From: Bacteroidota bacterium
GTDB lineage: Bacteria > Bacteroidota > Bacteroidia > NS11-12g > UBA955
Length of the DNA: 64,000 nt
Assembly: GCA_027488835.1 (NCBI GenBank)
Contig: JAIYAW010000005.1
Coordinates: 40,307 to 104,306 of the forward strand
Reading direction: 5' to 3'
Numbering within the stretch: position 1 is the first letter of the stretch; each line of letters opens with the position of its first letter. A program made the position numbers and the translations under genes. The notes under the pieces were generated by a model. That model did not search any database. It was not told the origin of the DNA and was given only the letters and a program-made list of their open reading frames with translations. Below, one piece after another: positions 1 through 64,000 of the stretch.

Positions 1-463
1 ATGCTTTTTCTTGCATCCGATACGCTTTTACCAAACCGTTTAATCCCTTTGGTACACCATCTAAAATACCATTCTTCTTTTTGCCTTTTTCTTGAAGTTT
101 GATTTGTTCCCAATTTTGAAGGACTTCTTCTGCGCCGTCAACTTTTACCTCTCCATAAATGTGGGGATGACGACGGATCAGTTTTTCTATGAGGGATTTA
201 CACACTTCTCCAACATCGAATTGGTCTTTTTCATTGGCAATTTTGCTGTAGAATACAATGTGCAACAGAATGTCGCCAAGTTCTTTTTTGATTTCCTCGG
301 GGTTGTTTTCAATAATCGCCTCAGACAACTCATACGTTTCTTCAATGGTTAAGGTGCGAATGGTTTCCATGGTTTGTTTTTGATCCCAAGGACATTTTTC
401 CCTCAAATCATCCATTACATCCAATAATTTTGAAAACTGTTCAAGTATTTCTGCGCGATTCAT
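1..463 (-). CDS. mazG: Nucleoside triphosphate pyrophosphohydrolase MazG (partial; C-terminus runs off the window start)
   Basis: Reverse-strand translation from the ATG at 463-461 reads MNRAEILEQFSKLLDVMDDLREKCPWDQKQTMETIRTLTIEETYELSEAI...LGDILLHIVFYSKIA, which is typical of the MazG NTP-PPase EExxE/LGDxLxQ region. It is absent from the ORF track because it is truncated by the window edge. Confidence 0.75.
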   Translation of the reverse strand, partial: MNRAEILEQFSKLLDVMDDLREKCPWDQKQTMETIRTLTIEETYELSEAIIENNPEEIKKELGDILLHIVFYSKIANEKDQFDVGEVCKSLIEKLIRRHPHIYGEVKVDGAEEVLQNWEQIKLQEKGKKKNGILDGVPKGLNGLVKAYRMQEKA

Positions 464-513
464 GCCGCAAAAATAGGCAATCCAAAGGCTAAATGAATGA
501 AGGTTTTGCTTCT

Positions 514-1605
514 TTAAGGGTTGAAATTCATTTCAAGGACAAAATCCATGATGGCTAAGTTTGCCATGGCTTCAACAATGGGTATCGCCCTAGGCAAAAC
601 GCATGGGTCATGTCGACCAGTAGCAGATAATGTACTTTCATTCAAACTTGCGTCAAGCGTTTGTTGTTCTTTTGAAATGGTAGACGTAGGTTTGAATGCA
701 ACTTCCATGTAAATGGGTTCGCCGGTTGCCATTCCCCCAATAATACCCCCAGCATGATTGGTAATAGTGCCAATTTTATTGTCACTCATTTTCCAAGAAT
801 CATTATTTTCAGATCCTTTCAAATTTGCAACGTGAAATCCCTCGCCAAATGAAATGCCTTTCACCGCATTGATGTTTAAGATATATTGACCCAATACTGC
901 TTGGAGTTTTCCAAATACAGGTTCACCCAATCCGATAGGACAATTTTCAATTGTACATGCAATAATGCCACCTAAGCTATCTCCCTCAGATTTTGCCTTT
1001 TCAATGGCTTCAATCATTTTTTCAGACATGGAAATATCTGGACAACGCACCAGGCTTTCTTCAATTTTTGATTTTGAAGGAATCTGATTTGGTTTTGGCA
1101 ATTCGATGGTATGAATTTGCTTTACCCAAGCGGTAATGATAATTGGTAATTTATTTTGAGTTGGATCTTCAAGAAATTGTTTGGCCAAAGAACCTGCTGC
1201 AACCCAACCTGCGGTAATTCTGGCACTGCTTCTTCCACCTCCGCGATGGTCGCGAATTCCATACTTTGTTTGATATAAAATATCAGCGTGTCCAGGTCTG
1301 AAAACGTCTTTTAAATGGTCGTAATCTTTTGGCTTGGTATCGTTATTGGCAATTAGAAACGTAATGGGAGAACCTGTTGTTTGTCCCTCAAAAACACCAG
1401 ACACAATTTGAACCTCATCGGCTTCATTGCGTGAAGTGGTTAAATTGCTTTGACCAGGCCTTCTGCGCTGCATGTCGCGTTGCAACTGTTGAATATCAAT
1501 TTTAAAACCGGCGGGAAATCCATCAAGCACAGAACCAACAAATGCACCATGGCTTTCGCCAAAGCTCGTGAGAATGAGGTTTTTGCCAATGCTATTTCTT
1601 GCCAT
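514..1605 (-). CDS. aroC: Chorismate synthase
   Basis: The FGESHG N-terminal signature and the RPGHAD and GGGRSSAR motifs are present. The track ORF starts at 1644, but the canonical AroC N-terminus MARNSIGK...FGESHG corresponds to the ATG at 1605, which also removes the overlap with aroA. Confidence 0.92.
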   Translation of the reverse strand: MARNSIGKNLILTSFGESHGAFVGSVLDGFPAGFKIDIQQLQRDMQRRRPGQSNLTTSRNEADEVQIVSGVFEGQTTGSPITFLIANNDTKPKDYDHLKDVFRPGHADILYQTKYGIRDHRGGGRSSARITAGWVAAGSLAKQFLEDPTQNKLPIIITAWVKQIHTIELPKPNQIPSKSKIEESLVRCPDISMSEKMIEAIEKAKSEGDSLGGIIACTIENCPIGLGEPVFGKLQAVLGQYILNINAVKGISFGEGFHVANLKGSENNDSWKMSDNKIGTITNHAGGIIGGMATGEPIYMEVAFKPTSTISKEQQTLDASLNESTLSATGRHDPCVLPRAIPIVEAMANLAIMDFVLEMNFNP

Positions 1606-1609
1606 GAGG

Positions 1610-2962
1610 TTATTGGAATTCAAAGTTACACTTTTGTAGTTCAACCCAAAAGTTTGGAAATGATTTTTCTACGCATTCAATGTCGTCAAATGCTAATTCA
1701 TATTGCACCGCTAGCGGCGCAAACGCCATTGCCATGCGGTGGTCTGAATGTGTAGTTATCAATTTCGAGTCGCTTTCAACCAGTGATTTTTGCGATTTTT
1801 GCAAATAAAAAATATCTATATTTTCTGTGTTTTGCAAAAGTGCATATCCAAACTGAGCCAAATTTTCATTTAACGCTTCAATGCGGTTGCATTCTTTGTA
1901 CTTGAGGTTTTCAATTCCGGTAATCGTTCCTTCTAATTGAAGTGCCGCCGCAGCAACAATTAATGTGGGAGCCAAATCTGGAACCCCAGATAAATCCCAA
2001 TCAATATTTTTAGCCAAATTTCCGGAATAACTGAGTATACAACCCAATTCGGAGAATGTTGTTTGAACTCCCAAATCATTAAAAATCTGAGCACCAACCT
2101 TATCTCCTTGGCAAGTTATTTCTTTAAGATCTGGCATATGAATACTACATTGAGTTAGCGCACAGACGGCATAAAAGTAACTAGCAGCGCTCCAATCTCC
2201 TTCAATAGTCAACTCAGTTTGAATTGGCTTCTGATCTTGAATAATAATTTGTTGTAGTCCAGAATGTATTGTGCATTCAATTCCAAAATCAGCCATCACT
2301 TTTTGCGTCATTTCAATATATCCCGATGAATGCTCAGCTCCCTCCATTTGGATGGTTTTGATACCGGGATAAATGGGCGATATCAGCATTAGCGCCGAAA
2401 CGTACTGACTACTTTGGGTTCTATTTATTGTATTTTTAGGGAAACTCCACAGTCCTTTGGTAATGGTAATTGGGAAATGTCCCGATTTTTTCGTATATTC
2501 AAATTTGGCCCCACCTGATTCCAAAACATCAATGAGGGGTTGCATGCTTCTGTTTTCTAGGCTCTTATTTCCCTTGAGCGTTGTAATGATTCCAAGTGCC
2601 GAAAAATATGCAAGAATGAGTCGGGCAGGAGTGCCCGCATCCATAAATTCAAAGGATTCATCTTCCAATTGATTGGAAGCGTGGTTGTTCAAATGAACAA
2701 CTTCATTTTCATTCAATTGATAATGTGCCCAAGAAAAGAAATCGGTATTTTCTTCCTTTTCTTTTTTGAGTCCATTGAGTTTTAACAACGCACTTTTTAG
2801 CAGTTGTGTATCTCTTGACTGTGATAAATTATGAATGTTGTCGATGTCCATTTGGGCTTGATGTGCCAAAATGAGCGCTCGGTTGCTCTGGCTTTTTGAG
2901 GCAGGCAATGAAATTTGGATGCTTGTTGAAGGTTTTGGTATGTATTTCAACAATTTACCCAT
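1610..2962 (-). CDS. aroA: 3-phosphoshikimate 1-carboxyvinyltransferase (EPSP synthase)
   Basis: LPASKSQSNRALILA N-terminal motif; ~450 aa, typical EPSPS length; adjacent to aroC and aroB. Confidence 0.92.
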   Translation of the reverse strand: MGKLLKYIPKPSTSIQISLPASKSQSNRALILAHQAQMDIDNIHNLSQSRDTQLLKSALLKLNGLKKEKEENTDFFSWAHYQLNENEVVHLNNHASNQLEDESFEFMDAGTPARLILAYFSALGIITTLKGNKSLENRSMQPLIDVLESGGAKFEYTKKSGHFPITITKGLWSFPKNTINRTQSSQYVSALMLISPIYPGIKTIQMEGAEHSSGYIEMTQKVMADFGIECTIHSGLQQIIIQDQKPIQTELTIEGDWSAASYFYAVCALTQCSIHMPDLKEITCQGDKVGAQIFNDLGVQTTFSELGCILSYSGNLAKNIDWDLSGVPDLAPTLIVAAAALQLEGTITGIENLKYKECNRIEALNENLAQFGYALLQNTENIDIFYLQKSQKSLVESDSKLITTHSDHRMAMAFAPLAVQYELAFDDIECVEKSFPNFWVELQKCNFEFQ

Positions 2963-2963
2963 A

Positions 2964-3983
2964 TCAGATCCAGTTTTGTAAAACTTCTATAACCAATTCT
3001 CGTTCAACAACTGTGTTGAAAGTAACCTTTCCAATGTTTTCAGGCAATGAAAATAACCATTGGTTGTTTTCATTCTTTTTGTCGCCATCAATTAAAGTGC
3101 AAATTCTTTCAATTTCATTTCGTTGAAACTCAACTTTCGGAAACAAGGGGAATATAATTTTATCAATTTGCTTTAAAAAACCGGCATTACACAAACCCAT
3201 TTTATGTGCAATTTGGGTTTCTATTAGAATTCCGTTTGCAACACAAATGCCATGGTTAATTTTTGGTTTCCCAAAGTTCAATGCTTCGAGTGCATGGCCA
3301 ATGGTATGTCCTAAATTCAGTGTTTTTCTTATTCCAGATTCCTTGAAATCTTGATTCACAATACTTTGCTTGAATTCAATATTCTGTTGGATAATAGCAT
3401 CCCAGTCTTCTGAAGTTTTAACTGGAATGGTAGATTCTATTGTTTCAAACATATCGCCACCAGCTAAAATACCGTGCTTTACAATTTCGGCCCATCCTGA
3501 TAGCATTTCACTTTGCGGCAATCCTTTGATAAAGGCCGGTACAATCCAAACTTTACTGGCTTTTTGAAATGTGCCAATGATGTTTTTCTTCCCTCCCAAA
3601 TTTATACCTGTTTTGCCACCCTCGGCGCTATCTACCATTGATAGTAGTGTAGTTGGAACATATATGACATCAATGCCACGCATAAAAGTGGAAGCACAAA
3701 AGCCAGTTAAATCTAGCAGAGTACCCCCTCCAACAGCAATGATCAGTGATTTGCGGGTACAACCCAGATTTAAAAACTTCTCCCACAGTGAAGCCGCTCC
3801 ATTTAAGTTTTTACCAGATTCACCATCGTTGATTTTTACGACGTTGGCAATTTCGGGTATTTCAATGTGTGGTCCACAGTGGTGGAATGAATTCTCAGAA
3901 AATATAAAAACAATTTTATCGGGGGTGTTTTCCGAAATTAAAGTTTGAATGTTCTGGTTTAGGTGTTCGTAGGATAAAATCAT
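2964..3983 (-). CDS. aroB: 3-dehydroquinate synthase
   Basis: GGGTLLDLTGFCASTFMRGIDVIYVPTTLLSMVDSAEGGKTGINL NAD-binding and metal-site motifs of the DHQS family. Confidence 0.9.
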   Translation of the reverse strand: MILSYEHLNQNIQTLISENTPDKIVFIFSENSFHHCGPHIEIPEIANVVKINDGESGKNLNGAASLWEKFLNLGCTRKSLIIAVGGGTLLDLTGFCASTFMRGIDVIYVPTTLLSMVDSAEGGKTGINLGGKKNIIGTFQKASKVWIVPAFIKGLPQSEMLSGWAEIVKHGILAGGDMFETIESTIPVKTSEDWDAIIQQNIEFKQSIVNQDFKESGIRKTLNLGHTIGHALEALNFGKPKINHGICVANGILIETQIAHKMGLCNAGFLKQIDKIIFPLFPKVEFQRNEIERICTLIDGDKKNENNQWLFSLPENIGKVTFNTVVERELVIEVLQNWI

Positions 3984-4882
3984 CCCCTTATTTTTTCGTA
4001 GCGTTGTCCATTTGTAGCATCTAGCTCATTCAACAATTTAATTGCCGTAGTTTTATCAGGAACTGAGGCGCCTTTATATATTTCAACCAATTCAGGCCAT
4101 TTGGTGAAAAAGAATACTTTTTGTAATAAACTATTTTGATTTCCTTTGATTGATTCTTGGAAAGTTTTAATTGATTCAGTAACATTTTTACGCGCTATTT
4201 CAGGATCTTGGTAGAATTTATCCATTCCTTTTCTGTGGTAATTATAATTGAGTATTCTAAAGTCCTTAAATCGAGAGTTGTTTAAATTTTCAGCCAAATA
4301 AAATCTATTTCTAAATCCTTTTCCATCGGTTTGATTCCAACCCGTTTTATTTGTCATCAAGTTTACAATAGTTTGTGCTTTCACAAAGAATGGGGTTCCT
4401 GCAAGTTCTCCAAAGCTGTCGTAATCTAATCCCAAAGAAATATATACATAATAGGCTAGGAGGGATGATAAATCGTTCAAATTTTGATTTTCTTGAAACT
4501 CTAAATTTTCAAACTCCCGGTAGGAAAATGTTACATCTTCATCGTTGAACTGAATAATCGTGGTTTTGTAAGTGCTATTCAACACAGGACGAATCACTTG
4601 CAACTGCATTGTTCCTTGAAACTCATTGTTTTCGGACATTGCTGTGATATCAAAAAACAACGAAATTTCAATTTTTTCGTTGGTTTCAATTTTTTCTTCC
4701 GTCCATCTTCTTGTGGTGATAAACTGTTGAATGCTGTTTTGTAATGTTGTAAGAATTTGTTTGTCAGATATTTGAACCCTTGGTGCCACACATTGAACTG
4801 TGGCTTTTATTTCTTGAGACTTTGCATTTTGAATGCAAAATAAAAAAGCGAAAACGAAAAGGAGTTTCTTCATCTTATTCAA
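3980..4882 (-). CDS. Secreted hypothetical protein, likely the DUF4835 family member that sits between recN/aroB and coaBC in Flavobacteriia
   Basis: Signal peptide MNKMKKLLFVFAFLFCIQNAKSQ; the position immediately downstream of coaBC matches the conserved bamD-rpoZ-coaBC-DUF4835 neighbourhood recalled from Flavobacterium genomes. The family assignment is from synteny and memory, not from a motif. Confidence 0.5.
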   Translation of the reverse strand: MNKMKKLLFVFAFLFCIQNAKSQEIKATVQCVAPRVQISDKQILTTLQNSIQQFITTRRWTEEKIETNEKIEISLFFDITAMSENNEFQGTMQLQVIRPVLNSTYKTTIIQFNDEDVTFSYREFENLEFQENQNLNDLSSLLAYYVYISLGLDYDSFGELAGTPFFVKAQTIVNLMTNKTGWNQTDGKGFRNRFYLAENLNNSRFKDFRILNYNYHRKGMDKFYQDPEIARKNVTESIKTFQESIKGNQNSLLQKVFFFTKWPELVEIYKGASVPDKTTAIKLLNELDATNGQRYEKIRG

Positions 4883-6116
4883 ATATCCACGAATTTAATG
4901 TTTCTAAAATGATAACGGCAATTTCTTCTTTCGATTGTATGTCAGTTTCCATAGTTTGGTAATTTTTTCCAAATATTTTCACTTGGTTTGTGTTCGATTG
5001 AAATCCCGTTTCCTTGCTTACTGTATTCAATACAATGGCATCTAAATTTTTCTCATTTAATTTTTTCTGTGCGTATGCTTCAATATTGTCGGTTTCCAAA
5101 GCAAAACCCACGCAAAATTGATTTTGCTTTTTATTGAGCGACAATGTTTTTAAAATGTCGGGGTTTTTAACCAATTCTATTGACATATCATTGTCGGTCT
5201 TTTTTATTTTGGAGGACTGATATTCCTTAGGTCTATAATCGGCAACAGCTGCCGTCATAATCAAACCATCCATATTTGGGAAAACGGAAGCGCAAACATC
5301 CATCATTTCTTGTGAGGAAGTAACACGCATTAATTTGCAGTTTTGAGGGACATCAACATGCGATGGGCCCAAAACCAAGGTTACGTTTGCTCCTAAATAA
5401 ATCAGTTGTTCAACTAAGCTAATGCCCATTTTACCTGTGCTGTGATTGCCAATAAACCTTACTGGATCAATGGCTTCAAAGGTTGGGCCTGCAGTTACCA
5501 AAATATTTTTACCTCTAAAATGGGTTTTTGGTGGTGCAAAGAAGTTATCTAAAGTTGAAAATAATGTTTCAGGTTCTGCCATTCGCCCTTTTCCAACAAG
5601 GCCACTTGCCAATTGTCCTTCTTCAGCATCAATAATGGTAACTCCACGTTTTGCCAATGTTGATAGGTTTTCTGTCACTGCGGGTTGCTGATACATGTCT
5701 AAATCCATTGCTGGAGCAATGAAAACAGGACAGCGGGCAGATAGGTAAGTTGTTAGCAATAGGTTGTCGCATTCGCCATGAACCATTTTCGCAAGGGTAT
5801 TAGAGCCGCAAGGTGCAATAATAAATGCGTCGGCCCATAGACCAAGTTCAACATGGTGATTCCACATTCCGGTTTTTTCATCAAAAAAATGAACGAGGGT
5901 AGGATTTTCTGAAACTACAGAGAGGGTTTCGGCTGTTACAAATTGCAAGGCCGATTGGGTGCAAATGACTTGCACATGTGCGCCAGATTTTTTCAATAGG
6001 CGAACAAAATGAGGGAGTTTATAGGCGGCGATGCCGCCTGTAACTCCGACTAATATTTTTTTACCCGTTAACATTCTCGGGAGCACCTGGTACTCTCCAA
6101 TAGGTTTTGTGGTCAA
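4875..6116 (-). CDS. coaBC: Bifunctional phosphopantothenoylcysteine decarboxylase / phosphopantothenate-cysteine ligase
   Basis: KKILVGVTGGIAAYK flavoprotein motif in the N-terminal half and a CoaB ligase C-terminal half; 413 aa. An alternative start 14 codons in (MLTGKK..., complement of 6074) is possible. Confidence 0.9.
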   Translation of the reverse strand: MTTKPIGEYQVLPRMLTGKKILVGVTGGIAAYKLPHFVRLLKKSGAHVQVICTQSALQFVTAETLSVVSENPTLVHFFDEKTGMWNHHVELGLWADAFIIAPCGSNTLAKMVHGECDNLLLTTYLSARCPVFIAPAMDLDMYQQPAVTENLSTLAKRGVTIIDAEEGQLASGLVGKGRMAEPETLFSTLDNFFAPPKTHFRGKNILVTAGPTFEAIDPVRFIGNHSTGKMGISLVEQLIYLGANVTLVLGPSHVDVPQNCKLMRVTSSQEMMDVCASVFPNMDGLIMTAAVADYRPKEYQSSKIKKTDNDMSIELVKNPDILKTLSLNKKQNQFCVGFALETDNIEAYAQKKLNEKNLDAIVLNTVSKETGFQSNTNQVKIFGKNYQTMETDIQSKEEIAVIILETLNSWIFE

Positions 6117-6390
6117 TAAATTCTTGTGTTGCCAATAAAGTTGGTTTTGGCATTCGTTCGTACATCAAAGAGATTTCAATTTGTTCACGATTTTCTTGAA
6201 TTTCTTCAAGATTGTCGCCATCGTTTGCAAATGGTTCTAATCTACTACGCAACTCTTCTTTTTGCTTTTCAGCAATTTGATCAGCTCTTCTTGAAATAAC
6301 AACAGCACTTAAATAGATGTTGTCAGTTTCACGATCCATATTACGTAAATCGCGTGTTTCAGCATTTCGAGATGTTTTATTTATACTCAT
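6061..6390 (-). CDS. rpoZ: DNA-directed RNA polymerase subunit omega
   Basis: ~109 aa. The DNIYLSAVVISRRADQIAEK core matches the Bacteroidetes RpoZ N-terminal helix. The position between bamD and coaBC is conserved. Confidence 0.7.
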   Translation of the reverse strand: MSINKTSRNAETRDLRNMDRETDNIYLSAVVISRRADQIAEKQKEELRSRLEPFANDGDNLEEIQENREQIEISLMYERMPKPTLLATQEFIDHKTYWRVPGAPENVNG

Positions 6391-7208
6391 AATAGTTCTT
6401 TTAATAATTTAATTTCTTTTTCTGCTTTAATTTTATAATCTATTGCCTCGTTAAAGTGGGCACTATTTTTATCGTTGTTGTATTTGTAATCTTCAAAGTT
6501 AACCAATACTTCTTCAAAACGTTCTTTTCTTTTTCTTTCAATACTATTTAACGCATAAATGAATTGAGCCTTCACAGTTAAAAATTCTAATTCTTCGCGT
6601 TGTTTGATATCAGGATAAAGCTTTATAGCAATTTTAGCAGAGGTGACAGCCGCTTTGTATTCCCCCATTTTGAAGTACTGCTGTACATGATCATATTCCT
6701 TCTGTTGTAATTTTGCGCGTAAAATATCTAGGTGATCGTTACAGCGTTGGGTATATTCTGAATTTGGGTAATAGTTGGTGAATGTTTGTAATGCTTCCAT
6801 TACCTGTTTTGTTTCTGATTGATCGAGTTCATAAGAACCAATCGCCAGAAAATCACAATACAAACTCATGTATGAACATTCAATAAAGCGGTGGCTCTTG
6901 TCGAAATTATCTGTAAAGTCTTTGAAGAACATGGAAGCATATTGATAATCCTTCAATTGGTAATAACTCATTGCAGAATAATAATAGATTGTTTCCATGC
7001 TATCGGAATTTTTGTATAAATCTCGCAGTTGGTCGTACAATCCAACGGCGCGTAGGTAATCTTTTTTACCGTACAACTCCATGGCTTTTTTGTATTTTAC
7101 CTGTGGATTTTTTGATTTTAGGACTTTGTTATAGTCGCTACAAGCAAACAAAACAGGAATTAAAGCAAGAATTATATACTTTGCGATTTTTTGCATTTTA
7201 CCTTGCAA
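6387..7208 (-). CDS. bamD: Outer membrane protein assembly factor BamD (TPR lipoprotein)
   Basis: Lipoprotein signal peptide ending ...LFAC-SDYN, TPR-like repeats (YYYSAMSYYQLKDYQYA), ~270 aa, and the conserved bamD-rpoZ-coaBC arrangement. Confidence 0.7.
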   Translation of the reverse strand: MQGKMQKIAKYIILALIPVLFACSDYNKVLKSKNPQVKYKKAMELYGKKDYLRAVGLYDQLRDLYKNSDSMETIYYYSAMSYYQLKDYQYASMFFKDFTDNFDKSHRFIECSYMSLYCDFLAIGSYELDQSETKQVMEALQTFTNYYPNSEYTQRCNDHLDILRAKLQQKEYDHVQQYFKMGEYKAAVTSAKIAIKLYPDIKQREELEFLTVKAQFIYALNSIERKRKERFEEVLVNFEDYKYNNDKNSAHFNEAIDYKIKAEKEIKLLKELL

Positions 7209-7300
7209 ATATACCTAAAATAAAGGTTTTTTCATAATTTAATGAAGTATGCATAAAATGTTTATTGTTATACATTATGAAATGGTACTTTTGCAACTTT

Positions 7301-8149
7301 ATGAGAACTGTTAACGAGTTACAAACCATCGCAACCCAAGTGCGCCGTGATATTCTAAGAATGGTATACGCTGTAAAAAGTGGACATCCAGGTGGATCTT
7401 TAGGTTGTGCAGATTTTTTAACGGCTTTGTATTTTAAGTATATGAAGCACAATCCTTCAACATTCGAGTTAACCGGAAATCAAGAAGATGTGTTCTTTTT
7501 GAGTAATGGACATATTTCACCAGTTTTTTATAGCGTTTTGGCGCGTAGCGGTTATTTTCCAGTAGAAGAAATGGCTACCTTTCGTAAATTAAATACCCGT
7601 TTACAAGGTCATCCTACCACACATGAAGGTTTGCCCGGAGTGAGAGTTGCTTCTGGTTCTTTGGGACAAGGAATTAGTGTTGCTGCTGGGTTGGCACTTG
7701 AGAAAAAGTTGAACAACGACAATAGCACAGTTTGGGTACTCACCGGCGACGGTGAACTTCAAGAAGGTCAAATTTGGGAAGCAGTTATGTTCTCCAAACA
7801 TTATAAAATTGATAATATGATTGTTACGGTTGATTTTAATCAAAAACAAATTGACGGTAGCACCGGCGATGTAATGGGAATTACTGAACTTTCGAGTAAA
7901 TTCTTGGCATTTGGCTGGGAAGTACTTGAAATGGATGGAAACGATTGGAATAGTATGGATACCGTTATTCCCCAAGCACAAGCAAAACTTGGCCAAGGAA
8001 AACCTATCGTAATTATCATGAAAACGGAAATGGGTCAAGGTGTTGACTTTATGATGGGCACCCATGCCTGGCATGGTAAAGCGCCAAGCGAAGAGCAGAT
8101 GAATAGCGCCATGGCACAATTGCCCGTAACTGAATTGGGCGATTATTAA
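7301..8149 (+). CDS. Transketolase, N-terminal (TPP-binding) subunit of a split transketolase
   Basis: GHPGGSLGCADFL and GDGELQEGQIWEA TPP-binding motifs. The track ORF starts at a TTG at 7265; the ATG at 7301 (MRTVNELQT...) fits the family N-terminus. Confidence 0.88.
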   Translation: MRTVNELQTIATQVRRDILRMVYAVKSGHPGGSLGCADFLTALYFKYMKHNPSTFELTGNQEDVFFLSNGHISPVFYSVLARSGYFPVEEMATFRKLNTRLQGHPTTHEGLPGVRVASGSLGQGISVAAGLALEKKLNNDNSTVWVLTGDGELQEGQIWEAVMFSKHYKIDNMIVTVDFNQKQIDGSTGDVMGITELSSKFLAFGWEVLEMDGNDWNSMDTVIPQAQAKLGQGKPIVIIMKTEMGQGVDFMMGTHAWHGKAPSEEQMNSAMAQLPVTELGDY

Positions 8150-8161
8150 TCCCTCAAAATA

Positions 8162-9535
8162 ATGAAAAAAGGAACCCTTCTTCTCTTTATTCTTTGCCTA
8201 TTTAATTTGGCCCAAAGCCAAATGATCAATGGTTTTAAGGGGAAAAAAACGAGGATTCTCTTTTTGTTAGATGGCAGTGGCAGTATGCTTGCCGAAATGG
8301 ACCAATCGAATCGCTGGTCAGTTGCTGTTACACTCATGTCGCAAATTGTTGATACACTGAGAACAATTCCCGATGTAGAAGTTGGATTGCGTGTTTTTGG
8401 ACACAACCAACCCAACGACAGACGAGATTGTAATGATACAAAATTAGAAGTGCCATTTTCACCCTATAACCACAAACAGTTTGTGGGTAGGTTAAGGCAA
8501 ATTAAACCTCTTGGTTTTACTTCTATTACCCAGTCATTGTTGGCTTCTGCCAAAGATTTTCCTGAAGATAAAAATGCAAGAAATGTAATTATTATCATTA
8601 CAGACGGGGTTGAAGAGTGCGGTGGAGATCCTTGTAAGGTGAGTGAGCAATTGCAGAAGAAAGGAATTATTTTACGTCCTTTTATTATTGGGTTAGGAAC
8701 CGATGCTGAAGTTTTCAGAAAAGCATACAGCTGCGCAGGTCGATATTATAATGCTGAAAACGCAGGCGAATTTCAAAAAATTATTGGGGTTATTATTAAT
8801 CAAGCATTAAACAATACCACTGTTCAAATTAATTTGTTGGACGCACAAGGAATGCCAAGAGAAACGGATGTTCCAATTACCTTGTATGATGCTGATAATG
8901 GAGCATTGTTAGAGAATTTTGTTCATACCATGAATGGCAAAGGAATCCCAGATACTTTGTATTTGGATCCAATTCGCAGATACCGCGTTGTGGCGCATAC
9001 TTTGCCACCGGTTACACTCAATAATTTTGAGGTTGTGCCGGGTAGACACAATACCATTCCATTAAATACTCCACAAGGAAATCTGTATTTTAAAATTGGA
9101 GGGACAACAGGTTATGGCAGATTATTGGCCATCGTGCGTAAGGGAGGCGAAATGGAAACCATAAATGCACAAGATTTTAATACAGTGAAGAGATATTTGA
9201 CAGGTGGATATGACATTGAAGTTTTGTCGATTCCACGCATAAAATTTTCAAATATTTCTATTAGACAAAACCAAACAACTACAATTGAAATACCTGCGCC
9301 AGGAATGGTGCAATTAAGTATAAACAGAGATGTTACTGCAGCGGTTTTTCAAAAAGTAGACAATAAAATGGTTTGGGTGATGGATTTTAATAGTTCACAA
9401 CCCAAGCAAGTTCATATTTTGCAACCTGGTGATTATGCTGTTGTATATAGGCCAAAAAGTGAAACAAGAACGCTTTACACCAAGAAAAAAGACTTTAAAG
9501 TACAATCAGGAATAAATACTCAAGTATCGTTATAA
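8162..9535 (+). CDS. Secreted von Willebrand factor type A (VWA) domain protein
   Basis: Signal peptide; ILFLLDGSGSM MIDAS-type motif followed by IIIITDGVEECGGDPC; long beta-rich C-terminal region. Confidence 0.8.
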   Translation: MKKGTLLLFILCLFNLAQSQMINGFKGKKTRILFLLDGSGSMLAEMDQSNRWSVAVTLMSQIVDTLRTIPDVEVGLRVFGHNQPNDRRDCNDTKLEVPFSPYNHKQFVGRLRQIKPLGFTSITQSLLASAKDFPEDKNARNVIIIITDGVEECGGDPCKVSEQLQKKGIILRPFIIGLGTDAEVFRKAYSCAGRYYNAENAGEFQKIIGVIINQALNNTTVQINLLDAQGMPRETDVPITLYDADNGALLENFVHTMNGKGIPDTLYLDPIRRYRVVAHTLPPVTLNNFEVVPGRHNTIPLNTPQGNLYFKIGGTTGYGRLLAIVRKGGEMETINAQDFNTVKRYLTGGYDIEVLSIPRIKFSNISIRQNQTTTIEIPAPGMVQLSINRDVTAAVFQKVDNKMVWVMDFNSSQPKQVHILQPGDYAVVYRPKSETRTLYTKKKDFKVQSGINTQVSL

Positions 9536-9536
9536 A

Positions 9537-10493
9537 ATGAGAAAATTTGAAATATTAGGTAGCAAAGACACACGAAGTGGTTTCGGTGCGGGATTATTAG
9601 AAGCTGGACAAGCCGACGAAAATGTAGTTGCACTTTGTGCCGACTTAACAGGGTCGTTAATGATGGATGCATTCAAAGATGCTTTTCCTACAAGATTTAT
9701 CCAAGCAGGTATTGCCGAAGCAAACATGATGGGTGTAGCTGCAGGATTGGCTATTGGTGGTAAGGTTCCATTTACTGGAACTTTTGCTAACTTTTCAACT
9801 GGTCGTGTGTACGATCAAATTCGTCAAAGCATTGCATATAGCCATACCAATGTGAAGATTGCTGCATCGCATGCGGGTTTAACATTGGGGGAGGATGGTG
9901 CTACACACCAAATTTTGGAAGATATTGGGTTGATGAAAATGTTGCCTGGCATGACTGTTATCAATCCATGCGATTACAATCAAACAAAAGCGGCAACAAT
10001 TGCCATTGCGAAAATGAATGGTCCCGTTTATTTGCGTTTTGGTAGACCAAAATGGCCTGTATTTATTTCAGAAGATACCCCATTTGTAATTGGAAAAGCA
10101 TTAATGCTAAATGAAGGAACTGACGTAAGTATTTTTGCTACAGGTCATTTGGTATGGAAAGCAATTGAAGCGGGTCATATTTTGGCTGAAAAGGGCATTA
10201 GTGCTGAAATTATCAATATTCATACAATAAAACCTCTTGATATTGATGCTGTAATTACATCAGCGAAGAAAACCGGTTGTGTAGTAACTGCAGAAGAGCA
10301 TCAAATGAATGGCGGATTGGGAGATAGTATTGCACAATTGTTGGCCTTGAAAATGCCTACGCCGTTAGAAATGGTGGCGGTGAATGATAGCTTCGGTGAA
10401 AGTGGAACTCCAGATGAATTGTTGGTGAAGTACCACCTCGATAGCCAAGATGTTGCCGATGCAGCCGTTCGCGCTATAGCAAGAAAAATATAA
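9537..10493 (+). CDS. Transketolase, C-terminal (pyrimidine-binding/C-terminal domain) subunit
   Basis: FIQAGIAEANMMGVAAGLAIGGKVPF and HAGLTLGEDGATHQ motifs of the transketolase Pyr and C-terminal domains; 318 aa. Confidence 0.88.
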   Translation: MRKFEILGSKDTRSGFGAGLLEAGQADENVVALCADLTGSLMMDAFKDAFPTRFIQAGIAEANMMGVAAGLAIGGKVPFTGTFANFSTGRVYDQIRQSIAYSHTNVKIAASHAGLTLGEDGATHQILEDIGLMKMLPGMTVINPCDYNQTKAATIAIAKMNGPVYLRFGRPKWPVFISEDTPFVIGKALMLNEGTDVSIFATGHLVWKAIEAGHILAEKGISAEIINIHTIKPLDIDAVITSAKKTGCVVTAEEHQMNGGLGDSIAQLLALKMPTPLEMVAVNDSFGESGTPDELLVKYHLDSQDVADAAVRAIARKI

Positions 10494-10504
10494 CCTATAA
10501 CAAA

Positions 10505-11194
10505 TTAAGCAGTTTTTTGAATGGCCTCTAAAAGGGCCATTTTTTTTGCACGCGATATTTTAATTCTAGTATCATTATTCATAATAACCTCATCAGTACT
10601 GAAAGATTTAACATGGTCAAGGTTTACCGCGTAAGATCGGTGAACCCTTACAAATGTCTCAGGGAAATTATGAATAATGGATTTGATAGTTTTAGAAATT
10701 GTATAGAATTTATTATTGGTATACAAATTTGAATAAGAACCATAGGCTTCAATAAAAACAATATTGTTATATTGTAATTTAGTAATTGACTTATGATCTT
10801 TTATAACAATGTGATTCTTTACGTTTGATTTTTCATCACTTTTTATTTGTTTTTGTATGCGCTCTGAAAAGAAATTAAAATCACATTCAAGGCTGTCTAG
10901 CAACAAGTAATCATAAAAACCTTGTCTTATAGATTCAATTGCGTAGTCGGCGTTTTCTGAAACCATAATCAGATGAATGTTTTTTCTGGTTATTTCTTTC
11001 AAGCGAATTTCAGTTTCAAGAATATTGAAATTCTCTTTATCAACAAAGAGGTATATTTTGTCTGATGACGTGAAATTCTTTTCTCCATTGACTTTATCAA
11101 GGGATTTAATTCTTGCATTTGAAAATTTAGCACAAATTAAGTCGCTAATTTTTTTAGTATTAAATTGGTTATTGAATTGAATTAAAAATATCAT
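10505..11194 (-). CDS. LytTR-family DNA-binding regulator with a degenerate N-terminal receiver-like domain
   Basis: C-terminal LytTR signature (NIVFIEAYGSYSNLYT...FVRVHRSYAVNLDHV). The N-terminal approx 120 aa resemble a REC fold (IYLFVDKE, HLIMVSENAD, GFYDYLLL) but lack the N-terminal acidic pair. Confidence 0.8.
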   Translation of the reverse strand: MIFLIQFNNQFNTKKISDLICAKFSNARIKSLDKVNGEKNFTSSDKIYLFVDKENFNILETEIRLKEITRKNIHLIMVSENADYAIESIRQGFYDYLLLDSLECDFNFFSERIQKQIKSDEKSNVKNHIVIKDHKSITKLQYNNIVFIEAYGSYSNLYTNNKFYTISKTIKSIIHNFPETFVRVHRSYAVNLDHVKSFSTDEVIMNNDTRIKISRAKKMALLEAIQKTA

Positions 11195-11644
11195 CTCCGT
11201 TTTAAATTATTATTTACGTACAATCAAAAAAGCATCGTACTTTTTTGTATGATGTAGAATATCATCTACAAAAATAACCTAATTTTGAATGTAATATTTT
11301 ATAATATTGTAAGATAATTGTTAATTAATGTATTTTTTTCAAGAAATTATATTTCAATAACTTATGCGATTTTTTTTGAGAAATATTGGATTTTGGTACA
11401 AAAAAAATTATAAAATCAAACAATATATAGAAATCGAGGTTCATTTTACATTGTATAAAATTTGTTTCTAATGACTTTCCAAGATATCAATTTAGAATCT
11501 TTTTCTGATTTATTTCGATTACCAAGTACTTTCGAATAATGTGGTACTCCAGATGAAATATTGGTGGAGTACCACTCGGATAGCCAAGAAGTTGCTGATT
11601 TCGCAATCTTTGCTTTTGTTAGAAATGTATAACCTATTACAAAA

Positions 11645-12334
11645 CTAAGCCGTTTTTTGAATGGCCTCTAAAAGAGCCGTTTTCTTTGCGCGCGATATTT
11701 TTATTTTAGTATCATTATTCATAATGACTTCATCCGTGCTGAAAGATTTAACATAGTCAAGATTTACTGCGTAAGAGCGGTGAACCCGAACAAATGTCTC
11801 TGGGAAATTATGAATAATTGATTTGATAGTTTTAGAAATTGTATAGAATTTTTGGTCGGTATATAAGTTTGAATATGAACCATAAGCCTCTATGAAAACA
11901 ATATCGTTAAATTGTAATTTGGTAATTGACTTATGATCTTTAATAATGATGTGATTTTTTACGGTTGATTTTTCATCACTTGTTATTTGTTTTTGTATGC
12001 GATCTGAAAAGAATTTAAAATCATATTCAAGACTGCCTAATAACAGGTAATCATAGAAACCATGTCTTAAGGATTCAATTGCATGATCTGCGTTTTCCGA
12101 AACCATAATTAGATAAATGTTTTTTCTGTTAATACCTTTTAAGTATGTTTCTGGTGAAAGAATATCGAAATTTTTCGTATCAACAAACAGGTAAATTCTA
12201 TCTGTTGATGAAGAATCTTTACCCGCATTGAATTTATCAATAGATTTAATTCTTGCATTTGAAAATTTCGCACAAATTAAGTCGCTAATTTTTTTAGTGT
12301 AAAATAGATTGTCGAATTGAATTAAAAATATCAT
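11645..12334 (-). CDS. LytTR-family regulator, tandem paralogue of 10505-11194
   Basis: About 80% amino-acid identity to the neighbouring LytTR gene. The identical start context gaattgaattaaaaatatcat is shared by both copies. The track ORF is extended to a TTG at 12364; the ATG at 12334 (MIFLIQFD...) corresponds to the start of copy 1. Confidence 0.8.
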   Translation of the reverse strand: MIFLIQFDNLFYTKKISDLICAKFSNARIKSIDKFNAGKDSSSTDRIYLFVDTKNFDILSPETYLKGINRKNIYLIMVSENADHAIESLRHGFYDYLLLGSLEYDFKFFSDRIQKQITSDEKSTVKNHIIIKDHKSITKLQFNDIVFIEAYGSYSNLYTDQKFYTISKTIKSIIHNFPETFVRVHRSYAVNLDYVKSFSTDEVIMNNDTKIKISRAKKTALLEAIQKTA

Positions 12335-12576
12335 TTTCCTTGGTTTTGAATTATTGTTGTTCAAGTCAGCATAGTTAAAATAATTACGGACAAGAATATT
12401 TTCTACAAAAATAATTCACAAGTACAAGTCAAATTTCTTGAAGTTGTTGCATAATTAAATTCGGTACATATTAGATAGAGGCTCGGTAATAAATAATTGA
12501 TAAGTATATTTTTAACATTTTTATTGTTCAGGTATTTCGGATTTTGGAACAAAAAAATGACTAAAACTGAACTGTA

Positions 12577-13788
12577 TTAATTCAGTTTTAAGTTCTGAAA
12601 GTATACATTCGGACTGATTCCCGTTATTTTCTTGAAACTAACGTAATATGTGGTCCGTGAATTGAATCCTGAAAAATTACCAATTGCCTCCATCGTGTAT
12701 TTTTTGTTGCTGTTATCTTTTAACAATTTTATGGAATGATCGATTCGCATTTCACAAATGATATCGGGAAAGGATTTTTTGATGTGGTTATTAAGAATAA
12801 ATGAAATATGATGACTAGGAATTGAAAAATGGTTTGCAGCCATGGCAATTGAAAATTCAGGATTTAAATACAATTGTTTTTCATTTATTTCTGAAATGAT
12901 AGTTTGTGCCAAAATAAACTCTTTGTTATCAACTTCATCGGTATCATTTTTAAATGATTTAAAATTAGGTAGTGATTTTTCATTATCAGCTATGGTTTTA
13001 TAATTGATTTTTGGTAAACCATACAGAAGTAAAGGATTCAATAATATGTATGTTGCTAGTATTATAATAGACAAACCGGTTACAAATAATGGGATTTTTA
13101 AAAATAAATTCGAATGAACAGTAATGGTAGAAATAAAAATTGAATTATAAATTGATGAATATGCAACTGAAACAACAAAAACCGAAATTACAATTAAAAA
13201 TAACTTTAACCATTTTAAAACAAATTGTGATTTAATTTCACTATTGAGTTGTATGCTTCTGATATAGTTTCGCCACGCAAACAATGTATATGATACATAT
13301 AATAGAACCCGCAAAACAAAATTGTATTTTGCTTTCATTAATGTACCTGGATAATTGGCTATTTTTGTATAATCTGTGGATATTGTACTTGCCCAATATT
13401 GCCAGTGTTGAGGTCCTCCCGAATAATAATCCAAATTATCAATAATTGCATAAACAGCCGGAATTAAATGGAGCAAATCGATTTTCGAGAAGTTATAATT
13501 TTCATCTAAATTTATGACTACATAAAAATAGATTGCAGGTTGAACGATATAATAGAAAGGGGCAAAACCCCTTAACAAAAATGGTACGTTACCAATCAAT
13601 CCACTGATTACAAAAACATGTACCAAATGATAATTGATTATGCCCCAAAACATTGCAAACATTAACCATTTGAGTTTTGGATTTCCATTTTTTTCAATTA
13701 AAATTGTTCCACACGCAATAAAGGTTATTAATACAGCAGTAATCAGCATTACTATCACTGAAGTATCCTTAGGAATAACGAAAATCAT
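12577..13788 (-). CDS. Polytopic membrane protein with C-terminal AraC-type HTH DNA-binding domain
   Basis: N-terminal approx 260 aa with about 6-7 hydrophobic helices. The C-terminal approx 100 aa carries a typical AraC/XylS HTH (EKQLYLNPEFSIAMAANHFSIPSHHISFILNNH...GFNSRTTYYVSFKKITG). Confidence 0.8.
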   Translation of the reverse strand: MIFVIPKDTSVIVMLITAVLITFIACGTILIEKNGNPKLKWLMFAMFWGIINYHLVHVFVISGLIGNVPFLLRGFAPFYYIVQPAIYFYVVINLDENYNFSKIDLLHLIPAVYAIIDNLDYYSGGPQHWQYWASTISTDYTKIANYPGTLMKAKYNFVLRVLLYVSYTLFAWRNYIRSIQLNSEIKSQFVLKWLKLFLIVISVFVVSVAYSSIYNSIFISTITVHSNLFLKIPLFVTGLSIIILATYILLNPLLLYGLPKINYKTIADNEKSLPNFKSFKNDTDEVDNKEFILAQTIISEINEKQLYLNPEFSIAMAANHFSIPSHHISFILNNHIKKSFPDIICEMRIDHSIKLLKDNSNKKYTMEAIGNFSGFNSRTTYYVSFKKITGISPNVYFQNLKLN

Positions 13789-13944
13789 CTCAAATATATA
13801 AATTTATAGGGAGTTAAAAATAAGCAAGTATTTTGGTAGTTTGATTTGGTAAATTTTTTTCGAAAATAATGCATTTGCCTTAATTTGCGATTATTCAAAG
13901 ATCACTTTTTTTCAATAAATAAGTAGATAATTTGGAATACGAAT

Positions 13945-14095
13945 TTATTTGGATTTTGTGTTTTGTAGGCATTCACTTTGTGCAATACCCGTTATTATCT
14001 TGAAGCACACATAAAAAAGTTCTTTGATGAGTATTAATTTACCTGGTTATTTGATGATAAAAGCAAATACCCAATATTCATTGTGCCAAAATTGT
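13945..14095 (-). pseudogene. Chimeric remnant of a third membrane-AraC paralogue (3' end fused to a mid-gene segment; approx 650 bp internal deletion)
   Basis: 13945-14035 aligns base-by-base with the 3' end of gene 15155-16366 (15158-15250). 14029-14095 aligns with 15908-15975 of the same gene. The intervening portion is missing and no intact reading frame remains. Confidence 0.45.
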
Positions 14096-14470
14096 AAATG
14101 ACACAGTGAATATGGGCAATGTCTGTGCTGTAATGTAACTAGGTAAAATAACGAGAATTATTTTAAAGAAACATTGATGTGAAATTAAGTCCAGGTTTTA
14201 TTATGTGGCTCCTATCTAAATAATTTCTTTTAACTGTTTAAACTTCATACTAAAGTGAAAAATTCCATATTTTTATCATAACGAAGAAATGGTTTCTGTT
14301 CTAAAAAGCAATTTAAGGAATGTACGGATTTGCAACAAAAATGTCCTAAAATCATAAAAAATAGTTTGTATCGTATTGTTTTTTAATCTTTTAAATTATT
14401 TGTTGTTGCATTTTGATAAATCACACAATTTTCAAAATATGCAGAATCGATTAGAATTTAACTTTGTGAA

Positions 14471-15115
14471 ATGAAAAATTTGGGTGAGATAATTGATGTA
14501 GATATTTTTCTATTGGATGAAGTTTCTTTGTATGAAAATAATTTATGGCAAGAAAATTATAAATTACACCTTGCATTAAACAAGTTTAAATCGTTTAAAA
14601 TTGGAATACCCTTCGATTGCAAAAATAAATTGTTAGGACCAGTGATTCAGTTTATTGATTCAATCAATTTGAATGGTAGTTATTTTGTATATTTCAATAT
14701 TAACAATGAGGAAAATTTATTAGCATTAGTAAATAATTATCACTCAGAATTGACAAATCATATTTTTTACATTTTGCCTGATAAAAAAGTGAAATACTCA
14801 AAACTATCAAAAAATTTTTGGGACATACAATTGTTGGGATTTGAAATTCATATACTAAAATGTGACAAGATAGAAGAATGCAGGTTATCGCCTTCAATTA
14901 TGAATAAATATTGGCGGAAAGGAGCGATAGTTGGTATTGTAGGATTTACAAAGAATCCTATTCGGTTATTTAGAAAAAGAAAATTACAACAGTTGATAAG
15001 ACAAAAAATATTTGATTATTGGATAACTGAAATCATAGATCAAAAAGACGTGACTTATTTAAATGAAATCAAACTAAAAGCAGAATTGCTTAATTTTCGT
15101 GTTTTAAATAAGTAA
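14471..15115 (+). CDS. Hypothetical protein (no recognisable domain)
   Basis: 214-aa ORF, the only plus-strand ORF in the island. It is Lys/Asn-rich and is preceded by approx 680 bp of noncoding AT-rich DNA. Coding status is uncertain. Confidence 0.4.
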   Translation: MKNLGEIIDVDIFLLDEVSLYENNLWQENYKLHLALNKFKSFKIGIPFDCKNKLLGPVIQFIDSINLNGSYFVYFNINNEENLLALVNNYHSELTNHIFYILPDKKVKYSKLSKNFWDIQLLGFEIHILKCDKIEECRLSPSIMNKYWRKGAIVGIVGFTKNPIRLFRKRKLQQLIRQKIFDYWITEIIDQKDVTYLNEIKLKAELLNFRVLNK

Positions 15116-15154
15116 ATTAAATATTAAAATGATCAATACGGCTGATTATTCTTT

Positions 15155-16366
15155 CTATGGATTTTTTATGTTTTGAATGTATTCACTTGGTGTAATACCC
15201 ATTATTTTCTTGAAGCTCACATAAAAAGTAGTTCGTGAATTGAATCCAGAAATATTACCAATTGCCTCCATAGTGTATTTTTTATTTCGATTGTCTTTTA
15301 ATAGTTGAATGGCATGATCAATTCGCATTTCAGAAACGATATCGGGAAATGATTTTTTAATGTGATTGTTAAGAATAAATGAAATATGATGATTTGGTAT
15401 TGAAAAATGTTTCGCAGCCGTATTCAATGAAAAATCCGGATTTAAATACAATTGTTTTTCGTTGATCTCGGAAATAATACTATTGGCCAAAATATTTTCT
15501 TTATTATCACTGTTAGTCATATCATTTTTGAATGATATAAATTTTGATAACGCATTTGAATTGTCAATTATCGTTTTGTAATTGATTCTAGGTAAACCGT
15601 AGAGTAAAATCGGATTAAATAAAATATATCCCGACAGTGCCAAAATAGATAAGCCAATTAAGCTAATTGTAATCAAAACGGAGACATTGGAATTGTCCAT
15701 TATTGTATCAAGATAGTTAAAATTACTTACAGAACTTAAACTAACCGTTACAACAAAAACCGACATGATAATCAAAAATAATCTTAACCATTTTAGAACG
15801 AATTGATCTTTAATTTCTTGATTGTTTTTGACATAATGAAAATAGTATCGCCAAGCGAATAAAGTGTATGAAATCTTTAACAAATCAAGGAAAATAAAAT
15901 GATATTTGGATAGTATTAATTTGCCTGGATATTTGGTCAAGAAAGAAAAATCATTAGATATTGTATTTGCCCAAAATTCCCAATGGTTAGGGCCTCCGCA
16001 ATAAAATCCCCAATTATCTATAACCGACAAGACGAAGGGAATTAAATGCAGTAAATCTTTTTTTGTAAAATTATAGTTTTCATTCAGGGTTACTATAACA
16101 TAAAAATAAATTGCAGGCTGAATTATATAATAATAAGGATACAATCCCCTAATGAAAAATGGGAAATCTTTAATTAACCCCAAGGATATAAAAAGAATTA
16201 CGGAAAAATGAAGACCAATCTCTGTAAATATGATAAAAAGCAGCCACTTCAGTTGTGGATTACAATTTTTTTCAATTAAAATTGCTCCACACGCCAAAAA
16301 TGTAACTAGCACTGCTAAAATAAGCAGTGACTGCACGAAATAGCTTGGTGAAATAAAGAAAATCAT
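15155..16366 (-). CDS. Polytopic membrane protein with C-terminal AraC-type HTH domain (paralogue of 12577-13788)
   Basis: Same length (403 aa) and architecture as 12577-13788. Alignable throughout, including EINEKQLYLNPDFS and FPDI..EMRIDH in the HTH region. Confidence 0.8.
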   Translation of the reverse strand: MIFFISPSYFVQSLLILAVLVTFLACGAILIEKNCNPQLKWLLFIIFTEIGLHFSVILFISLGLIKDFPFFIRGLYPYYYIIQPAIYFYVIVTLNENYNFTKKDLLHLIPFVLSVIDNWGFYCGGPNHWEFWANTISNDFSFLTKYPGKLILSKYHFIFLDLLKISYTLFAWRYYFHYVKNNQEIKDQFVLKWLRLFLIIMSVFVVTVSLSSVSNFNYLDTIMDNSNVSVLITISLIGLSILALSGYILFNPILLYGLPRINYKTIIDNSNALSKFISFKNDMTNSDNKENILANSIISEINEKQLYLNPDFSLNTAAKHFSIPNHHISFILNNHIKKSFPDIVSEMRIDHAIQLLKDNRNKKYTMEAIGNISGFNSRTTFYVSFKKIMGITPSEYIQNIKNP

Positions 16367-16465
16367 ATTTGGTGACTCCTATGCAAAGATATAGGCATAT
16401 TCTTGATTGAATTAAAGGATACGCAAAAAAATCAAATTAATTCTGTTGTACCTTTGCTTAGTTAA

Positions 16466-19400
16466 ATGAATACAAGGGAAATCTTAAGTGAGTATTTGAA
16501 AATAGAGCCGGTTAAAGAATTGGTTGAAAATTGCCAAACAGATAATAAAACTATTTTTTTACAGGGATTGAGTGGATCAGGAGGTGCAATGGTTGTGGCA
16601 TCGGTTTATGCATCACTTCAACATCCACTTTTGTTGGTAATGCCTAACAAAGAGGAGGCAACCTATTTGAAATCGGATCTTGAGAATTTATTAATTGGAG
16701 AGCCCATTTATTTTTTGCCAGAATCGTTTCTTAAGCCTTATCAACCAGCGCGCGAAAGCGCCATGTCGGTTCAAGAACGAATAGAAACATTAAGTAGTTT
16801 TCGTAAAAACAACAAACGCATTTTGGTTACTTATGGCCGTGCGTTGGCTGAGTTTGTAATAGACAAAGTTCAACTAACCCAAAATTCGTTTGAAATAGCA
16901 AAAGGCCAAATACTCGACGTTGATTTTTTAATGGAGTTTTTAGAAATCAACGAATTTGAACGTGTCGATTTTGTATTCGAACCAGGTCAGTTTAGTTTGC
17001 GTGGAGGGATATTCGATTTATTTTCATTTGCCCATGAATATCCCTTCCGAATTGAATTGGATGGCGACATCATTGAGAGTATTCGTGCTTTTGATGTAAA
17101 CAATCAATTGTCTATCAAAGAAATGGCTCAATTTTCTTTGGTGCCTAAGATTAATGCCACCCATGATATAAAGAAGTCAACTATTTTTGATTACCTCCAT
17201 GAAAATACCTTGGTGTTTTCATTGGATTCATTTTTGCAAGTTGAAGATTTGGCAAAAGGCTGGGAAACAGCGCTGCAAAATCACCAAGCTGCCATAGATT
17301 TAAAAAGTGAGAATCTTCCTATTCATCCCAAAGAAATTTGGATGAGTCCCAAACAATGGGTTCAATCTTTTTCTAAATTTAGGCAGATTTATTTGGGGGG
17401 AGAAAAACCGTTAGAGAAATTTATCACCATTGGTTTTCAGCAAGAACCTCAACCAATTTTTAAAAGGAACTTTGATATGCTAAAGACTTGGTTGGCTGAA
17501 AATCAACAAAAGCAATATCAAACATTGGTTTTCAGCGACAATAGCCGACAAATAGAACGTTTACAAACTATTTTAAAGGATACTTCCATAGAACATGAAT
17601 TCACTCCAGTTTATGTTGGGCTATCTGGTGGATTTTTGGATGCTGAAGCCAAAATAGCCTTTGTTACTGAGCATCAATTGTTTGATAAGTACTACAGGCC
17701 GAAATCACGTCAACAGTATTCCAACCAAACGTCCCTCACTCTCAGAGAGCTAAAGAATTTAAAGCCAGGTGACTTTGTAACGCATATAGATCACGGAATT
17801 GGCAGGTTTGCAGGACTTGAAAAAATGCAAATGAATGGGGTAACACAGGAAGTGGTTCGTTTGGTTTATCGCGATAACGATTTGTTGTATCTGTCGGTGA
17901 ATAGTTTGCATAAAATTAGCAAGTATTCAGGTAAAGATGGAACAGCACCTAGTATGCACAAGTTGGGAAGTGGGGCTTGGGAAAAGCAAAAACGTACCAC
18001 CAAGAAAAAAGTAAAAGACATTGCCAGAGAACTTATTGCATTGTATGCAAAAAGGAAAAAAGAGAAAGGTTTTGCATTTGCTCCGGATAATTATTTGCAA
18101 TTAGAATTAGAAGCTTCATTTTTTTATGAAGATACTCCTGACCAGGCTAAAGCTACTGATGATATCAAGCGCGATATGGAAAATGAACAACCCATGGACA
18201 GATTGATTTGTGGGGACGTAGGTTTTGGTAAAACAGAAGTAGCAATGCGCTCAGCGTTTAAAGCCGTTTGCGATAGTAAACAGGTTGCTATTTTGGTGCC
18301 TACAACCATTTTGGCACAACAGCATTATAGAACATTCAAAAAACGTTTTGCAGGTTTCCCTGTTGAAGTAGACTATTTAAACCGGTTTAAGTCAACAAAA
18401 GAACAGAAAGAGACCTTGGAGAAATTGAAATCTGGAAAGGTAGATGTAATTATTGGAACCCACCGTTTGCTTGGAAAAGACATTGAATTCAAAGACCTAG
18501 GCTTGATGGTAATTGATGAAGAGCAAAAATTCGGAGTGGGTGCAAAGGAGAAATTAAAAGCAATTAAGGTAAATATTGATACACTTACCCTAACCGCAAC
18601 TCCCATCCCAAGAACATTGCATTTTAGTTTAATGGGGGCAAGAGATTTGAGTATTATCAATACACCACCACCAAACAGACAACCTGTTCACACAGAATTA
18701 GCTACCTATAACCGAGAATTACTAGGTAAGGTAGTAACAGATGAAATGAATAGGGGTGGTCAGGTTTTTGTTGTCCATTCTAGGGTGAAAGATATTCATG
18801 AATTGGCCAATGTAATAGCGTCGGAAGTTCCAGGGGTGAGGGTTTGTGTGGCACATGGTCAAATGGAAGGACATGAGTTGGAAGATGTGATGGTGAAATT
18901 TATTGAAGGCGAATACGACGTTTTGGTTGCTACCACGATCATTGAAAGTGGGTTAGATATTCCAAATGCCAACACTATTGTAATTAACAATGCACATTTA
19001 TTTGGATTGTCTGATTTACACCAAATGAGAGGCCGTGTTGGGCGTTCAAATATCAAGGCATTCTGTTATTTATTGTCTCCTCCTGTTAATTTACTTCCTG
19101 AAGATTCAAGAAAACGATTACGAACATTAGAAGAATATAGCGAATTGGGAAGTGGATTCCAAGTGGCGATGCGTGATTTGGATATTCGTGGTGCTGGAAA
19201 TTTACTTGGTGCAGAGCAAAGTGGGTTTATTTCAGAAATGGGATTTGACATGTACCATAAAATATTGGATGAGGCTGTAAGAGAATTAAAAAATGAAGAA
19301 TTTACGGATACTTTTGATACTTCATATGATATTAAAAGTAGAGATTGCCAAATAGATACACATTATGAAATTTTAATTCCTTCGAATTATGTATCTCAAA

Positions 19401-19810
19401 CTGCTGAAAGATTGAGTCTTTATAGTGAGTTGTCGAATATTGATACTGAATTGGCACTAAGAGAATTTACCCAACATTTGGTAGATCGATTTGGTAAGAT
19501 GCCAACCGAAGTAATTTCATTGATAGATTCGGTCAGATTAAAATGGGCAGGAAAGGAACTTGGAATGGAGAAAATTGTGCTATCTGAAATGAAAATGCGT
19601 TGTTATTTTCCTGGTGATCCCAATGCTTCTGTATATCAAAGCAGTGCTTTCGCCGAAATTATGGGCTTTATAGCTCAAAATCAGAATAAGTTTGCGGTAA
19701 AACAAACAGACAAAGCTTTAATCGTGCAAGTGAATTTGGTGAATGATATTTTTGAAGCACTTCATATTTTAGGGGAGTGGAAGACTTATCTAAATCGTGA
19801 ATTAATTTAA
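16466..19810 (+). CDS. mfd: Transcription-repair coupling factor
   Basis: 1114 aa; DEAD/DEAH helicase motifs (GDVGFGKTEVAMRSAF, VIDEEQKFGV, TLTATPIPRTL) and a C-terminal TRCF domain. Confidence 0.95.
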   Translation: MNTREILSEYLKIEPVKELVENCQTDNKTIFLQGLSGSGGAMVVASVYASLQHPLLLVMPNKEEATYLKSDLENLLIGEPIYFLPESFLKPYQPARESAMSVQERIETLSSFRKNNKRILVTYGRALAEFVIDKVQLTQNSFEIAKGQILDVDFLMEFLEINEFERVDFVFEPGQFSLRGGIFDLFSFAHEYPFRIELDGDIIESIRAFDVNNQLSIKEMAQFSLVPKINATHDIKKSTIFDYLHENTLVFSLDSFLQVEDLAKGWETALQNHQAAIDLKSENLPIHPKEIWMSPKQWVQSFSKFRQIYLGGEKPLEKFITIGFQQEPQPIFKRNFDMLKTWLAENQQKQYQTLVFSDNSRQIERLQTILKDTSIEHEFTPVYVGLSGGFLDAEAKIAFVTEHQLFDKYYRPKSRQQYSNQTSLTLRELKNLKPGDFVTHIDHGIGRFAGLEKMQMNGVTQEVVRLVYRDNDLLYLSVNSLHKISKYSGKDGTAPSMHKLGSGAWEKQKRTTKKKVKDIARELIALYAKRKKEKGFAFAPDNYLQLELEASFFYEDTPDQAKATDDIKRDMENEQPMDRLICGDVGFGKTEVAMRSAFKAVCDSKQVAILVPTTILAQQHYRTFKKRFAGFPVEVDYLNRFKSTKEQKETLEKLKSGKVDVIIGTHRLLGKDIEFKDLGLMVIDEEQKFGVGAKEKLKAIKVNIDTLTLTATPIPRTLHFSLMGARDLSIINTPPPNRQPVHTELATYNRELLGKVVTDEMNRGGQVFVVHSRVKDIHELANVIASEVPGVRVCVAHGQMEGHELEDVMVKFIEGEYDVLVATTIIESGLDIPNANTIVINNAHLFGLSDLHQMRGRVGRSNIKAFCYLLSPPVNLLPEDSRKRLRTLEEYSELGSGFQVAMRDLDIRGAGNLLGAEQSGFISEMGFDMYHKILDEAVRELKNEEFTDTFDTSYDIKSRDCQIDTHYEILIPSNYVSQTAERLSLYSELSNIDTELALREFTQHLVDRFGKMPTEVISLIDSVRLKWAGKELGMEKIVLSEMKMRCYFPGDPNASVYQSSAFAEIMGFIAQNQNKFAVKQTDKALIVQVNLVNDIFEALHILGEWKTYLNRELI

Positions 19811-19811
19811 A

Positions 19812-20900
19812 ATGATGCAAAAACTCTTTCTCTACACCTTTGTTTTAATGATGGTTACAATGACTACAAAAATCTTTTCACAAACTAAGCTTCCAACACA
19901 TAATCCCAATCTTCCTTTTATAAGCGCTAAGAAAAATATATGGGCAGGGAATCCGCTTTTAAACGGGAAATATGTAAATATTGAATTTCCGCACACAATT
20001 GGATTTAAAGATGTGATGAAGTGGAAAAGAATGAAAAATCCATATGAGGCATTTAAAAAAACCGATACCACCAAAATTGAAATTTTTGAAGGTGCTGAAA
20101 AAGCGATCACAGATACTTCAGATGGCATATTTTGGTTGGGTCACGCTACTTTCTTGATTCGACTGGCCGGAAAAACATTTATTACAGACCCCGTCTTTGG
20201 AAAGGTATCTGGTTTTTTAGCCAGGAAATCAGTATTGCCAATTAGCCCTGAAAAGTTACCTAAAATTGATTATTTACTCATGTCTCACGATCACCGAGAC
20301 CATTGTGATAAAATGAGCCTTAAATTCCTTTCGAAAAAAAATCCACAAATGAAATATTTTTCAGGTTTGGAAATGGACAAAATATTGGGAGATTTTTTGA
20401 AAGGCAATGAGGGACAAACAGCCGGTTGGTATCAACAGTACACCTTAGAGAATCATGTTTTTAAGTTGTGGTTTCTTCCAACGAGGCACTGGTGCAAAAG
20501 AGGTTTAACCGATGAGAATATTCGTTTGTGGGGTTCTTTTATATTAGAAATTGATGGGTTGGTAATTTATTTTGGCGGTGACAGTGGTTACGGTAGTCAT
20601 TATAAAGAAACTGCTGAATTATTTCCTAAGATTGATATAGCGATTTTGGGGATAGGTGCATTTGAACCAGAATGGTTTATGGAATCCAATCATTCTTCAC
20701 CGGCAAAAGCGTTTCAATCTTTCCAAGATTTAAATGCGAAGTATATGGTTCCTATGCATTATGGCACATTTGATTTGGCCGATGAACCGGTTTGTTTGCC
20801 TGGTCAAATGTTAAATGAACTTGCAATAGAGAAAAAGAAAACCCAACAGGTTTTAATTCCACTGTTGGGTCAAAATATACTTGAAATGTTAAAGAAATAA
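19812..20900 (+). CDS. MBL-fold metallo-hydrolase (NAPE-PLD-like / Zn-dependent hydrolase)
   Basis: LMSHDHRDHCD metal-binding motif and a GGDSGYG stretch; signal peptide. Separated from the mfd stop by 1 bp. Confidence 0.8.
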   Translation: MMQKLFLYTFVLMMVTMTTKIFSQTKLPTHNPNLPFISAKKNIWAGNPLLNGKYVNIEFPHTIGFKDVMKWKRMKNPYEAFKKTDTTKIEIFEGAEKAITDTSDGIFWLGHATFLIRLAGKTFITDPVFGKVSGFLARKSVLPISPEKLPKIDYLLMSHDHRDHCDKMSLKFLSKKNPQMKYFSGLEMDKILGDFLKGNEGQTAGWYQQYTLENHVFKLWFLPTRHWCKRGLTDENIRLWGSFILEIDGLVIYFGGDSGYGSHYKETAELFPKIDIAILGIGAFEPEWFMESNHSSPAKAFQSFQDLNAKYMVPMHYGTFDLADEPVCLPGQMLNELAIEKKKTQQVLIPLLGQNILEMLKK

Positions 20901-20905
20901 GAATC

Positions 20906-22726
20906 TTATTTCTTTATTATTCTCGTCATTTCATTTACATAGAACTGATAGTCCTTTGGTTTTTTACTTTTTGAAATGTTTGTATTTGATTTCGGTTGTT
21001 CTATAACAGGTATGTCATCAACTTTTGCGATAACATTTTTTGGTTGGTCAGCGTATGCCACTTCTTTTTGTTCCGTAGCTACAACCTGTGCAGTTTGTTC
21101 AATAGATTCTTGAGCTTTTATTTCGGTTTTTGTTTCTGATACAGGAGTTTGAATCGTTTCTTTTGGTGCTTCTGTTTTTGACGTTGGTTTTGATTCTAGC
21201 TCTGGATTTTTTGGTGCTTCTTCTAATTGTGGAGTACCTTGAATCATTTCTTCTTCGTTGTTCATTGATTCGCCTAAGAATCCATAAGGGCAACCATTAT
21301 TGCTCAATACACCAAAAACCTTTCGACAACTATCTCTCTTATCAGGCACACCATCATTGTCCCTATCTTTTTGTGTACCAATGTAAATATTTAATCCAAT
21401 TGTACCAGAAATATTGTTGGTATGTGCATATTCGGCAGCACCCCAAGCATTGTTGATGTTAAAGTAAGGCTGAATGACTCCCAAATTCAAACTCATTCCC
21501 ACGGATATTCTATTTTGGGAGTTTTGAAAATCATATTTACAATAGGTAGCCCTAATGTCTAAAATTTCTCCAATTTCTTGATGCACACCGGCGGATACAA
21601 ATGCTTTGTCACCGAGAACTCCAAAACCGTATCCTCCCACCAATTGAATATTGGTTCTTTTTAATGGAAAAAACTCTAGTCCTAATGTATATCTCGGTTT
21701 TAAATAAGTTGTGTAGTTTGAAATAGTTTTGGAGGATCCTTGGAATTTTAAATTTAAGGTATCTCTATATTGTTTTGCAATGTCATTGTTTAAATTGTTT
21801 GTTTGACCGGTATCTAGGCCTTTAAATATCCATTCTCCTTTAAATAATTTATGTTCCGTTGGAAGTACGTCCCATGTAATTTTACCCAAATTTTGAATGC
21901 TTCCTGAAACCCTCAATTTTTCGTTAATTCTATAAACGAAACCGGTACCAAAAGAAAATCCTTGATTTGAAGAAATACTAACTTTGCCCAATTGCGTGTT
22001 TACGGATTTGTTTATGTTTTCACGATAGGCACTATCGCCAATTTGCGACAAATCAATACCCATGAGTGATGCTTGGGCATTGGCTTCAACCGTTGCTCTA
22101 ATTTGATAAATTGAACTTACACCGGTATCGGTTTGCAAGCGCAAATATGTATTGCCTGCTTGTATGTTTGCAATTCCATTTATCAAACCTAGATTTACAC
22201 CAACTGATAATTCATTGGTGATTTGACGTCCATAGGTGATTTCATTTTTAAGGTATGAAGTGAAATTGGTATTTGAAAAATCAATATTGGCTTCTTTCCC
22301 AATAAATGCGCCATTCCCAAAATAAGCCAGACCAAATAAATCCTTGGGTGTATTAAGATTTCCTTCCAGAACAATTGAAGTTGTGTATGTGAAATAAGCT
22401 TTTTTACTGCGAATACCAAAGTGAAATAAATTGGTATTGGAAATAAAATCTAAGCCAATTTGTTTTTGACTTGAATTCATTAAATTTCTAATACTTTGAG
22501 AATCACTTTCAAGTTTGTTAAAAATGGAGTTTAAATTAAATCCATTTAAACCGACGCTATTAAAGGAATTGAACCCAAGGGTAAATTTATGCTGAGGCAA
22601 AAATCCAGGGTTCACAAGGGCAGATTGACTTAAGTGACGGTTATTGTAATCAAAGTTCATTTGTGCTTTTACAAAATTCATTTGAATGATGCAAATTGCT
22701 GCGATTAAAAGATTTTTCATTTTCAT
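20906..22726 (-). CDS. Outer-membrane beta-barrel protein of unknown function with a thrombospondin type 3 repeat and a low-complexity C-terminal tail
   Basis: Signal peptide; approx 430 aa of alternating amphipathic beta-strand-like segments rich in G/N/S/T/Y. The post-signal segment ALVNPGFLP loosely resembles the PorP/SprF N-terminal motif. A DRDNDGVPDKRDSC Ca-binding TSP3 repeat sits near aa 450 with no OmpA domain after it, followed by a P/T/E/K-rich tail. Confidence 0.5.
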   Translation of the reverse strand: MKMKNLLIAAICIIQMNFVKAQMNFDYNNRHLSQSALVNPGFLPQHKFTLGFNSFNSVGLNGFNLNSIFNKLESDSQSIRNLMNSSQKQIGLDFISNTNLFHFGIRSKKAYFTYTTSIVLEGNLNTPKDLFGLAYFGNGAFIGKEANIDFSNTNFTSYLKNEITYGRQITNELSVGVNLGLINGIANIQAGNTYLRLQTDTGVSSIYQIRATVEANAQASLMGIDLSQIGDSAYRENINKSVNTQLGKVSISSNQGFSFGTGFVYRINEKLRVSGSIQNLGKITWDVLPTEHKLFKGEWIFKGLDTGQTNNLNNDIAKQYRDTLNLKFQGSSKTISNYTTYLKPRYTLGLEFFPLKRTNIQLVGGYGFGVLGDKAFVSAGVHQEIGEILDIRATYCKYDFQNSQNRISVGMSLNLGVIQPYFNINNAWGAAEYAHTNNISGTIGLNIYIGTQKDRDNDGVPDKRDSCRKVFGVLSNNGCPYGFLGESMNNEEEMIQGTPQLEEAPKNPELESKPTSKTEAPKETIQTPVSETKTEIKAQESIEQTAQVVATEQKEVAYADQPKNVIAKVDDIPVIEQPKSNTNISKSKKPKDYQFYVNEMTRIIKK

Positions 22727-22746
22727 ATTTTCGTTCTCTTAATCGT

Positions 22747-24822
22747 TTAAATTTTTATTTTCCCTCTAAATGCAATGGAAACGTCGAGTTTACTGTCGGT
22801 ATAAATACTCACGGGAACATTTCCTGAATTGTAGGTATTGAAGTTTGCCCTAATCATAATGTATTTACATTTCTGGTCGTCTAATTTTTTCAATAAACTA
22901 TTTTTCATTAAAAAGGTCGTCATGTTTTCTGAAAAAGTAATTACTCGGCCATTTGCATCTGGTATGCCCGACGTCAAAAGTGTAATGTTCATCAACGAGT
23001 CTATTTTGGCGTATTTGTCGTCTGTAAAAATCAAATCTAAAGATCCATCAAGTGGAAACCCATTATTTGTTTTTATTTTTAATTCTAGGAAATCAAAGTT
23101 TGTTTTACCTTGAAGTGTTTCACCATTTTCTACGGTATCTATGTATGTAAAATCTTTGGCAGTAAACGTCATTGGAATATCTGCATCAAAACCTACTACA
23201 ATTGAACCTGAACTTACAATGTGGTTATTGTAATTTACAAACCCTTTTGGATTCATGATTGCTTTACCAATGATGTTAAAGGTATTTGCCGGCATTCCCA
23301 AACAATTTACAATATTTGAATTTGTTTTATTTATGGAGAATGTTTGAGATTTGATTTGACCTTTTTGTGCAATTGTTGGGAAGGGTAATTGCATGGAATC
23401 GACATTCATTGGCAATGAGTTATTTTTATCGTCTTTAGCCGTTATATCTAATTTTAACAAAATTGGCACACCAAAGGAATTGTCAACGTAAATATTCATA
23501 ATTGGATTTTCCATGCGAATGCCTTTTCCAAGTTTACTTAATTGACTAACGTCCAAATCATTGATGTTGATATCAAAGGTCCTTGTCCCCAAATAACCAT
23601 CTAAGTAATCAAATTTTGCTGTAGAAGCATCAAGCGTCATTTTTATATTGTCTGATGAATCAAAATTCACCATGCCATTTGATGCTTTTATGGATATAGA
23701 TACTTTCGTGCGCAATGTGTTATAGTCTTTTGGTGCAGAAGCACCCAAAAACAAATTGGTATTTGAGAAATTGATATTGGAATTTGTTGTAGACTTAGAA
23801 ACAGCATTGATTGCAAAAGGACTAATTGGATTCCCTGAAATCGTCGCGTCTAGGAAATCAACATTTAAATTAACATCTGTAGGAAATTTAGATTCTATTA
23901 TTACCGGAACATTTGAATTGGTGCTACCAAAAAGTATGTTTCTCAAACGTGCATCCGATGAAGGATCAGATAAATCAAGATCCAAATTTTGTGGTTTGAT
24001 TGTTTGAGAATTAATTACTGCTCTTCCTCCAATACAAATTAAGTTTTTACCAATTGCAGAAATAGTTATGGTACTTAATGTATCAATAATAACTTTCGAA
24101 GGACTTTGGTCAACGTTCGTAACTGGTGTTATAAAGCTTAAATCGTTTGATAATTCAACTCCTTCAAGGTTTATGCTGTCTCTACCCGATGAATTTGCTG
24201 GAATATTAAAGAATTTAGCAGTTCCCAATGTATGTGGTGTAGGCAAATTGTCAATAATGGTAATTTGTATTTCAGATACATTGGTAGGGAAATTATTTTT
24301 TATATCAAACACCAAATATCCTTTTGAAATTTTCAATGCTTCATAACTTGTGCTTTTTGCTATGTTGGTAGGTTTACTATTTGATGTATTGAAGGAAGGA
24401 AAAGTATCTAAAGATCCTTGCTTTATTCTGAGTGCTTGCTGTGTATTGTCTGTAGTGCCAAATAATTCCATCAATGTAACTTCTGATTTTTCATTGATCG
24501 ACGGGAATGTTATTGCACCCATGGACATGTTTATTATATTCTTACCTAAAGAAATATCTTTTAACAAAGAATCACCAGATAATTTGAAAACAGAATCCTG
24601 TTTGAATTTTAGATGTATCAAACCATCTGGATCGTACTTTATGATATTGTCTTGTTTTAAGATTTTACCAGCGGTGATTGATGTACTTGCTAGTGGACTT
24701 AATATTTCTGGATTTACACCATTCTTAAATTTATTGAAATCTAAGTCATTCTTTTTGCACTGAGTGTTGAATAATATCAAACCAATGAAAAGAACATAAT
24801 TTATTTTTTTGAATGATTTCAT
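22747..24822 (-). CDS. Large lipoprotein of unknown function (691 aa)
   Basis: Lipoprotein signal (…LFNTQC-KKN), Asn/Ser/Thr-rich beta-type sequence, no T9SS C-terminal domain. It lies 20 bp upstream of the beta-barrel gene on the same strand, so the two are likely co-transcribed. Confidence 0.55.
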   Translation of the reverse strand: MKSFKKINYVLFIGLILFNTQCKKNDLDFNKFKNGVNPEILSPLASTSITAGKILKQDNIIKYDPDGLIHLKFKQDSVFKLSGDSLLKDISLGKNIINMSMGAITFPSINEKSEVTLMELFGTTDNTQQALRIKQGSLDTFPSFNTSNSKPTNIAKSTSYEALKISKGYLVFDIKNNFPTNVSEIQITIIDNLPTPHTLGTAKFFNIPANSSGRDSINLEGVELSNDLSFITPVTNVDQSPSKVIIDTLSTITISAIGKNLICIGGRAVINSQTIKPQNLDLDLSDPSSDARLRNILFGSTNSNVPVIIESKFPTDVNLNVDFLDATISGNPISPFAINAVSKSTTNSNINFSNTNLFLGASAPKDYNTLRTKVSISIKASNGMVNFDSSDNIKMTLDASTAKFDYLDGYLGTRTFDININDLDVSQLSKLGKGIRMENPIMNIYVDNSFGVPILLKLDITAKDDKNNSLPMNVDSMQLPFPTIAQKGQIKSQTFSINKTNSNIVNCLGMPANTFNIIGKAIMNPKGFVNYNNHIVSSGSIVVGFDADIPMTFTAKDFTYIDTVENGETLQGKTNFDFLELKIKTNNGFPLDGSLDLIFTDDKYAKIDSLMNITLLTSGIPDANGRVITFSENMTTFLMKNSLLKKLDDQKCKYIMIRANFNTYNSGNVPVSIYTDSKLDVSIAFRGKIKI

Positions 24823-24937
24823 GTTGTTTCTTGTTGTGAAAAATATATCTCCCGAAGATTTTATTATTTACAAATTTAAGGTTAACTTGTTTGTATTTAG
24901 TTGATTTTTTTCTATTAAATAAATGTTTAATTGAAAA

Positions 24938-25774
24938 TTAATGTTGTTTTAATGAAATTGAATCCTCAGCAATTACAATCAGTCCTTTTTTATAAAGTGT
25001 CCCAATTGCCATTTTAAATGTTTTTTTGCTCATTTGCAGTTCATCTTTGATTTCCTCTGGGTCACTTTTATCTGACAAATGCAAATAGCCTTTGTTTTTA
25101 TCAAGCTTATTCAAAATTCTTTCGGAGCTAGAATCCATTTTGCCTCTACCAATGCGCTCTAGGCTTAAATCAATGAGTAAGTCGGTTCGGATATGTTTCA
25201 CATAGCAGCTAAAAATATCACCCACAAAAACAGGTTTGTATGTTTCATTTGCATAAATAATACCACGGTATTTTCCTTCAACAATTACTTGCATTCCACG
25301 GTCTGTTTCTTCGAAGGCCATAACCTCTACTTTTTGATTTAGCTGTAAATTAACGCTTTCAACGTGTAATGATTTTTTAATTTTTGTAGTTCCAACCAGA
25401 CGGTCAGATGCAAAATCGCGGTATACAAAAATCACATACCATTGACCGACCATCATTTGTCCGTTTTGCTCTCTAAATGGAACAAGCAGGTCTTTCTCTA
25501 GTCCCCAGTCCATAAACGCACCAACAGAATTCACAGCATTTACTTGTAAATATGCATATTGGTATACTTCAACCTTAGGAATCAGTGTGGTTGCAACAAT
25601 TCTATCTTCAGAATCTTTATAGATAAAAACCTCTATTTGGTCATTAAATTCATAAACCAAAGGGACATATTTATTTGGTAATAAAACCTCATTGCCTTCG
25701 TTATCTCCTAAGAATAAACCGAAGTCAGTTAATCTATCGATATTTAAAAATTGGGTAATTCCGATTGTAATCAT
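24938..25774 (-). CDS. cvfB: CvfB/YitL-family S1-like RNA-binding protein
   Basis: 278 aa. Repeated S1-like segments (GQWYVIFVYRDFASDRLVGT; VEVMAFEETDRGMQVIVEGKYRG) and a C-terminal winged-helix-like tail, as in CvfB. Confidence 0.7.
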   Translation of the reverse strand: MITIGITQFLNIDRLTDFGLFLGDNEGNEVLLPNKYVPLVYEFNDQIEVFIYKDSEDRIVATTLIPKVEVYQYAYLQVNAVNSVGAFMDWGLEKDLLVPFREQNGQMMVGQWYVIFVYRDFASDRLVGTTKIKKSLHVESVNLQLNQKVEVMAFEETDRGMQVIVEGKYRGIIYANETYKPVFVGDIFSCYVKHIRTDLLIDLSLERIGRGKMDSSSERILNKLDKNKGYLHLSDKSDPEEIKDELQMSKKTFKMAIGTLYKKGLIVIAEDSISLKQH

Positions 25775-25890
25775 GTGATTTGCAAAATTCGGTATTATTT
25801 ATCGAATTCTGACATTTTGTTTGCGTTCAAGTGAGAATTGTGTATTTAATCTGTAAAAGCATATTTTTTTAACGAACTTTGAACTAAAGT

Positions 25891-26535
25891 ATGGAAAGAA
25901 AAATAGAAAATTTAAAATACGTTTTTCAGGATTTTGAACCTAATTTGATTCATGATATAATCGACAATGCAATTGTAAAGGAAGTTGAATCTGGTGAAAT
26001 TGTGATGCGCACAGGACAACATTTGTCTTCTGCCATGATATTATTAAATGGAACATTGAAAATTTACAGAGAAGGAGATGAGGGAGGAGAGTTTTTTCTT
26101 TATTATTTAAATTCCGGTGAAGCTTGTGCAATGTCGCTTACTTGTTTAAATCACCAAGAAAAAAGCCAAGTTACTGCAATTGCTGTTGATTCAACCACGA
26201 TACTTTTTATCCCAATGGCAAAGGTGAATGAATGGATTCGGCTTTATAGAACTTGGTCAGATTTTGTCATTAATACTTACCGAACACGTTTTGAAGATGC
26301 ATTGCTTGTATTAGATAGCGTTGCATTTAGAGGGATGGATGAGCGCTTGGAATTCTATTTGAAAAAGCAAGTTGAAAATTGTGGTTGTAACGACTTGCAA
26401 ATTAATCATCAAACTATAGCCAACGATTTAAATTCATCGAGGGAGGTTATTTCCCGACTTTTGAAAAAAATGGAACAGCGCGGAATTGTAATCCTACATA
26501 GAAATCACATTGAATTTATAGGACAAGATTGTTAG
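25891..26535 (+). CDS. Crp/Fnr-family transcriptional regulator
   Basis: N-terminal cNMP-binding beta-roll (GEFFLYYLNSGEA) and a C-terminal HTH (SREVISRLLKKMEQRGIV); 214 aa. Confidence 0.85.
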   Translation: MERKIENLKYVFQDFEPNLIHDIIDNAIVKEVESGEIVMRTGQHLSSAMILLNGTLKIYREGDEGGEFFLYYLNSGEACAMSLTCLNHQEKSQVTAIAVDSTTILFIPMAKVNEWIRLYRTWSDFVINTYRTRFEDALLVLDSVAFRGMDERLEFYLKKQVENCGCNDLQINHQTIANDLNSSREVISRLLKKMEQRGIVILHRNHIEFIGQDC

Positions 26536-28835
26536 CGCAATACCATTACATCGCCTTTGTAGACTTGTAACTGTCCCTCAGGACTCAAGAAAGTAGCATG
26601 GTAAACGTAATTTCCAATTGGAACAAGTTCATTGTTGTAATACCCGTCCCAATGTTCATTTGGATCAGTTGATGTGAATAAAATTTGTCCCCATCTGTTA
26701 TAAATCATCAAATTATATTTTGAAATAATATTTCCGGTATTTAGTCCAAATTTGTCATTTAAATCTTTGGTAGAACCCGGCGTGAATGCTGTTGGGAACC
26801 AATAAAGTGGTGATGATTTTACGTAAATATCTTTAGAGAAAGTATCGGCACAACCGTGAATGGTTGATGAAATTAACGTTACTCTGTATTTTCCATAATT
26901 GTCATAGGAGTGGGTTGTGAATTTATTATTGTCGAAATAACCATCTCCAAACTCCCAAGTCCAATTATCATCATTTATGGATAGGTTATTAAAATTTACT
27001 GGATCTGCAGCATGCAATTCGGTAGGCGAATAGCTAAAATTAGCAACAGCTCTTGGGTAAATTGTAATTGCTTTATTTGCAGTGTCAGAGCAGCCAAAAC
27101 TGTTGAAAACTGCCATGGATACATTGAAATTGCCATAATCAGGGAATGCAACATTGTCGTTTTGATTGTAAGACATTCGTCCGTTGCCAAAGTTCCATAA
27201 ATATTTAACAATTATACCACCACCCGGTGTAGATCCATTCGAGAAGCTGATAGGCGTACCTTGGCAATCGTCAGTGAAACTCATTGCAGCATTGGGCATT
27301 GGAGCGATAAATAAAGGTCTTCTCATAGTGTCTTTGCAGCCATTGCTGTTATAAACCACTAAGAAAACATCGGGAACGCCAACGGCACCATAGTAATGAG
27401 TTGCCTTTTTCCCAGTTTCGGTGGGGGAGTTGTCGCCGTAAGACCAAGTTTCAGATTTTAACAAACCGCTTCCTGGCCAACTGAAAGATTCGAATTTTAC
27501 AAAACTATTTTCGCAGGTGTCTGCAACAGTGAAAATAGCTCTTGGTGCTGCCAAAATTTGTATGCGTTTTATTGCTGTATCAGGACAACCACTTTGTGAA
27601 CGAATTACGAGTCGCACATTGAATAATCCGCCTGGCGTATACGTTGTAAATGGGTTTTGTAAACCACTTAGTTTTCCATTTCCAAAATTCCATTGCCACT
27701 GAACTATTTTATCTGATGTAACACCTGAATTATCTGTAAATAAAATACTGTCGTATTCACAATTGCCTTTTACAGAAAATGCAGCTTTCGGATAAGGTGT
27801 TGTGTCGCTTAATGTCCAAATACCAGAAAACCCAATACCTGTGCGATAAGTTACTTCGTTTAAAGGGGTAGAAACGGTTCCATTTACAGGATACAACCAT
27901 TTGTTTACTCCAGTATTGTATTTAATGGCACCCAAATTAGCTTCCGTAATTGTATTATTTGAAGTTATCAAATCTGCGTCGGTATAACCCAATTTAAAAG
28001 TTACATCAGGTTGTTTTGCATATCCATTGTCCTCAACAATCCAAAAACGATCAATCATTCTTTCACTATTTTCACCATCACATTCATTATCTGTATTTTG
28101 AACGCCTGTTGGCATGGGTCGATTGTTAGGAACAGCAACATCGGCTGTGTGGTAAGTAGAAATTGCCACATAGCCTGAATCTTTTGTTTGTATTCCAACA
28201 GAGTTACAAGTAAGTGTGAAATTCAATCTAGTTCCCGCTGCATTCACAAGGGGATAAATAAATATTGGTCCAGTGCTTCCGTCTCTAATATTCCATTGTA
28301 AACGGCTATATCCAAATCCTGGCGAAGTTTCTGTTAGGATTCCACCCGATGAATAAGTGATTGCATTAGGACTGCGGTTGTTAATTATGAGGCTATAAGT
28401 ATTTACATTTAAAATATTGGAATTCAAACGCAATAAACCGGTTCCACCTCCGTTGAAACCACCCCCTACAAGCATATTTTGTTTGAGTGTTACTCCACCT
28501 GTACCTTGTAATGCCAAATCAGGGAAGTGGGTAATTTTTGTACCTCCTATAGAAATATTGTTGCCATAAAGTTCAACTTTTCCAAAATTACTTGTAAAAA
28601 CTACTGTATTTCCTTTGTTTGACCAATTGCCATTTACACGTAAACGGCTATTGGCTGTCATTGAAATAGATGCATCTGAAGTTGCGGCATAATTCCCGAT
28701 AGTGCCATCAACAATGACAAAGGCCCCATCTGTCATTACAATACTTCCACCTGCATGAATTAGTCCTTGTCCCCAAATATTATTTGAAAAAATAAGGGCC
28801 AACATAGCAGGGAATATATTTTTAAGCATTTTCAT
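26532..28835 (-). CDS. T9SS cargo protein: PKD-domain protein with type-B (gliding-motility-associated) C-terminal sorting domain
   Basis: Signal peptide. At least three PKD-like modules (WNFGNG, WTWEFGDG motifs with Cys pairs). C-terminal approx 90 aa (FTPGSTKDLNDKFG...YNRWGQILFTST...WDGYYNN...YVYHATF) match the type B T9SS C-terminal domain. Confidence 0.85.
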   Translation of the reverse strand: MKMLKNIFPAMLALIFSNNIWGQGLIHAGGSIVMTDGAFVIVDGTIGNYAATSDASISMTANSRLRVNGNWSNKGNTVVFTSNFGKVELYGNNISIGGTKITHFPDLALQGTGGVTLKQNMLVGGGFNGGGTGLLRLNSNILNVNTYSLIINNRSPNAITYSSGGILTETSPGFGYSRLQWNIRDGSTGPIFIYPLVNAAGTRLNFTLTCNSVGIQTKDSGYVAISTYHTADVAVPNNRPMPTGVQNTDNECDGENSERMIDRFWIVEDNGYAKQPDVTFKLGYTDADLITSNNTITEANLGAIKYNTGVNKWLYPVNGTVSTPLNEVTYRTGIGFSGIWTLSDTTPYPKAAFSVKGNCEYDSILFTDNSGVTSDKIVQWQWNFGNGKLSGLQNPFTTYTPGGLFNVRLVIRSQSGCPDTAIKRIQILAAPRAIFTVADTCENSFVKFESFSWPGSGLLKSETWSYGDNSPTETGKKATHYYGAVGVPDVFLVVYNSNGCKDTMRRPLFIAPMPNAAMSFTDDCQGTPISFSNGSTPGGGIIVKYLWNFGNGRMSYNQNDNVAFPDYGNFNVSMAVFNSFGCSDTANKAITIYPRAVANFSYSPTELHAADPVNFNNLSINDDNWTWEFGDGYFDNNKFTTHSYDNYGKYRVTLISSTIHGCADTFSKDIYVKSSPLYWFPTAFTPGSTKDLNDKFGLNTGNIISKYNLMIYNRWGQILFTSTDPNEHWDGYYNNELVPIGNYVYHATFLSPEGQLQVYKGDVMVLR

Positions 28836-28865
28836 GAATTCTAAAACTGACGTAACTTGTCAAAA

Positions 28866-30650
28866 TCATTTCTTAAGTTGTTCTAAGAGTTTTTTGTTTA
28901 ACGCTATTAATTCTTGATTTTGCTTTTTTAATTCTTCAATTTGAGCTTGTTGTTCTTGAATGGCTTTTACAATTGGCACAACAAAATTACCATAACGCAA
29001 TCCATAATAACTTTTCTCGTTTTTAGGCGCATCCACACCGTCGAATTCGTATCCAACTTCTTTTGCAGCTGTTTCAACATCTTGCGCTAAGAATCCGCTT
29101 GTTACAGTTTTTTCGCCATCGTATTTTGTAGTCCAATTCACAGAATCGTGAACGTTCAAGAAAATATTCATTTTATGAATATCCACATTATAAGTAACTG
29201 GTTTTAGCTTCATAATGAAATCTAAGCCTGAAACATTTTCTTTGATGTTTTTCTTAAATCGGGCATCACTTAGGGTTGTCCAACCCACTTGTCCACCTAT
29301 AGAAGTTATCGAGGAATTTCCAATTCGAACCATATCGCTGGCAGTTGCCTTTGACGAATTCCCTATGGCCGTAGTATTGTCCATATTCCCATTTGTTCCC
29401 GCATAATATCCAAGTGCGGAGTTATAATAACCTGTGTAATTGTAATAACCAGAATAATAACCAATTCCAGTATTGTAATATCCTGAAGTATTGTAATATC
29501 CACTTCCATAACCCTCATATGTATTTCCATAACCCAAGCTGTTCGATGCAAGTGAATATGAACCAGTGGCAGTATTGTAATGACCATAAGAGTTACTCCC
29601 AAGTGAATAACAACCATTAGCTGTATTCATAATACCACCTACATTATAAATCATGGAGTAAATACCTGAACAAGTATTGTAAGTTCCTGTAGTATTGTAA
29701 TATAAACTTCTATAGCCAATTCCCACGTTGTAAGAACCAGAAGTATTTGCAGTTAATGGTTCGTAACCAATCCCCACGTTGTATGTGCCTGTTGTATTTT
29801 GATATAATGCACTTGCACCAACGGCACAGTTATAAGATCCATTGTTATTTGCATACATCGCTTGCCATCCCAATGCGGTATTGTAATACCCTCCAGCATT
29901 GCTTTTTAAAGCATCTTTACCCAAAGCAATATTTGAATAGCCACTCGATGCTAAATTTGCTCTGTATCCAATTGAAATATTGTCGTTTGAAGGGTTTAAT
30001 TCTCCATACCAAGTATTGTTTACTCTGAAACGCAAAGCAACATTATCGGTTGTTCCAATAAAGTTATTTGAAGCGCTTAAGCCAGAATTTCCTGTCGTTC
30101 TCCATTGACTGGTTAAATTTACAAATCCACCACCTTTAGATAAAAAGATTGAATCGTTTGAAAGTCTTATTTTTTGAATTTCATTTAAGGTATCGTTATC
30201 TATCAATTTTTGCTTGGCAACGAGGGTAACTTGACCGTAATCATTGATAGTTACTATTGGAAATTCATTTACTGTGCCATATGTACCTTTAATAATTCCA
30301 GTTTTGGCAATATCTACATTTCCTTTACCTTGAACCATGCCCCCAGTTAATCCTGGTCCAAAAGTAATTGAACGCATAACAGGAACCCATTTGCTTTGTT
30401 CATAATACCAAAATCCAGCAGTATCATCTGTTTGGTAAATCATCAAACCATTTGCTGGGGTTGGAATTAGGAATTTCTGAGCCCTGCTTAATCTTGGAAT
30501 CAACATGCCCTTACTCGTTGCACTTACATCCAACATTGCTGAGCCATTAGGCGTTGCGCCTGTTTCATTTATTCCCACATTTTGGGCTTGAAGGAAATGT
30601 GCCGATATTGTAAGGATGAGTAATGTGAATTTATGTAGTTTTTTATGCAT
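28866..30650 (-). CDS. Tail-fiber-domain surface protein with C-terminal peptidase S74 intramolecular-chaperone domain
   Basis: Signal peptide. Central YNT/YNV Gly-rich heptad-like repeats (GTYNVGIGYE, SGSYNVGIGYR, TGTYNTCSGIYS, YYNTGIGYYSGYYNYTGYYN). A C-terminal SDARFKKNI...auto-chaperone signature is followed by a coiled coil (QEQQAQIEELKKQNQEL). Confidence 0.75.
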   Translation of the reverse strand: MHKKLHKFTLLILTISAHFLQAQNVGINETGATPNGSAMLDVSATSKGMLIPRLSRAQKFLIPTPANGLMIYQTDDTAGFWYYEQSKWVPVMRSITFGPGLTGGMVQGKGNVDIAKTGIIKGTYGTVNEFPIVTINDYGQVTLVAKQKLIDNDTLNEIQKIRLSNDSIFLSKGGGFVNLTSQWRTTGNSGLSASNNFIGTTDNVALRFRVNNTWYGELNPSNDNISIGYRANLASSGYSNIALGKDALKSNAGGYYNTALGWQAMYANNNGSYNCAVGASALYQNTTGTYNVGIGYEPLTANTSGSYNVGIGYRSLYYNTTGTYNTCSGIYSMIYNVGGIMNTANGCYSLGSNSYGHYNTATGSYSLASNSLGYGNTYEGYGSGYYNTSGYYNTGIGYYSGYYNYTGYYNSALGYYAGTNGNMDNTTAIGNSSKATASDMVRIGNSSITSIGGQVGWTTLSDARFKKNIKENVSGLDFIMKLKPVTYNVDIHKMNIFLNVHDSVNWTTKYDGEKTVTSGFLAQDVETAAKEVGYEFDGVDAPKNEKSYYGLRYGNFVVPIVKAIQEQQAQIEELKKQNQELIALNKKLLEQLKK

Positions 30651-30720
30651 ATTTTATAATTAAAGCAGTTATTAAGTCGTGAATATAAGAAAAATTATTG
30701 AGATTCAATTTTTCCCAGTT

Positions 30721-31476
30721 CTACTTCTTCTTAGACGCAATAACAAATTCATGGTTGCCTAGCTTTAATTTTTGTTTCAACTGTAAGTTGTTCATTGACC
30801 AATATATAGGCAATAGTTTTGCGGTTTTTAAGCGTTCTTCAAAATCAGATCCAAATAGTCTTAAGTGGTCAAATTGTCCAAGCTTTTCTATACGCTCATG
30901 CTTATTCCATGATATTTGCCCCTCAAGGGTATGAGGGATTTTTAGCGACATTGGAACTTGAGTAATGGCAATTCCTCCCGTTTTAAGCGTTCTATGAATT
31001 TCTTTCAATGCAGTTTCCACGTTTTCAACGTGTTCCAGTACATGGTTGCAAATAATAAAATCGAAAAAATTACTTTCAAATGGCAAATCCATTACATTTC
31101 CATGAATAACTGATTTGTCATAAGTAAAAAAATATCCCTTGGTGCGTAAATCAATTTTAACAATATCCAATTGAAATTCGGAAGCTAATTTTTTTGACAA
31201 GGATTTTTCCGGAGCAACATGCAGTAACTTCTTTCCAATTAATTGTTCAGGAGAGAAATTGCATTTGAAATATTCTAATATCAATCTATCACGGTCAGAA
31301 GATCCACATTTGGGACAGTCAACTTCTCTCTTTCCTGCGCCTATAATTTCTAATTTAGTGATAATTGAATAATCATGCCCCCGCTGCAAAAATTTATAAG
31401 CATGAAAGCCACAAATATTGCAATGATATTTATCCCCCCGGAATAAAAAATGGGGCAAAAAAAATGAGAATCCCAT
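30721..31476 (-). CDS. Class I SAM-dependent methyltransferase with N-terminal Cys4 zinc-ribbon
   Basis: CNICGF...CPKCGS zinc ribbon, then methyltransferase motif I-like LHVAPEKS and a VLEHVEN segment (methyltransferase type 11-like). Confidence 0.7.
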   Translation of the reverse strand: MGFSFFLPHFLFRGDKYHCNICGFHAYKFLQRGHDYSIITKLEIIGAGKREVDCPKCGSSDRDRLILEYFKCNFSPEQLIGKKLLHVAPEKSLSKKLASEFQLDIVKIDLRTKGYFFTYDKSVIHGNVMDLPFESNFFDFIICNHVLEHVENVETALKEIHRTLKTGGIAITQVPMSLKIPHTLEGQISWNKHERIEKLGQFDHLRLFGSDFEERLKTAKLLPIYWSMNNLQLKQKLKLGNHEFVIASKKK

Positions 31477-31527
31477 AGAATTCTCAAATTTAATTCGAAA
31501 TATAAAAAAACGGGAAATAGTTTCTAT

Positions 31528-32658
31528 TTATTTCACTTTCATTAATTCAGTATCGAAAATCAATGTTGCGTTTGGAGGAATAACCCCACCCGCACCGCGT
31601 TTTCCGTAACCCAATTCTGAAGGGATAATCAACTTGTATTTAGCACCTTCTTTCATCAATGCAATACCTTCATCCCAACCTGGAATTACTTGTCCAATAC
31701 CCAATTTAAATTCAATAGGTTCGTTTCTAGAATAAGAATTATCGAACTCACGACCATCCATTAATTTACCACTGTAGTGAACAGAAACAGTTTTGCCAGC
31801 TACTGCTTGCGCACCTTCTCCTTGACGTTCTACAACATAATATAAACCTGATGCAGTTTTTTGTGCGGCAGGGTAAGTGGTTTTGATCCAGTTTTCAAAT
31901 TTTGAAGCGGCTTCTTTTTCTGCGTTCATAGCTTTATTTTTTATTTCAGTCATGTATTTTTCTTTGCTAGCATCATCGGCTTGGAACGCTTTTGCAGCAG
32001 CACCTTGTCTGATGATTGTAACGGTTTCAATAATGTCGTCTTGTTTGATTGCATTCACAACATCCATTCCTGTAACTACTTTTCCAAAAACGGTATGCAT
32101 ACCGTCTAACCATGGTGTTGCAACGTGTGTAATGAAAAATTGACTTCCGTTTGTTCCTGGTCCAGCATTTGCCATAGACAATACACCTGGTCCTTCATGC
32201 TTCAACGTAGCATCAAATTCATCAGGGAATTGATAACCTGGTCCACCAGTTCCTGTTCCAAGAGGATCACCACCTTGAACCATGAAATCTGCAATTACAC
32301 GGTGAAATTTCAATCCGTCGTAATAATGTACACCATCACCCTTGGCAGTGTTTTTGATTTTACCTTCAGCCAATCCAACAAAGTTGCAAACGGTCATAGG
32401 GGTTTTGTCAAAATGTAATTTAATTAGAATTGTGCCTTTGCTGGTTTTCATTTCAGCATACAACCCATCAGCCATAGCACCGTTCTCAGCTGGAATGTTG
32501 TTGGTTTCTTGATTATTTGTATTCGTCATATTTGATTTCTTTTCAGTTGTTTTAGCTGGTTGCTCAGCTTTCGGCTTTGTTGTGGGTTTCCCCTTTGGTT
32601 GAGCCATAGCGCTTACTGAACAAGCAAGAGCGGCTAAGATTGCGATGTATGTTTTCAT
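31528..32658 (-). CDS. Periplasmic dual-family peptidyl-prolyl isomerase (cyclophilin domain fused to FKBP domain; CFBP-type)
   Basis: Signal peptide plus a low-complexity K/T/E linker. Cyclophilin core ([31 protein letters not shown]) is followed by an FKBP core ([16 protein letters not shown]...[15 protein letters not shown]...[13 protein letters not shown]). Confidence 0.85.
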
Positions 32659-33005
32659 GATTTTAATATTTCTTCTTTGAGTTTTTTTGGCAATTTTCTT
32701 ACCACTTGTTCATAACTGTGGTCAATGAGCGAAATTACGAATTCTGAAGTTAATCCGTCAAATGAAACCGTATTCCAAAGCGATTTATTTGTATGAAATC
32801 CCGGAATTATCTGCTCATATTCTTCCCTTAATTCAATTGCATATTGTGGTTCGCATTTTAAAGTAATTGATATAAAGTTATTTATGTCGCCAATGCAAAA
32901 CATCTTTCCTGCCACTTTCCACACAATGGTGGACTCGTCAAAAGGGAAAGTTTCTTCGACAAAAGCTTTTGATAAGCAATGGTTTTGAATAATTTCGAAA
33001 CTCAT
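32655..33005 (-). CDS. MmcQ/YjbR-family protein
   Basis: 116 aa with family-typical spacing of conserved segments ([13 protein letters not shown]...LKCEP); weak motif evidence only. Confidence 0.6.
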
Positions 33006-33071
33006 TTTGATAATTTTCGTGCTACAAAACTAATCAATCCTTTAACTTTGTAAAAATCTTTTACCACAGAA

Positions 33072-34253
33072 ATGCAAAAAATTGGTGTTTATATTACTTT
33101 ACTCTTGCTGGTCGCAGCAAATTCATTTGTTTTCGGACAAAAAAATGCAACCAAACAAAATTCCAAATCTGAAATTCACGTTGTTTTCCCTGTTGCAGAT
33201 GAATCAGGTACGCGTGCCAAAAAAATACCGCGTACCCGTTTTGATAAATTAACGGTCGATAATAACGGTTTGGTTTATAAAAACAACGAATTATTCACTG
33301 GATATTTTTATATGGTTTTTAATCCAAATGAAAAACCTACTGCCGATAAAAAGTTAGTTAGATACATTACTTCAAGAGAAGGACATTATACTAACGGACT
33401 TAAAGACAGTGCATATTACGAATATTCAAAAGAAGGGATCAAACAAGTGTTTGAAACCTATTTAATGGGAAAGAAAAATGGTCCGTTTGCTTATTATTTC
33501 GAAAATGGGGCAGTGGAAATTGAAGGCAATTTTTCTAATGGAGAACTCGATGGTAAAGTAATTGGATATTTTGCTAATGGAAATAAAAATTACATCAACC
33601 TTTACAACATAGGAAATCGCAATGGTACTTGCTCTACCTTTTTTCAAGATGGAACCCTAGAACAGGAAGCTACTTTTGTGAATGAAATTCCAGATGGCGA
33701 TGTGATTGGATATTTCCCCACTGGTAAGGTGAGAAGCATCAAAACCTTAAACATGGGTGTTTTGGAGGGACGTAATTACGTGTTTCACAAAAATGGTTGC
33801 CCTGCCATTGAAGAATATTATAAACATGGTAAGTTGGATAGTTTGCAACGCGCTTTTGATTATTTAAGTTGTAACGTCATCACTTCAGGTTATTGGAAAG
33901 ACGGCAAAAAAAACGGAGTATTTGTTAGTTATGACATGTTTGGAGATACGCTAGATTGCAAAACATTTAAAGAAGATAAGCGCGATGGTCTATTTGCTGT
34001 GTACAAAGAAAAATGGAATCCAGAAGCTAAAAAAATGGAACTATTGCCAGAAACAATGGGGATTTTCGAAAATGAGTCGCCAAACGGATTCTGGTTTTAT
34101 GGTAGAATTTCTAACCAAGACAGAAGAGAAGGCAAATACGATTTGGGAGTTAAAGTGGGTGAGTGGAACTACTATAATAAAGAGGGTGAATTGTTTTACA
34201 AACAATGGTATGATAATGATGGCAACTTGTTAAAAGATAAAGCCCTCAATTAA
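33072..34253 (+). CDS. Secreted MORN-repeat (YwqK-family) protein
   Basis: Signal peptide. Multiple approx 23-aa repeats of the YxxGxxxGxxxxYxxNG type (GYFANGNKNYINLYNIGNRNG; GYFPTGKVRSIK). Confidence 0.7.
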   Translation: MQKIGVYITLLLLVAANSFVFGQKNATKQNSKSEIHVVFPVADESGTRAKKIPRTRFDKLTVDNNGLVYKNNELFTGYFYMVFNPNEKPTADKKLVRYITSREGHYTNGLKDSAYYEYSKEGIKQVFETYLMGKKNGPFAYYFENGAVEIEGNFSNGELDGKVIGYFANGNKNYINLYNIGNRNGTCSTFFQDGTLEQEATFVNEIPDGDVIGYFPTGKVRSIKTLNMGVLEGRNYVFHKNGCPAIEEYYKHGKLDSLQRAFDYLSCNVITSGYWKDGKKNGVFVSYDMFGDTLDCKTFKEDKRDGLFAVYKEKWNPEAKKMELLPETMGIFENESPNGFWFYGRISNQDRREGKYDLGVKVGEWNYYNKEGELFYKQWYDNDGNLLKDKALN

Positions 34254-34254
34254 A

Positions 34255-34905
34255 GTGAGCCTCAATAAAATTGAACCTTTTGTAATTGGGATTACCGGTC
34301 TATCAGGTTCCGGCAAATCTTTCTATGTCAATTTATTGAAAGAAAAACTTGGCAATCATGTTTGTGTAGTTGGTTTTGACGATTATTATAAGTCATTAGA
34401 TCAGCAAATTACGGATGAAAATGGCGAAACAAATTATGATTTGCCTTCGGCCTTATATCAAGATAAGTTTCATGAAGACCTGCTTAAACTAATTGATTAT
34501 CAAACTGTAGAAATTAAAAAATACCAGTTTGAAAATTACGATGCTCCTGAGGTCACTGAAATTATAAAGCCTGCACCTATTTTGGTGGTTGAAGGATTGT
34601 TTGTGTTGGATTGTCAACCCGTAAATAATTTGTTGAACTTTAGAATATTTATGGATTGTAATTTGGAGCTTTGTTTCAGTCGCAGATTATTGAGAGATGT
34701 TACTCAAAGAAATATTCCTGAAATCAAAAGCAGATATCAATGGACAAACCATGTGTTGCCCGCATTTGAAAAATTCATCGTTCCTTACAAAGAAAGCTGT
34801 AATTTAGTAATTGAAAATAATGGAATACCAGATGAAAACATTGAAGCAATTATTGCAAAAATCAAACTGTTGGCACATCCTTCTGTGACGAATAGATTGC
34901 CTTAA
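34255..34905 (+). CDS. udk: Uridine kinase family protein
   Basis: P-loop IGITGLSGSGKSF at the N-terminus; DDYYK, VVEG and RRLLRD segments typical of uridine/cytidine kinase. The start is a GTG overlapping the previous stop. Confidence 0.75.
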   Translation: MSLNKIEPFVIGITGLSGSGKSFYVNLLKEKLGNHVCVVGFDDYYKSLDQQITDENGETNYDLPSALYQDKFHEDLLKLIDYQTVEIKKYQFENYDAPEVTEIIKPAPILVVEGLFVLDCQPVNNLLNFRIFMDCNLELCFSRRLLRDVTQRNIPEIKSRYQWTNHVLPAFEKFIVPYKESCNLVIENNGIPDENIEAIIAKIKLLAHPSVTNRLP

Positions 34906-35405
34906 ATAAATATTTGTTCGCTCCCTCTATCTTGGGTATTGTATATAGCAAAACTCGCTTCTCCAAATAATCCTGCAATTTCTCCTGGATTCATATACAA
35001 AGCACTTCCAAATTTTTGTTTGTGATATTTGTGTGTATGTCCAAAGAAAACGCAATCAAACCAACCAGTTTTTATCATAGTATGGGCATAAAACGGGTAG
35101 TGCGTTACCCCAATTTTAATTCCATCGAACACCAATTGTGTATCTAAATCGCCAATGAATTCTCCGTAAATTTTTATTTGAGGGAAATTCGCCGCCACTT
35201 GAGAAATATTAAATCTGTCGCCATCGTTGTTACCAAAAACAGCATATACATTTAAACCACTCTTCCCTAATTCATTTACTACAAATGGAGAACAAAAGTC
35301 CCCACAAATGATTAAGTCATTAATATTTCGTTCTTTTAACGTTGTTATCGCCTTTTTTAAGTTGGTTATATTGTCGTGTATGTCGCTGATTATTCCGAAT
35401 TCCAT
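34902..35405 (-). CDS. YfcE/MJ0936-type metallophosphoesterase
   Basis: MEFGIISDIHDN, ICGDF, GNNDGD and GHTH metal-ligand motifs. The track ORF begins at 35471, but the family N-terminus begins at the internal MEFGII... (complement of 35405). Confidence 0.8.
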   Translation of the reverse strand: MEFGIISDIHDNITNLKKAITTLKERNINDLIICGDFCSPFVVNELGKSGLNVYAVFGNNDGDRFNISQVAANFPQIKIYGEFIGDLDTQLVFDGIKIGVTHYPFYAHTMIKTGWFDCVFFGHTHKYHKQKFGSALYMNPGEIAGLFGEASFAIYNTQDRGSEQIFI

Positions 35406-35471
35406 AGAAAGATTTGTAAAATTTTGCTCGAAAATACAAAATGGTTGTAATTTTGCAGTAAATATTTTCAA

Positions 35472-35819
35472 ATGGCAATAATAATCACTGAAGAATGTAT
35501 CAATTGTGGAGCATGTGAACCAGAATGTCCGAATAATGCAATTTATGAGGCTGGAGTAGATTGGACGCTCGCCGATGGAACGGGAGTAACGGGTATGTTT
35601 ACCATGGCAAATGGTTCAGAAGTATCGGTTGACCATAAATTTTCTGCCATTAGCAATGAAGTTTATTTTATTGTTCCTGATAAATGTACCGAATGTACTG
35701 GCTTTCATGAAGAGCCACAATGTGCAGCTGTTTGTCCTGTAGATTGTTGTGTGCCTGATCCTGATCATGTTGAGAGCAAAGAAGTATTGCTCGACAGAAA
35801 GACCCGTCTACATTTGTAG
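35472..35819 (+). CDS. 4Fe-4S dicluster ferredoxin
   Basis: Two cluster motifs CINCGACEPECP and CTECTGF...CAAVCPVDC; 115 aa. Confidence 0.85.
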   Translation: MAIIITEECINCGACEPECPNNAIYEAGVDWTLADGTGVTGMFTMANGSEVSVDHKFSAISNEVYFIVPDKCTECTGFHEEPQCAAVCPVDCCVPDPDHVESKEVLLDRKTRLHL

Positions 35820-35878
35820 TCGCACGAAAAAGTATTTTTTGATTATCCATTTTCATTATTAATCTTTGTATCATCGCT

Positions 35879-36619
35879 ATGTTCGATGTACAATATATTT
35901 GCTTGCAATCTTGGGTTCCAATTAGAGCCTCTAATAGCAGTGCCTCGGAAATGGTAACATCTTTACTTTTTGGTGAAACTTGCATTGCCGTTGGAGAATT
36001 AGACGATTGGCTTCAAGTTCGAACCAATCACGATGGTTATGCCGGTTTTGTTCCTAAAAATTATGTTTATTTGCTTGAAACGTATGCACATATTCAGTGG
36101 AAAATAGTGGCAGAGCCTTTTACTTACATGATACATAACCAAATGGTTATTCAACTTTCTCCAGGCTCCCGTATCCCTCAAAATAATCATATTTTGATTG
36201 AAGGAAATGAATATGTTTGGAAAAATGGGTTGGGTGTTAAAACCATTGTAAATATGTTGGAACATGCCCAATGGTTTTTGAATACCCCTTATTTGTGGGG
36301 CGGAAGAAGTATTTTTGGCATTGATTGCAGCGGATTAGTTCAAGTATTGGCACAAATGTCAAATCTTAAAATGCCGAGAGATGCATATCAACAAGCGCTA
36401 TGTGGTACAAGGAAAACTTGGAGTAACCGACAGGCCGGTGATTTGTGTTATTTCGAAAATAAAAGTGGCAAAATAACCCATGTTGGAATTTTAATTTCAA
36501 CGGAAAGAATTATTCACGCCTCGGGAAAAGTGAGAATTGATTTCATTACTCCAGAAGGAATTGTGAATAGTCAATCAAATGAACTTACACATAAATTAGC
36601 TGATATTAGAACTTGGTAA
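35879..36619 (+). CDS. C40 (NlpC/P60) family peptidase with N-terminal SH3-like domain
   Basis: Catalytic Cys in GGRSIFGIDCSGLVQ, His in ITHVGIL, plus a downstream His; N-terminal SH3b-like segment. Confidence 0.85.
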   Translation: MFDVQYICLQSWVPIRASNSSASEMVTSLLFGETCIAVGELDDWLQVRTNHDGYAGFVPKNYVYLLETYAHIQWKIVAEPFTYMIHNQMVIQLSPGSRIPQNNHILIEGNEYVWKNGLGVKTIVNMLEHAQWFLNTPYLWGGRSIFGIDCSGLVQVLAQMSNLKMPRDAYQQALCGTRKTWSNRQAGDLCYFENKSGKITHVGILISTERIIHASGKVRIDFITPEGIVNSQSNELTHKLADIRTW

Positions 36620-36623
36620 AATT

Positions 36624-37070
36624 ATGAAACTCGCAGAATATATTGATGAATTTAAAGGGTCTTATCACCCACTTGAAGGAGTGAAATTTGGATTTGAAGC
36701 CTCCCAATCAGAGGCTCATGTTGATTTGACCGTAAACGCCGCAATGACATACATGCAAGGATTGATGATGTCTGGGAAAATTTCGGAAATTCAGAAGTTA
36801 GCAACGGGTGGATCAGAAGCTTTAAAGGACAGTCAATATTTTCAAGATTTACTTCAACAATGTGCAAATAGCTATTACGGGTTGGATTGGGATATTGAAA
36901 GGAAAAAGGTTTTGGCAGGAAGTATTTTGGCTTTCGTGTTGGAGGGATTGAGGGTGAAATTTCAATCTGGAGGATACGAATCGAATGCACAAGGCGTCAT
37001 GAAATTTCTTGGAATTGATTTGGGTATCATGGGCAAAATGGGTGGCATGTTTGGTAAATTTTTTAAGTAA
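36624..37070 (+). CDS. Hypothetical 148-aa protein with glycine-rich amphipathic C-terminal tail
   Basis: ORF 4 bp after the C40 gene and ending 3 bp before the next ORF. C-terminus LGIDLGIMGKMGGMFGKFFK. No known domain recognised. Confidence 0.4.
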   Translation: MKLAEYIDEFKGSYHPLEGVKFGFEASQSEAHVDLTVNAAMTYMQGLMMSGKISEIQKLATGGSEALKDSQYFQDLLQQCANSYYGLDWDIERKKVLAGSILAFVLEGLRVKFQSGGYESNAQGVMKFLGIDLGIMGKMGGMFGKFFK

Positions 37071-37073
37071 TTA

Positions 37074-39566
37074 ATGAAAAAGGAAAAGCACATCATTCAA
37101 TCACTGTTGTTTTGGGTGTTTTTTCTAGTTTGTACATCGGTTGATGCGCAATACAGCGATTTTGTGAGGCCCGAAAAGGCAGTAAAAGGTTTTGATTATC
37201 ACATTCTTATCACGAGCAACAGTGATTTTAAATATTTAAAAGCGCATATTCCGCATTTTTTAAACATAGAAAAACTCAGAATTGATGGTCCGGTTGATGT
37301 GAATCTTCTGTCGGAGATTGCAGGGAAATTCGACAATTTGGAAGAATTGCAACTGCGACAGTTTCAAGGTATTATTTCGGATGTGGATCTAGAAAACATT
37401 GAATGGATTCCACTTGTGTATTTATATGTCCCTCAAAATAGAGAAGATGCATTGCTGTTAAACAATTATTGGAGTCGGTTTAACCGAATTTCGTTAGAAT
37501 TTGAAGTTGTTCCGGATCAATATGATTTCATGAAAACTTGGAAATCATGCAAAGAACTTCAAATTATTGCACCATGGACGAGATCGGAATTGGATACAGC
37601 CTTGCGTGAAATATCTAAATTGGTTCCCAAACTTCAAAAATTGTCGATTTCTGTAAATAATGTTGAATACCTAACCCAATCGATTCATCGATTTAATAAG
37701 TTAACGAGACTTACCTTAATAGATGCTGCTAGTTTGTCAACCGGAGTTCCAATTGAACTTTTAAATGAAATATTAACACCCGTGAAAATCGGCAACAAAG
37801 ATGTGAATTTGGTGTCGGGCGTGAATAAAACAGTTATCAACAAGGCCATTCATATGCCTTTGGTTTTTTTAACAAACAATACCGAGTTGTTAACTTCAGA
37901 ATTGAAACATATCAAAAAGATTTTCCCAGATGGGGAAGTGGTTCAAGATTTTGAATGGATTGAACCAGAACAAAAGTTAGATTTCGTAGAAAATTTGGGA
38001 TTTTCACCAATTAAAAACAGGGGTAACTTTCCCAATCCTATTTCCAAGCCATTGATAGAAGATTTCCAAGAAGGGACATTTTATTTTGAGGGAAACAACA
38101 AAAGCAACCAAATTTTCGAAGGTGAGAGAAAATGGGCCATATTGGTACCGAAAGGTGGCATTGTAAATGCATCCGGCGAGGAATACCTGAATAACTATAC
38201 CATTAAAGTGAAAGTGATGACGAATCAAGAACGACTTCTGGCTTATGCACCGAATTTGGTTTATGATTCGGCACAGCAGCTGTTTCAGCTAAATCCATCG
38301 TTTTTGTTCGACATACAGGCATTTGATGGGAAAGAACTTTTAAATATTAAACCGGGTTGTTTTGTGGAGGTACATTTTGTAGGGACATTGAATCAAAATG
38401 CACATTTCTATGCTTTGAAAAACCAGAAATGGGTACATTTCTACGAGTATGATTATTCATTTTCAGACGATCATTTGGCCAAAATTGATTTCTTTCAATT
38501 TTATCAAGCTTCCCAAAATGCCAAATTTACCGGTGGTTCAGATATAAGCAGCTTGGATGAAAAACTTGAAAATAAAGGGTACTACTATTTGCTTAAAGAG
38601 AATGAAACAAAAAGTTGGGTCATACCATTCAAAAATCAATACGTACAAAAAATATCAAAGATTGCCGACGAAAAAAGCTTTTTATTAAAAAGAGGCTCTT
38701 CCTTAATTGGTGTGAGAAACTTTGTTTCAGAAAGGCCTACAGAAAAAGGCCTTTATGAGCTGAGAATCTACGATAAAACCAAAAAGTTATTTCCAGAATT
38801 GAAATCATTTGAGAATTACCCTTTGGTTTTTAAAACCAATATGGCTAAGAAAGATGTTACCCTTCAGTTTTTTAAAGCCATGAAGTTTTTTGATGTACGC
38901 ATTAGAGAATTTGGAGTAGGTTATGCGTTGGAATTAAAATCAAACGAAGGATTGTGGCAAATTCAATTGTTAGAGCCCAAAGAGCGGTATAAAACCTCGC
39001 CTAGATTTGCAAAAAGCGAACAGAAGAAATTTTCAAGTAAAATACAAATGTATTTGTCTCTTAGGGGTGGTAAAATAAATGCGTTGGAAAGTACGCAAAA
39101 ATCAATTGCGTTGAATGAACTACAAGATTCCAAATCTGTCATTTTTGGGAGTAATAATATTCCAAAAGCCAAAATGAAACGCAGTTTTCTAATTCGCAGT
39201 TTTGGGCGATTTGCTTTTGCATCAGCCGATTCAATAGCCTCAGCCAAATTTGTTGAATTGATACCTTGCGAACCAGGTAAAATTCCTTTAAAAGTGAATC
39301 AATTTGTTGTGATTTATGATAACCCAATGTCGACCATTTGTTTGGGTAAATCGGATCGCTATAGCATCGACATTGCAGAAAGTAATCTTTTATACATTGC
39401 ATGTAAAGATGAGTTTGATCGTGTTTTTGTTCTAACCGGCGATAAATTCAGAAAACTAAATATTCAAAACAATACTTTGACTTATATAGATATGGTTCAA
39501 CTTCCTGAACAATTCTTGAGCCAAGAAATCATCCTTAACCTATTTAAAATCAAACGCAAAAATTAA
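37074..39566 (+). CDS. Secreted 830-aa hypothetical protein with N-terminal leucine-rich-repeat-like region
   Basis: Signal peptide (…LVCTSVDA-QY). Repeated LxxLxL segments (LEELQL, LQKLSI, LTRLTL) in the first approx 230 aa; the remainder is unassigned. Its stop overlaps the start of the symporter gene. Confidence 0.5.
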   Translation: MKKEKHIIQSLLFWVFFLVCTSVDAQYSDFVRPEKAVKGFDYHILITSNSDFKYLKAHIPHFLNIEKLRIDGPVDVNLLSEIAGKFDNLEELQLRQFQGIISDVDLENIEWIPLVYLYVPQNREDALLLNNYWSRFNRISLEFEVVPDQYDFMKTWKSCKELQIIAPWTRSELDTALREISKLVPKLQKLSISVNNVEYLTQSIHRFNKLTRLTLIDAASLSTGVPIELLNEILTPVKIGNKDVNLVSGVNKTVINKAIHMPLVFLTNNTELLTSELKHIKKIFPDGEVVQDFEWIEPEQKLDFVENLGFSPIKNRGNFPNPISKPLIEDFQEGTFYFEGNNKSNQIFEGERKWAILVPKGGIVNASGEEYLNNYTIKVKVMTNQERLLAYAPNLVYDSAQQLFQLNPSFLFDIQAFDGKELLNIKPGCFVEVHFVGTLNQNAHFYALKNQKWVHFYEYDYSFSDDHLAKIDFFQFYQASQNAKFTGGSDISSLDEKLENKGYYYLLKENETKSWVIPFKNQYVQKISKIADEKSFLLKRGSSLIGVRNFVSERPTEKGLYELRIYDKTKKLFPELKSFENYPLVFKTNMAKKDVTLQFFKAMKFFDVRIREFGVGYALELKSNEGLWQIQLLEPKERYKTSPRFAKSEQKKFSSKIQMYLSLRGGKINALESTQKSIALNELQDSKSVIFGSNNIPKAKMKRSFLIRSFGRFAFASADSIASAKFVELIPCEPGKIPLKVNQFVVIYDNPMSTICLGKSDRYSIDIAESNLLYIACKDEFDRVFVLTGDKFRKLNIQNNTLTYIDMVQLPEQFLSQEIILNLFKIKRKN

Positions 39567-41059
39567 TGTCTCCGCTACTTATATTTATAGGACTCGCTAG
39601 TTACTTTTTAATTCTCCTTTCAATTGGCTATTTCACGAGTAAATCAGGCGGTGAGGATGGATATTTCTTAGGTAATAAACAAAGTATTTGGTGGCTTGTA
39701 GCAATTGGAATGCTTTCAGACTCTATGAGTGGGGTTAGCTTTATTTCTGTACCCGGGAATGTTTTTGCTGCTAAGTTTTACTATTTGCAAGTGGTTCTTG
39801 GTTATGTCATTGGTTATTTGGTTATTGCCTATATTTTATTGCCTTTATACTACAAACACAATGTAACAAGTATTTATAGTTATTTAAATACCCGATTTGG
39901 AACCATTCATCAAAAAACGGGTGCCTTATTTTTTGTATTGTCGCGATTAACGGGTAGTGCAGGTCGGTTGTTTTTAACTGCAGCAATTTTGCAAAAGTTT
40001 TTATTCTCACAATGGGATATTCCATTTGTGATTACAGTTGCCTTTATCATTGGGCTAATTTTGGCATACACCATTAAAGGAGGAATTAGAACATTGGTTT
40101 TTACCGATGCTTTGCAGAGTGTATTTTTGGTTGGAGGACTTTTGGTGTGTATTGCAATTATGATTTCCAAAACACCTTCGGTGGTAAATCAAGGTGCATT
40201 TAATGTTGTAGCTGATTCGGAATTGTCACAAATATTTAATTTTAATTTTTGGCAAAAAACCTTCGTCTTAAAACAAATTATTGGAGGGATGTTTTTATGC
40301 ATTGCCATGACAGGACTCGATCAAAATATGATGCAGAAAAACCTTAGCTGTAAGTCCTTGGGCGAAGCCCAAAAGAACATGCTAACAACTGCTGGTGTTG
40401 TGTTTTTTGTGAATTTATTATTCCTTTCATTGGGAATTTTCATGATAGAATATTTGAAATCAGTGGATCCAGTTTTGTTAGATCCTAACCACTACGCCGA
40501 TAAAAAAGTACTCACAGATATGTTTTTTCCTCATATTGCCTTGGATTTACTTGGACCAATTGCGGGAATGGCATTTGTACTGGGGTTATCAGCCGCAACT
40601 TTTTCAAGTGCAGATAGTGTTTTAACAACCTTAACAACAAGCACATATATTGATGTTTTGGGAATAGATAGTAGAGAAGATTTAACTATAGAACAAAAGC
40701 ACAAGAGAAGGGTACTCTTGCACATTGCATTCTCGGTGTTGCTATTAATGGCAATATTGGTTTTTTACGCATTTGTAAAAACCACGGTAATCAATTTGGT
40801 ATTAGACATTGCAAATTATACCTATGGTCCATTGTTGGGTTTGTTTACATTGGGTATATTTACCAAAGCCAAACCCAAAGGGTGGGGCGTTTTGATTATT
40901 AGTTTATTGGCTCCTTTGCTGTGCTACTTTTTGGTAAATTACATAGCAAAAGATGCCAAATACCAAATAGGATATGAATTGTTGCTCATTAATGGTTCGA
41001 TTTCGTTTATTGGTTATTACCTATTGCATTACTTTCAAAACAAACGCGAATTGCAGTAA
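39566..41059 (+). CDS. Sodium:solute symporter (SSS) family transporter
   Basis: Approx 13 predicted TM helices with SSS-family segments; 497 aa. ATGA-type overlap with the upstream gene. Confidence 0.85.
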   Translation: MSPLLIFIGLASYFLILLSIGYFTSKSGGEDGYFLGNKQSIWWLVAIGMLSDSMSGVSFISVPGNVFAAKFYYLQVVLGYVIGYLVIAYILLPLYYKHNVTSIYSYLNTRFGTIHQKTGALFFVLSRLTGSAGRLFLTAAILQKFLFSQWDIPFVITVAFIIGLILAYTIKGGIRTLVFTDALQSVFLVGGLLVCIAIMISKTPSVVNQGAFNVVADSELSQIFNFNFWQKTFVLKQIIGGMFLCIAMTGLDQNMMQKNLSCKSLGEAQKNMLTTAGVVFFVNLLFLSLGIFMIEYLKSVDPVLLDPNHYADKKVLTDMFFPHIALDLLGPIAGMAFVLGLSAATFSSADSVLTTLTTSTYIDVLGIDSREDLTIEQKHKRRVLLHIAFSVLLLMAILVFYAFVKTTVINLVLDIANYTYGPLLGLFTLGIFTKAKPKGWGVLIISLLAPLLCYFLVNYIAKDAKYQIGYELLLINGSISFIGYYLLHYFQNKRELQ

Positions 41060-41091
41060 TTGATTGACGCTAAGCTAACTGCTGCGCCTTT

Positions 41092-41222
41092 TTAGAAGCA
41101 TTGCTTGCGTTTGGATGAACTCTCATTTAGTTTTTAAAAGCACTGCATGCGTTTAGAAGAGCTTCACTCGTTTAGTGTTTAGAAGCATGCGTGTGTTGAG
41201 AAGAGCTTCACTCGTCTAGTTT
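41092..41222. repeat. Imperfect tandem repeat, approx 44 bp x 3
   Basis: Units tttagaagcattgcttgcgtttggatgaactctcatttagtt / tttaaaagcactgcatgcgtttagaagagcttcactcgtttagtg / tttagaagcatgcgtgtgttgagaagagcttcactcgtctagtt. The 16-mer gaagagcttcactcgt is exact in units 2 and 3. Confidence 0.8.
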
Positions 41223-41240
41223 AAAGGTTAATTAGAGCAA

Positions 41241-41580
41241 AACAACCTTTATAATCACTCATCAACCTTCATAAACCCTTATAATTACTCATAAACGTTT
41301 ATAAACCTTAGAATTCCCCTAGCAAACCAACCTTCATAAACCCTTATAATCACTCATAAACGTTTATAAACCCTAAAATTCTCCTAGCAAACCAACCTTC
41401 ATAAACCCTTATAATCGCTCTTAAACGTTTATAAACCCTAAAATTCTCCTAACAAACCAACCTTCATAAACCCTTATAATTACTCATAAACGTTTATAAA
41501 CCCTAAAATTCTCCTAGCAAACCAACCTTCATAAACCCTTATAATCACTCATAAACGTTTATAAACCTTAGAATTACCGA
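41241..41580. repeat. Tandem direct repeat, 65-bp unit in about 5.2 copies, in a convergent intergenic region
   Basis: The motif caaccttcataaacccttataat(c/t)actcataaacgtttataaaccctaaaattctcctagcaaac recurs at 41263, 41328, 41393, 41458 and 41523, an exact 65-bp period. Copies differ by only 1-4 substitutions, and a truncated copy lies at each end. Confidence 0.9.
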
Positions 41581-41581
41581 C

Positions 41582-42979
41582 TTACATGTACCCCAAAGTT
41601 TTGAGCATACTCTTATAACTTTGTTCTTTTGAAAATAAGCGGAAATAATAATCGCCGTTTTCATCGCGGTCAATGATTACATGTTTGGGTGCAGGGGTTA
41701 AACAATGTTGAATACCACCATAACCGCCAATACTCTCCTGATACGCACCTGTATGAAAGAATCCAATGTAAAGTGGGTCCTCGGCATCATATTTGGGTAA
41801 GTAAATGGCATTGACATGTTGTTCAGAGTTGTAGTAGTCATCACTATCACAAGTAATTCCACCTAGAAGTACCCTTTCTTGTTCCTCTTCCCAACGGTTA
41901 ACTGGAAGCATTATAAACTTCTTGTTGATTGCCCATGCATCTGGTAATTGTGTCATAAAGCTAGAGTCAATCATGTTCCATTTTTCCCTGTCGTTTTGTG
42001 ACTTCTGGTCAAGTACACTGAATACCGCTCCACCTGCTTCACCTACAGTGAATGAACCAAACTCAGTAAAGATATCGGGTTCTGGTATCTGATTTTCTAC
42101 ACAAACTTGTTTGATTTGGCTAACGATTTCGTTTGCCATGTATTCGTAGTCGTACTCAAAGTTTAAGGTGTTCTTGATAGGGAAACCTCCTCCAATATTG
42201 AGGGTATCTAGGTCTGGGCATTCTTTTTTTAGCTCACAATAAACTTTCAAACACTTATGTAATTCATTCCAATAGTAAGCGGTATCGTAAATGCCTGTAT
42301 TGATAAAAAAGTGAAGCATTTTTAATTTCACATTCTTATTCTTTTTTATAACGTTTCTATAGAATGGCACTATGTCTTTATATCCAATGCCTAATCTACT
42401 TGTATAGAATTCAAACTTAGGTTCTTCTTCCGCCGCAATGCGTATACCACAGGTTATTTGTTTATCAGTATGCTCAAGTAACTCACTTAACTCTCTTTGG
42501 TTGTCAAATACTGGAATTACATTTGTCCAATCATTATTGATAAGGTTGGCTATGTTCTCGAGATAGTTTTCTCTTTTAAAACCGTTACATACAACGTAGC
42601 TATCTTTACTTACTTTGCCTTGCTCATAAAGTGTTTCAATGATGTTTATATCAAAGGCGGATGATGTTTCTAAGTGTACATTGTTTTTTAGTACTTCGTC
42701 AAGTGTATGTTGGAAGTGGTTGCTTTTGGTGCAATAACAATAGAAGTATTTGCCTTGGTATTCTGCCTTTGCAATTGCCACGTTGAACCAAGAACGAGCT
42801 TTCTTAATGTTCTCACTTATCTTCGGTAAGTAAGTAAATTTTAAGGGTGTTCCATATTGGCGTATTAGATCCATTAAAGGTATTTCATGGAACTCAAGAT
42901 GTCCATTATCGTCTAAATCAAATTCTGAAGTTGGGAAATCAAAAGTTTGTTTAATTAAGTCGATATATTTATTTTTCAT
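41582..42979 (-). CDS. speA: PLP-dependent fold-III decarboxylase, most likely a short-form biosynthetic arginine decarboxylase (SpeA-like)
   Basis: NIGGGFPI glycine-rich motif and HTGAYQESIGGYGGIQHCL near the C-terminus, as in Orn/Lys/Arg decarboxylases and SpeA; 465 aa. Substrate assignment is inferred. Confidence 0.6.
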   Translation of the reverse strand: MKNKYIDLIKQTFDFPTSEFDLDDNGHLEFHEIPLMDLIRQYGTPLKFTYLPKISENIKKARSWFNVAIAKAEYQGKYFYCYCTKSNHFQHTLDEVLKNNVHLETSSAFDINIIETLYEQGKVSKDSYVVCNGFKRENYLENIANLINNDWTNVIPVFDNQRELSELLEHTDKQITCGIRIAAEEEPKFEFYTSRLGIGYKDIVPFYRNVIKKNKNVKLKMLHFFINTGIYDTAYYWNELHKCLKVYCELKKECPDLDTLNIGGGFPIKNTLNFEYDYEYMANEIVSQIKQVCVENQIPEPDIFTEFGSFTVGEAGGAVFSVLDQKSQNDREKWNMIDSSFMTQLPDAWAINKKFIMLPVNRWEEEQERVLLGGITCDSDDYYNSEQHVNAIYLPKYDAEDPLYIGFFHTGAYQESIGGYGGIQHCLTPAPKHVIIDRDENGDYYFRLFSKEQSYKSMLKTLGYM

Positions 42980-43090
42980 TGTTGTAAGTTACTTAGATTG
43001 TAATTTTTTTACAAATGTAATGTAGTTGGATTGATTTTTTTAATTAATTGTAGATGTTTTGCATAAAAAAAATGTAGTTTTTTTTCGTAT

Positions 43091-43124
43091 TTGTCGCGAA
43101 TTTCTTTTGAGCGCATTAACTTTG
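43091..43124 (+). promoter_or_regulatory. Putative Bacteroidetes sigma-A promoter for mdh (-33 TTG ... -7 TAACTTTG)
   Basis: TAACTTTG at 43117-43124 matches the Bacteroidetes -7 consensus TAnnTTTG. A TTG lies 23 nt upstream. It is 28 nt upstream of the mdh ATG. Confidence 0.3.
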
Positions 43125-43151
43125 TGCAAACCCAAGAAAATTAGACATAAC

Positions 43152-44075
43152 ATGAGTAAAGTAAGTATTATTGGCGCCGGTAACGTAGGTGCAAGTTGCG
43201 CAGAATACATCGCGATGAAGAATTTTGCTGCAGAGGTAGTTTTATTAGACATTAAAGAGAACTTCGCAGAAGGTAAAGCGTTAGATTTGATGCAAACAGC
43301 TGCGTTAAATGGTTTTGATACTAGAATTTCTGGTAGCACCAATGATTATTCAAAGACTGCAAATAGCGATGTGATAGTTATTACATCAGGTATTCCCCGT
43401 AAGCCAGGCATGACTCGTGAGGAGTTAATTGGTATAAATGCCGGTATTGTGAATACAGTTATGGGAAATTGCATGGAACATTCACCAAATGCAGTAATTG
43501 TAATTGTTTCTAATCCAATGGATACAATGACGTATCTGGCCAAAACAACTTCGGGTTTGGCTAAAAATAGAATTATCGGTATGGGTGGTGCCTTAGATAG
43601 CGCTCGTTTTAAGTATTATTTGTCAACGGCCTTAGGATGTCCTGCATCTGATGTAGATGGAATGGTTATTGGCGGACATGGCGACACTACAATGATACCT
43701 TTAACTAGAATGGCTTCATACAAGGGTGTTCCAGTTTCTAATTTTTTAAGTGCTGAAGTTCTAGATAAAGTAAAAGCGGACACAATGGTTGGTGGGGCTA
43801 CTTTAACAGGTATGTTGGGTACTTCTGCTTGGTATGCACCTGGTGCAGCAGTATCTGTATTGGTACAAAGTATCGTTTGTGATCAAAAGAAAATGATGCC
43901 TTGTTGTGTTGCTTTGGATGGTGAATATGGACAAAGCGATATTTGTATTGGAGTTCCAGTAATTCTCGGCAAAAGTGGTTGGGAGAAAATTATAAATTTG
44001 GATTTGAATGACAGTGAAAAAGCTGAGTTCGAAAAAAGTGCAGCTGCAGTGCGTAGTATGAACGCTGCTTTATAA
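43152..44075 (+). CDS. mdh: Malate dehydrogenase (LDH-like family)
   Basis: MSKVSIIGAGNVG Rossmann N-terminus and GIPRKPGMTR substrate loop. The track ORF extends to 43059, but the ATG at 43152 gives the canonical N-terminus. Confidence 0.92.
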   Translation: MSKVSIIGAGNVGASCAEYIAMKNFAAEVVLLDIKENFAEGKALDLMQTAALNGFDTRISGSTNDYSKTANSDVIVITSGIPRKPGMTREELIGINAGIVNTVMGNCMEHSPNAVIVIVSNPMDTMTYLAKTTSGLAKNRIIGMGGALDSARFKYYLSTALGCPASDVDGMVIGGHGDTTMIPLTRMASYKGVPVSNFLSAEVLDKVKADTMVGGATLTGMLGTSAWYAPGAAVSVLVQSIVCDQKKMMPCCVALDGEYGQSDICIGVPVILGKSGWEKIINLDLNDSEKAEFEKSAAAVRSMNAAL

Positions 44076-44134
44076 ATTAAATAACATTTAATTGCGGTGA
44101 ATCTCATGAACATGAGAGAAAATCGCTAAAATTT

Positions 44135-44196
44135 ACTGCCGTGCGTTTGGTTACAAAGTGTCAAAACACTTGAAACTACGCCACGGCAGTTTTTTA
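44135..44196 (+). terminator. Rho-independent terminator after mdh (compound hairpin plus T-tract)
   Basis: actgccgtg (44135-44143) pairs with cacggcagt (44182-44190), followed by tttttt. An inner hairpin aagtg/cactt sits in the loop, and a small upstream hairpin ctcatg-aa-catgag lies at 44103-44116. Confidence 0.65.
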
Positions 44197-44226
44197 TTAA
44201 TCCACAACCCAATTCGCCCATAAAAA

Positions 44227-45081
44227 ATGTCTAAAGGAATTCTATACATGCTCATTGCTTCCATTGCTTTTGGATTCATGAACCTATCTGTGAAGATGAT
44301 GGGAGAGATGCATGTTTCTCAAATCGTTTTCTTTAGGGCAGTGGTGCAAATAGTGTTGGGATTGGCTTTACTTATTCAGCAACGGCAAAGTCCTTTCGGG
44401 AAAAACCCTAAAATGCTCTTGATGAGAGGCTTTTTCGGATCAATGGGATTGCTCTGTTACTTTTATACTTTGCAAATAATGCCTTTGGGAAATGCAATTG
44501 TAATTCATTATTTGTCGCCAATTCTCACAACCTTACTGGCCTTTGCGTTGGGCGATGAAATTGTAAAACCCCGTCAATGGTGGTTTTTTGGATTGTCATT
44601 TTTAGGCGTGGTTGTTGTAAATGGTTTATCAAGTCACGTAACTTGGTTTGGCATTATTGCGGGATTGGGTGGCGCTGTATTTTCTGCGTTTGCATATAAT
44701 ACCATTCGTAGATTAAAGGGAATCGAAAACCCGAATGTTGTTGTATTTTATTTTCCATTGGTAACCTTGCCATTGTCGATGTTATATCCAGCGTTCGTAA
44801 ACGACGCCTGGCGGATGCCCATACAGAATGAATGGTTATGGCTATTGGTTACAGGTATTGCAACTCAAATTGGTCAATTTTTTATGACCCGTGCCTATCA
44901 GGAAGATGCAACAAGTAGGGTTTCAGCAATTAGTTATGCAGGAGTGATTTGGGCAACAGCAATAGGTGTGTTTATTTTTGCTGAAAATTATTCAGTCTGG
45001 CAATTTGTAGGAATTGCGTTGGTATTAACTGGGATGATTTTGAATTTGATATTCACGAAATCAAGTCCCTCAAAAACATAA
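44227..45081 (+). CDS. DMT-superfamily (EamA-like) transporter
   Basis: Ten hydrophobic helices in two EamA-like halves; 284 aa. Confidence 0.8.
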   Translation: MSKGILYMLIASIAFGFMNLSVKMMGEMHVSQIVFFRAVVQIVLGLALLIQQRQSPFGKNPKMLLMRGFFGSMGLLCYFYTLQIMPLGNAIVIHYLSPILTTLLAFALGDEIVKPRQWWFFGLSFLGVVVVNGLSSHVTWFGIIAGLGGAVFSAFAYNTIRRLKGIENPNVVVFYFPLVTLPLSMLYPAFVNDAWRMPIQNEWLWLLVTGIATQIGQFFMTRAYQEDATSRVSAISYAGVIWATAIGVFIFAENYSVWQFVGIALVLTGMILNLIFTKSSPSKT

Positions 45082-45100
45082 AAATTAAAGTAAAATAGAA

Positions 45101-45637
45101 ATGGATCAGAGTTTTAGTTTGCAAGATTTATATGAAGATAGGTTGGAAACCCAACGTATTTCGACTCGTTTTTTAAGCCGATATGATGTTGAGGCATGGG
45201 CGGAATTTTTCGAAAACGATGCTACCTTTGAGTTTTTACTCGAACGCAACGGCAAAACGAATATTGAAATGTCGGAAGATTGGATAAAACACCAATTACA
45301 ACGCTACGATAGCGGAACATTTGGCTTGCAAGCCATTATAGATCGAAAATCAAAAAAAATGGTTGGTCAATGCGGTTTGTTGTTACAAAAAGTGGATAAC
45401 AAACTTGAAATTGAAGTGGGTTATCATTTCATTCAAAAATATTGGGGGATGGGGTACGCCACCGAGGCTGCCACATTGTTTGTAGATTTTGCAATTGAAA
45501 ATCAGTTGGCACAATCTGTCATCGCAATGATTCACCCGAATAATTTAAAGTCGATTCGCGTTGCTGAAAAAATCAACATGAAATTCGATTTTGAAACCGA
45601 ATTCAACAGTGAAACTGTGAAGGTTTACAGAAGTTAA
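45101..45637 (+). CDS. GNAT-family N-acetyltransferase
   Basis: Acetyl-CoA-binding segment QCGLLLQKVD...EVGYHFIQKYWGMGYATEA (RimJ/RimL-like); 178 aa. Confidence 0.75.
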   Translation: MDQSFSLQDLYEDRLETQRISTRFLSRYDVEAWAEFFENDATFEFLLERNGKTNIEMSEDWIKHQLQRYDSGTFGLQAIIDRKSKKMVGQCGLLLQKVDNKLEIEVGYHFIQKYWGMGYATEAATLFVDFAIENQLAQSVIAMIHPNNLKSIRVAEKINMKFDFETEFNSETVKVYRS

Positions 45638-45652
45638 TTTATTTATAATTCC

Positions 45653-46795
45653 TTAGGAAGCGGGAGTGTAGTTGTCGTAAATCCAATGTAGGATATGGCG
45701 TTCAACCTCGTTGAATTCTTTGCTTCTACGAACCATAACCAACTGAGCGGTTTTTTCAACGGCAGGCATTTGGTGAGGTACAAATCCTGAGGCACCGCCC
45801 CATGAAAAATCAGGGACAAATTGTCGTGGGAAACCAGCGCCAAATAAGTTACAAGCGACTCCAACCACGGTTCCGGTATTAAACATGGTATTGATTCCAC
45901 ATTTGCTGTGATCACCCATGATTAAACCGCAAAATTGCTGTCCTGAGCGTTCAAATTTACCTGTGGCATAATTCCAAACTTTTACTTCGTCGTAAGTGTT
46001 TTTCAAGTTACTACAATTGGTGTCCGCGCCAATGTTGCACCATTCCCCTAAAACTGCATTTCCTAAAAACCCATCATGGCCTTTATTGGAATAACCATGC
46101 ATTACAATGTTGTTTACTTCTCCTCCCACGTTACAATAAGGGCCGAGGGTAGTGGCTCCGTATACTTTGGTTCCTAATTTCAATTTTGCGCCTTCGCACA
46201 TAGCCAAAGGTCCTCGTATCATAGATCCTTCCATGATTTCAGCATTTTTACCAACATAGATAGGCCCGTCGTTGGTATTGAGTGTAGCACATTCTACCGA
46301 TGCTCCTTCTTCAAGGAATACGGTGTGCTTACCAAAAACGGTATTTGAGTTTGAAATGTTTTCAGATTTTCTACCTGCTGTGAGAAGTTCAAAATCGGCA
46401 AGTATTTCTTGGTGGTTTAATTTAAAAATATGAAAAGGTCTTTCAATGAGTGAAATGTCACCATCAAATTCAATGTTGTGTGATATCTGTCCTTTTGCTG
46501 CCAATAAAACTTTTTGGTGATAAAGTGCTTGTCCTTCAGTTAAATTCATAATAGATTGAACCAAAGGTTTATTAGGGAGCAAGTGACCGTTGATATAAAG
46601 ATCAGGGTTTTCCAACAAAGTGAATTTCTGAGAAAGGTGGTCTCTGGTTTCGAATCCCAAATATGTAGCACCGAGGTGTTTTTGCCATTTTTCTGCAATT
46701 GTTAATATGCCTATGCGCAAATCCGCGGCAGGTCTCGTTAACGTAAGTGGGTATAAATTGGCAATGGATTCGGATTCAAACAGATTCAATTTCAT
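45653..46795 (-). CDS. Putative sugar nucleotidyltransferase-like protein with C-terminal left-handed beta-helix (GlmU-like family)
   Basis: N-terminal NTP-transferase-like LYPLTLTRPAADLRIG. C-terminal hexapeptide-repeat region (VGKNAEIMEGSMIRGP..., IGADTNCSN...). Confidence 0.65.
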   Translation of the reverse strand: MKLNLFESESIANLYPLTLTRPAADLRIGILTIAEKWQKHLGATYLGFETRDHLSQKFTLLENPDLYINGHLLPNKPLVQSIMNLTEGQALYHQKVLLAAKGQISHNIEFDGDISLIERPFHIFKLNHQEILADFELLTAGRKSENISNSNTVFGKHTVFLEEGASVECATLNTNDGPIYVGKNAEIMEGSMIRGPLAMCEGAKLKLGTKVYGATTLGPYCNVGGEVNNIVMHGYSNKGHDGFLGNAVLGEWCNIGADTNCSNLKNTYDEVKVWNYATGKFERSGQQFCGLIMGDHSKCGINTMFNTGTVVGVACNLFGAGFPRQFVPDFSWGGASGFVPHQMPAVEKTAQLVMVRRSKEFNEVERHILHWIYDNYTPAS

Positions 46796-46843
46796 ACTTA
46801 CAAAGTTAGTTTTAAAATTGATTGAGTGTATGTAAAAAGCACA

Positions 46844-46872
46844 TAAAAAAAGCCCAGCGAGCTGGGCTTTTC
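46844..46872 (-). terminator. Rho-independent terminator downstream of rpmE2
   Basis: Perfect 8-bp stem agcccagc / gctgggct with a 2-nt loop, flanked by a 7-nt A-tract on the plus strand (U-tract for the minus-strand transcript). Confidence 0.65.
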
Positions 46873-46890
46873 AAAAGGTTATTAAAAAGA

Positions 46891-47139
46891 TTACTTTTTG
46901 TTGTATCTTCTCATGAACTTATCGATACGACCTGCTGTATCAATCAAGTTTTGTTTACCAGTGTAAAAAGGGTGAGATTTTGAAGAAATCTCTAATTTGT
47001 AAAGAGGGTACTCATTGCCGTCTTCCCATTTGATGGTTTCTCTAGTGTCAACACAACTTTGAGTGATGAAACTGTAATCGCAACTCATGTCTTTGAAAAC
47101 AACTTTGCGGTAAGTTTTTGGATGAATATCTTGTTTCAT
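46891..47139 (-). CDS. rpmE2: 50S ribosomal protein L31, type B (zinc-independent form)
   Basis: [19 protein letters not shown]... with no paired CxxC zinc ribbon, and HPFYTGKQ near the C-terminus; 82 aa. Confidence 0.9.
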
Positions 47140-47149
47140 TCTATGAAAA

Positions 47150-47185
47150 ATTCGTTATTTAGGGCTGCAAATATAGTGAAACAGA
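47150..47185 (-). promoter_or_regulatory. Putative sigma-A promoter for rpmE2 (minus strand: TTG, 21 nt, TATATTTG)
   Basis: The reverse complement reads ...aattgatttttttaattctgtttcacTATATTTGcagcc..., a TAnnTTTG -7 element about 30 nt upstream of the rpmE2 start codon. Confidence 0.3.
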
Positions 47186-47224
47186 ATTAAAAAATCAATT
47201 AAATCTAATCTTTTTATTAAAAAT

Positions 47225-49453
47225 CTAATCTCCGAGGCCATCAATATTTAAATCTCTGCCCACATCGATTTTATCACTCTTTGATTTACTGCAATCAAAC
47301 ATTCCAGGGTCATAGTTTTTTGGTGCATCAATCATCTCTGCCTTGTAGCTCAATTTGTTGCTCCGTTGTAATTGGTGCATAAAATTTCCAAAAATTGGCA
47401 TCGCCATTGCTGAACCTTGTCCCATTAAAGCCCCTTTAACCCTTACGGTTGGATCATCGGCGCCAACCCATGTAGCGCAAACCAAATTCTTCATTACGGC
47501 CATGAACCAGCCATCGGCTGCCCCCTGGGTTGTTCCAGTTTTACCACCTATGTGGCCAGAGATTTCGTATTTCCCTTTTAAACCATATGCAGTTCCATGG
47601 TCAACTACTTTTTGCAGCATGGTAAACATAGTCAATGCTTTTTCTTCCGACAATACCTGATCGTGTTTTGGCGTATTAAATTCTTCTAAAACATTGCCGT
47701 CTTTGTCTTCGATTCTCGTAATGAATGAAGGTTGAACCCAAAGTCCTTTATTTACAAATGCCGAGTAAGCTGATGCCATTTCGAATGGACTTAATTCAAT
47801 TGTTCCCAAACAAATAGAAGGCACTCGGGGGATTCTATTTTTTTGAATGCCAACACGTTCAGCAAATTGACCAACCAAGTCTGGACCATCATCGCCTAAG
47901 CTTTTCATAACCTGTGCAGTTATCAAATTGTCGGACAGCGCGAGACCTTTTGCCATTGTCCATACTCCGCCAGAAGTGCCGTCGAAATTCCTAGGGGACC
48001 AAGTTTCGCCAGTTTCGGTGACAAAAGTTGTTCTCTCACGAGGGAATTCTGTACAAGGAGTAAATTTATTTATATCTATTGCTGTGGCATAAACAAGTGG
48101 CTTAAATGTAGAACCAACTTGTCGGCGCGCATTGATGTTTACGTGGTCATATTTGAAATATTTGTGGTCAATTCCACCCACCCAAGCTTTGATATACCCT
48201 GTTTCTGGATCAAGGGCAATAAAACCAGCGTGAAGAATTTTTTTGATGTAGACCATACTGTCATAGGGACTCATGGTTGTGTCTTTATCTCCATTCCAAG
48301 TAAAAATAGTCATCTTTACTGGTTTTTTAAGTTCGGTAATTATTTTTTCTTGGTTGTCGCCCAATTCATCTTTTAGATTTTGGTATCGGGCTGTTTTCTT
48401 TAATGCGTCTTCAATAAAATTTGGAATTACTCTTCGGTCGGTAATATACCTCCATGGTTTTTCTTTTCCCCAGGATTGAACAAATTTGCGCTGAAGTTCG
48501 GACATGTGTTTTTTTACCGCAGATTCTGCGTATTCTTGCATTTCACTGTTGATGGTGGTATAGATTTTCAATCCGTCTTTGTATAAATTGTAATTGTGTT
48601 CTTTACACCATTTTTTCATGTACTCACCCAAATAAGTTTTGAAGTACGGAGCCATACCATCAATAGCGGCAGTTCTATATTGCAATTTTATAGGTTGCGC
48701 TTTTAATATTGTTAAACTATCATCAGAAAGATAATCGTATTTGTTCATCTGATTTAAAACAGTATTGCGACGCATTTTTGAACTTTCTGCATTGTATTTT
48801 GGATTGTATTTCCAGTTTGCTTTGAGCATTCCTATCAATACTGCAGCTTCAACAGTATTCAATTCTTTTGGAGATTTATTGAAAAACTCTTGAGAAGCAG
48901 CTTCAATTCCAAATGACAACCCTGAGAATGGAACGGTGTTCAAGTACAGAACCAATATTTCTTTTTTTGTATAGCGTCTTTCGAGCTGAACTGCAATTAC
49001 CCATTCTTTGAATTTCTGCATCATTCGGCCTAACTTCCCGCTTGGTTTTTCGAAACGGCTAAATAAATTCTTTGATAATTGTTGGGTAATTGTACTTGCA
49101 CCACCATCGGTTCCCAAGGATGCAAAAGCGCGCATGGTTCCACGGATATCAATTCCAGAATGGCTGTAAAAACGTATATCTTCGGTTGCAATTAGTGCTT
49201 TAATTACTTCCGGGCTGATGTCGTTAATTCCAATATTGGTTCTATTTTCTAGGTAATATTTGCCAATAATAACGCCGTCTTCACCGTAAATTTCCGAGCT
49301 TAATGCATTTTTAGGGTTTTCTAAATCTTCAACTTCTGGCATGTCGCCAAAAAGGCCATAACCAACTCCAGTAAAGAATAAAACGAGGAGAAGTATCCCC
49401 CCACAAACAAAATACCAAAATTTTGGGATGATTTTAAATGATAAACTGCTCAT
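47225..49453 (-). CDS. Penicillin-binding protein 1A (bifunctional glycosyltransferase/transpeptidase)
   Basis: GT51 motifs (ATEDIRFYSHSGID, GASTITQQL) and transpeptidase motifs (STFKP, KTGTT); N-terminal membrane anchor; 742 aa. Confidence 0.92.
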   Translation of the reverse strand: MSSLSFKIIPKFWYFVCGGILLLVLFFTGVGYGLFGDMPEVEDLENPKNALSSEIYGEDGVIIGKYYLENRTNIGINDISPEVIKALIATEDIRFYSHSGIDIRGTMRAFASLGTDGGASTITQQLSKNLFSRFEKPSGKLGRMMQKFKEWVIAVQLERRYTKKEILVLYLNTVPFSGLSFGIEAASQEFFNKSPKELNTVEAAVLIGMLKANWKYNPKYNAESSKMRRNTVLNQMNKYDYLSDDSLTILKAQPIKLQYRTAAIDGMAPYFKTYLGEYMKKWCKEHNYNLYKDGLKIYTTINSEMQEYAESAVKKHMSELQRKFVQSWGKEKPWRYITDRRVIPNFIEDALKKTARYQNLKDELGDNQEKIITELKKPVKMTIFTWNGDKDTTMSPYDSMVYIKKILHAGFIALDPETGYIKAWVGGIDHKYFKYDHVNINARRQVGSTFKPLVYATAIDINKFTPCTEFPRERTTFVTETGETWSPRNFDGTSGGVWTMAKGLALSDNLITAQVMKSLGDDGPDLVGQFAERVGIQKNRIPRVPSICLGTIELSPFEMASAYSAFVNKGLWVQPSFITRIEDKDGNVLEEFNTPKHDQVLSEEKALTMFTMLQKVVDHGTAYGLKGKYEISGHIGGKTGTTQGAADGWFMAVMKNLVCATWVGADDPTVRVKGALMGQGSAMAMPIFGNFMHQLQRSNKLSYKAEMIDAPKNYDPGMFDCSKSKSDKIDVGRDLNIDGLGD

Positions 49454-49491
49454 AAACGCACTACAAATATAATGTCGTTTTTTGAATTGCG

Positions 49492-52113
49492 TTATAATTT
49501 ACCATCCTTGAACAATTGCAGATAATCTAAAATGGTTAAGTTTTTGACAAGTAATTGAAAATTGGGTTGTGTAATCCAAACCACATCAAATTCAAACACA
49601 CTTTTTGAAGCAAAAAAATCTGTTTGTTTTGATAAGTATTGTTGATAGAATTTGGCTTTGTCTGGAGTGGTGAAATTCTCAATTGAAATGATGTATTTAC
49701 TTCCAATATTTACTGAAACGCCAATCTGTATATCGTCAAGAGAATATTCTTTTTTATTTAAGTCGCTAATACCCGCTTTGAGCATGTTGATGTTGGTGCC
49801 TTTTGGAACAATCAATATGCAATTCAATGGAGTTTTTCCATTGTGTTTTTCAAAAGTGTTATCAGATAAGGCTTTTTTAGCTAACGAATCTTTTGGCAAT
49901 GCCGCTAATTCTCTTGCGCGTTTGGTGAAATCTAAGATATTGTGCGCTCTTTCAGATACATCGGTATTTGGATAATCAACAGTGATTTGCTCAAAATATT
50001 CCAACGCCTTTGGTTCTTTCAATTTTAGAGCACAAAGTGCATAAACAAAGTCAAATCTCGGCTGATAATTGTTTCCTGCGTAACTTTTATCGGCGCCCAT
50101 TTTGATTTTTTTAGCCAAATCATATTTTTCAGCCTGATATGCTTTCACCATTGAATCGTAATAATTGGTGATTTCTTTGCTCGTTGAATATTTGTCGGTA
50201 TTTTCAATCGCAGCGGCTTGATTCGGATTATCGAGTAATTTTCTGTAAATACTTTGAGGGAAGTTCTTTTCAAGGTCAGCCCTTAATCTCTCCGCTTCAG
50301 CTACATTATCAACCAATCGATTCAATTTAACCAATTCGTAAAGTGTTTGAGCAAAGTATTCGGTTTTCGTATATCTATTTATTAAAATGTTATAGTAATA
50401 AATAGCTTGATTAAAATCTTGTAATCTATTTTGGTAAATTTCTGCACATTTAAAAATGGCAATTTCAGTTTCTTTTGATTTTTCTTCTTGATTTGAGGGA
50501 CTTAATGGCAATTGCGCATAAAACCGTTTTTCTTCTTTGGGTACATCGGCAAATAAAGTAGAATCTATGGTTTCTGACTTCTTTGATATACCTGTTGTTC
50601 CAGTTGAAGTATCATTTGAATTATTTACAATTACAGATTGTTTTCTCGATGAATATCTCCAGAAATCTTTATTCTCTCTTCGTCCCCAATTTTTAATAAA
50701 ATCTTCTTCACCTTTTTTTCTGTTTAGCATATTGTAAAAAGGGAAGGAGCTATTGGTGTTTGCCATGGCGTTATCCATGTCAGGATTTCCCGGTATTTGA
50801 TTCATGTTATCCTGAGGATTTGGCTTCGGAAACTTGGCACGGGCTTCTTCATTTTTTTCGCGTTGAATGGCTTCTTTAATTTTCACTCTACGCCAATCTT
50901 TATCATTCACCATTCTTAAAAGGGAGTCGTTGGATTTTATTTTGATTAAATTCTTCAATAAATCACCAAAGATTTCATTTTTTGCAACGATTGCATCAAA
51001 GTCTGGATGTTTTTCGTCTAACGATTGGTTTGCCGAATCATAATAAACTCCAGCCAATTCATAAAGTTTCTGGTTATAATAAATATCTCCAATACTCAAG
51101 AATGAAGTTGTTTTTTGAGCAGGATCATCTGATGAATAAATTGTAGATGTTTTGAATTTTTCGATGGCTTGATTTGTGCGTTTTGCATTGAATTCATTTT
51201 TCCCCAAACGATAATATATTTGCCCAATGTAATCAATGTTTTTATCGTCTTTCAACATCGATAATAAAATTTGATTTGCTTTGGAATAGTTTTTTTGTTT
51301 TACCGAAAGTAATTCAACACGTGAAATTTGTGCATTGAATGCAATTTCATAAGGTGGATTAAATCGATAAATTTTACTGTAATATTTTTCTGCAAGCTCA
51401 TATTCTTCAATTGCTTGAAATGCCTGTCCGAGTGCAAAAAATGAACGATATTTATCCATTCTATCGTGCAAAAATGGTATAACCTTTATGAGTAGTTCAG
51501 AGGATTGTTTGAATTTCTTTTGTTTGTGATAAATATTGGCAAGGGTAAATTGAGCTTGAGACAAAAGTTTTTTTGGTAAATCTTTGTTAATTAAGATAGA
51601 TTGTGTGGCTGCTTCTGCTTCTATAATTTTCCCATTTAAAAGCAAACCTTTGATCATCCAAAGTTTACTAGTAAATTGAATTTCAGGATCTTTATACTGA
51701 GATGAAACGATATCGAAAATTTCCAACGCCGCATTTACATCGCCTTTAAATAAATAGGCTTTTCCTATAAGTAAATATGCATCGTCAACCCATTTGCTTT
51801 TTGGGTGGCGGTCAATCATTGTCGAAGCACGTTTGATAACATCATCCATGCTACTCTGATTGCCTTTTAGAACTTCTAAAGTACCGTAGTTAAATAGTTC
51901 AATTGGTTTTCGGAAATCTTCAACGTAAGCTTCTCTGCTGAGATCAACAGTTTCTAACCATTTTTGTTCAGCATTAAAGTACGTATTGTAGTGGGCAAGC
52001 GTATTGTGCCATTGTTTGTAGAACCAGCTTTTTTCATTGCGGCACGACCATAGACTCAAGCAAAGCAAAATGCAAACGCCACGTCCTAACAATTTTTCCT
52101 TGCTGTGAATCAT
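49492..52113 (-). CDS. TPR-repeat lipoprotein, possibly the SprE/PorW-type T9SS/gliding-associated lipoprotein
   Basis: The track ORF (971 aa) is over-extended. A lipoprotein signal MIHSKEKLLGRGVCILLCLSLWSC begins at the ATG at 52113, giving approx 873 aa with many TPR-like repeats. Size, lipoprotein nature and TPR content resemble F. johnsoniae SprE (about 870 aa), so the family call is a hypothesis. Confidence 0.4.
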   Translation of the reverse strand: MIHSKEKLLGRGVCILLCLSLWSCRNEKSWFYKQWHNTLAHYNTYFNAEQKWLETVDLSREAYVEDFRKPIELFNYGTLEVLKGNQSSMDDVIKRASTMIDRHPKSKWVDDAYLLIGKAYLFKGDVNAALEIFDIVSSQYKDPEIQFTSKLWMIKGLLLNGKIIEAEAATQSILINKDLPKKLLSQAQFTLANIYHKQKKFKQSSELLIKVIPFLHDRMDKYRSFFALGQAFQAIEEYELAEKYYSKIYRFNPPYEIAFNAQISRVELLSVKQKNYSKANQILLSMLKDDKNIDYIGQIYYRLGKNEFNAKRTNQAIEKFKTSTIYSSDDPAQKTTSFLSIGDIYYNQKLYELAGVYYDSANQSLDEKHPDFDAIVAKNEIFGDLLKNLIKIKSNDSLLRMVNDKDWRRVKIKEAIQREKNEEARAKFPKPNPQDNMNQIPGNPDMDNAMANTNSSFPFYNMLNRKKGEEDFIKNWGRRENKDFWRYSSRKQSVIVNNSNDTSTGTTGISKKSETIDSTLFADVPKEEKRFYAQLPLSPSNQEEKSKETEIAIFKCAEIYQNRLQDFNQAIYYYNILINRYTKTEYFAQTLYELVKLNRLVDNVAEAERLRADLEKNFPQSIYRKLLDNPNQAAAIENTDKYSTSKEITNYYDSMVKAYQAEKYDLAKKIKMGADKSYAGNNYQPRFDFVYALCALKLKEPKALEYFEQITVDYPNTDVSERAHNILDFTKRARELAALPKDSLAKKALSDNTFEKHNGKTPLNCILIVPKGTNINMLKAGISDLNKKEYSLDDIQIGVSVNIGSKYIISIENFTTPDKAKFYQQYLSKQTDFFASKSVFEFDVVWITQPNFQLLVKNLTILDYLQLFKDGKL

Positions 52114-52180
52114 TGTGAATTGATTTAAAAACGATATTTTCGTATTTTTATTTCTCAAATTAATAAAATTTTCTTTCAAT

Positions 52181-52570
52181 ATGGTTAAAAGAAGTCGCAA
52201 AATTATCTCAAATCTTCGGAATAAGTATCGTTTTGTTTTAATAAATGATACATCATTCGCGGAAGTGTTTTCGGTAAGGCTAACACCATTGAATATTTTG
52301 ATCATTATTAGTTCACTTTTATTGGTTTTTGCATTCTTGCTATATCTGCTTTTTGCCTTTACTGCCATGAGACATTTAATTCCCTCAAAAATTAGTGCAT
52401 CAGACAAACAAGAATTGATAGAATTGAATCAAGAAATAGAAAATTTAAAACGTCATATTGATGTGACCAATCAAAAATCGCAGGTTTTACATAATTTATT
52501 GAATGGCAATGAGGCAATGTATGATTCTACCTCAGTACGTCCCTCAAAAATTGAAAAAGTAGAAAAATAA
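52181..52570 (+). CDS. Hypothetical single-pass membrane protein with coiled-coil C-terminus
   Basis: ATG at 52181. One TM helix (LNILIIISSLLLVFAFLLYLLFAF) and a coiled-coil-like tail (ELIELNQEIENLKRHIDVTNQK). Divergent from the TPR lipoprotein gene and upstream of the bactofilin gene. Confidence 0.45.
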   Translation: MVKRSRKIISNLRNKYRFVLINDTSFAEVFSVRLTPLNILIIISSLLLVFAFLLYLLFAFTAMRHLIPSKISASDKQELIELNQEIENLKRHIDVTNQKSQVLHNLLNGNEAMYDSTSVRPSKIEKVEK

Positions 52571-52685
52571 TTCTATTGGAATTTAATGACTTTGTTTTTA
52601 AGTTGTTCATTGTAAATTGAATATGCAATTCAAATGAAAGAATCTTTCTTTTTTGGAGGGAAAAAGGTACCTTTGCATTATTATT

Positions 52686-53075
52686 ATGCTGGGTAACAAC
52701 AAAAGCAAAGAAAAAATCGTATCTAACAATCAGGGCTTATTGAATTTAATTGGTCCAGGTACCGAAATTAAGGGAAACTTGATTTGTGAAGGTGATATTC
52801 GCATAGATGGCAAAGTTGAAGGCACTGTAACAGTGGGCCAAAGATTGGTCATTGGTGAAACAGGTACCGTTCATGGAAATGTTCAAGCGGCACATGCATC
52901 TATTGCTGGATCTGTTGTTGGAAATGTTCAATCAGCTCAAACCACCCAATTACATAGTAAATCCTCTGTAAAAGGAGATATTCATACGAGTCAAATTATT
53001 ATTGAATCCGGAGCAAGATTTAATGGTAAATGTATAATGGATAATCAAGTTTCATCTGAAACCATTGAAGCCTGA
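52686..53075 (+). CDS. Bactofilin (polymer-forming cytoskeletal protein)
   Basis: Beta-helical bactofilin repeats (GNLICEGDIRIDGKVEGTVTVGQRLVIGETGTVHGNVQA...). The track ORF starts at a TTG at 52653; the first ATG is at 52686. Confidence 0.85.
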   Translation: MLGNNKSKEKIVSNNQGLLNLIGPGTEIKGNLICEGDIRIDGKVEGTVTVGQRLVIGETGTVHGNVQAAHASIAGSVVGNVQSAQTTQLHSKSSVKGDIHTSQIIIESGARFNGKCIMDNQVSSETIEA

Positions 53076-53310
53076 GCAAAATAAAATAGAAAACACACGT
53101 GGTTTTTTAAAATATACTTCCATGGCATTTCAAATGATTGCAACAATTTTGGTTTTTTTGTTCTTAGGCAAATTTTTAGATAGTCGTTTTGCCGCAAAAT
53201 CAAGTTTAAACGGCATCCATCATAGAACTTTTCCAATTTTCACATTTGTAGGCACCATTTTGGGCGTATCAGCAAGTTTATATCTCATCTTAAAAACCTT
53301 AAAAAAATGA
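53065..53310 (+). CDS. AtpZ/AtpI-like small membrane protein preceding the ATP synthase operon
   Basis: 81 aa with two TM helices, immediately upstream of atpB as in Bacteroidetes atp operons. Confidence 0.5.
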   Translation: MKPEQNKIENTRGFLKYTSMAFQMIATILVFLFLGKFLDSRFAAKSSLNGIHHRTFPIFTFVGTILGVSASLYLILKTLKK

Positions 53311-53705
53311 AAATTTACAGCATAAAAATGGCCTTTGTTTTTATTGCAATTGTGGTTAGCACCTATATGGGTTCGTTGTTTTCAAATCTGAAACTTGGTA
53401 ATAGCATCTATTTCGCTGCATTTTTTCAGCTTTGTGTATTCCTGTTGTTGAACTATTATGTAACAGTTGGTCATAAAAAAAATGCAAATTCACAAATTCG
53501 CAGAATAATGATTGCATCCCTGTTAAGGATGTTTGTGATAGTTATCTTTTTAATTATTACCATGTTAAATCAACCCAAAGTAAACATACCATGGACGATT
53601 GCCTACGGATTGTTTTTTCTTTTGTATTTAATGTTTGATATTTCTAAAAATCATACTAACTTGCGCCCCGATTTGAAAGCCCCAGATGAAAACGGAAATA
53701 ACTGA
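53307..53705 (+). CDS. Hypothetical 4-TM membrane protein in the atp operon leader region
   Basis: 132-aa ORF overlapping the atpZ-like stop by 4 bp; four hydrophobic helices. Confidence 0.45.
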   Translation: MKIYSIKMAFVFIAIVVSTYMGSLFSNLKLGNSIYFAAFFQLCVFLLLNYYVTVGHKKNANSQIRRIMIASLLRMFVIVIFLIITMLNQPKVNIPWTIAYGLFFLLYLMFDISKNHTNLRPDLKAPDENGNN

Positions 53706-53727
53706 TAATCAATTGTTTTTTAAAAAT

Positions 53728-54855
53728 ATGTCATTCGTAAAGATATCATTACTCACCATGTTGGCAACGTTTTTTGCTGTCGCGGCTTCTGCCAATACAG
53801 AAAATGAACATGTTGCTGTAGCAGAACAGACTTCAGAAGTGAAGCATGAAAGCACTGCAGGAAATGTTGGAGAAGCAGATAAACACGATGATTCGCATAA
53901 AAAATCTGGTAAGTTTGATGCAGGTAAAATGATTCTAGAGCACATTGCAGATGCGCACGATTGGCATTTATGGGGGGAAGGACATAATACTGTATCTATT
54001 TCACTCCCTGTAATCATTTATACATCATCAAAAGGAATTACAATCTTCAGTTCGTCTAAATTTGAACATGGTCATGCTGCTTTTGATGGGTTTAGATTAG
54101 ATGAGGAAGGACATATTGTTTGGGTTGATAAGACCAACTTAGATAAAATTTATGATATTTCGTTGACAAAAAATGTAGTAGCGATGCTTATTGCGGTATT
54201 GACATTGTGTATTCTTATTATCACTATGGCAAATTCATATGTGAAACGCAAAGGAAAAGCGCCGAAAGGAATTCATAATTTAATTGAGCCTTTGATTCTC
54301 ATGATTAGAGATGATGTAGCTAGGCCTTCTATTGGGCAGAAAACGGATAAATTCATGCCATTGTTACTCACTGTTTTCTTTTTTATATTTATCAATAACA
54401 TTTTTGGACTTATCCCAATTTTTCCAGGAGGAGCAAATGTTACAGGTAATATCGCAGTTACCATGGTTTTGGCCGTTGTGATTTTTTTAACTGTGAATTT
54501 AAATGGAAACAAATATTATTGGAAGCATATTTTCATGCCTGATGTCCCAGTTTGGATGTATATCATTATTATCCCAATTGAAATATTAGGAGTAATTTTA
54601 AAGCCATTCGTATTGATGTTGCGTTTATTTGCAAATATTACTGCGGGTCACATAATTATTCTTGGATTCTTCAGTTTGATATTTATCTTTGGAGCCATGA
54701 ATCCTGCGGGTGGAATTGGAGTAAGTCCTTTGAGCGTTGCATTTACTGTATTAATGGGATTATTAGAAATGCTAGTTGCATTTTTACAAGCCTTTGTATT
54801 CACATTACTGTCGGCAATATATATTGGAATGGCAGTTGAAGAACATCACCACTAA
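53728..54855 (+). CDS. atpB: F0F1 ATP synthase subunit a, with long His-rich periplasmic N-terminal extension
   Basis: C-terminal a-subunit core (LRLFANITAGHIII, LVAFLQAFVFTLLSAIYIGMA). Start taken at the ATG at 53728 (MSFVKISLL...signal-like). Confidence 0.9.
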   Translation: MSFVKISLLTMLATFFAVAASANTENEHVAVAEQTSEVKHESTAGNVGEADKHDDSHKKSGKFDAGKMILEHIADAHDWHLWGEGHNTVSISLPVIIYTSSKGITIFSSSKFEHGHAAFDGFRLDEEGHIVWVDKTNLDKIYDISLTKNVVAMLIAVLTLCILIITMANSYVKRKGKAPKGIHNLIEPLILMIRDDVARPSIGQKTDKFMPLLLTVFFFIFINNIFGLIPIFPGGANVTGNIAVTMVLAVVIFLTVNLNGNKYYWKHIFMPDVPVWMYIIIIPIEILGVILKPFVLMLRLFANITAGHIIILGFFSLIFIFGAMNPAGGIGVSPLSVAFTVLMGLLEMLVAFLQAFVFTLLSAIYIGMAVEEHHH

Positions 54856-54892
54856 AAATTAAACAATCTAACCAAAAAAAAAATCTATAATT

Positions 54893-55153
54893 ATGAGTTT
54901 AATGAACACTCTTCTACAAGCAGCTGATTTAGCAGCAGCTTACAGCAAAATGGGTGCCGCTATCGGCGCTGGATTAGCAGCTATCGGAGCTGGTATGGGT
55001 ATTGGACGTATTGGTGGAAGCGCCATGGAATCTATTGCTCGCCAACCAGAATCAGCAGGCGACATTCGTGCAAACATGATTGTAGCAGCAGCGCTTATTG
55101 AAGGTGCTGTATTCTTTGCAATTGTTGTTTGTTTGTTGATTCTTTTCTTGTAA
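54893..55153 (+). CDS. atpE: F0F1 ATP synthase subunit c
   Basis: GAAIGAGLAAIGAGMGIG...ARQPE...AALIEGAVFFAIVV hairpin proteolipid. Confidence 0.85.
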   Translation: MSLMNTLLQAADLAAAYSKMGAAIGAGLAAIGAGMGIGRIGGSAMESIARQPESAGDIRANMIVAAALIEGAVFFAIVVCLLILFL

Positions 55154-55214
55154 GTAAATCACAGGGACCAATTTCGGTTGGTCCCTTTTTTTTAACAAAA
55201 ATCAAACCAAACCA

Positions 55215-55724
55215 ATGGGATTAGTAACACCAGCAATAGGATTAGTATTTTGGATGCTCGTAACATTTACGTTGTTACTTGTAATCTTGAAAAAATTTGC
55301 TTGGAAGCCAATTTTAAGTTCTATTAAAGAACGTGAAGAGACAATCGAAAATGCATTGTCAATGGCTGAAAAAGCAAAAGAAGATATGGCACGTTTACAA
55401 GGCGAAAATCAGGCTTTATTGGCTGAAGCTCGTCAAGAACGTGATTCAATGATGCGCGAAGCGAAAGAAATTAAAGAAAAAATTATCAGCGATGCAAAAG
55501 GTATGGCAGATGAAGAAGCTAAAAAATTGATTGCACGTGCGAATGACGAAATTAACAAACAGAAATTTGCAGCAATGGAAGAATTGAAAAAAGAAGTAGC
55601 TAGTTTTTCAGTACAAATTGCAGAAAAATTGGTAGCAGCAAAATTGGAAGACAATGCGGCTCAACAAGCTTTGATTGCAAATCATCTTTCTGATTTGACC
55701 AAAAATCCATCTGCAACCGCTTAA
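55215..55724 (+). CDS. atpF: F0F1 ATP synthase subunit b
   Basis: N-terminal TM helix followed by a long charged helix (EERE..AEKAKED...); 169 aa. Confidence 0.85.
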   Translation: MGLVTPAIGLVFWMLVTFTLLLVILKKFAWKPILSSIKEREETIENALSMAEKAKEDMARLQGENQALLAEARQERDSMMREAKEIKEKIISDAKGMADEEAKKLIARANDEINKQKFAAMEELKKEVASFSVQIAEKLVAAKLEDNAAQQALIANHLSDLTKNPSATA

Positions 55725-55726
55725 CT

Positions 55727-56266
55727 ATGTCAAATTTTCGCATAGCATCCCGATACGCAAAAGCATTATTTGATAGATCAATTGAAACTTCATCGTTAGA
55801 TGTTGTTAAAAATGATATTGATCATTTGAATGCATTAGTAGCGGAAAGTAGAGAATTCGTGCTTTTTTTGCAAAGTCCTTTGTACAAAAAAAGTAGCAAA
55901 CAAGATGCATTGAAGAAATTATTTGCTTCAGCAGATCAATTAACTTTAAATGTATTTTTACTCATGGCAGAGAAGCATCGTGAATCGATGATTCCTGAAA
56001 TGGGAGTTGCATTTTTAAGAATGTATAACAACCACAATCAAATTGTTGAAGTTACTGTTGAATCAGCGGTATCGCTTGACAACAAGACAATTATGGAAAT
56101 TGAAACGTATGTCAAGGCGCAGTCAAATGCCAAAACGATTCAATTAACTCAAAACATTAACCCATCATTAATTGGTGGTTTAACAATTGAATTTGGCGGT
56201 AAAATTTATGATAATACCGTATCTAACCAACTAAGAAAAATTAAAAAAGAACTTCAATTAGCATAA
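55727..56266 (+). CDS. atpH: F0F1 ATP synthase subunit delta
   Basis: RYAKALFD N-terminal OSCP motif; 179 aa; lies between atpF and atpA. Confidence 0.8.
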   Translation: MSNFRIASRYAKALFDRSIETSSLDVVKNDIDHLNALVAESREFVLFLQSPLYKKSSKQDALKKLFASADQLTLNVFLLMAEKHRESMIPEMGVAFLRMYNNHNQIVEVTVESAVSLDNKTIMEIETYVKAQSNAKTIQLTQNINPSLIGGLTIEFGGKIYDNTVSNQLRKIKKELQLA

Positions 56267-56272
56267 AACATC

Positions 56273-57853
56273 ATGTCACAAATTAGGCCAGACGAAGTAT
56301 CCAGCATATTAAAAGACCAAATTTCTGGTTTTAATACAGCTGCGAGTTTAGAAGAAGTAGGTACCGTTCTTCAAGTAGGAGACGGTATTGCTCGTATCTA
56401 CGGATTATTCAGTGTACAAAGCGGAGAGCTTGTAGAATTTGAAAATGGTGTTCGCGCCGTTGTATTAAACCTTGAAGAAGATAACGTGGGAGCGGTATTG
56501 ATGGGTAGCAGCGCTGACATTAAAGAAGGAGATAAAGTAAAAAGAACCAACAAAATTGCCAGTATCAAAGTTGGTCATGGTATGTTGGGTCGTGTTGTTA
56601 ACGCATTGGGTGAACCAATTGATGGCAAAGGTCCTATTTCTGGTGACCTTTATGAAATGCCACTTGAGCGTAAAGCACCAGGTGTGCTTTTCCGTGAGCC
56701 AGTAAAAGAACCGTTACAAACTGGTATCAAAGCAATCGATGCAATGATTCCAATTGGACGTGGACAACGTGAGTTGATTATTGGTGACAGACAAACAGGT
56801 AAAACTGCAATTGCCCTAGATACAATTATTAACCAAAAAGAATTTTTTGAAGCAGGTAACCCTGTTTATTGTATTTATGTTGCTTGTGGTCAAAAAGAAT
56901 CTACAGTAAAACAAGTTGTTAAATCACTTGAAGAAAGTGGTGCAATGGCCTACACTGTTGTCGTTTCTGCTCCAGCATCTGCTCCTGCTCCAATTCAATT
57001 CTTTTCTCCAATGGCAGGTTGTGCAATTGGTGAATATTTCCGTGACTTAGGTTTGCCAGCATTGGTTGTTTATGACGATTTGTCTAAACAAGCGGTTGCT
57101 TACCGTGAGGTTTCTTTGTTGCTTCGTCGCCCACCAGGACGTGAAGCTTATCCTGGAGATGTATTCTATTTACATAGCCGCTTACTTGAAAGAGCTTGTA
57201 AATTGAATGCGAACGATTCAATTACACAAAACATGAATGATTTGCCAGCAGATTTACAAGGTAAAGTAAAAGGTGGTGGTTCTTTAACCGCATTGCCAAT
57301 TATTGAAACCCAAGCTGGTGACGTTTCTGCATATATTCCAACTAACGTAATTTCTATTACCGACGGTCAAATTTTCTTGGAGTCTAATTTGTTTAACTCA
57401 GGTGTTCGTCCAGCAATTAACGTAGGTATTTCGGTTTCTCGTGTAGGTGGTAACGCCCAAATTAAATCAATGAAGAAAGTAGCAGGTACTTTGAAACTTG
57501 ACCAAGCTCAATATCGTGAGTTGGAAGCTTTCTCTAAATTTGGTTCTGATTTGGATGCTGCTACTAAAACTGTACTTGATAAAGGTTCACGTAACGTAGA
57601 AATTTTGAAACAGGCTCAATTCAGTCCAGTTTCAGTTGAAAAACAAACGGCAATAATTTACTTAGGTACTTCTAACTTATTGAGATCTGTTCCTGTAAAT
57701 AAAATTCGTGAGTTTGAAACTGCATATTTAGATTACTTAGAAGCAAAACATAAAGATACCTTGAACGCTTTGCGTGCGGGTAAATTCGATGATTCAATTA
57801 CATCAGTTTTAGCTAAGGCTGGTGCTGAGATTGCTCAAAATTATACTGCTTAA
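56273..57853 (+). CDS. atpA: F0F1 ATP synthase subunit alpha
   Basis: GDRQTGKT Walker [20 protein letters not shown] and [30 protein letters not shown]. Confidence 0.97.
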
Positions 57854-57861
57854 TTTTTGTC

Positions 57862-58743
57862 ATGGCAAATCAGAAGGAAATTAGAGCGCGAATTTCATCG
57901 ACAAGCGGTACACAACAAATTACCAAAGCGATGAAATTGGTTTCTGCTACCAAGTTGCGTAAAGCCAGCGAAGCAATTGTGAAAATGCGTCCTTACGCAT
58001 CTAAGCTTCAAGGAATTATGTCTAATTTGCAAGATAGTGCGGATGACGAACGCTTGGCAGTTTACTTCAAAACAAGAGAAGTAAAATCTGTTTTAATGAT
58101 TGTTGTAACAAGTGATCGTGGACTTTGTGGTGCCTTCAATGCCAACGTTGTAAAACGTGCGAAAAATTTATTAGATGGTGACTATAGCCACTTGGTAAAA
58201 AATAATAAGGTACGCATCATGTGTATCGGTAAAAAAGGTGCGGAGGGATTGAAGCGTCTTGGGTTTGATGTTGATACAACATATATGTCTACCTTGGTTG
58301 ATATTTCTTCAGCGTCTGCGTTTGAATTTGGACAATTCGCTTTGGATCAATATACTACGGGAAACTTTGATAAAGTTGAAATCGTGTATAACCAATTCAA
58401 AAATGCGGCTACTCAAATTTTAACCAATGAAGTGTTATTGCCTGTTTCTAATAAACAAACGAACATTACTGCCAGTACCAATTCAGACTATATTTTTGAG
58501 CCAAGTAAAGTGGAAATTTTACAGGATTTGATTCCACGTAGTTTAAAAACCCATATTTACCGTGCGTTTTTGGATTCTTTGGCATCAGAACATGGCGCTA
58601 GAATGATTTCTATGGATAAGGCTACTGACAATGCAGGAGAATTGTTACGTTCGCTTAAATTGGCTTATAACCAAGCGCGTCAAGCAGCAATTACTAGAGA
58701 AATATCGGAAATTGTTGGTGGTGTTGCTGCCTTAGAAGGGTAA
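57862..58743 (+). CDS. atpG: F0F1 ATP synthase subunit gamma
   Basis: IRARISSTSGTQQITKAMKLVSATKLRKA N-terminal helix and C-terminal ARQAAITREISEIVGG. Confidence 0.92.
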   Translation: MANQKEIRARISSTSGTQQITKAMKLVSATKLRKASEAIVKMRPYASKLQGIMSNLQDSADDERLAVYFKTREVKSVLMIVVTSDRGLCGAFNANVVKRAKNLLDGDYSHLVKNNKVRIMCIGKKGAEGLKRLGFDVDTTYMSTLVDISSASAFEFGQFALDQYTTGNFDKVEIVYNQFKNAATQILTNEVLLPVSNKQTNITASTNSDYIFEPSKVEILQDLIPRSLKTHIYRAFLDSLASEHGARMISMDKATDNAGELLRSLKLAYNQARQAAITREISEIVGGVAALEG

Positions 58744-58770
58744 TCAGAAAGACATAATTTAACACAATAA

Positions 58771-58802
58771 AAAAAGACGCTAGAAATAGCGTCTTTTTTG
58801 TT
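58771..58802. terminator. Bidirectional rho-independent terminator between atpG (+) and the RSH gene (-)
   Basis: Stem agacgct / agcgtct with loop agaaat, flanked by an A-tract (aaaaa) upstream and a T-tract (tttttt) downstream. Confidence 0.7.
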
Positions 58803-58818
58803 ATCGATTCTTTTTGAA

Positions 58819-61035
58819 TTACTCCTCGTCTAATCGATGAACTTCGATGTATTTGTGGGTGCCTTTGATTTTTTGAACCAATTGATCTAAGTGATCGGCT
58901 GTGTTTACCATCACCTCAACTTGTCCGCCGAAAGTACCATCGCCGTTTGCCCTGATATTGATGGCCTTCATGTTTACTTCCATGTCTTTTGATATAATAT
59001 CGGCAATTTTACTCACAATTCCAACGTCATCAATTCCACTCACTGATAATTTGGCATCAAACGACTCGCTGTAACCATCAGTTCTCCATTGGGTTGGGAT
59101 AATTCTATAGCCGTATTGGCTCATCAAACGTGTGGCATTTGGACAATTGGTGCGGTGAATTTTAACCCCATCGCTTACTGTAATGAATCCGAAAATAGCA
59201 TCACCTGGTAAAGGATTGCAACACTTTGAAAGGTCGTAAGGCATTTCAAAGTCATCGCCAATGATTATTTGCTTTATGATTTTTTTCTTTTCTTTGGGAG
59301 CTTCTTTGATTGTTTTGTTTTTTGGAGGAAACAAAATTTCAATGAGCAATTCCTTATTCAATTTGATTTTTCCCTCAGAAACTGCTTGAAAAAACGCATT
59401 GTTGCTGTTGTATTTGAAATATTTCACCATCGATTGAATGTGTTTATCAATAAAATCGAGATGGTGTTTGCGAAACAATCTTTCTAAGATACTTTTTCCT
59501 AAACTAGATTGTTTTGATTTTTCGTCTTTTAGAAATTCACGAATTTTACTTTTTGCCCTAGCAGTATGTACAACAGTCAACCAATTTTCAGTTGCCCTGT
59601 ATTTTTGAGTGGTAATGATTTCAACGATATCGCCATTTTTTAGCAAATGGTTAATAGGAACCAACTTGTTATTTACTTTGGCACCAATGGTTTTCATTCC
59701 AATTTCAGTATGAATGGTGAAACCAAAATCTAGGGCTGTAGAACCAATTGGCATTGGTTTTACGTCACCTTTTGGTGTAAATAGATAGATTTCTTCACCG
59801 AGTAATGAAAATCTAAATTCATTCACTAAATCAAGCGCAGATAAATCACTGTTTTCTAATGTTTCTTTTACAGCGCTAATCCAATTTTCAAAAGCATTCT
59901 CTTGAGGTGTATTTTTCGATTCTTGATTTTCGGCTTTATATCGCCAATGTGCAGCCAAGCCACGTTCTGCAATATCGTCCATTCGCTTTGAACGTATTTG
60001 AACCTCTACCCAGCGTCCTTTAGGACCAACTACCGTTGTATGTAACGCCGAATATCCATTATTCTTAGGGTGGGAGAGCCAGTCACGCAATCGTCCCTCA
60101 TGAGATCTATATTTATCGGTGATAATGCTATAAACCCTCCAGCAATCTGCTTTTTCTAGAAAAAACGGGGAATTCACAATAACCCGAATGGCAAATGCAT
60201 CGTAAACCTCTTCAAAAGGAATACTCTGTTTTTGCATTTTACGGTAAATACTGTAAATACTTTTAGGTCGGCCTTTGATTTCGGTAATTTCTAAACCGGA
60301 ATTATCTAATTCAAGTTTTAATGGTTCAATAAATTCACGGATATACTTCTGTCTTGATAGTTTAGATTCGGCAATTTTGTGAGATATTTCTTTGTAAAAT
60401 ATTGGCTCTGTAAATTTCAAAGCCAAATCTTCCATTTCTGTTTTTATTGCGTTTAAACCCAATCTATGCGCCAAAGGAGCATAGATATAGAGTGTTTCAG
60501 AAGCTATTTTGAGTTTGGTATTTTCTGAAACCGAGCCAAGTGTTCTCATATTGTGCAACCTGTCGCACAATTTGATAAGAATTACCCTGAGGTCTTCTCC
60601 AAGTGTGAGCAGCATTTTCTTGAAATTTTCTGCCTGCACACTTGCATCTCTATCAACCGTTTCAAAAACAACAGAAATTTTAGTAAGTCCATTGATGATT
60701 GAAGTAATGGTACTTCCAAAACGATGTTCAATATCGTCGAGAGTAATTTCAGTGTCTTCAACAACATCATGAAGCAGGGCGCAAACAACGGAGGTGGTAC
60801 CAAGACCTAGTTCTCCTGCGGCAATTTGCGCCACCGCCAAAGGATGAAAAATATAGGGTTCACCACTTTTCCTTACTGTGCCTTCGTGTGATCTGGCAGC
60901 AAGGTCAAAAGCGGCTCTTATGAGGGATATTTTATCTTTGGATAAATCTTTGCCCAAAGTGCGTAATAAAGTACGATACCTTTTTAGTAACTCACTTCGA
61001 TACGCTTCATAAACTTCACCCTCAAGTAATGCCAT
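58819..61035 (-). CDS. Bifunctional (p)ppGpp synthetase/hydrolase (RelA/SpoT homologue)
   Basis: HD hydrolase motif (LLHDVVEDT), synthetase domain (AFAIRVIV...DYIA..PKSNGYSALHTTV), TGS and C-terminal ACT-like regions; 738 aa. Confidence 0.95.
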   Translation of the reverse strand: MALLEGEVYEAYRSELLKRYRTLLRTLGKDLSKDKISLIRAAFDLAARSHEGTVRKSGEPYIFHPLAVAQIAAGELGLGTTSVVCALLHDVVEDTEITLDDIEHRFGSTITSIINGLTKISVVFETVDRDASVQAENFKKMLLTLGEDLRVILIKLCDRLHNMRTLGSVSENTKLKIASETLYIYAPLAHRLGLNAIKTEMEDLALKFTEPIFYKEISHKIAESKLSRQKYIREFIEPLKLELDNSGLEITEIKGRPKSIYSIYRKMQKQSIPFEEVYDAFAIRVIVNSPFFLEKADCWRVYSIITDKYRSHEGRLRDWLSHPKNNGYSALHTTVVGPKGRWVEVQIRSKRMDDIAERGLAAHWRYKAENQESKNTPQENAFENWISAVKETLENSDLSALDLVNEFRFSLLGEEIYLFTPKGDVKPMPIGSTALDFGFTIHTEIGMKTIGAKVNNKLVPINHLLKNGDIVEIITTQKYRATENWLTVVHTARAKSKIREFLKDEKSKQSSLGKSILERLFRKHHLDFIDKHIQSMVKYFKYNSNNAFFQAVSEGKIKLNKELLIEILFPPKNKTIKEAPKEKKKIIKQIIIGDDFEMPYDLSKCCNPLPGDAIFGFITVSDGVKIHRTNCPNATRLMSQYGYRIIPTQWRTDGYSESFDAKLSVSGIDDVGIVSKIADIISKDMEVNMKAINIRANGDGTFGGQVEVMVNTADHLDQLVQKIKGTHKYIEVHRLDEE

Positions 61036-61036
61036 T

Positions 61037-62404
61037 TTATTTGCTTAACGCGGCAAAATGCTTGAAAAATTGTGGAATGGTTTCAATTCCTTTGAAGTAA
61101 TTGAATATTCCATAATGTTCATTTGGTGAGTGGATGGCATCGCTATCCAATCCAAATCCCATTAACACAGTTTTGGTTTGTAGTTCTTTTTCGAAAAGGG
61201 CTACAATAGGAATACTTCCACCACCTCTGGTTGGAATTGGTTCAACACCAAAAGTTTCTGTCATCGCTAACGACGCAGCTTTGTATGCATTGCTTGTAGT
61301 AGGGGTTAGTACTGGTTCGCCACCGTGATGTGGGGTTACCTTTACTTTAACTCCAGCAGGAGCAATTTTTTCAAAATGTTTTTGGAAAATTTCGGTAATT
61401 TTCTCACTGCTTTGGTTGGGAACCAAACGCATAGAAATTTTGGCATACGCTTTTGAAGGAAGTACAGTTTTTGCACCTTCTCCAATGTAACCACCCCAAA
61501 TACCATTCACATCAAGTGTAGGTCTGGTTCCAGTTCTTTCAATGGTAGTAAATCCTTTTTCACCCAAAACGTCATCAATATCCAAGTGTTTTTTATAATC
61601 GTCTAAGCTAAACGGAATACGACCTAATGCAGCTCTGTCTTCAGCAGAAACTTCAGCTACATCATCATAGAACTCAGGAATGGTAATATGTCTGTTTTCG
61701 TCGTGTAAACTCGCAATCATGGTACAAAGTGCATTGATTGGATTTGCTACAGCACCGCCGTAAACACCACTATGCAAATCAATACGAGGACCAGTAACTT
61801 CAACTTCTACATAACTTAAACCGCGCAATCCAACGTCGATACTAGGGCAATCATTTGCAATGATTCCAGTATCTGAAATTAAGATCACATCGGCTTTTAA
61901 TTTTTCTTTGTGGTTTTTGCAATAAGTACCTAAGTTATTTGAACCTACTTCTTCTTCACCTTCAATCATGAATTTGATGTTACAAAGTAAAGAGTTAGTT
62001 TGCATCATGGTTTCGAATGCTTTCACATGCATGAAAAACTGTCCTTTGTCGTCGCAAGCACCACGGGCATATATTTTATTGTCAATAATGGTAGGTTCAA
62101 ACGGAGGAGTGTTCCAAAGTTCATCTGGTACACTCGGTTGAACATCATAATGGCCATAGACCAAAACTGTCGGCAAAGCGGCATCAATTATTTTCTCTCC
62201 ATAAATGATGGGATTTCCAGCGGTTTCTTCTAAAACTACATTATCAGCACCTGCAGCAATTAAAAATTCTGCAACTTTTTCAGCACATTTGCGAACATCA
62301 CTAGCAAATGCAGAATCTGCACTAATACTTGGAATGCGCAATATTTCAAACAATTCGTTTAAAAAACGGTCTCTATTTGATTCAATATAACTTGTTGTTG
62401 ACAT
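61037..62404 (-). CDS. M20-family dipeptidase / metallo-hydrolase
   Basis: YGHYDVQP and GACDDKG metal-binding motifs, MIEGEEEVGS catalytic Glu pair; 455 aa. Confidence 0.85.
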   Translation of the reverse strand: MSTTSYIESNRDRFLNELFEILRIPSISADSAFASDVRKCAEKVAEFLIAAGADNVVLEETAGNPIIYGEKIIDAALPTVLVYGHYDVQPSVPDELWNTPPFEPTIIDNKIYARGACDDKGQFFMHVKAFETMMQTNSLLCNIKFMIEGEEEVGSNNLGTYCKNHKEKLKADVILISDTGIIANDCPSIDVGLRGLSYVEVEVTGPRIDLHSGVYGGAVANPINALCTMIASLHDENRHITIPEFYDDVAEVSAEDRAALGRIPFSLDDYKKHLDIDDVLGEKGFTTIERTGTRPTLDVNGIWGGYIGEGAKTVLPSKAYAKISMRLVPNQSSEKITEIFQKHFEKIAPAGVKVKVTPHHGGEPVLTPTTSNAYKAASLAMTETFGVEPIPTRGGGSIPIVALFEKELQTKTVLMGFGLDSDAIHSPNEHYGIFNYFKGIETIPQFFKHFAALSK

Positions 62405-62461
62405 AGGTGCAAGTTACGTAGGAATTGTATTTTCTGCAATTCAAATTCCTCTTTTTTGCAA

Positions 62462-62635
62462 TCAATTGTCGCCAGTATTCAAATTTGAATTTTCTTTGCG
62501 AGATTTGGCTTCTTTTTGTTTAAAACCTCTAAAAAAATAGAATACGCTAGCAAAAACTACAATGGTAATGATTACTTCCCATAAAAAAACTTGACCTTTA
62601 AAGGCAGTAATTGATGCATCGACTGTGTCTTTCAT
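62462..62635 (-). CDS. Small hypothetical membrane protein (57 aa), not in the ORF track
   Basis: Reverse-strand ATG at 62635: MKDTVDASITAFKGQVFLWEVIITIVVFASVFYFFRGFKQKEAKSRKENSNLNTGDN*. It has one TM helix and a basic C-terminus, and fills the otherwise empty 260-bp gap. Confidence 0.3.
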   Translation of the reverse strand: MKDTVDASITAFKGQVFLWEVIITIVVFASVFYFFRGFKQKEAKSRKENSNLNTGDN

Positions 62636-62664
62636 AATTACAAAGATAAGCTTGTATTGTTGGG

Positions 62665-63354
62665 TTAAGCATTTAAATCGATGACTGGAATTTCTCCTTC
62701 GATAACCAATCGACCAAGGGTTTTTTGTTTTACTTCGTCAAATGTAACACCTTCAGCAATTTCCTTCAACTCAAATCCTCTTTCGGTAATTTCAAAAACA
62801 CCCAATTCAGTCACAACTTTTTTTACACAACCTAAGCCTGTTAATGGCAAGCTGCATTGCGGCAATAACTTACTTTCGCCAGCTTTATTGGTATGTTGCA
62901 TAGCTACTACAATATTTTTTGCAGATGCAACTAAATCCATTGCTCCACCCATTCCTTTAACCATTTTACCCGGAATTTTCCAATTGGCAATGTCACCGTT
63001 ATCGCTCACTTCCATTGCACCCAATACCGTTAAATCAACTTTACCACCCCGAATCATTCCGAAACTTGTAGCACTATCAAAAATGGACGAGCCTTTTACC
63101 ATGGTAATTGTTTGTTTTCCCGCGTTAATTAAATCGGCGTCTTCTTCTCCCTCAAAAGGGAAAGGACCCATGCCAAGTAATCCATTTTCGCTTTGCAAAA
63201 CAACTTCCATTCCTTCAGGAATATAGTTGGCAACAAGGGTAGGGATTCCAATTCCTAAATTTACGTAGTAACCGTTTTTTAGTTCTTTGGCAATGACTTT
63301 GGCAATTCCGAATTTATCTAACATCTGAATACAAATTTCACTAAAATTTGTCAA
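62665..63354 (-). CDS. scoB: 3-oxoacid CoA-transferase subunit B
   Basis: [16 protein letters not shown] and catalytic-Glu region [12 protein letters not shown]; 229 aa. Subunit A is expected downstream, outside the window. Confidence 0.85.
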
Positions 63355-63381
63355 ACTTAAGCACCTGAAGATGCATTTTTT

Positions 63382-64000
63382 TTAATTGGGGATTTCTATT
63401 TCCCGAATCATTCGGTCGATTTCGAAATCCCAATTTTTAGCAGCGATTTTCCGAATTCGCATCACATTTTCAAGGTGTTTTTTAGCCAAATCTGTTTCTG
63501 CCAATTTGATATACATTTCCGCCAAATATAAATTTGCCAATTCATTATCTGGATTTAAAGCCAATACCGAAATCAGGTTCTTTTTAGATTCGTTTAAGTT
63601 GTTTTCTTTGTAAAAACACACTGCCAAATTTAACAAAGAGAGTTCGTGTTTGCGTGCAATTTTATTCTGTTTCTGAAGGACTTCTTTTGCCTTTCTTATT
63701 TCGTTGTTGCGTATCAATGCATTCGCATACTCTGCGCCGAAATCTAAATTCAATGGCATTTTATCAAAAGCCAATTTATACCAATTTACCGCATCGCTTA
63801 AGTGATTGGTTTTATCCAATGATTTCGCAATTCGGTAATTTGTCCATCCATCCAGATTTTTGTTTGATAAATCTTTAGACAGCGAATTCACCTGTTTGAA
63901 ATCGCTCCTTACATAAGCCAAATGAATTTTATCTTCAACATCGATTTCGTTTTTTTCAATAATTGATTGAGCTTTACTCAGAAATAATTCGTCTGGATTG
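63382..64000 (-). CDS. TPR-repeat protein (partial; N-terminus beyond window end)
   Basis: The track ORF starts at an internal TTG. The same frame stays open to the window edge (…NPDELFLSKAQSIIEKNEIDVEDKIHLAYVRSDFKQ…). TPR-like repeats follow (YANALIRNNEIRKAKEVL, LAVCFYKENNLNESKK, LAEMYIKLAETDLAKKHL). Confidence 0.6.
   Translation of the reverse strand, partial: NPDELFLSKAQSIIEKNEIDVEDKIHLAYVRSDFKQVNSLSKDLSNKNLDGWTNYRIAKSLDKTNHLSDAVNWYKLAFDKMPLNLDFGAEYANALIRNNEIRKAKEVLQKQNKIARKHELSLLNLAVCFYKENNLNESKKNLISVLALNPDNELANLYLAEMYIKLAETDLAKKHLENVMRIRKIAAKNWDFEIDRMIREIEIPN

Follow-up and report, generated by a model that had tools for sequence, protein, structure and literature searches.

A tandem duplication of a LytTR regulator gene and the 3' end of a transketolase gene in freshwater Flavobacteriales

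Structure of the duplicated segment

The window, by which we mean the whole 64-kb stretch of DNA analysed, contains tktC, a gene for the C-terminal subunit of transketolase, followed by two genes for LytTR regulators on the opposite strand. Relatives of the locus were found by an alignment-based scan of genome contigs and are labelled L001 to L011, with WIN denoting the window. The main features of the locus are as follows.

9537–10493, + strand: tktC, transketolase C-terminal subunit of 318 aa, source of the duplicated 3' end (Pfam Transket_pyr, E = 1e-41; Transketolase_C, E = 2e-28)
10392–11426, unstranded: repeat copy 1, tkt-proximal, with the last 102 nt of tktC, an 11-nt spacer, the LytTR gene and 232 nt upstream of it (aligned with copy 2 in two colinear blocks, 929 columns at 80% and 48 nt at 71%)
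10505–11194, − strand: proximal LytTR regulator gene, 229 aa, with a divergent receiver-like N-terminal domain and a LytTR DNA-binding domain (Pfam LytTR; AlphaFold model)
11427–11530, unstranded: 104 nt separating the last detectable repeat homology from the junction, with no significant match to the corresponding L003 segment or to the 3' ends of AraC genes
11530–11531, unstranded: duplication junction, at which tktC codon ~286 is joined to DNA from upstream of the proximal copy (ungapped homology from 10392/11531)
11531–11632, + strand: tktC 3' relic, non-coding, made up of the last 31 codons and stop, with a TAA just before it at the junction (102 nt, 74% identical, ungapped)
11531–12577, unstranded: repeat copy 2, distal, with the tkt relic, a 12-nt spacer, the LytTR gene and 242 nt upstream of it, ending at the stop of an AraC-type gene (repeat search, local alignment and self-BLAST)
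11645–12334, − strand: second LytTR regulator gene, in the distal copy, coding for 229 aa when read from the homologous ATG (protein 83% identical to the proximal one; dN/dS 0.13)

The two copies have the same orientation and a start-to-start spacing of 1139–1140 nt, which makes them adjacent head-to-tail repeats of one period, with a unit of ~1.14 kb. A sensitive self-BLAST of positions 9000–17000 aligned 10392–11319 with 11531–12456 at 79.7% identity over 929 columns (E = 0) and revealed a second colinear block of 48 nt between 11379–11426 and 12530–12577 (71%). In a repeat search, 10502–10801 matched 11642–11941 at 89% with a spacing of 1140, and the transketolase tail plus spacer (10392–10504 and 11531–11643, 113 nt) matched at 74% without gaps and with a spacing of 1139. 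Rather than being confined to the coding regions, the similarity in the local alignment continues past both ends of the LytTR genes and covers coding and non-coding sequence alike. On their 5' side it reaches 232 and 242 nt upstream of the proximal and distal copy, respectively, and these upstream regions are only about 66–70% identical. This confirms a head-to-tail segmental duplication whose unit holds the tktC 3' end, a complete LytTR gene and no less than 232 nt upstream of that gene, and it bears out the initial annotation, which had described a tandem unit of about 1.1 kb carrying these two elements. A tblastn search of the whole 64-kb window found no further LytTR or tkt copies.

The left boundary of the unit is sharp, since only 2 of the 10 nt before 10392 and 11531 match when read from the sequence. 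An AraC 3' relic was predicted to the left of the junction; 11427–11530 resembled none of the AraC 3' ends significantly. For unequal crossing-over, which the initial annotation had proposed as the mechanism, neither a flanking repeat nor a microhomology is recoverable at the present divergence. The 5-nt sequence TTCGG occurs both in tktC at the boundary and near the end of the AraC gene, but as a microhomology for recombination it was rejected as indistinguishable from chance.

The degenerate copy of the tktC end, which had been noticed earlier, retains its reading frame and the position of its stop codon. It was recovered with blastn against a small local set (E = 6e-20) and with tblastn over the whole window (E = 2e-7). 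Because a TAA stands at the junction and the 5' part of tktC is missing, the relic is non-coding, in agreement with its first description as a non-functional tkt fragment. Relative to the consensus-like tktC 3' ends of L003 and L006, its differences are distributed 7/4/6 over codon positions 1/2/3; the live tktC genes compared differ at 3/0/10. This evenness over codon positions, together with a frameshift in the corresponding relic of L003, indicates that the fragment is a dead pseudogene that is decaying neutrally.

The two LytTR regulators

The proximal and distal LytTR genes align without gaps at 83% protein identity, close to the 80% estimated at first, and 85% DNA identity, and the start context ATGATATTTTTAATTCAATTC is common to both. 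PF04397 (LytTR) matches residues 136–225 of both proteins (E = 2e-17 and 4e-19; 63.6 and 69.1 bits against a cut-off of 22.6). Upstream of the distal start, an in-frame TTG at 12364 would give a product of 239 aa.

The pair has a dS of 0.632, a dN of 0.082 and an omega of 0.13, and the differences fall 23/18/61 over codon positions 1/2/3. This pattern indicates that both copies have been kept under purifying selection. Omega is 0.19 in the N-terminal domain (dN 0.12) and 0.06 in the LytTR domain (dN 0.038). The LytTR domain is nearly frozen, and the receiver-like domain is diverging about three times faster in dN. On these grounds we infer that the two regulators may read similar DNA sites and answer different inputs, a reading that fits the substitution rates. 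A sensory half that diverges faster than the DNA-binding half, with both copies retained, is part of what gives the pair its wider interest.

A block upstream of the genes is conserved as TTATTTTTGTAGA in both window copies and as TAAATTTGTAGA in L003. It contains the motif TAnnTTTG, which we take, from prior knowledge, to be the Bacteroidota -7 box.

11269–11276, − strand: putative -7 promoter box (TATTTTTG = TAnnTTTG) within the block conserved between the copies, 75 nt upstream of the proximal ATG
12406–12413, − strand: the same putative box, 72 nt upstream of the distal ATG (local alignment)

A sigma-70 promoter scan, based on a model unsuited to Bacteroidota, gave 13 sites compared with 15 in shuffled sequence.

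The AlphaFold model of the proximal protein has a mean pLDDT of 81, and its N-terminal domain is a five-strand alpha/beta fold. The best full-length fold match is ComE (4cbv, E = 4e-12), and the LytTR domain matches AgrA and 3d6w (TM 0.8 on the target). Receiver-only fold matches are weak (E = 2e-3 to 2e-2, TM about 0.6), and a profile search against the PDB gave only a weak receiver match (6ont, E = 0.034). The two-domain plan is that of LytR/AgrA/AlgR-family regulators such as Streptococcus pneumoniae ComE (4cbv) and AgrA (3bs1, 4g4k), with a C-terminal LytTR domain that matches by sequence and by fold. The N-terminal halves look receiver-like in their alpha/beta fold, and strand 3 ends in an Asp, D52, that is invariant in 25 homologues and is a candidate acceptor in the model. 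They differ from those of ComE and AgrA in that the Pfam scan found no match to the receiver profile PF00072 in them even at E ≤ 10. In the homologue alignment, the acidic pair after strand 1 reads N/D-N, and no conserved Lys can be made out after strand 5. A further difference from the LytR/AgrA family is that no histidine kinase domain was found by Pfam scan in the eight neighbouring ORFs of the window (7265–16366), which comprise transketolase subunits, a VWA protein, AraC-type membrane proteins and an ORF without assignment; mfd adjoins on one side (16466–19810).

Distribution in relatives and history of the array

The relatives include 'MAG: Flavobacteriales bacterium' Jr-16oct17-283 and Jr-11may16-137. 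In L003 and L008, which belong to two other species-level Flavobacteriales MAGs, a tkt relic follows the distal LytTR copy (8698–8813, 84% identical to its own tktC, and 8691–8813, 73%, respectively) and starts within about 10 nt of the window boundary. The duplication would therefore predate the split of these species. L001 carries two LytTR copies without a relic, L002 has a distal copy cut to its last 39 codons and fused just after the AraC stop, and L004 and L006 have one LytTR copy. In the outgroup loci L009–L011, where Mfd is 84% identical at the amino acid level, the order is mfd-AraC-LytTR-tktC with one copy each. The duplication is thus old and common to related freshwater Flavobacteriales. 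In this clade the mfd-tkt interval forms an island in which LytTR and AraC-type regulators vary in copy number, within an otherwise highly conserved backbone. A literature search returned nothing on the mfd-tkt locus or on LytTR tandem duplications in Bacteroidota.

Several small features recur among these genomes. AGCCG replaces GGCCA near the stop in the distal copies of WIN, L001 and L003, and the LytTR upstream regions sort across genomes into a proximal-type and a distal-type group. Just past the junction, WIN, L003 and L008 have the short motif (GA)TT[GA]C[CT]AA[AG] in common; it is all that WIN and L003 have in common across the junction, where their similarity was not significant in a shuffle test (367/1000).

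The initial annotation had seen in the locus a snapshot of family expansion, with copies that are diverging. Taken as a recent event, this part did not hold. For tktC and the VWA gene, dS between the window and its closest relatives (L001, L003 and L006) is 0.36–0.46; among deeper relatives it is 0.60–0.61 for L004 (tktC and VWA) and 0.71 for L008 (tktC only). The paralogue dS of 0.63 exceeds the former values and is similar to the latter, and with a dN/dS of 0.13 it describes an old pair under purifying selection. A young, lineage-specific duplication is accordingly very improbable. The window copies are mutually closest over most of the gene (92% over the first 90 nt, 87–89% over alignment columns 271–720) and cluster together in the tree, as a recent event would predict, but the relic carries about 18% private changes, the upstream regions are no more than about 66–70% identical, and L003 and L008 have the same relic and junction. 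An assembly artefact or a chance similarity can be set aside almost entirely, given the E-values of 0 and 6e-20. The copies differ at 15–20% of sites and so are not a mis-assembled repeat, and the layout is the same in independent NCBI, JGI and Logan assemblies.

The LytTR tree contains no proximal and distal orthologue groups: both window copies fall with L001_prox and L002, and both L003 copies with L001_dist and L006. LytTR copies at the same position in different genomes have a dS of 1.2–1.3, compared with 0.4 for the flanking genes, whereas paralogues within a genome have a dS of 0.58–0.66. Identity is also mosaic. The two L003 copies have a 99%-identical tract amid flanks of 79–90%, and L003_prox is 95–96% identical to L001_prox at its 3' end and 90–99% identical to L003_dist in its middle. 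From these trees and the 99%-identical tract, the probable cause of the conflict is gene conversion or allele exchange that followed a single ancestral duplication. The closeness of paralogues within a genome could alternatively mean that duplication occurred independently and repeatedly, each event copying the LytTR allele of its own lineage, with a recombination-prone site in the tktC 3' end fixing the left boundary. The relics fit such a history, as their substitutions are almost all private (1–2 derived changes common to WIN and L003, against 15 and 11 private ones). We consider it unlikely, since boundaries within about 10 nt in three genomes, the motif past the junction, the common AGCCG and the sorting of upstream regions by position all argue for one origin, and the mosaic L003_prox shows directly that conversion occurs. 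Quite unlikely, too, is that the distal block was acquired from a related species by homologous recombination and did not arise in situ. Such lateral allele capture would account for a LytTR region far more divergent between genomes than its flanks, for L001_dist being 88% identical to L003_dist when the proximal L001 copy lies in the other clade, and for a window relic nearer to the L003 and L006 tktC 3' ends (78/96) than to its own (70/96). The excess distance to its own tktC is explained, however, by a window-specific cluster of changes in tktC with the 3/0/10 pattern, and both window copies are of one allele type. An earlier tandem array would still be needed as donor or target, so import bears on the later history of the locus and not on its origin.

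We therefore favour, with a probability of roughly 75%, a single ancestral tandem duplication of ~1.14 kb, after which both regulators were retained and the array was remodelled lineage by lineage. One head-to-tail duplication would have taken place in a genus-level clade of uncultured freshwater Flavobacteriales, with a unit that began at tktC codon ~286, spanned the convergent LytTR gene and extended several hundred bases upstream of it, and the new unit would have come to lie between the AraC-type gene and the original LytTR gene. The outcome would have been two complete regulators, each with its own upstream and promoter region, and a 102-nt tktC tail without a start. This tail would since have decayed neutrally, with both regulators kept by selection. 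The array would then have been reshaped in each lineage by conversion or allele exchange, deletion of the relic or loss of one copy, in parallel with gain and loss in the neighbouring AraC-type genes. Since the tree lacks orthologue groups and dS across genomes is 1.2–1.3, a single origin needs these extra events of conversion or allele replacement. Besides the tree conflict and the cross-genome dS, the few derived relic changes in common, the undetected AraC relic and the junction shuffle test count against it.

The locus is an ordinary tandem paralogue array and presents no new kind of element or mechanism. As in other cases of bacterial paralogue birth by tandem segmental duplication, the copies are head-to-tail, homology extends past the coding region, and a dead partial neighbour gene marks the junction. 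Mosaic paralogue identity and copy loss by deletion are also seen in systems of concerted evolution. The textbook example of concerted evolution through gene conversion is tufA/tufB in Salmonella. In contrast to that type of case, the window copies lie side by side with a period of 1.14 kb and, at a dS of 0.63, are old, they have no recoverable flanking repeat, and the copy number of the LytTR and AraC-type genes varies among sister species. The array illustrates, on a small scale and with good resolution, how families of regulators expand and contract in bacteria.

A terminator-like hairpin in the LytTR coding sequence

The 3' end of the proximal LytTR gene contains a hairpin that is degraded in the duplicate.

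10519–10550, + strand: intrinsic-terminator-like hairpin and T8 for tktC, within the final codons of the proximal LytTR gene (KKMALLEAIQ); sole terminator call in 10300–12700
11659–11690, + strand: degraded duplicate hairpin in the distal copy, with a G>A change in the stem, CCAT>CCGT and a broken T-run, GTTTTCTTTG (-8.6 kcal/mol; not called as a terminator)

The putative tktC terminator lies 26 nt after the tktC stop and has nine pairs, a 6-nt loop and T8. The scan made this one call in 2.4 kb, where 0.9 are expected by chance. Rfam and tRNA scans of the region gave nothing above threshold; the two sub-threshold matches correspond to the terminator hairpin.

Stem and T-run are identical (-12.3 kcal/mol) in 8 of the 9 tkt-adjacent copies, including those of the distant L009 and L010, so that they hold constant even at genus-level distance. 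The hairpin or T-run is degraded in the distal copy of every genome that has one (4/4), with Met>Thr in three of the four. The duplication appears to provide a natural internal control, in that the copy facing only the dead tkt relic has lost the stem or the T-run. It is an even bet, on this comparative evidence, that a LytTR gene next to tktC also provides, in its final ten codons, the intrinsic terminator of that convergent gene. If true, this would be a clean comparative demonstration of a dual coding and terminator constraint, although the embedded terminator is in itself a modest curiosity. Like intrinsic terminators that are shared by or embedded in convergent genes, the element after tktC is a GC-rich hairpin followed by T8; unlike the shared ones, it is contained entirely in the convergent gene's coding sequence. 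The tkt-adjacent stem, ATGGCC/GGCCAT, has two GCC codons, a GC-rich choice for Ala in a genome that is AT-rich.

Locus layout and the direct repeat

The interval studied lies between the genes of a two-subunit transketolase and mfd, and has the following features.

Features between the transketolase genes and mfd
7265-8149: transketolase N-terminal subunit gene (tktN)
8162-9535: VWA-domain gene (457 aa), between the two transketolase subunit genes
9537-10493: tktC, transketolase C-terminal subunit gene
10505-11194, minus strand: LytTR ORF (229 aa), proximal copy, convergent with tktC
11645-12334, minus strand: LytTR ORF (229 aa), distal (AraC-side) copy, convergent with tktC
12577-13788, minus strand: AraC-type gene (403 aa), Pfam HTH_18/HTH_AraC
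13945-14164: fragmented remains of a third AraC-type gene
14471-15115, plus strand: 214-aa ORF between the AraC-type copies
15155-16366, minus strand: AraC-type paralogue (403 aa), Pfam HTH_18/HTH_AraC
16466-19810: mfd

The LytTR ORFs were found at the coordinates of the initial annotation, which was also correct on their common start context; their protein identity, put there at about 80%, was measured as 83%. Sensitive self-comparison of 9000-17000 revealed a single long direct repeat (10392-11319 and 11531-12456; 79.7% identity over 929 columns) and beyond it a weaker colinear block (11379-11426 and 12530-12577; 71%). Ungapped repeat families reach 89% over the 3' 300 nt of the LytTR genes at a spacing of 1140 nt, and 74% between 10392-10504 and 11531-11643 at a spacing of 1139 nt. 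The similarity is not limited to coding regions, and extends through the non-coding flanks on both sides of the LytTR genes and into the tkt 3' end.

The distal repeat begins with a copy of the tktC 3' end. Over 11531-11632 the sequence matches the final 31 codons and stop of tktC with no gap and with an identical stop position. The tandem duplication with a dead tktC tail proposed earlier is borne out. The reading frame of the copy is CGTPDEILVEYHSDSQEVADFAIFAFVRNV, aligned to SGTPDELLVKYHLDSQDVADAAVRAIARKI in tktC, and the match is far above chance (blastn E = 6e-20; tblastn against the whole window E = 2e-7). The fragment is a relic under neutral decay, because it lacks the 5' part, has a TAA at the junction (11530/11531), and differs from the consensus-like tktC 3' ends of the related loci L003 and L006 by 7/4/6 at codon positions 1/2/3, as against 3/0/10 for live tktC genes. 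The relic is nearer to the tktC tails of relatives (78/96) than to that of the window (70/96), likely because the window gene has itself changed since the duplication, mostly at synonymous sites. The last 96 nt of the window tktC (10398-10493) carry a cluster of lineage-specific changes; compared with L003, 13 of the last 93 nt are changed, most of them third codon positions, and the protein has I>V and V>I replacements; the last ~170 nt show 88-89% identity against about 93% for the whole tkt block.

A simple tandem duplication would place the 3' end of an AraC-type gene in the 104 nt that precede the junction (11427-11530); similarity to such a 3' end was sought there and none was detectable. 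About 200 nt before both LytTR starts, the block GGATTTTGG[TA]ACAAAAAAA is conserved (11379-11426, 12530-12577), and a second block, TTATTTTTGTAGA, which agrees with the Bacteroidota -7 motif TAnnTTTG, lies ~75 nt before the starts. The two blocks are possible promoter or operator elements copied along with the LytTR gene.

The AraC-type paralogues combine an N-terminal region that crosses the membrane several times with an AraC-type HTH at the C-terminus, and share 63% protein identity and 70% DNA identity over 1204 nt. The remnant at 13945-14164 consists of three colinear pieces, matching 15164-15227 (86%), 15896-15949 (76%) and 16293-16369 (69%), which are the 3' end, middle and 5' end of the intact gene separated by large internal deletions. 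At the equivalent place in L001 and L003 there is a 69-70-codon C-terminal AraC fragment. In relatives the stretch from mfd to the LytTR genes holds one to three AraC-type copies, and this family, like its LytTR neighbor, therefore varies in copy number. The 214-aa ORF has no Pfam match and shows 64-67% aa identity at the equivalent position in L001, L003 and L006. Gaps of 12 nt and 1 nt flank the VWA gene within the transketolase trio (7265-10493), whose tktN-VWA-tktC order is kept in all close relatives.

Origin and age of the LytTR pair

LytTR homologues were confined to a small group of metagenome and MAG sequences. The backbone mfd ... tktC-VWA-tktN is kept in all recovered loci, with 90-93% nucleotide identity in the tkt block.

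Homologous mfd-tkt loci from related genomes and metagenomes
L001 (JGI): two LytTR, no relic
L002 (Logan): one intact LytTR; only the last 39 codons left of the distal copy, fused after the AraC stop
L003 (= L007; GCA_947450405.1, Flavobacteriales MAG Jr-16oct17-283): two LytTR, 1131-nt spacing; relic 8698-8813
L004/L005 (ENA, Logan): one LytTR; no relic or other features
L006 (JGI): one LytTR; no relic or other features
L008 (Flavobacteriales MAG Jr-11may16-137): two LytTR; relic 8691-8813; AraC fragment between copies
L009-L011 (more distant, Mfd 84% aa identical): one LytTR; mfd-AraC-LytTR-tktC, one copy each

The single-copy order in L009-L011 makes the duplication the derived state. We favor one ancestral event on the basis of junction, upstream and distal-copy features shared across genomes. 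Mapped onto the window tktC, the relic starts at 10383 (L008), 10386 (L003) and 10392 (window), and just past the junction all three loci have the short motif (GA)TT[GA]C[CT]AA[AG]. Across genomes the upstream regions fall into a proximal type (the proximal copies of the window, L001 and L003, and L002) and a distal, AraC-adjacent type. Near the stop, AGCCG replaces GGCCA in three distal copies, those of the window, L001 and L003. In L002, the distal remnant NLDHVKTFSNDEVIMNNDIRIKISWAKKMGIMDVLFQTA (7640-7758) is joined two codons past the AraC stop; it is a deletion scar, and one LytTR copy was lost in that lineage. The AraC fragment of L008 (aa 95-166) lies at 8905-9120. Alignment of the tkt-adjacent LytTR of L008 (10183-10725) starts only at residue 49, which may reflect truncation of this copy or replacement of its 5' end.

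The shared junction has to be reconciled with the LytTR gene tree, in which proximal and distal copies do not form separate groups: both window copies fall with L001 proximal and L002, and both L003 copies with L001 distal and L006. Same-position copies have a dS of 1.2-1.3 across genomes, about three times that of the flanks. Recurrent independent duplications sharing a preferred breakpoint would also give such a tree, but we consider them improbable given these shared features. The mosaic identity seen in sliding windows indicates that gene conversion between the paralogues does occur, the proximal copy of L003 being 95-96% identical to L001 proximal at its 3' end and 90-99% identical to L003 distal in the middle. 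With a single ancestral duplication, conversion, or allele exchange between lineages, would be the most economical reconciliation. Between the L003 paralogues (8001-8693 and 9132-9824), identity rises from 79-90% in the adjoining windows to 99% in one 90-nt window (alignment columns 451-540); this is likely a recent conversion tract.

The window copies differ by a dS of 0.63 and a dN of 0.082 (Nei-Gojobori), and the resulting omega of 0.13, a comparison that the initial annotation had proposed, shows that purifying selection acts on both. The N-terminal domain has an omega of 0.19 (dN 0.12) and the LytTR domain 0.06 (dN 0.038), so that dN is about three times higher in the input domain than in the DNA-binding domain. 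For tktC and the VWA gene, dS between the window genome and L001, L003 and L006 is 0.36-0.46, and 0.60-0.61 for L004; for L008 it is 0.71 (tktC only). By this comparison the LytTR copies arose no later than these species splits. LytTR copy number varies among the relatives, with two copies also in L001, L003 and L008. The reading as a snapshot of a young duplication does not hold, given this dS and the relic that the window shares with L003 and L008. The locus, a new instance of a well-known type of event, is an old, retained array of two LytTR paralogues that related species have in common and that conversion and deletion reshaped later.

LytTR proteins and an embedded terminator-like hairpin

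Pfam LytTR matched residues 136-225 of both ORFs (E = 2e-17 and 4e-19) and was the only Pfam match in either; over the N-terminal 128 residues the Pfam scan gave no receiver match even at E <= 10. In an AlphaFold model built from 25 homologues (mean pLDDT 81), the N-terminal domain has an alpha/beta fold with five strands, the LytTR domain is rich in beta structure, and there is also a long helix. The model's top full-length fold match is ComE (4cbv), a receiver-plus-LytTR response regulator (E = 4e-12). AgrA and 3d6w match the LytTR domain only (TM about 0.8 on target), and matches to the receiver alone are weak (E = 2e-3 to 2e-2, TM about 0.6). Residue D52, where strand 3 ends, does not vary across the family. 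The products are predicted to be LytR/AgrA-type regulators whose receiver-like domain has diverged strongly. No kinase domain was found in the neighboring ORFs scanned against Pfam.

A single terminator-like site was called within 10300-12700. It belongs to the tktC strand, with the stem-loop at 10519-10542 and T8 after it (GAATGGCCTCTAAAAGGGCCATTT TTTTT), and the whole element (10519-10550) is embedded in the final codons of the proximal LytTR gene. The identical stem and T-run (-12.3 kcal/mol) occur in the tkt-adjacent copies of the window, L001, L002, L003, L004 and L008, and the distant L009 and L010 also keep them (-12.3 kcal/mol) despite varying loop and C-terminal residues; the L006 hairpin is weaker (-7.0). 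The distal hairpins have energies of -8.6 with a broken T-run (window, 11659-11690), -2.9 (L001), -5.8 (L003) and -6.5 (L008). Hairpin and T8 are thus invariant in 8/9 tkt-adjacent copies and degraded in 4/4 distal copies, a conservation confounded by that of the peptide KKMAL.EAI across the whole LytTR family. The GC-rich Ala codon GCC is used repeatedly, in both stem halves, and is lost together with Met>Thr in distal copies, which suggests that the RNA structure of the putative tktC terminator is under selection.

Follow-up and report, generated by a model that had tools for sequence, protein, structure and literature searches.

Two genes lie side by side on the minus strand of the window, the whole stretch of 64,000 nucleotides that was analysed. 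A lipoprotein gene (22747..24822, 691 aa) is followed, after an intergenic spacer of 20 nt read from the sequence (22727..22746, minus strand), by the gene for a DUF5723 outer-membrane protein (20906..22726, 606 aa), which matches PF18990 and consists of a barrel and a tail predicted to be periplasmic. Both ORFs are exactly where a preliminary description of this DNA had placed them, and its spacing of 20 bp is correct; the strand was absent from it. Neither is a chance ORF, because each has dozens to thousands of homologues. No terminator-like site was found in 20600-25100, and a 20-nt spacer without a terminator is consistent with co-transcription of the two genes. The -7 promoter consensus of Bacteroidota is TAnnTTTG, and a candidate box of this type, TAAATTTG (24871..24878, minus strand), begins 56 nt 5' of the lipoprotein ATG. 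A TAnnTTTG box lies 36-64 nt 5' of the orthologous lipoprotein ATG in 7/7 related loci (expected 0.09 per 130 nt), and of the two genes only the lipoprotein gene has this conserved box 5' of it.

The lipoprotein and its family

The preliminary description of the larger gene product as a 691-aa lipoprotein agrees with our results, in which the N-terminus MKSFKKINYVLFIGLILFNTQ-C is read as a signal peptide and lipobox. The signal peptide (residues 1-20, MKSFKKINYVLFIGLILFNTQ) and the lipobox Cys21 are encoded at 24760..24822 (minus strand), and Cys21 is invariant in three alignments (A1, A2 and A6). Residues +2 to +7 of the mature protein, KKNDLD (24742..24759, minus strand), resemble an export signal when set beside the composition of 212 family members, in which K occupies +3 in 68 % and D/E occupies +4 in 52 % and +5 in 45 %; the corresponding values for the QKDDE export signal of C. 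canimorsus, which was established by experiment, are 72/48/44 % (PMC5080379). Surface lipoproteins have also been recognised by two acidic residues no more than six residues from the Cys (PMC12578637). The window lipoprotein, C-K-K-N-D-L-D, carries K at +3 and, among the six residues after the Cys, two acidic ones, as this looser rule describes, but it departs from the strict C-X-K-(D/E)2-X signal because +4 is N, and in a SiaC reporter KD by itself did not suffice for export (PMC5080379). The protein's own export signal is thus weak, which counts against a surface complex. A position on the cell surface is nevertheless plausible, because the N-terminus resembles a lipoprotein export signal.

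The family to which this all-beta, multi-domain protein belongs comprises 5,260 cluster representatives and has no Pfam or NCBIfam model. Its members share an N-terminal module and a C-terminal core of ~410 aa, both conserved, together with a stalk that varies. The core is probably the head in which the ligand is bound and the function resides. In the stalk a single type of beta-sandwich domain is present in 0, 1 or as many as ~10 copies: the window protein has one, short forms lack profile positions ~100-282, and giant forms repeat the domain 6-10 times, the largest stalked members reaching 1,632 aa. No CHU_C or Por_Secre_tail HMM match was found in the window lipoprotein, which therefore lacks a T9SS C-terminal domain.

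The DUF5723 barrel and its tail

The 606-aa protein, previously described as a probable outer-membrane beta-barrel, is indeed one, with a FadL-superfamily fold, and is a clear member of DUF5723, an existing but uncharacterised Pfam family whose relevance had been overlooked. Residues 40-422 match PF18990 with E 5.2e-42, covering positions 1-373 of the 376 in the profile and scoring 145 bits where the cut-off is 26.8 bits, the same HMM is matched by 59/59 close homologues, and hhalign against distant DUF5723 members gives a probability of 100 % over columns 1-462. A signal peptide (residues 1-20, cleavage between VKA and Q) and an N-terminal hatch segment (residues 21-44) with the conserved NNRHLSQSxLxNPGFLPQ are encoded at 22595..22726, and the barrel itself (residues 45-450) at 21377..22594, both on the minus strand. 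DSSP suggests about 16 strands for the barrel model. A Brachyspira DUF5723 protein is also modelled as 16-stranded.

The FadL-like fold is accompanied by an N-terminal hatch that retains NP(A/G), the NPA-type motif whose role in FadL has been described (PMC8407342). Within the clade Q21, N27, N28, R29, H30, Q33, S34, N38, P39, F41, P43 and Q44 are invariant, and Q33, N38 and P39 are also invariant in distant DUF5723 members. The N-terminal ALVNPGFLP had been noted before and lies at residues 35-43; its interpretation as a PorP/SprF-like motif is not upheld, as it corresponds instead to the FadL-type hatch NPA motif. The earlier statement that the protein matches neither PorP/SprF nor OmpA stands, since PF11751, TIGR03519 and PF00691 all gave no match at E<=1. 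Nor was the Toluene_X HMM matched, in the window barrel at E<=1 or in 59 homologues at E<=0.1.

The barrel is followed by a probable OmpA-type thrombospondin type 3 (TSP3) unit, KDRDNDGVPDKRDSCRKVFGVLSNNGCPY (residues 452-480; 21287..21373, minus strand), with two invariant cysteines, C466 and C478. The preliminary description had recognised a single TSP3 repeat without an OmpA domain; its DRDNDGVPDKRDSC lies at 453-466, and the OmpA domain (PF00691) is unmatched in this protein at E<=1. The Pfam TSP_3 score of the unit is 16 bits, under the 25-bit cut-off. With the family profile, however, the unit can be aligned to every one of the five tandem repeats in the OmpA-family protein 5wtl_A (E 4e-11 for the whole sequence), and the motif occurs in 119/120 close homologues. 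A conserved PYGFLGESMN stretch and a disordered acidic linker rich in E/K/T/Q/P come next (residues 481-586; 20969..21286, minus strand), as seen from the alignment and from pLDDT, which in the AF2 model is <50 over residues 467-587. The linker contains 16.5 % E, 11 % K, 10 % T, 9 % Q and 9 % P and has a net charge of -8. The low complexity of what had been called a 150-aa P/T/E/K-rich tail is thus correct, but its length after the second Cys is 127 aa; among homologues the tail after GC ranges from 34 to 228 aa.

The tail nevertheless has a distinct feature at its end, a conserved C-terminal peptide that had been missed. This peptide, together with a basic patch, forms residues 587-606, SKKPKDYQFYVNEMTRIIKK (20909..20968, minus strand), and is predicted to be helical, with an AF2 helix at residues 592-604. 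Across the clade its consensus is (L/M)(T/E)(E/D)(I/L)M(K/N)(K/R/N)-COOH, with the ending …MTxIMKK, and the motif is present in no other ORF of the window. A tail is missing from about 60 % of DUF5723 proteins; the tail types found among these barrels are none, a K/E/P spacer, TSP3 with OmpA, or TSP3 with a disordered linker and peptide. One relative, L111, carries TSP_3 x5 and OmpA (E 9e-21) after DUF5723. We conclude that the tail is periplasmic, because it comes after the last barrel strand and L111 has its TSP3x5 and OmpA at the same position. The surface-exposed complex envisaged in the preliminary description is therefore plausible as far as the lipoprotein is concerned, but the TSP3 unit and tail are judged to be periplasmic and not part of a surface device.

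Gene pairing and the proposed complex

The pairing of the DUF5723 barrel with the lipoprotein is near-obligate. Among 75 metagenomic loci that were picked through DUF5723 alone and in which upstream DNA was present, a gene of this lipoprotein family lies immediately upstream on the same strand in 74, so the two-gene outer-membrane module of the preliminary description is genuine and the co-occurrence by which it was to be judged holds in independent loci. A lipobox Cys is present in 60/60 complete upstream ORFs, and the gap between the two genes is -4 to +20 nt in 52/60 of these loci. In the opposite direction, the DUF5723 gene comes next in 27/27 genome loci that were retrieved through the lipoprotein and have DNA continuing downstream. 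A gene pair, defined operationally as adjacent, co-oriented and tightly spaced genes in diverse genomes, was thus obtained in both search directions. The same gene order was found in six more loci with unrelated gene contexts, whose lipoproteins are 19-25 % identical. One DUF5723 gene, in L107, has no lipoprotein partner, which counts against the complex proposed below. Bacteroidota with such pairs come from fresh water, the sea, soil and the guts of termites and humans. That the genes are neighbours in so many loci, in gene contexts that differ greatly, speaks for a functional link.

We lean towards the view that the two genes form a bicistronic operon for a barrel–surface-lipoprotein complex. 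By analogy, the two products would interact physically, somewhat more probably than not in our judgement, as an uncharacterised complex analogous but not orthologous to BamG–BamH. The lipoprotein would be exported, lipidated and flipped to the surface through the export-signal-like C-K-K-N-D-L-D, and may dock on its cognate barrel from outside the cell by means of the universally conserved N-terminal module, like BamH on BamG. The tail, formed by the predicted Ca-binding TSP3 unit, the acidic linker and the basic patch with its C-terminal helix-peptide, is specific to the lineage studied here, which is a freshwater, Flavobacteriales-like one; where L111 has the peptidoglycan-binding OmpA domain, the tail would stand instead, and it may tether the complex to a periplasmic, peptidoglycan or inner-membrane partner. 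Our best guess for the function is the capture or adhesion of an extracellular substrate.

It could also be proposed that DUF5723 is a FadL-type channel that moves a hydrophobic or amphipathic substrate laterally into the outer membrane or periplasm, with the lipoprotein capturing the substrate as SusD does for SusC. Two observations on the barrel count against the complex that we prefer: it is structurally slightly nearer to the transporters FadL and TodX than to the anchors BamG and PorV, and it retains the hatch motif that FadL needs for transport. However, BamG and PorV, relatives that do not transport, reach nearly the same scores (20.8 and 20.7), there is no Toluene_X/FadL sequence match at E<=1, and with a stalk of 0 to ~10 spacer domains many homologues would hold the head a long way from the mouth of the channel, so that we regard an uptake system as unlikely. 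The barrel might instead be a dedicated translocon that exports the neighbouring lipoprotein in the manner of Neisseria Slam and does not hold it permanently. Slam substrates were traced by the same genomic signature, a barrel gene and a lipoprotein gene that are tightly and near-obligately linked, and the export-signal-like N-terminus of the lipoprotein also speaks for a translocon. We nevertheless consider this distinctly improbable: the barrel has no detectable sequence relation to Slam/DUF560, a periplasmic tether or OmpA on the barrel better suits a resident structural complex, and the general export-signal pathway of Bacteroidota serves hundreds of surface lipoproteins without dedicated barrels (PMC5080379; PMC12578637).

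Involvement in the T9SS or in gliding has also to be considered. In that case the barrel, like PorP/SprF, would anchor a mobile surface adhesin, and the tail cysteines would be disulfide-bonded to a moving GldK/PorK-type track. A T9SS is present in the organism, as shown by a type-B cargo with PKD/CHU_C that is encoded three genes from here, the barrel closely resembles PorV in structure, and one distant DUF5723 protein has a sub-threshold PorP_SprF match (E 0.0019). [quoted passage not shown] However, the cysteines of the present tail form a C-x11-C pair within a canonical TSP3 unit that aligns to OmpA repeats, whereas SprF has C-x-C; PorP_SprF is unmatched in the window barrel and in all 59 close homologues; the partner is a lipoprotein without either T9SS C-terminal domain (Por_Secre_tail, CHU_C); and the ~60 % of tailless DUF5723 proteins do not fit such a carrier, which makes this explanation very hard to sustain. 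Equally little weight is given to a lipoprotein that faces the periplasm, either as a plug or periplasmic accessory for the barrel, comparable to LptE in LptD, or co-expressed without interaction. The imperfect export signal (K-K-N-D) would suit it, but the N-terminal composition of the family agrees with surface-lipoprotein statistics, the barrel already has its own N-terminal hatch, a beta-sandwich stalk of 6-10 domains in proteins of up to 1,632 aa is hard to fit into that space, and the 74/75 adjacency across very different contexts points to functional coupling.

Extending the proposed barrel–surface-lipoprotein complex to the whole family is more doubtful. It is conceivable, although we would not expect it, that DUF5723 and the lipoprotein family are an unrecognised, phylum-wide class of outer-membrane machines, different from SusCD, from BamGH and from the carriers of the T9SS, in which a head sits on a stalk of evolvable length (0 to ~10 spacer domains) and the barrel is coupled mechanically or functionally to the cell interior by interchangeable periplasmic tails. 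If this were true, the docking peptide would define a new periplasmic protein-protein interaction by which an inner partner is connected with a receptor or adhesin on the surface. Barrel–surface-lipoprotein complexes are a Bacteroidota means of feeding, secretion, movement and outer-membrane building. What is new here is that DUF5723, catalogued but unstudied, is given an almost obligate lipoprotein partner, that this partner family, with more than 5,000 sequence clusters, merits its own database family model, and that two 'hypothetical proteins' become a defined, testable two-component system. The conserved C-terminal peptide of the lineage-specific tail could serve as bait for the inner connection of the complex.

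Comparison with known systems

In Neisseria, Slam offers a likeness in that the genes for an outer-membrane barrel and for a surface lipoprotein are linked in the genome. Slam, however, is a DUF560 protein of another phylum and a translocon rather than a resident partner, and no sequence relation to the window barrel was detected. The TSP3 unit, D-x-D-x-D-G-x-x-D-x-x-D-x-C-x(11)-G-C-P, is like those of Bacteroidota OmpA/TSP3 proteins, aligning to all five repeats of the protein from Capnocytophaga gingivalis (PDB 5wtl). It differs from proteins of this type in that only one unit is present and an acidic disordered linker with a conserved peptide replaces the OmpA domain; the DUF5723 barrel is also large and FadL-like, whereas that of OmpA is small. 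Compared with PorV and PorP/SprF, the window barrel has no PorP_SprF or PorV HMM match and it is paired with a lipoprotein that lacks the T9SS C-terminal domain; SprF has a C-x-C motif in its tail, in contrast to the TSP3 unit, linker and C-terminal peptide found here.

The barrel has only ~10 % identity to E. coli FadL and P. putida TodX, does not match the Toluene_X HMM, and probably has about 16 strands, as suggested by DSSP, compared with 14 in those proteins; it also differs in its obligate pairing with a lipoprotein and in the C-terminal tail that it bears in this lineage. The FadL orthologues of Treponema pallidum likewise combine a FadL-like barrel, an NPA/NAA hatch motif and a periplasmic C-terminal extension, which is thought to mediate protein-protein contacts (PMC8407342). 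Their extensions, however, are helical TPR bundles with no cognate lipoprotein gene described, whereas the present one consists of TSP3, a disordered region and a peptide.

Barrel-lipoprotein complexes have been called a hallmark of the phylum, and Bt1785/Bt1786 form a pair paralogous to BamG–BamH (PMC12578637), whose genes appear from their consecutive locus numbers to be adjacent. BamH, a surface lipoprotein, is held through its lipidated N-tail by the FadL-family barrel BamG (PMC12611786). Searching all PDB sequences with the barrel and lipoprotein profiles (A5 and A4) did not retrieve BamG or BamH (9n2d, 9hj3 and 9hjm chains) at E<=10. BamG belongs to Pfam Toluene_X, whereas the window barrel belongs to DUF5723; compared with BamG–BamH, the lipoprotein here is a beta-sandwich chain with a variable stalk, and a long tail, predicted to be periplasmic, has been added in this lineage.

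Gene organization and co-occurrence

The preliminary description had proposed a two-gene module, and both open reading frames were confirmed in the sequence of the minus strand. The lipoprotein gene (24822→22747) encodes 691 aa and starts with MKSFKKINYVLFIGLILFNTQ-C, a signal peptide followed by the lipobox Cys, and the DUF5723 barrel gene (22726→20906), which encodes 606 aa, lies 20 nt past the lipoprotein stop codon. A scan of this spacer revealed no terminator-like structure, and the matches of a sigma-70 promoter and intrinsic-terminator scan at the locus were not above chance. The −7 promoter box of the Bacteroidota type is TAnnTTTG, and such a box precedes the lipoprotein ATG by 36-64 nt in 7/7 related loci as well as in the window (0.09 expected by chance). 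The two genes form an operon flanked by housekeeping genes (mfd, an MBL-fold hydrolase gene, cvfB, and a Crp-family regulator gene), and the nearest relatives are uncultured freshwater Flavobacteriales-like Bacteroidota. The MBL-fold hydrolase gene (19812..20900) is convergent and stops 5 nt from the DUF5723 stop codon; no terminator-like hairpin for either gene was detectable at this junction (20900..20906).

That the two genes belong together is borne out by searches starting from the lipoprotein and by a search with DUF5723 alone. In the lipoprotein-based search, in which one genome per species was used, the DUF5723 gene came directly after the lipoprotein gene at 27/27 loci with continuing downstream DNA, although these loci are not independent because wider synteny is common to them. 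The same gene order, with gaps of 2-100 nt, was found for six distant lipoproteins (19-25 % identity) in unrelated neighbourhoods, which include a Saprospiraceae chromosome and sites next to menaquinone genes and ATP synthase. Conversely, searching metagenomes with a DUF5723-only alignment gave 80 loci, 75 of them with upstream DNA, and a lipoprotein-family gene lay directly upstream on the same strand in 74 of the 75. The lipobox Cys was present in all 60 complete ORFs upstream of DUF5723, with a gap of −4 to +20 nt in 52 of them. The sole exception among the 75 is locus L107 (L107:2185-3651 and 3908-5407), where the gene upstream of DUF5723 encodes, in place of the lipoprotein, a DegP/HtrA-like protease whose signal peptide is lipobox-like. 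Several MAG records with this Bacteroidota locus (L004-L006, L009, L011, L012, L014, L018-L020, and L023) bear the titles 'Chitinophaga pinensis', 'uncultured Rhizobium sp.', or 'uncultured Bifidobacterium sp.', which look like mislabelled submissions rather than true taxonomic spread.

Other genes of the window were also inspected. The gene at 26532..28835 (minus strand) encodes a protein of 767 aa that combines four PKD domains with a T9SS secretion signal of type B (CHU_C). A PorP/SprF-like gene usually follows a type-B cargo gene; here that place is taken by the convergent gene of the Crp-family regulator, and the cargo gene therefore has no adjacent carrier gene. This cargo gene adjoins, in a chromosomal context, a gene (28866..30650, minus strand) for a 594-aa protein with a Peptidase_S74 domain, which serves endosialidase and tail-spike proteins as an intramolecular chaperone. 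The gene for a 971-aa TPR-repeat protein (49492..52407, minus strand), whose size and TPR content recall the T9SS lipoprotein SprE/PorW, immediately precedes that for a class A penicillin-binding protein (47225..49453, minus strand). A low-GC island at about 10000..16400 (27-31 % versus 35-39 % elsewhere in the window) carries two paralogous, 63 % identical, 403-aa membrane-bound AraC-family regulators (12577..13788 and 15155..16366) and two LytTR regulators (10505..11194 and 11645..12364). For the 830-aa ORF at 37074..39566 (plus strand), there was no Pfam match at E ≤ 1e-5.

A modular lipoprotein family

No Pfam or NCBIfam family was found for the 691-aa lipoprotein, distant members included, and its family profile retrieved no sequence relative from the PDB. 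When 1.84 billion cluster representatives were searched with the family profile, 5,260 matched at E ≤ 1e-3 and 2,171 at E ≤ 1e-30, and the majority of the best-scoring ones are about 690 aa long and align end to end. Their retrievable source names were all 'hypothetical protein' from uncultured Bacteroidota, and a homologue search with an alignment of distant members returned the same clade alone and no family name. The C-terminal secretion domain is absent, and the lipoprotein was therefore rejected as a T9SS cargo.

In the 212 family members compared, the mature lipoprotein begins C-K-K-(D/N/E)-(D/E), with K at +3 in 68 %, an acidic residue at +4 in 52 %, and one at +5 in 45 %. These values come close to the 72, 48, and 44 % at the same positions of the export signal that was defined by experiment for Bacteroidota lipoproteins (PMC5080379). 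The window lipoprotein (C-K-K-N-D-L-D) departs from the strict K-(D/E)2 pattern but conforms to a looser one, in which two of six residues are acidic (PMC12578637).

Based on domain composition, the family includes four forms. The short form (500-560 aa) covers profile positions ~1-100 and ~282-694 and lacks the middle beta-sandwich, the window lipoprotein has the N-terminal module, one middle domain, and the C-terminal core, the giant form (1,311-1,632 aa) has the middle domain in 6-10 repeats, and the mini form (221 aa) consists of the N-terminal module and the last ~137 residues. In the giants P0202 (1,632 aa; L037:2698-7596), P0204 (1,311 aa), and P0218 (1,487 aa), the 6-10 tandem beta-sandwich domains are of ~135 aa each and are accompanied by S/G-rich short repeats near the N-terminus; the gene fragment 3′ of P0202 is again DUF5723-like (E 0.0028). 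We suggest that a lipidated, universally conserved N-terminal module, a stalk of variable length, and a conserved C-terminal core may be the architecture of a binding protein displayed at the surface.

The DUF5723 barrel and its C-terminal tail

The 606-aa protein is a full-length member of Pfam DUF5723 in HMM searches (E 5e-42, residues 40-422). The PorP_SprF, Toluene_X, porin, and OmpA HMMs gave no match at E ≤ 1, and PorP/SprF, plain OmpA, and porin identities were rejected because of the missing family matches and, for the latter two, also because of the DUF5723 assignment and FadL-like fold of the barrel. The same pattern, DUF5723 only, is shared by 59/59 close homologues. In the AlphaFold2 model built from the 59-sequence alignment, the barrel has a pLDDT of mostly 80-94 and, according to DSSP, about 16 long strands, while residues 467-587 are disordered and residues 592-604 form a short helix. 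The top structural matches of the barrel are FadL and TodX. The protein carries a signal peptide (…VKA|Q), the ALVNPGFLP segment, DRDNDGVPDKRDSC, and a low-complexity tail. Its best-conserved part is the N-terminal segment NNRHLSQSxLxNPGFLPQ, and Q33, N38, and P39 are invariant even in DUF5723 members only ~20 % identical. This segment had previously been likened to PorP/SprF; its counterpart is instead the NPA motif in the hatch of FadL, a motif that FadL gating requires (PMC8407342). A proteomics table lists the P. gingivalis DUF5723 protein Q7MT24 beside a T9SS-CTD protein, and no functional literature on Q7MT24 was found.

The barrel ends near residue 450, where the tail begins. The preliminary description correctly recognized the single TSP3-type unit without an OmpA domain but missed the conserved C-terminal peptide, and the tail is not featureless. 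The sole meaningful match of the barrel family profile among all PDB sequences is the TSP3-repeat region of 5wtl, a Bacteroidota OmpA-family protein whose five tandem repeats each align to the single unit of the tail. This unit (KDRDxDxVPDKRDSCxKxFGVxSNNGCP, with two invariant Cys, C466 and C478) has its motif in 119/120 listed homologues. It is directly followed by the conserved stretch PYGFLGESMN, then by the E/T/S/K/A/P-rich acidic linker of 34 to 228 aa across homologues, and finally by a basic patch and the conserved C-terminal peptide (L/M)(T/E)(E/D)(I/L)M(K/N)(K/R/N)-COOH; the C-terminal 20-mer is SKKPKDYQFYVNEMTRIIKK.

Most DUF5723 proteins of other lineages stop ≤10 residues past the barrel, and some carry K/E/P-rich tails. 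At three loci from termite-gut metagenomes (L099, L105, and L106), the C-termini consist, over 70-130 aa, of almost perfect repeats of the EPKVKEPK(Q/P) type, resembling the Glu-Pro/Lys-Pro periplasm-spanning spacer of TonB. The 750-aa protein of locus L111 (L111:1098-3347) is composed of a DUF5723 barrel, five TSP_3 repeats, and a bona fide OmpA domain; its tail is the "complete" version, which is truncated or replaced in the 606-aa protein. Because the tail follows the last FadL-like barrel strand and its L111 equivalent is a peptidoglycan-binding module, the tail is probably periplasmic, and it may be a lineage-specific variant with a flexible tether and a docking peptide in place of the OmpA domain.

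Proposed complex and related systems

The pair is real and is best classed as a beta-barrel–surface-lipoprotein complex on a FadL-superfamily barrel. We lean towards the interpretation that it encodes such a complex with a docked lipoprotein and a periplasmic tether. The DUF5723 barrel would sit in the membrane as the partner of the surface lipoprotein encoded beside it, a role suggested by the analogy with BamG–BamH and kindred barrels. Docking of the lipoprotein would involve its conserved N-terminal module (residues about 22-100), the stalk would display the conserved C-terminal core, and in this lineage the barrel would additionally be tethered in the periplasm. The operon, the barrel fold, the pairing, the modular make-up of the lipoprotein, and the tail composition are established here; surface exposure, physical docking, a periplasmic position of the tail, and a binding role are inferences.

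The structural matches to FadL and TodX and the retained hatch motif would also suit a genuine uptake channel of the FadL type served by a capturing lipoprotein, a reading that we consider possible but unlikely. It is less probable still that the barrel is a Slam-like exporter dedicated to its neighbouring lipoprotein, and a lipoprotein facing the periplasm seems very improbable. A PorP/SprF-like gliding carrier is equally hard to credit, being weakened by the lack of a T9SS C-terminal domain in the partner lipoprotein, by the absent HMM match, and by the Cys pair, which belongs to a canonical TSP3 unit and not to the C-x-C motif of the SprF tail (PMC12635249).

In the searched literature, DUF5723 received passing mentions only, in two papers, no description of its lipoprotein partner was found, and a query on the pairing of FadL-like barrels with surface lipoproteins in Bacteroidota returned no papers. 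We found no description of three features: that two unstudied families are obligately paired, that the lipoprotein is built with a variable stalk, and that the barrel tail of this lineage combines a TSP3 unit, a linker, and a docking peptide.

A barrel–lipoprotein complex as preferred here has counterparts among known systems. PorV and PorP/SprF are further barrels carrying surface proteins. BamG, a barrel of the FadL family, grips the surface lipoprotein BamH with its extended extracellular strands, and a groove in BamG accommodates the lipidated N-tail of BamH (PMC12611786). Bt1785/Bt1786, whose genes are presumably adjacent given their consecutive locus numbers, is a pair paralogous to BamG–BamH, and barrel–lipoprotein complexes have been termed a hallmark of the phylum (PMC12578637). 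The barrel and lipoprotein family profiles retrieved no BAM chains from the PDB, and the pair is therefore not assigned to the BamG/BamH families; BamG–BamH is its closest characterized analogue.

What the first reader, a model, noticed from the sequence alone, without database searches (positions are those of the whole stretch)
35879..41059. Tightly packed putative operon: C40 peptidase, 148-aa Gly-tail protein, 830-aa secreted LRR-like protein, Na+/solute symporter
Four plus-strand genes are separated by 4 bp, 3 bp and a 1-bp overlap, strongly suggesting co-transcription. Two of them have no recognisable domain. One is a small protein ending in an amphipathic glycine-rich tail (LGIDLGIMGKMGGMFGKFFK). 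The other is an 830-aa secreted protein with LRR-like repeats. They are coupled to a cell-wall peptide hydrolase and an SSS transporter. This may be an uncharacterised pathway in which a secreted binding or processing protein and a peptidase generate a small solute that the symporter imports.
Basis: partly seen in the sequence, partly recalled or inferred. Interest (0 to 1): 0.5.

Follow-up and report, generated by a model that had tools for sequence, protein, structure and literature searches.

The report
Compact operon hiding a transporter–LRR-protein pair
Four tightly packed genes are real and probably co-transcribed, but comparison with relatives shows only one lasting link, between an uncharacterised exported leucine-rich-repeat protein and a sodium/solute transporter; the cell-wall peptidase and the small protein are neighbours of convenience.

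Summary
The four plus-strand ORFs exist exactly as described, with gaps of 4, 3 and -1 bp. The genes are a YkfC-type NlpC/P60 peptidase, a 148-aa helical protein, an 830-aa signal-peptide protein with an N-terminal LRR domain, and an SSS transporter. Tight spacing is normal in this window: it is 91% coding, and 15 of 37 same-strand junctions are 5 bp or less.

The order recurs in about 30 related freshwater Bacteroidota contigs, but only inside a longer collinear block that also holds housekeeping genes (ferredoxin, arginine decarboxylase, malate dehydrogenase).

Deeper relatives break the block up:
- One has a DUF853/HerA-like ATPase between the peptidase and the 148-aa gene.
- One has an RND efflux operon between the 148-aa and 830-aa genes.
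- One keeps only the 830-aa homologue overlapping the SSS gene, beside ribosomal protein genes.

The 830-aa→SSS pair survives in all 37 contigs where both ends are visible. The 148-aa family instead recurs next to DUF853 ATPases. The peptidase has no signal peptide, so it cannot act outside the cell with the exported protein.

The proposed four-gene pathway is not supported. A two-gene periplasmic-LRR-protein/SSS module is supported, but its function is unknown.

The parts
35423..35455 (+). Bacteroidetes-type promoter-like motif (TTTG, spacer, TAnnTTTG) 17 nt upstream of the ferredoxin start; candidate start of the transcription unit
   Evidence: The motif occurs at chance frequency across the window (11 found, 9.6 expected), so this is weak evidence.
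35472..35819 (+). YfhL-type 2x[4Fe-4S] ferredoxin (115 aa); probably the first gene of the same unit
   Evidence: NCBIfam NF033683 scores 99 bits against a cut-off of 86. It sits directly upstream of the peptidase in every Type A and Type B locus. The gap is only 1-3 bp in several relatives and 59 bp here.
35879..36619 (+). Cytoplasmic SH3b + NlpC/P60 cysteine peptidase, YkfC / dipeptidyl-peptidase VI type
   Evidence: Pfam NLPC_P60 and SH3_16 both score above their cut-offs. The closest solved structures are Bacteroides YkfC 3pvq/3npf and B. cereus YkfC 3h41. The Cys (GIDCSGLV), His (ITHVGI) and His (IIHASG) align with theirs. The ORF has no signal peptide and cannot be extended upstream.
36624..37070 (+). 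sm148: 148-aa helical-bundle protein with a Gly/Met-rich C-terminal tail; new, very small family
37074..39566 (+). big830: exported 830-aa protein; new family
   Evidence: Homologues down to 25-29% identity align over the full length. AF2 model: pLDDT 67, pTM 0.36.
37074..37148 (+). Signal peptide of big830 (aa 1-25, cleavage VDA|Q)
   Evidence: Hydropathy profile. A small residue followed by Gln is conserved across homologues. This fits the Q-rule (PMC5837995).
37191..37763 (+). LRR-like alpha/beta repeat domain of big830 (aa ~40-230); the most conserved part of the protein
38442..38468 (+). Motif Y-E-Y-D-Y-x-F-x-D (aa 457-465) of big830; Y459, D460, Y461, F463 and D465 are invariant in all compared homologues; role unknown
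   Evidence: Invariant columns. It lies in a low-confidence loop of the model.
39566..41059 (+). SSS (SLC5-type) sodium/solute symporter, 497 aa; member of an orthologous group found widely in Bacteroidota; substrate unknown
   Evidence: Pfam SSF. It falls below every NCBIfam equivalog cut-off. The closest solved relatives are SiaT, NIS, SMVT and SMCT1. Orthologues.

Best explanation
The region is a composite transcription unit in a very compact genome, not a four-step pathway. It probably runs ferredoxin - NlpC/P60 - sm148 - big830 - SSS. It contains three modules.

1. Ferredoxin and peptidase. These are a YfhL-type ferredoxin and a cytoplasmic YkfC-type gamma-D-Glu-L-diamino-acid peptidase. 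By family knowledge, the peptidase trims cell-wall stem peptides inside the cell.

2. sm148. This is a soluble helical protein with a flexible Gly/Met-rich tail. In deeper-branching relatives its gene lies next to a DUF853/HerA-like P-loop ATPase gene. The window's lineage no longer has that gene at this position.

3. big830 and the SSS transporter. This is the only link that has survived every rearrangement seen. The proposed mechanism is inferred, not shown:
- big830 is exported by Sec and cleaved before Gln26.
- It stays in the periplasm or cell envelope.
- It uses its conserved N-terminal LRR domain to bind a ligand or the transporter itself, so that it acts as an extracytoplasmic partner of the SSS.
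- It could capture or process the substrate, or stabilise or regulate the carrier.
- The overlapping stop and start codons keep the two proteins produced together.
For: Shown: gene positions and junctions.
- ORFs and junctions are as described.
- The genome is compact.

Shown: four genomic contexts.
- Type A: YfcE(-)-Fdx-NlpC-sm148-big830-SSS-speA(-)-mdh. It occurs in about 30 contigs, with big830 identity falling to 27%.
- Type B (L044): Fdx-NlpC-HerA/DUF853-sm154-big824-SSS. Gaps of 7 and 6 bp flank big824, and the downstream genes are unrelated.
- Type C (L042/L043/L040): HerA-sm151, then a three-gene RND operon on the opposite strand, then big861-SSS. No NlpC, speA or mdh is in view.
- Type E (L047/L048): rpsF-rpsR-rplI on the opposite strand, then big803 (28% identity, E = 2e-109) overlapping the SSS gene by 4 bp. 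No NlpC, sm148, Fdx or HerA lies within 10 kb.

Shown: the big830-SSS pair.
- In all 37 contigs where the DNA downstream of big830 is visible, the next gene is the SSS gene.
- SSS orthologues linked to big830 form one clade. The three sampled orthologues outside that clade lack big830.

Shown: sm148 and DUF853.
- Homologues of sm148 lie beside a DUF853 gene in L044, L042/L043, L010 and L009. The last two are the distant homologues, at 38% and 24% identity to the L042 copy.

Shown: individual proteins.
- big830 has LRR evidence and a signal peptide.
- The peptidase lacks a signal peptide.
Against: - No physical or functional link between big830 and the SSS was tested. Adjacency could be inherited rather than selected.
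- SSS orthologues with and without big830 show no distinguishing insertion or loop, so no docking feature is visible.
- The big830 model is of modest quality (pLDDT 67, pTM 0.36). Apart from the LRR domain, its domains have no informative structural match.
- The sampled contigs are not independent, because many are close relatives or near-duplicates.
- The promoter and terminator scans are at chance level.
Confidence: 0.5

Rival explanations
1. Pure inherited synteny. None of the four genes is functionally linked to another. They are neighbours by descent in slowly rearranging, streamlined genomes, and they are co-transcribed only because intergenic space has been squeezed out.
For: - 91% of the window is coding, and 41% of same-strand junctions are 5 bp or less.
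- The conserved block includes clearly unrelated housekeeping genes: udk, ferredoxin, speA and mdh.
- The Fdx-NlpC adjacency persists about as deeply as the sm148-big830 adjacency.
Against: The big830-SSS adjacency persists after both flanks have been completely replaced (Types C and E). The overlapping or near-abutting junction is re-created or kept each time. Every other adjacency in the block has been broken at least once over the same divergence.
Confidence: 0.27
2. Cell-wall recycling module. The SSS imports a small peptidoglycan-derived compound. big830 binds cell-wall fragments in the periplasm. The cytoplasmic YkfC-type peptidase processes imported stem peptides.
For: - The peptidase is closest to the YkfC/DPP VI recycling enzymes (PMC4600125).
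- The nearest solved relative of the SSS is the sugar-acid transporter SiaT.
- NlpC lies near the pair in Types A and B.
Against: - In Type B an ATPase gene and sm154 lie between the peptidase and the pair.
- Type E has no peptidase within 10 kb, and none is seen in the sampled part of Type C.
- To my knowledge no SSS is known to carry peptides.
- Arg135, which binds the sialic-acid carboxylate in SiaT, is not conserved in the alignment.
- No other recycling genes (ampG, murQ, murK, epimerase) lie nearby.
- The papers I could read did not place the Tannerella MurNAc transporter MurT in the SSS family.
Confidence: 0.08
3. The exported protein and the peptidase together generate a small solute outside the cytoplasm, and the symporter imports it. 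The 148-aa protein is a fourth component.
For: Tight packing of the four genes. The order is conserved in close relatives.
Against: - The peptidase has no signal peptide in any lineage examined, so it is on the wrong side of the membrane.
- The four-gene order is broken in Types B, C and E.
- sm148 is a cytoplasmic protein whose other recurring partner is DUF853.
Confidence: 0.04
4. sm148 and big830 are ancestrally clients or partners of the DUF853/HerA-like ATPase, for example in an ATP-driven envelope assembly or export function. The SSS gene is merely the downstream neighbour.
For: In Type B the order is HerA-sm154-big824-SSS. In Type C it is HerA-sm151, then an insertion, then big861. HerA/FtsK-type ATPases are translocation motors (family knowledge; weak matches).
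Against: - The window and about 30 relatives keep sm148-big830-SSS without any DUF853 gene nearby.
- Type E keeps big803-SSS without either HerA or sm148.
- big830 has an ordinary Sec signal peptide.
Confidence: 0.05

Closest known systems
[quoted passage not shown]
   Same: Gene 1 has the SH3_16 + NLPC_P60 architecture. The Cys-His-His triad aligns, and these are the best-scoring solved relatives.
   Different: It is shorter (246 aa against about 310-330) and has only one detected SH3b domain. It has no signal peptide, whereas the pathway proposed for the Bacteroides enzymes is periplasmic (PMC4600125). The residues that determine specificity were not checked.
SSS / SLC5 transporters SiaT (5nv9), NIS, SMVT, SMCT1
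   Same: Gene 4 matches the SSF domain over its full length. Its best solved relatives belong to the anion and sugar-acid branch of the family.
   Different: Identity is only about 20%. It scores below all NCBIfam equivalog cut-offs, including PutP, so the database label 'Na+/proline symporter' is unsupported. SiaT Arg135 is not conserved. The substrate is unknown.
Bacterial LRR proteins (Leptospira LIC11098/LIC12759, Bacteroides fragilis 2ra8, internalins)
   Same: The N-terminal ~200 residues of big830 form alpha/beta LRR-like repeats.
Binding-protein-dependent secondary transporters (TRAP DctPQM, TTT TctABC) and accessory subunits of SLC5 carriers or channels (MAP17 for SGLT2; LRRC26-type LRR subunits of BK channels). 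Analogy from my own knowledge.
   Same: A secondary transporter gene is persistently paired with a gene for an extracytoplasmic protein.
   Different: big830 has no similarity to DctP or TctC binding proteins. It is 830 aa and LRR-based. No interaction has been shown, and SSS orthologues function without it in other Bacteroidota.
DUF853 / HerA_C (YjgR-like) P-loop ATPases
   Same: These ATPase genes are the recurring neighbour of sm148-family genes in four independent contexts.
   Different: No such gene is present in this 64-kb window. sm148 shows no sequence relation to the ATPase C-terminus (hhalign probability 0.1%).

Membership tests
NlpC/P60, YkfC/DPP VI type | NLPC_P60 domain above the Pfam gathering score | tested here: met
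   74.4 bits against a cut-off of 23
NlpC/P60, YkfC/DPP VI type | N-terminal SH3b domain of the dipeptidyl-peptidase type (SH3_16) | tested here: met
   35.2 bits against a cut-off of 25.8, residues 15-60
NlpC/P60, YkfC/DPP VI type | Catalytic Cys-His-His triad | tested here: met
   GIDCSGLV, ITHVGI and IIHASG align with GVDCSGLV, ISHVGI and FIHALG of BtYkfC 3pvq
NlpC/P60, YkfC/DPP VI type | [quoted passage not shown] | not tested
   The SH3b region aligns too poorly to map these residues (domain 1 not significant). An enzyme assay is needed.
Sodium:solute symporter family (SSS, TC 2.A.21) | Full-length match to the SSF domain above the gathering score | tested here: met
   90.3 bits against a cut-off of 22.8, residues 33-434
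PutP Na+/proline symporter (label given by some databases) | Score above the TIGR02121 equivalog cut-off | tested here: not met
   30.4 bits against a cut-off of 515.5. The source label is seen.
SiaT-type sialic acid transporter | Conserved carboxylate-binding Arg135 and the Thr58/Ser60/Thr63 hydroxyls (residue roles recalled from my own knowledge) | tested here: inconclusive
   The hydroxyl positions are Ser in the query, but Arg135 aligns to Gly. At about 20% identity the alignment is uncertain.
Leucine-rich repeat proteins | Repeated LRR units detectable by sequence models | tested here: inconclusive
   Pfam LRR_4 scores 14.6 bits against a cut-off of 27. The family profile does hit LRR proteins in the PDB at E = 1.5e-6.
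Leucine-rich repeat proteins | Curved alpha/beta solenoid fold | tested here: met
Sec/SPI-exported Bacteroidota protein (Q-rule) | n-h-c signal peptide followed by Gln at +1 | tested here: met
   MKKEKH / IIQSLLFWVFFLVCTSV / DA|Q. Gln is conserved after a small residue in homologues. Rule: PMC5837995. No dedicated signal-peptide predictor was available.
T9SS cargo | C-terminal Por_Secre_tail domain | tested here: not met
   No Pfam hit in big830
ZU5/GAIN-type autoproteolytic domains | Beta-sandwich fold with a conserved H-F/L-S/T cleavage motif | tested here: not met
TRAP/TTT-type binding-protein-dependent secondary transport | Extracytoplasmic partner of the DctP or TctC fold | tested here: not met
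   No such domain is found in big830
Operon (single transcription unit) | Same strand, with junctions too short for a promoter or terminator | tested here: met
   Gaps of 4, 3 and -1 bp. No -7 motif lies within 150 nt upstream of genes 2-4.
Operon (single transcription unit) | A transcript spanning the junctions | not testable with these tools
   Needs RT-PCR or (meta)transcriptome reads
Functionally coupled gene cluster (all four genes) | Gene order kept in distant relatives whose flanks have been rearranged | tested here: not met
   Types B, C and E break NlpC-sm148 and sm148-big830. Only big830-SSS is kept.

The most novel reading that the evidence does not exclude
big830 is a dedicated periplasmic subunit of an SSS transporter. 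It would be a large LRR-based substrate-capturing, substrate-generating or regulatory partner, acquired once in a clade of Bacteroidota. To my knowledge this would be the first SLC5/SSS carrier with a large extracytoplasmic LRR partner. Separately, sm148 would define a new accessory family for the uncharacterised DUF853/YjgR ATPases.
Probability: 0.15. Interest if true: 0.6.

Novelty: new variant of a known kind. Interest (0 to 1): 0.35.

Why it matters
If the big830-SSS pairing is functional, it would extend the idea of accessory extracytoplasmic partners to the SSS/SLC5 family. Such partners are known for TRAP and TTT transporters and for some eukaryotic carriers and channels. It would also give a handle on the unknown substrate of an SSS orthologous group that is widespread in Bacteroidota.

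The recurring sm148-DUF853 association is one of the few contextual clues for the function of the YjgR/DUF853 ATPases.

The case is also a caution about method. In streamlined genomes, abutting genes and synteny among close relatives do not by themselves indicate a shared pathway.

Tried and rejected
- Pfam at relaxed thresholds for the sm148 and big830 families. It returned only noise and sub-threshold LRR hits.
- Defence and phage libraries. There were no hits for sm148 or big830.
- Test of whether sm148 derives from the Gly-rich C-terminus of DUF853. hhalign probability was 0.1%, so this was rejected.
- Lead that the SSS might be related to the Tannerella MurNAc transporter MurT. Three papers describe MurT only as a novel inner-membrane transporter family. 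None links it to the SSS family, and I had no sequence to compare. The lead was dropped.
- Search for a clade-specific insertion in SSS orthologues that are linked to big830. None was seen.
- Sigma-70 promoter and intrinsic terminator scans. Promoter-like sites numbered 15 against 28 expected from shuffles, and terminator-like sites 9 against 5.2, so neither scan was informative.
- Rfam scan of the window. No RNA family matched.
- ZU5/GAIN-like autoproteolysis idea for the conserved YDYxFxD motif. It was rejected because the position after Phe is not a conserved nucleophile.
Full report
**1. Observation**

The junctions read TAA-aatt-ATG, TAA-tta-ATG and TAATG, so the gaps are 4, 3 and -1 bp.

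All four are real genes with conserved homologues. Public sources label the homologues of the first three 'hypothetical protein', and some label the fourth 'Na+/proline symporter'.

Tight spacing is not special in this window:
- A simple gene map gives 91% coding density.
- 15 of 37 same-strand junctions are 5 bp or less.
- Even the convergent udk/YfcE pair overlaps by 4 bp.

**2. The individual genes**

*Gene 1, the peptidase.*
- It carries SH3_16 and NLPC_P60 domains, both above Pfam cut-offs.
- Its best solved relatives are the YkfC/dipeptidyl-peptidase VI enzymes of Bacteroides (3pvq, 3npf) and Bacillus cereus (3h41). The Cys-His-His triad aligns with theirs.
- These enzymes cleave gamma-D-Glu-diamino acid bonds only in stem peptides that have a free N-terminal L-Ala. 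They are regarded as cell-wall recycling enzymes (PMC4600125).
- The ORF cannot be extended upstream. Neither it nor its 42%-identical homologue in L044 has a signal peptide. The enzyme is therefore predicted to be cytoplasmic.

*Gene 2, sm148.*
- It matches nothing in Pfam, NCBIfam, PADLOC or PHROGs.
- An exhaustive profile search of 1.8 billion representative proteins finds only nine members.
- It has no transmembrane segment. The Gly/Met-rich tail is only weakly amphipathic.

*Gene 3, big830.*
- It has a classical signal peptide ending VDA|Q. A Gln follows a small residue at this site across its homologues, as expected from the Bacteroidetes Q-rule (PMC5837995).
- This N-terminal domain is the most conserved part of the protein.
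- The remaining ~600 residues comprise beta-sandwich domains, a 50-residue helix and a YEYDYxFxD motif in which Y459, D460, Y461, F463 and D465 are invariant. They have no informative match beyond moderate ZU5/GAIN-like similarity.
- It has no T9SS C-terminal domain and no lipobox.

*Gene 4, the SSS transporter.*
- It is a full-length SSS transporter but scores below every NCBIfam equivalog cut-off, including PutP.
- Its closest solved relatives are SiaT, NIS, SMVT and SMCT1.
- The SiaT carboxylate-binding arginine is not conserved in the alignment.
- The substrate is unknown.

**3. Comparative genomics: the decisive evidence**

I collected 48 loci, using scans of species-representative genomes and of metagenomes plus look-ups of SSS orthologues. 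The named source records are freshwater Flavobacteriales-like MAGs. Some other record names are evidently placeholders.

*Type A.* This is the window-like arrangement, seen in about 30 contigs, with big830 identity falling to 27%. It keeps not just the four genes but the whole block: YfcE(-)-ferredoxin-NlpC-sm148-big830-SSS-speA(-)-mdh. Usually MORN and udk lie upstream as well. That block contains clearly unrelated housekeeping genes. Its conservation therefore says little about function. In several of these contigs the ferredoxin-NlpC gap is only 1-3 bp, so the spacing argument would make ferredoxin part of the 'operon' too.

*Type B (L044).* The SSS is 57% identical and big824 is 25% identical (E = 4e-100). 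The order is YfcE(-)-Fdx-NlpC-[DUF853/HerA-like ATPase]-sm154-big824-SSS. Gaps of 7 and 6 bp flank big824, and the downstream genes are unrelated.

*Type C (L042/L043/L040).* The SSS is 55% identical. The order is DUF853-sm151 (3-bp gap), then a three-gene RND efflux operon on the opposite strand, then big861 (29% identity, E = 2e-116) and the SSS. The downstream genes are different again, and no NlpC is in view.

*Type E (L047/L048).* The SSS is 57% identical. Ribosomal protein genes rpsF-rpsR-rplI lie on the opposite strand. Then comes big803 (28% identity, E = 2e-109), which overlaps the SSS gene by 4 bp. No NlpC, sm148, ferredoxin or DUF853 lies within 10 kb.

*No big830.* SSS orthologues at 51-54% identity (L015, L045, L046) have no big830 homologue nearby.

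A neighbour-joining tree places all big830-linked SSS proteins in one clade, separate from the unlinked ones. This suggests that big830 was acquired once next to the SSS gene. It has stayed there while everything else around the pair changed. In all 37 contigs where the DNA downstream of big830 is visible, the next gene is the SSS gene.

**4. sm148 and the DUF853 ATPase**

sm148 is next to a DUF853 gene in Types B and C. Its most distant homologues are too. In L010 the order is DUF853 then sm152, with a 12-bp gap. In L009 the order is sm154 then DUF853. A fifth context, L011, shows dnaE(-)/sm152/uvrA.

The window contains no DUF853 gene. The NlpC-sm148 junction here therefore looks like a derived state. 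It probably arose when the ATPase gene was lost from between them.

**5. Interpretation**

The four genes are very probably co-transcribed, possibly starting at the ferredoxin gene.
- A Bacteroidetes-type -33/-7 motif ends 17 nt before the ferredoxin start.
- A second -7 motif ends 63 nt before the NlpC start.
- None lies within 150 nt upstream of sm148, big830 or SSS.
- These motif counts are near chance, so this evidence is weak.

The four genes do not form a conserved functional set. It also fails on conservation, because the peptidase and sm148 part company with the other two genes in deeper relatives.

What survives is a two-gene module: an exported LRR protein of a new family, followed by an SSS transporter. 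My preferred reading has confidence about 0.5. In it, big830 is a periplasmic or envelope partner of the transporter, acting in substrate capture or processing, or as a stabilising or regulatory subunit. The overlapping or near-abutting junctions would keep the two co-expressed.

This reading is inferred from persistent adjacency only. No interaction was tested. SSS orthologues with and without big830 show no distinguishing loop. The main rival, at about 0.27, is that even this pair is simply inherited synteny.

**6. Comparison with what is known, and novelty**

- The peptidase is an ordinary, though short and signal-less, member of the YkfC type.
- The SSS is an ordinary member of its superfamily with unknown substrate.
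- big830 and sm148 are uncharacterised families of narrow distribution.
- To my knowledge, a persistent pairing of an SSS carrier with a large LRR-based exported protein is not described. The nearest analogies are binding-protein-dependent TRAP and TTT systems and accessory subunits of eukaryotic carriers and channels. big830 shares no fold with the bacterial binding proteins.

I rate the finding as a new variant of a known kind, with moderate interest (0.35). The conserved pair is clean and testable, and there is a useful contextual clue for DUF853 ATPases. However, no function has been demonstrated, and most of the original hypothesis is not upheld.

Noticed in passing
L044:4356-6512; L042:1-1802; L010:1-1581; L009:201-1211 (no counterpart in the window): Genes of the sm148 family lie directly beside a DUF853/HerA_C (YjgR-like) P-loop ATPase gene in four separate contexts. 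The window's lineage lacks that ATPase gene at this position. This may be a contextual clue to the function of DUF853 ATPases.
   Followed up: partly
window 41122-41575: The spacer between the convergent SSS and speA genes holds two tandem arrays: a 65-bp unit x 4.8 copies (94% matches, 41263-41575) and a 44-bp unit x 2.2 copies (41122-41220). The 65-bp array is not found in the related loci. In L001 the same spacer instead carries a 3.6-kb insertion with a 690-aa ORF and two smaller ORFs, none of them annotated here. This spacer is therefore a variable hot spot.
   Followed up: partly
window 10505-16366: A low-GC stretch (27-31% against about 36% elsewhere) holds two paralogous 229-aa LytTR-domain regulators and two paralogous 403-aa AraC-type regulators. 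It has unusually long intergenic gaps of 240-680 bp. It may be a genomic island or a regulatory gene expansion.
   Followed up: partly
window 34902-35471 (- strand): The mechanical ORF for the YfcE-type phosphoesterase starts at a TTG and abuts the ferredoxin start. Homologues are called at 167-168 aa, which fits the ATG at 35405. That would leave a 66-bp divergent spacer containing the promoter-like motif at 35423-35455.
   Followed up: partly
window 1-64000: No Rfam family reaches its gathering score anywhere in the 64-kb window, so no tRNA, rRNA or riboswitch is detected.
   Followed up: yes
L003, L004-L008 record titles: Several MAG records that carry this locus are titled 'Chitinophaga pinensis' or 'uncultured Rhizobium sp.', yet they share the same syntenic block as records titled 'Flavobacteriales bacterium'. 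These names look like placeholder or erroneous taxonomy in the source records.
   Followed up: no
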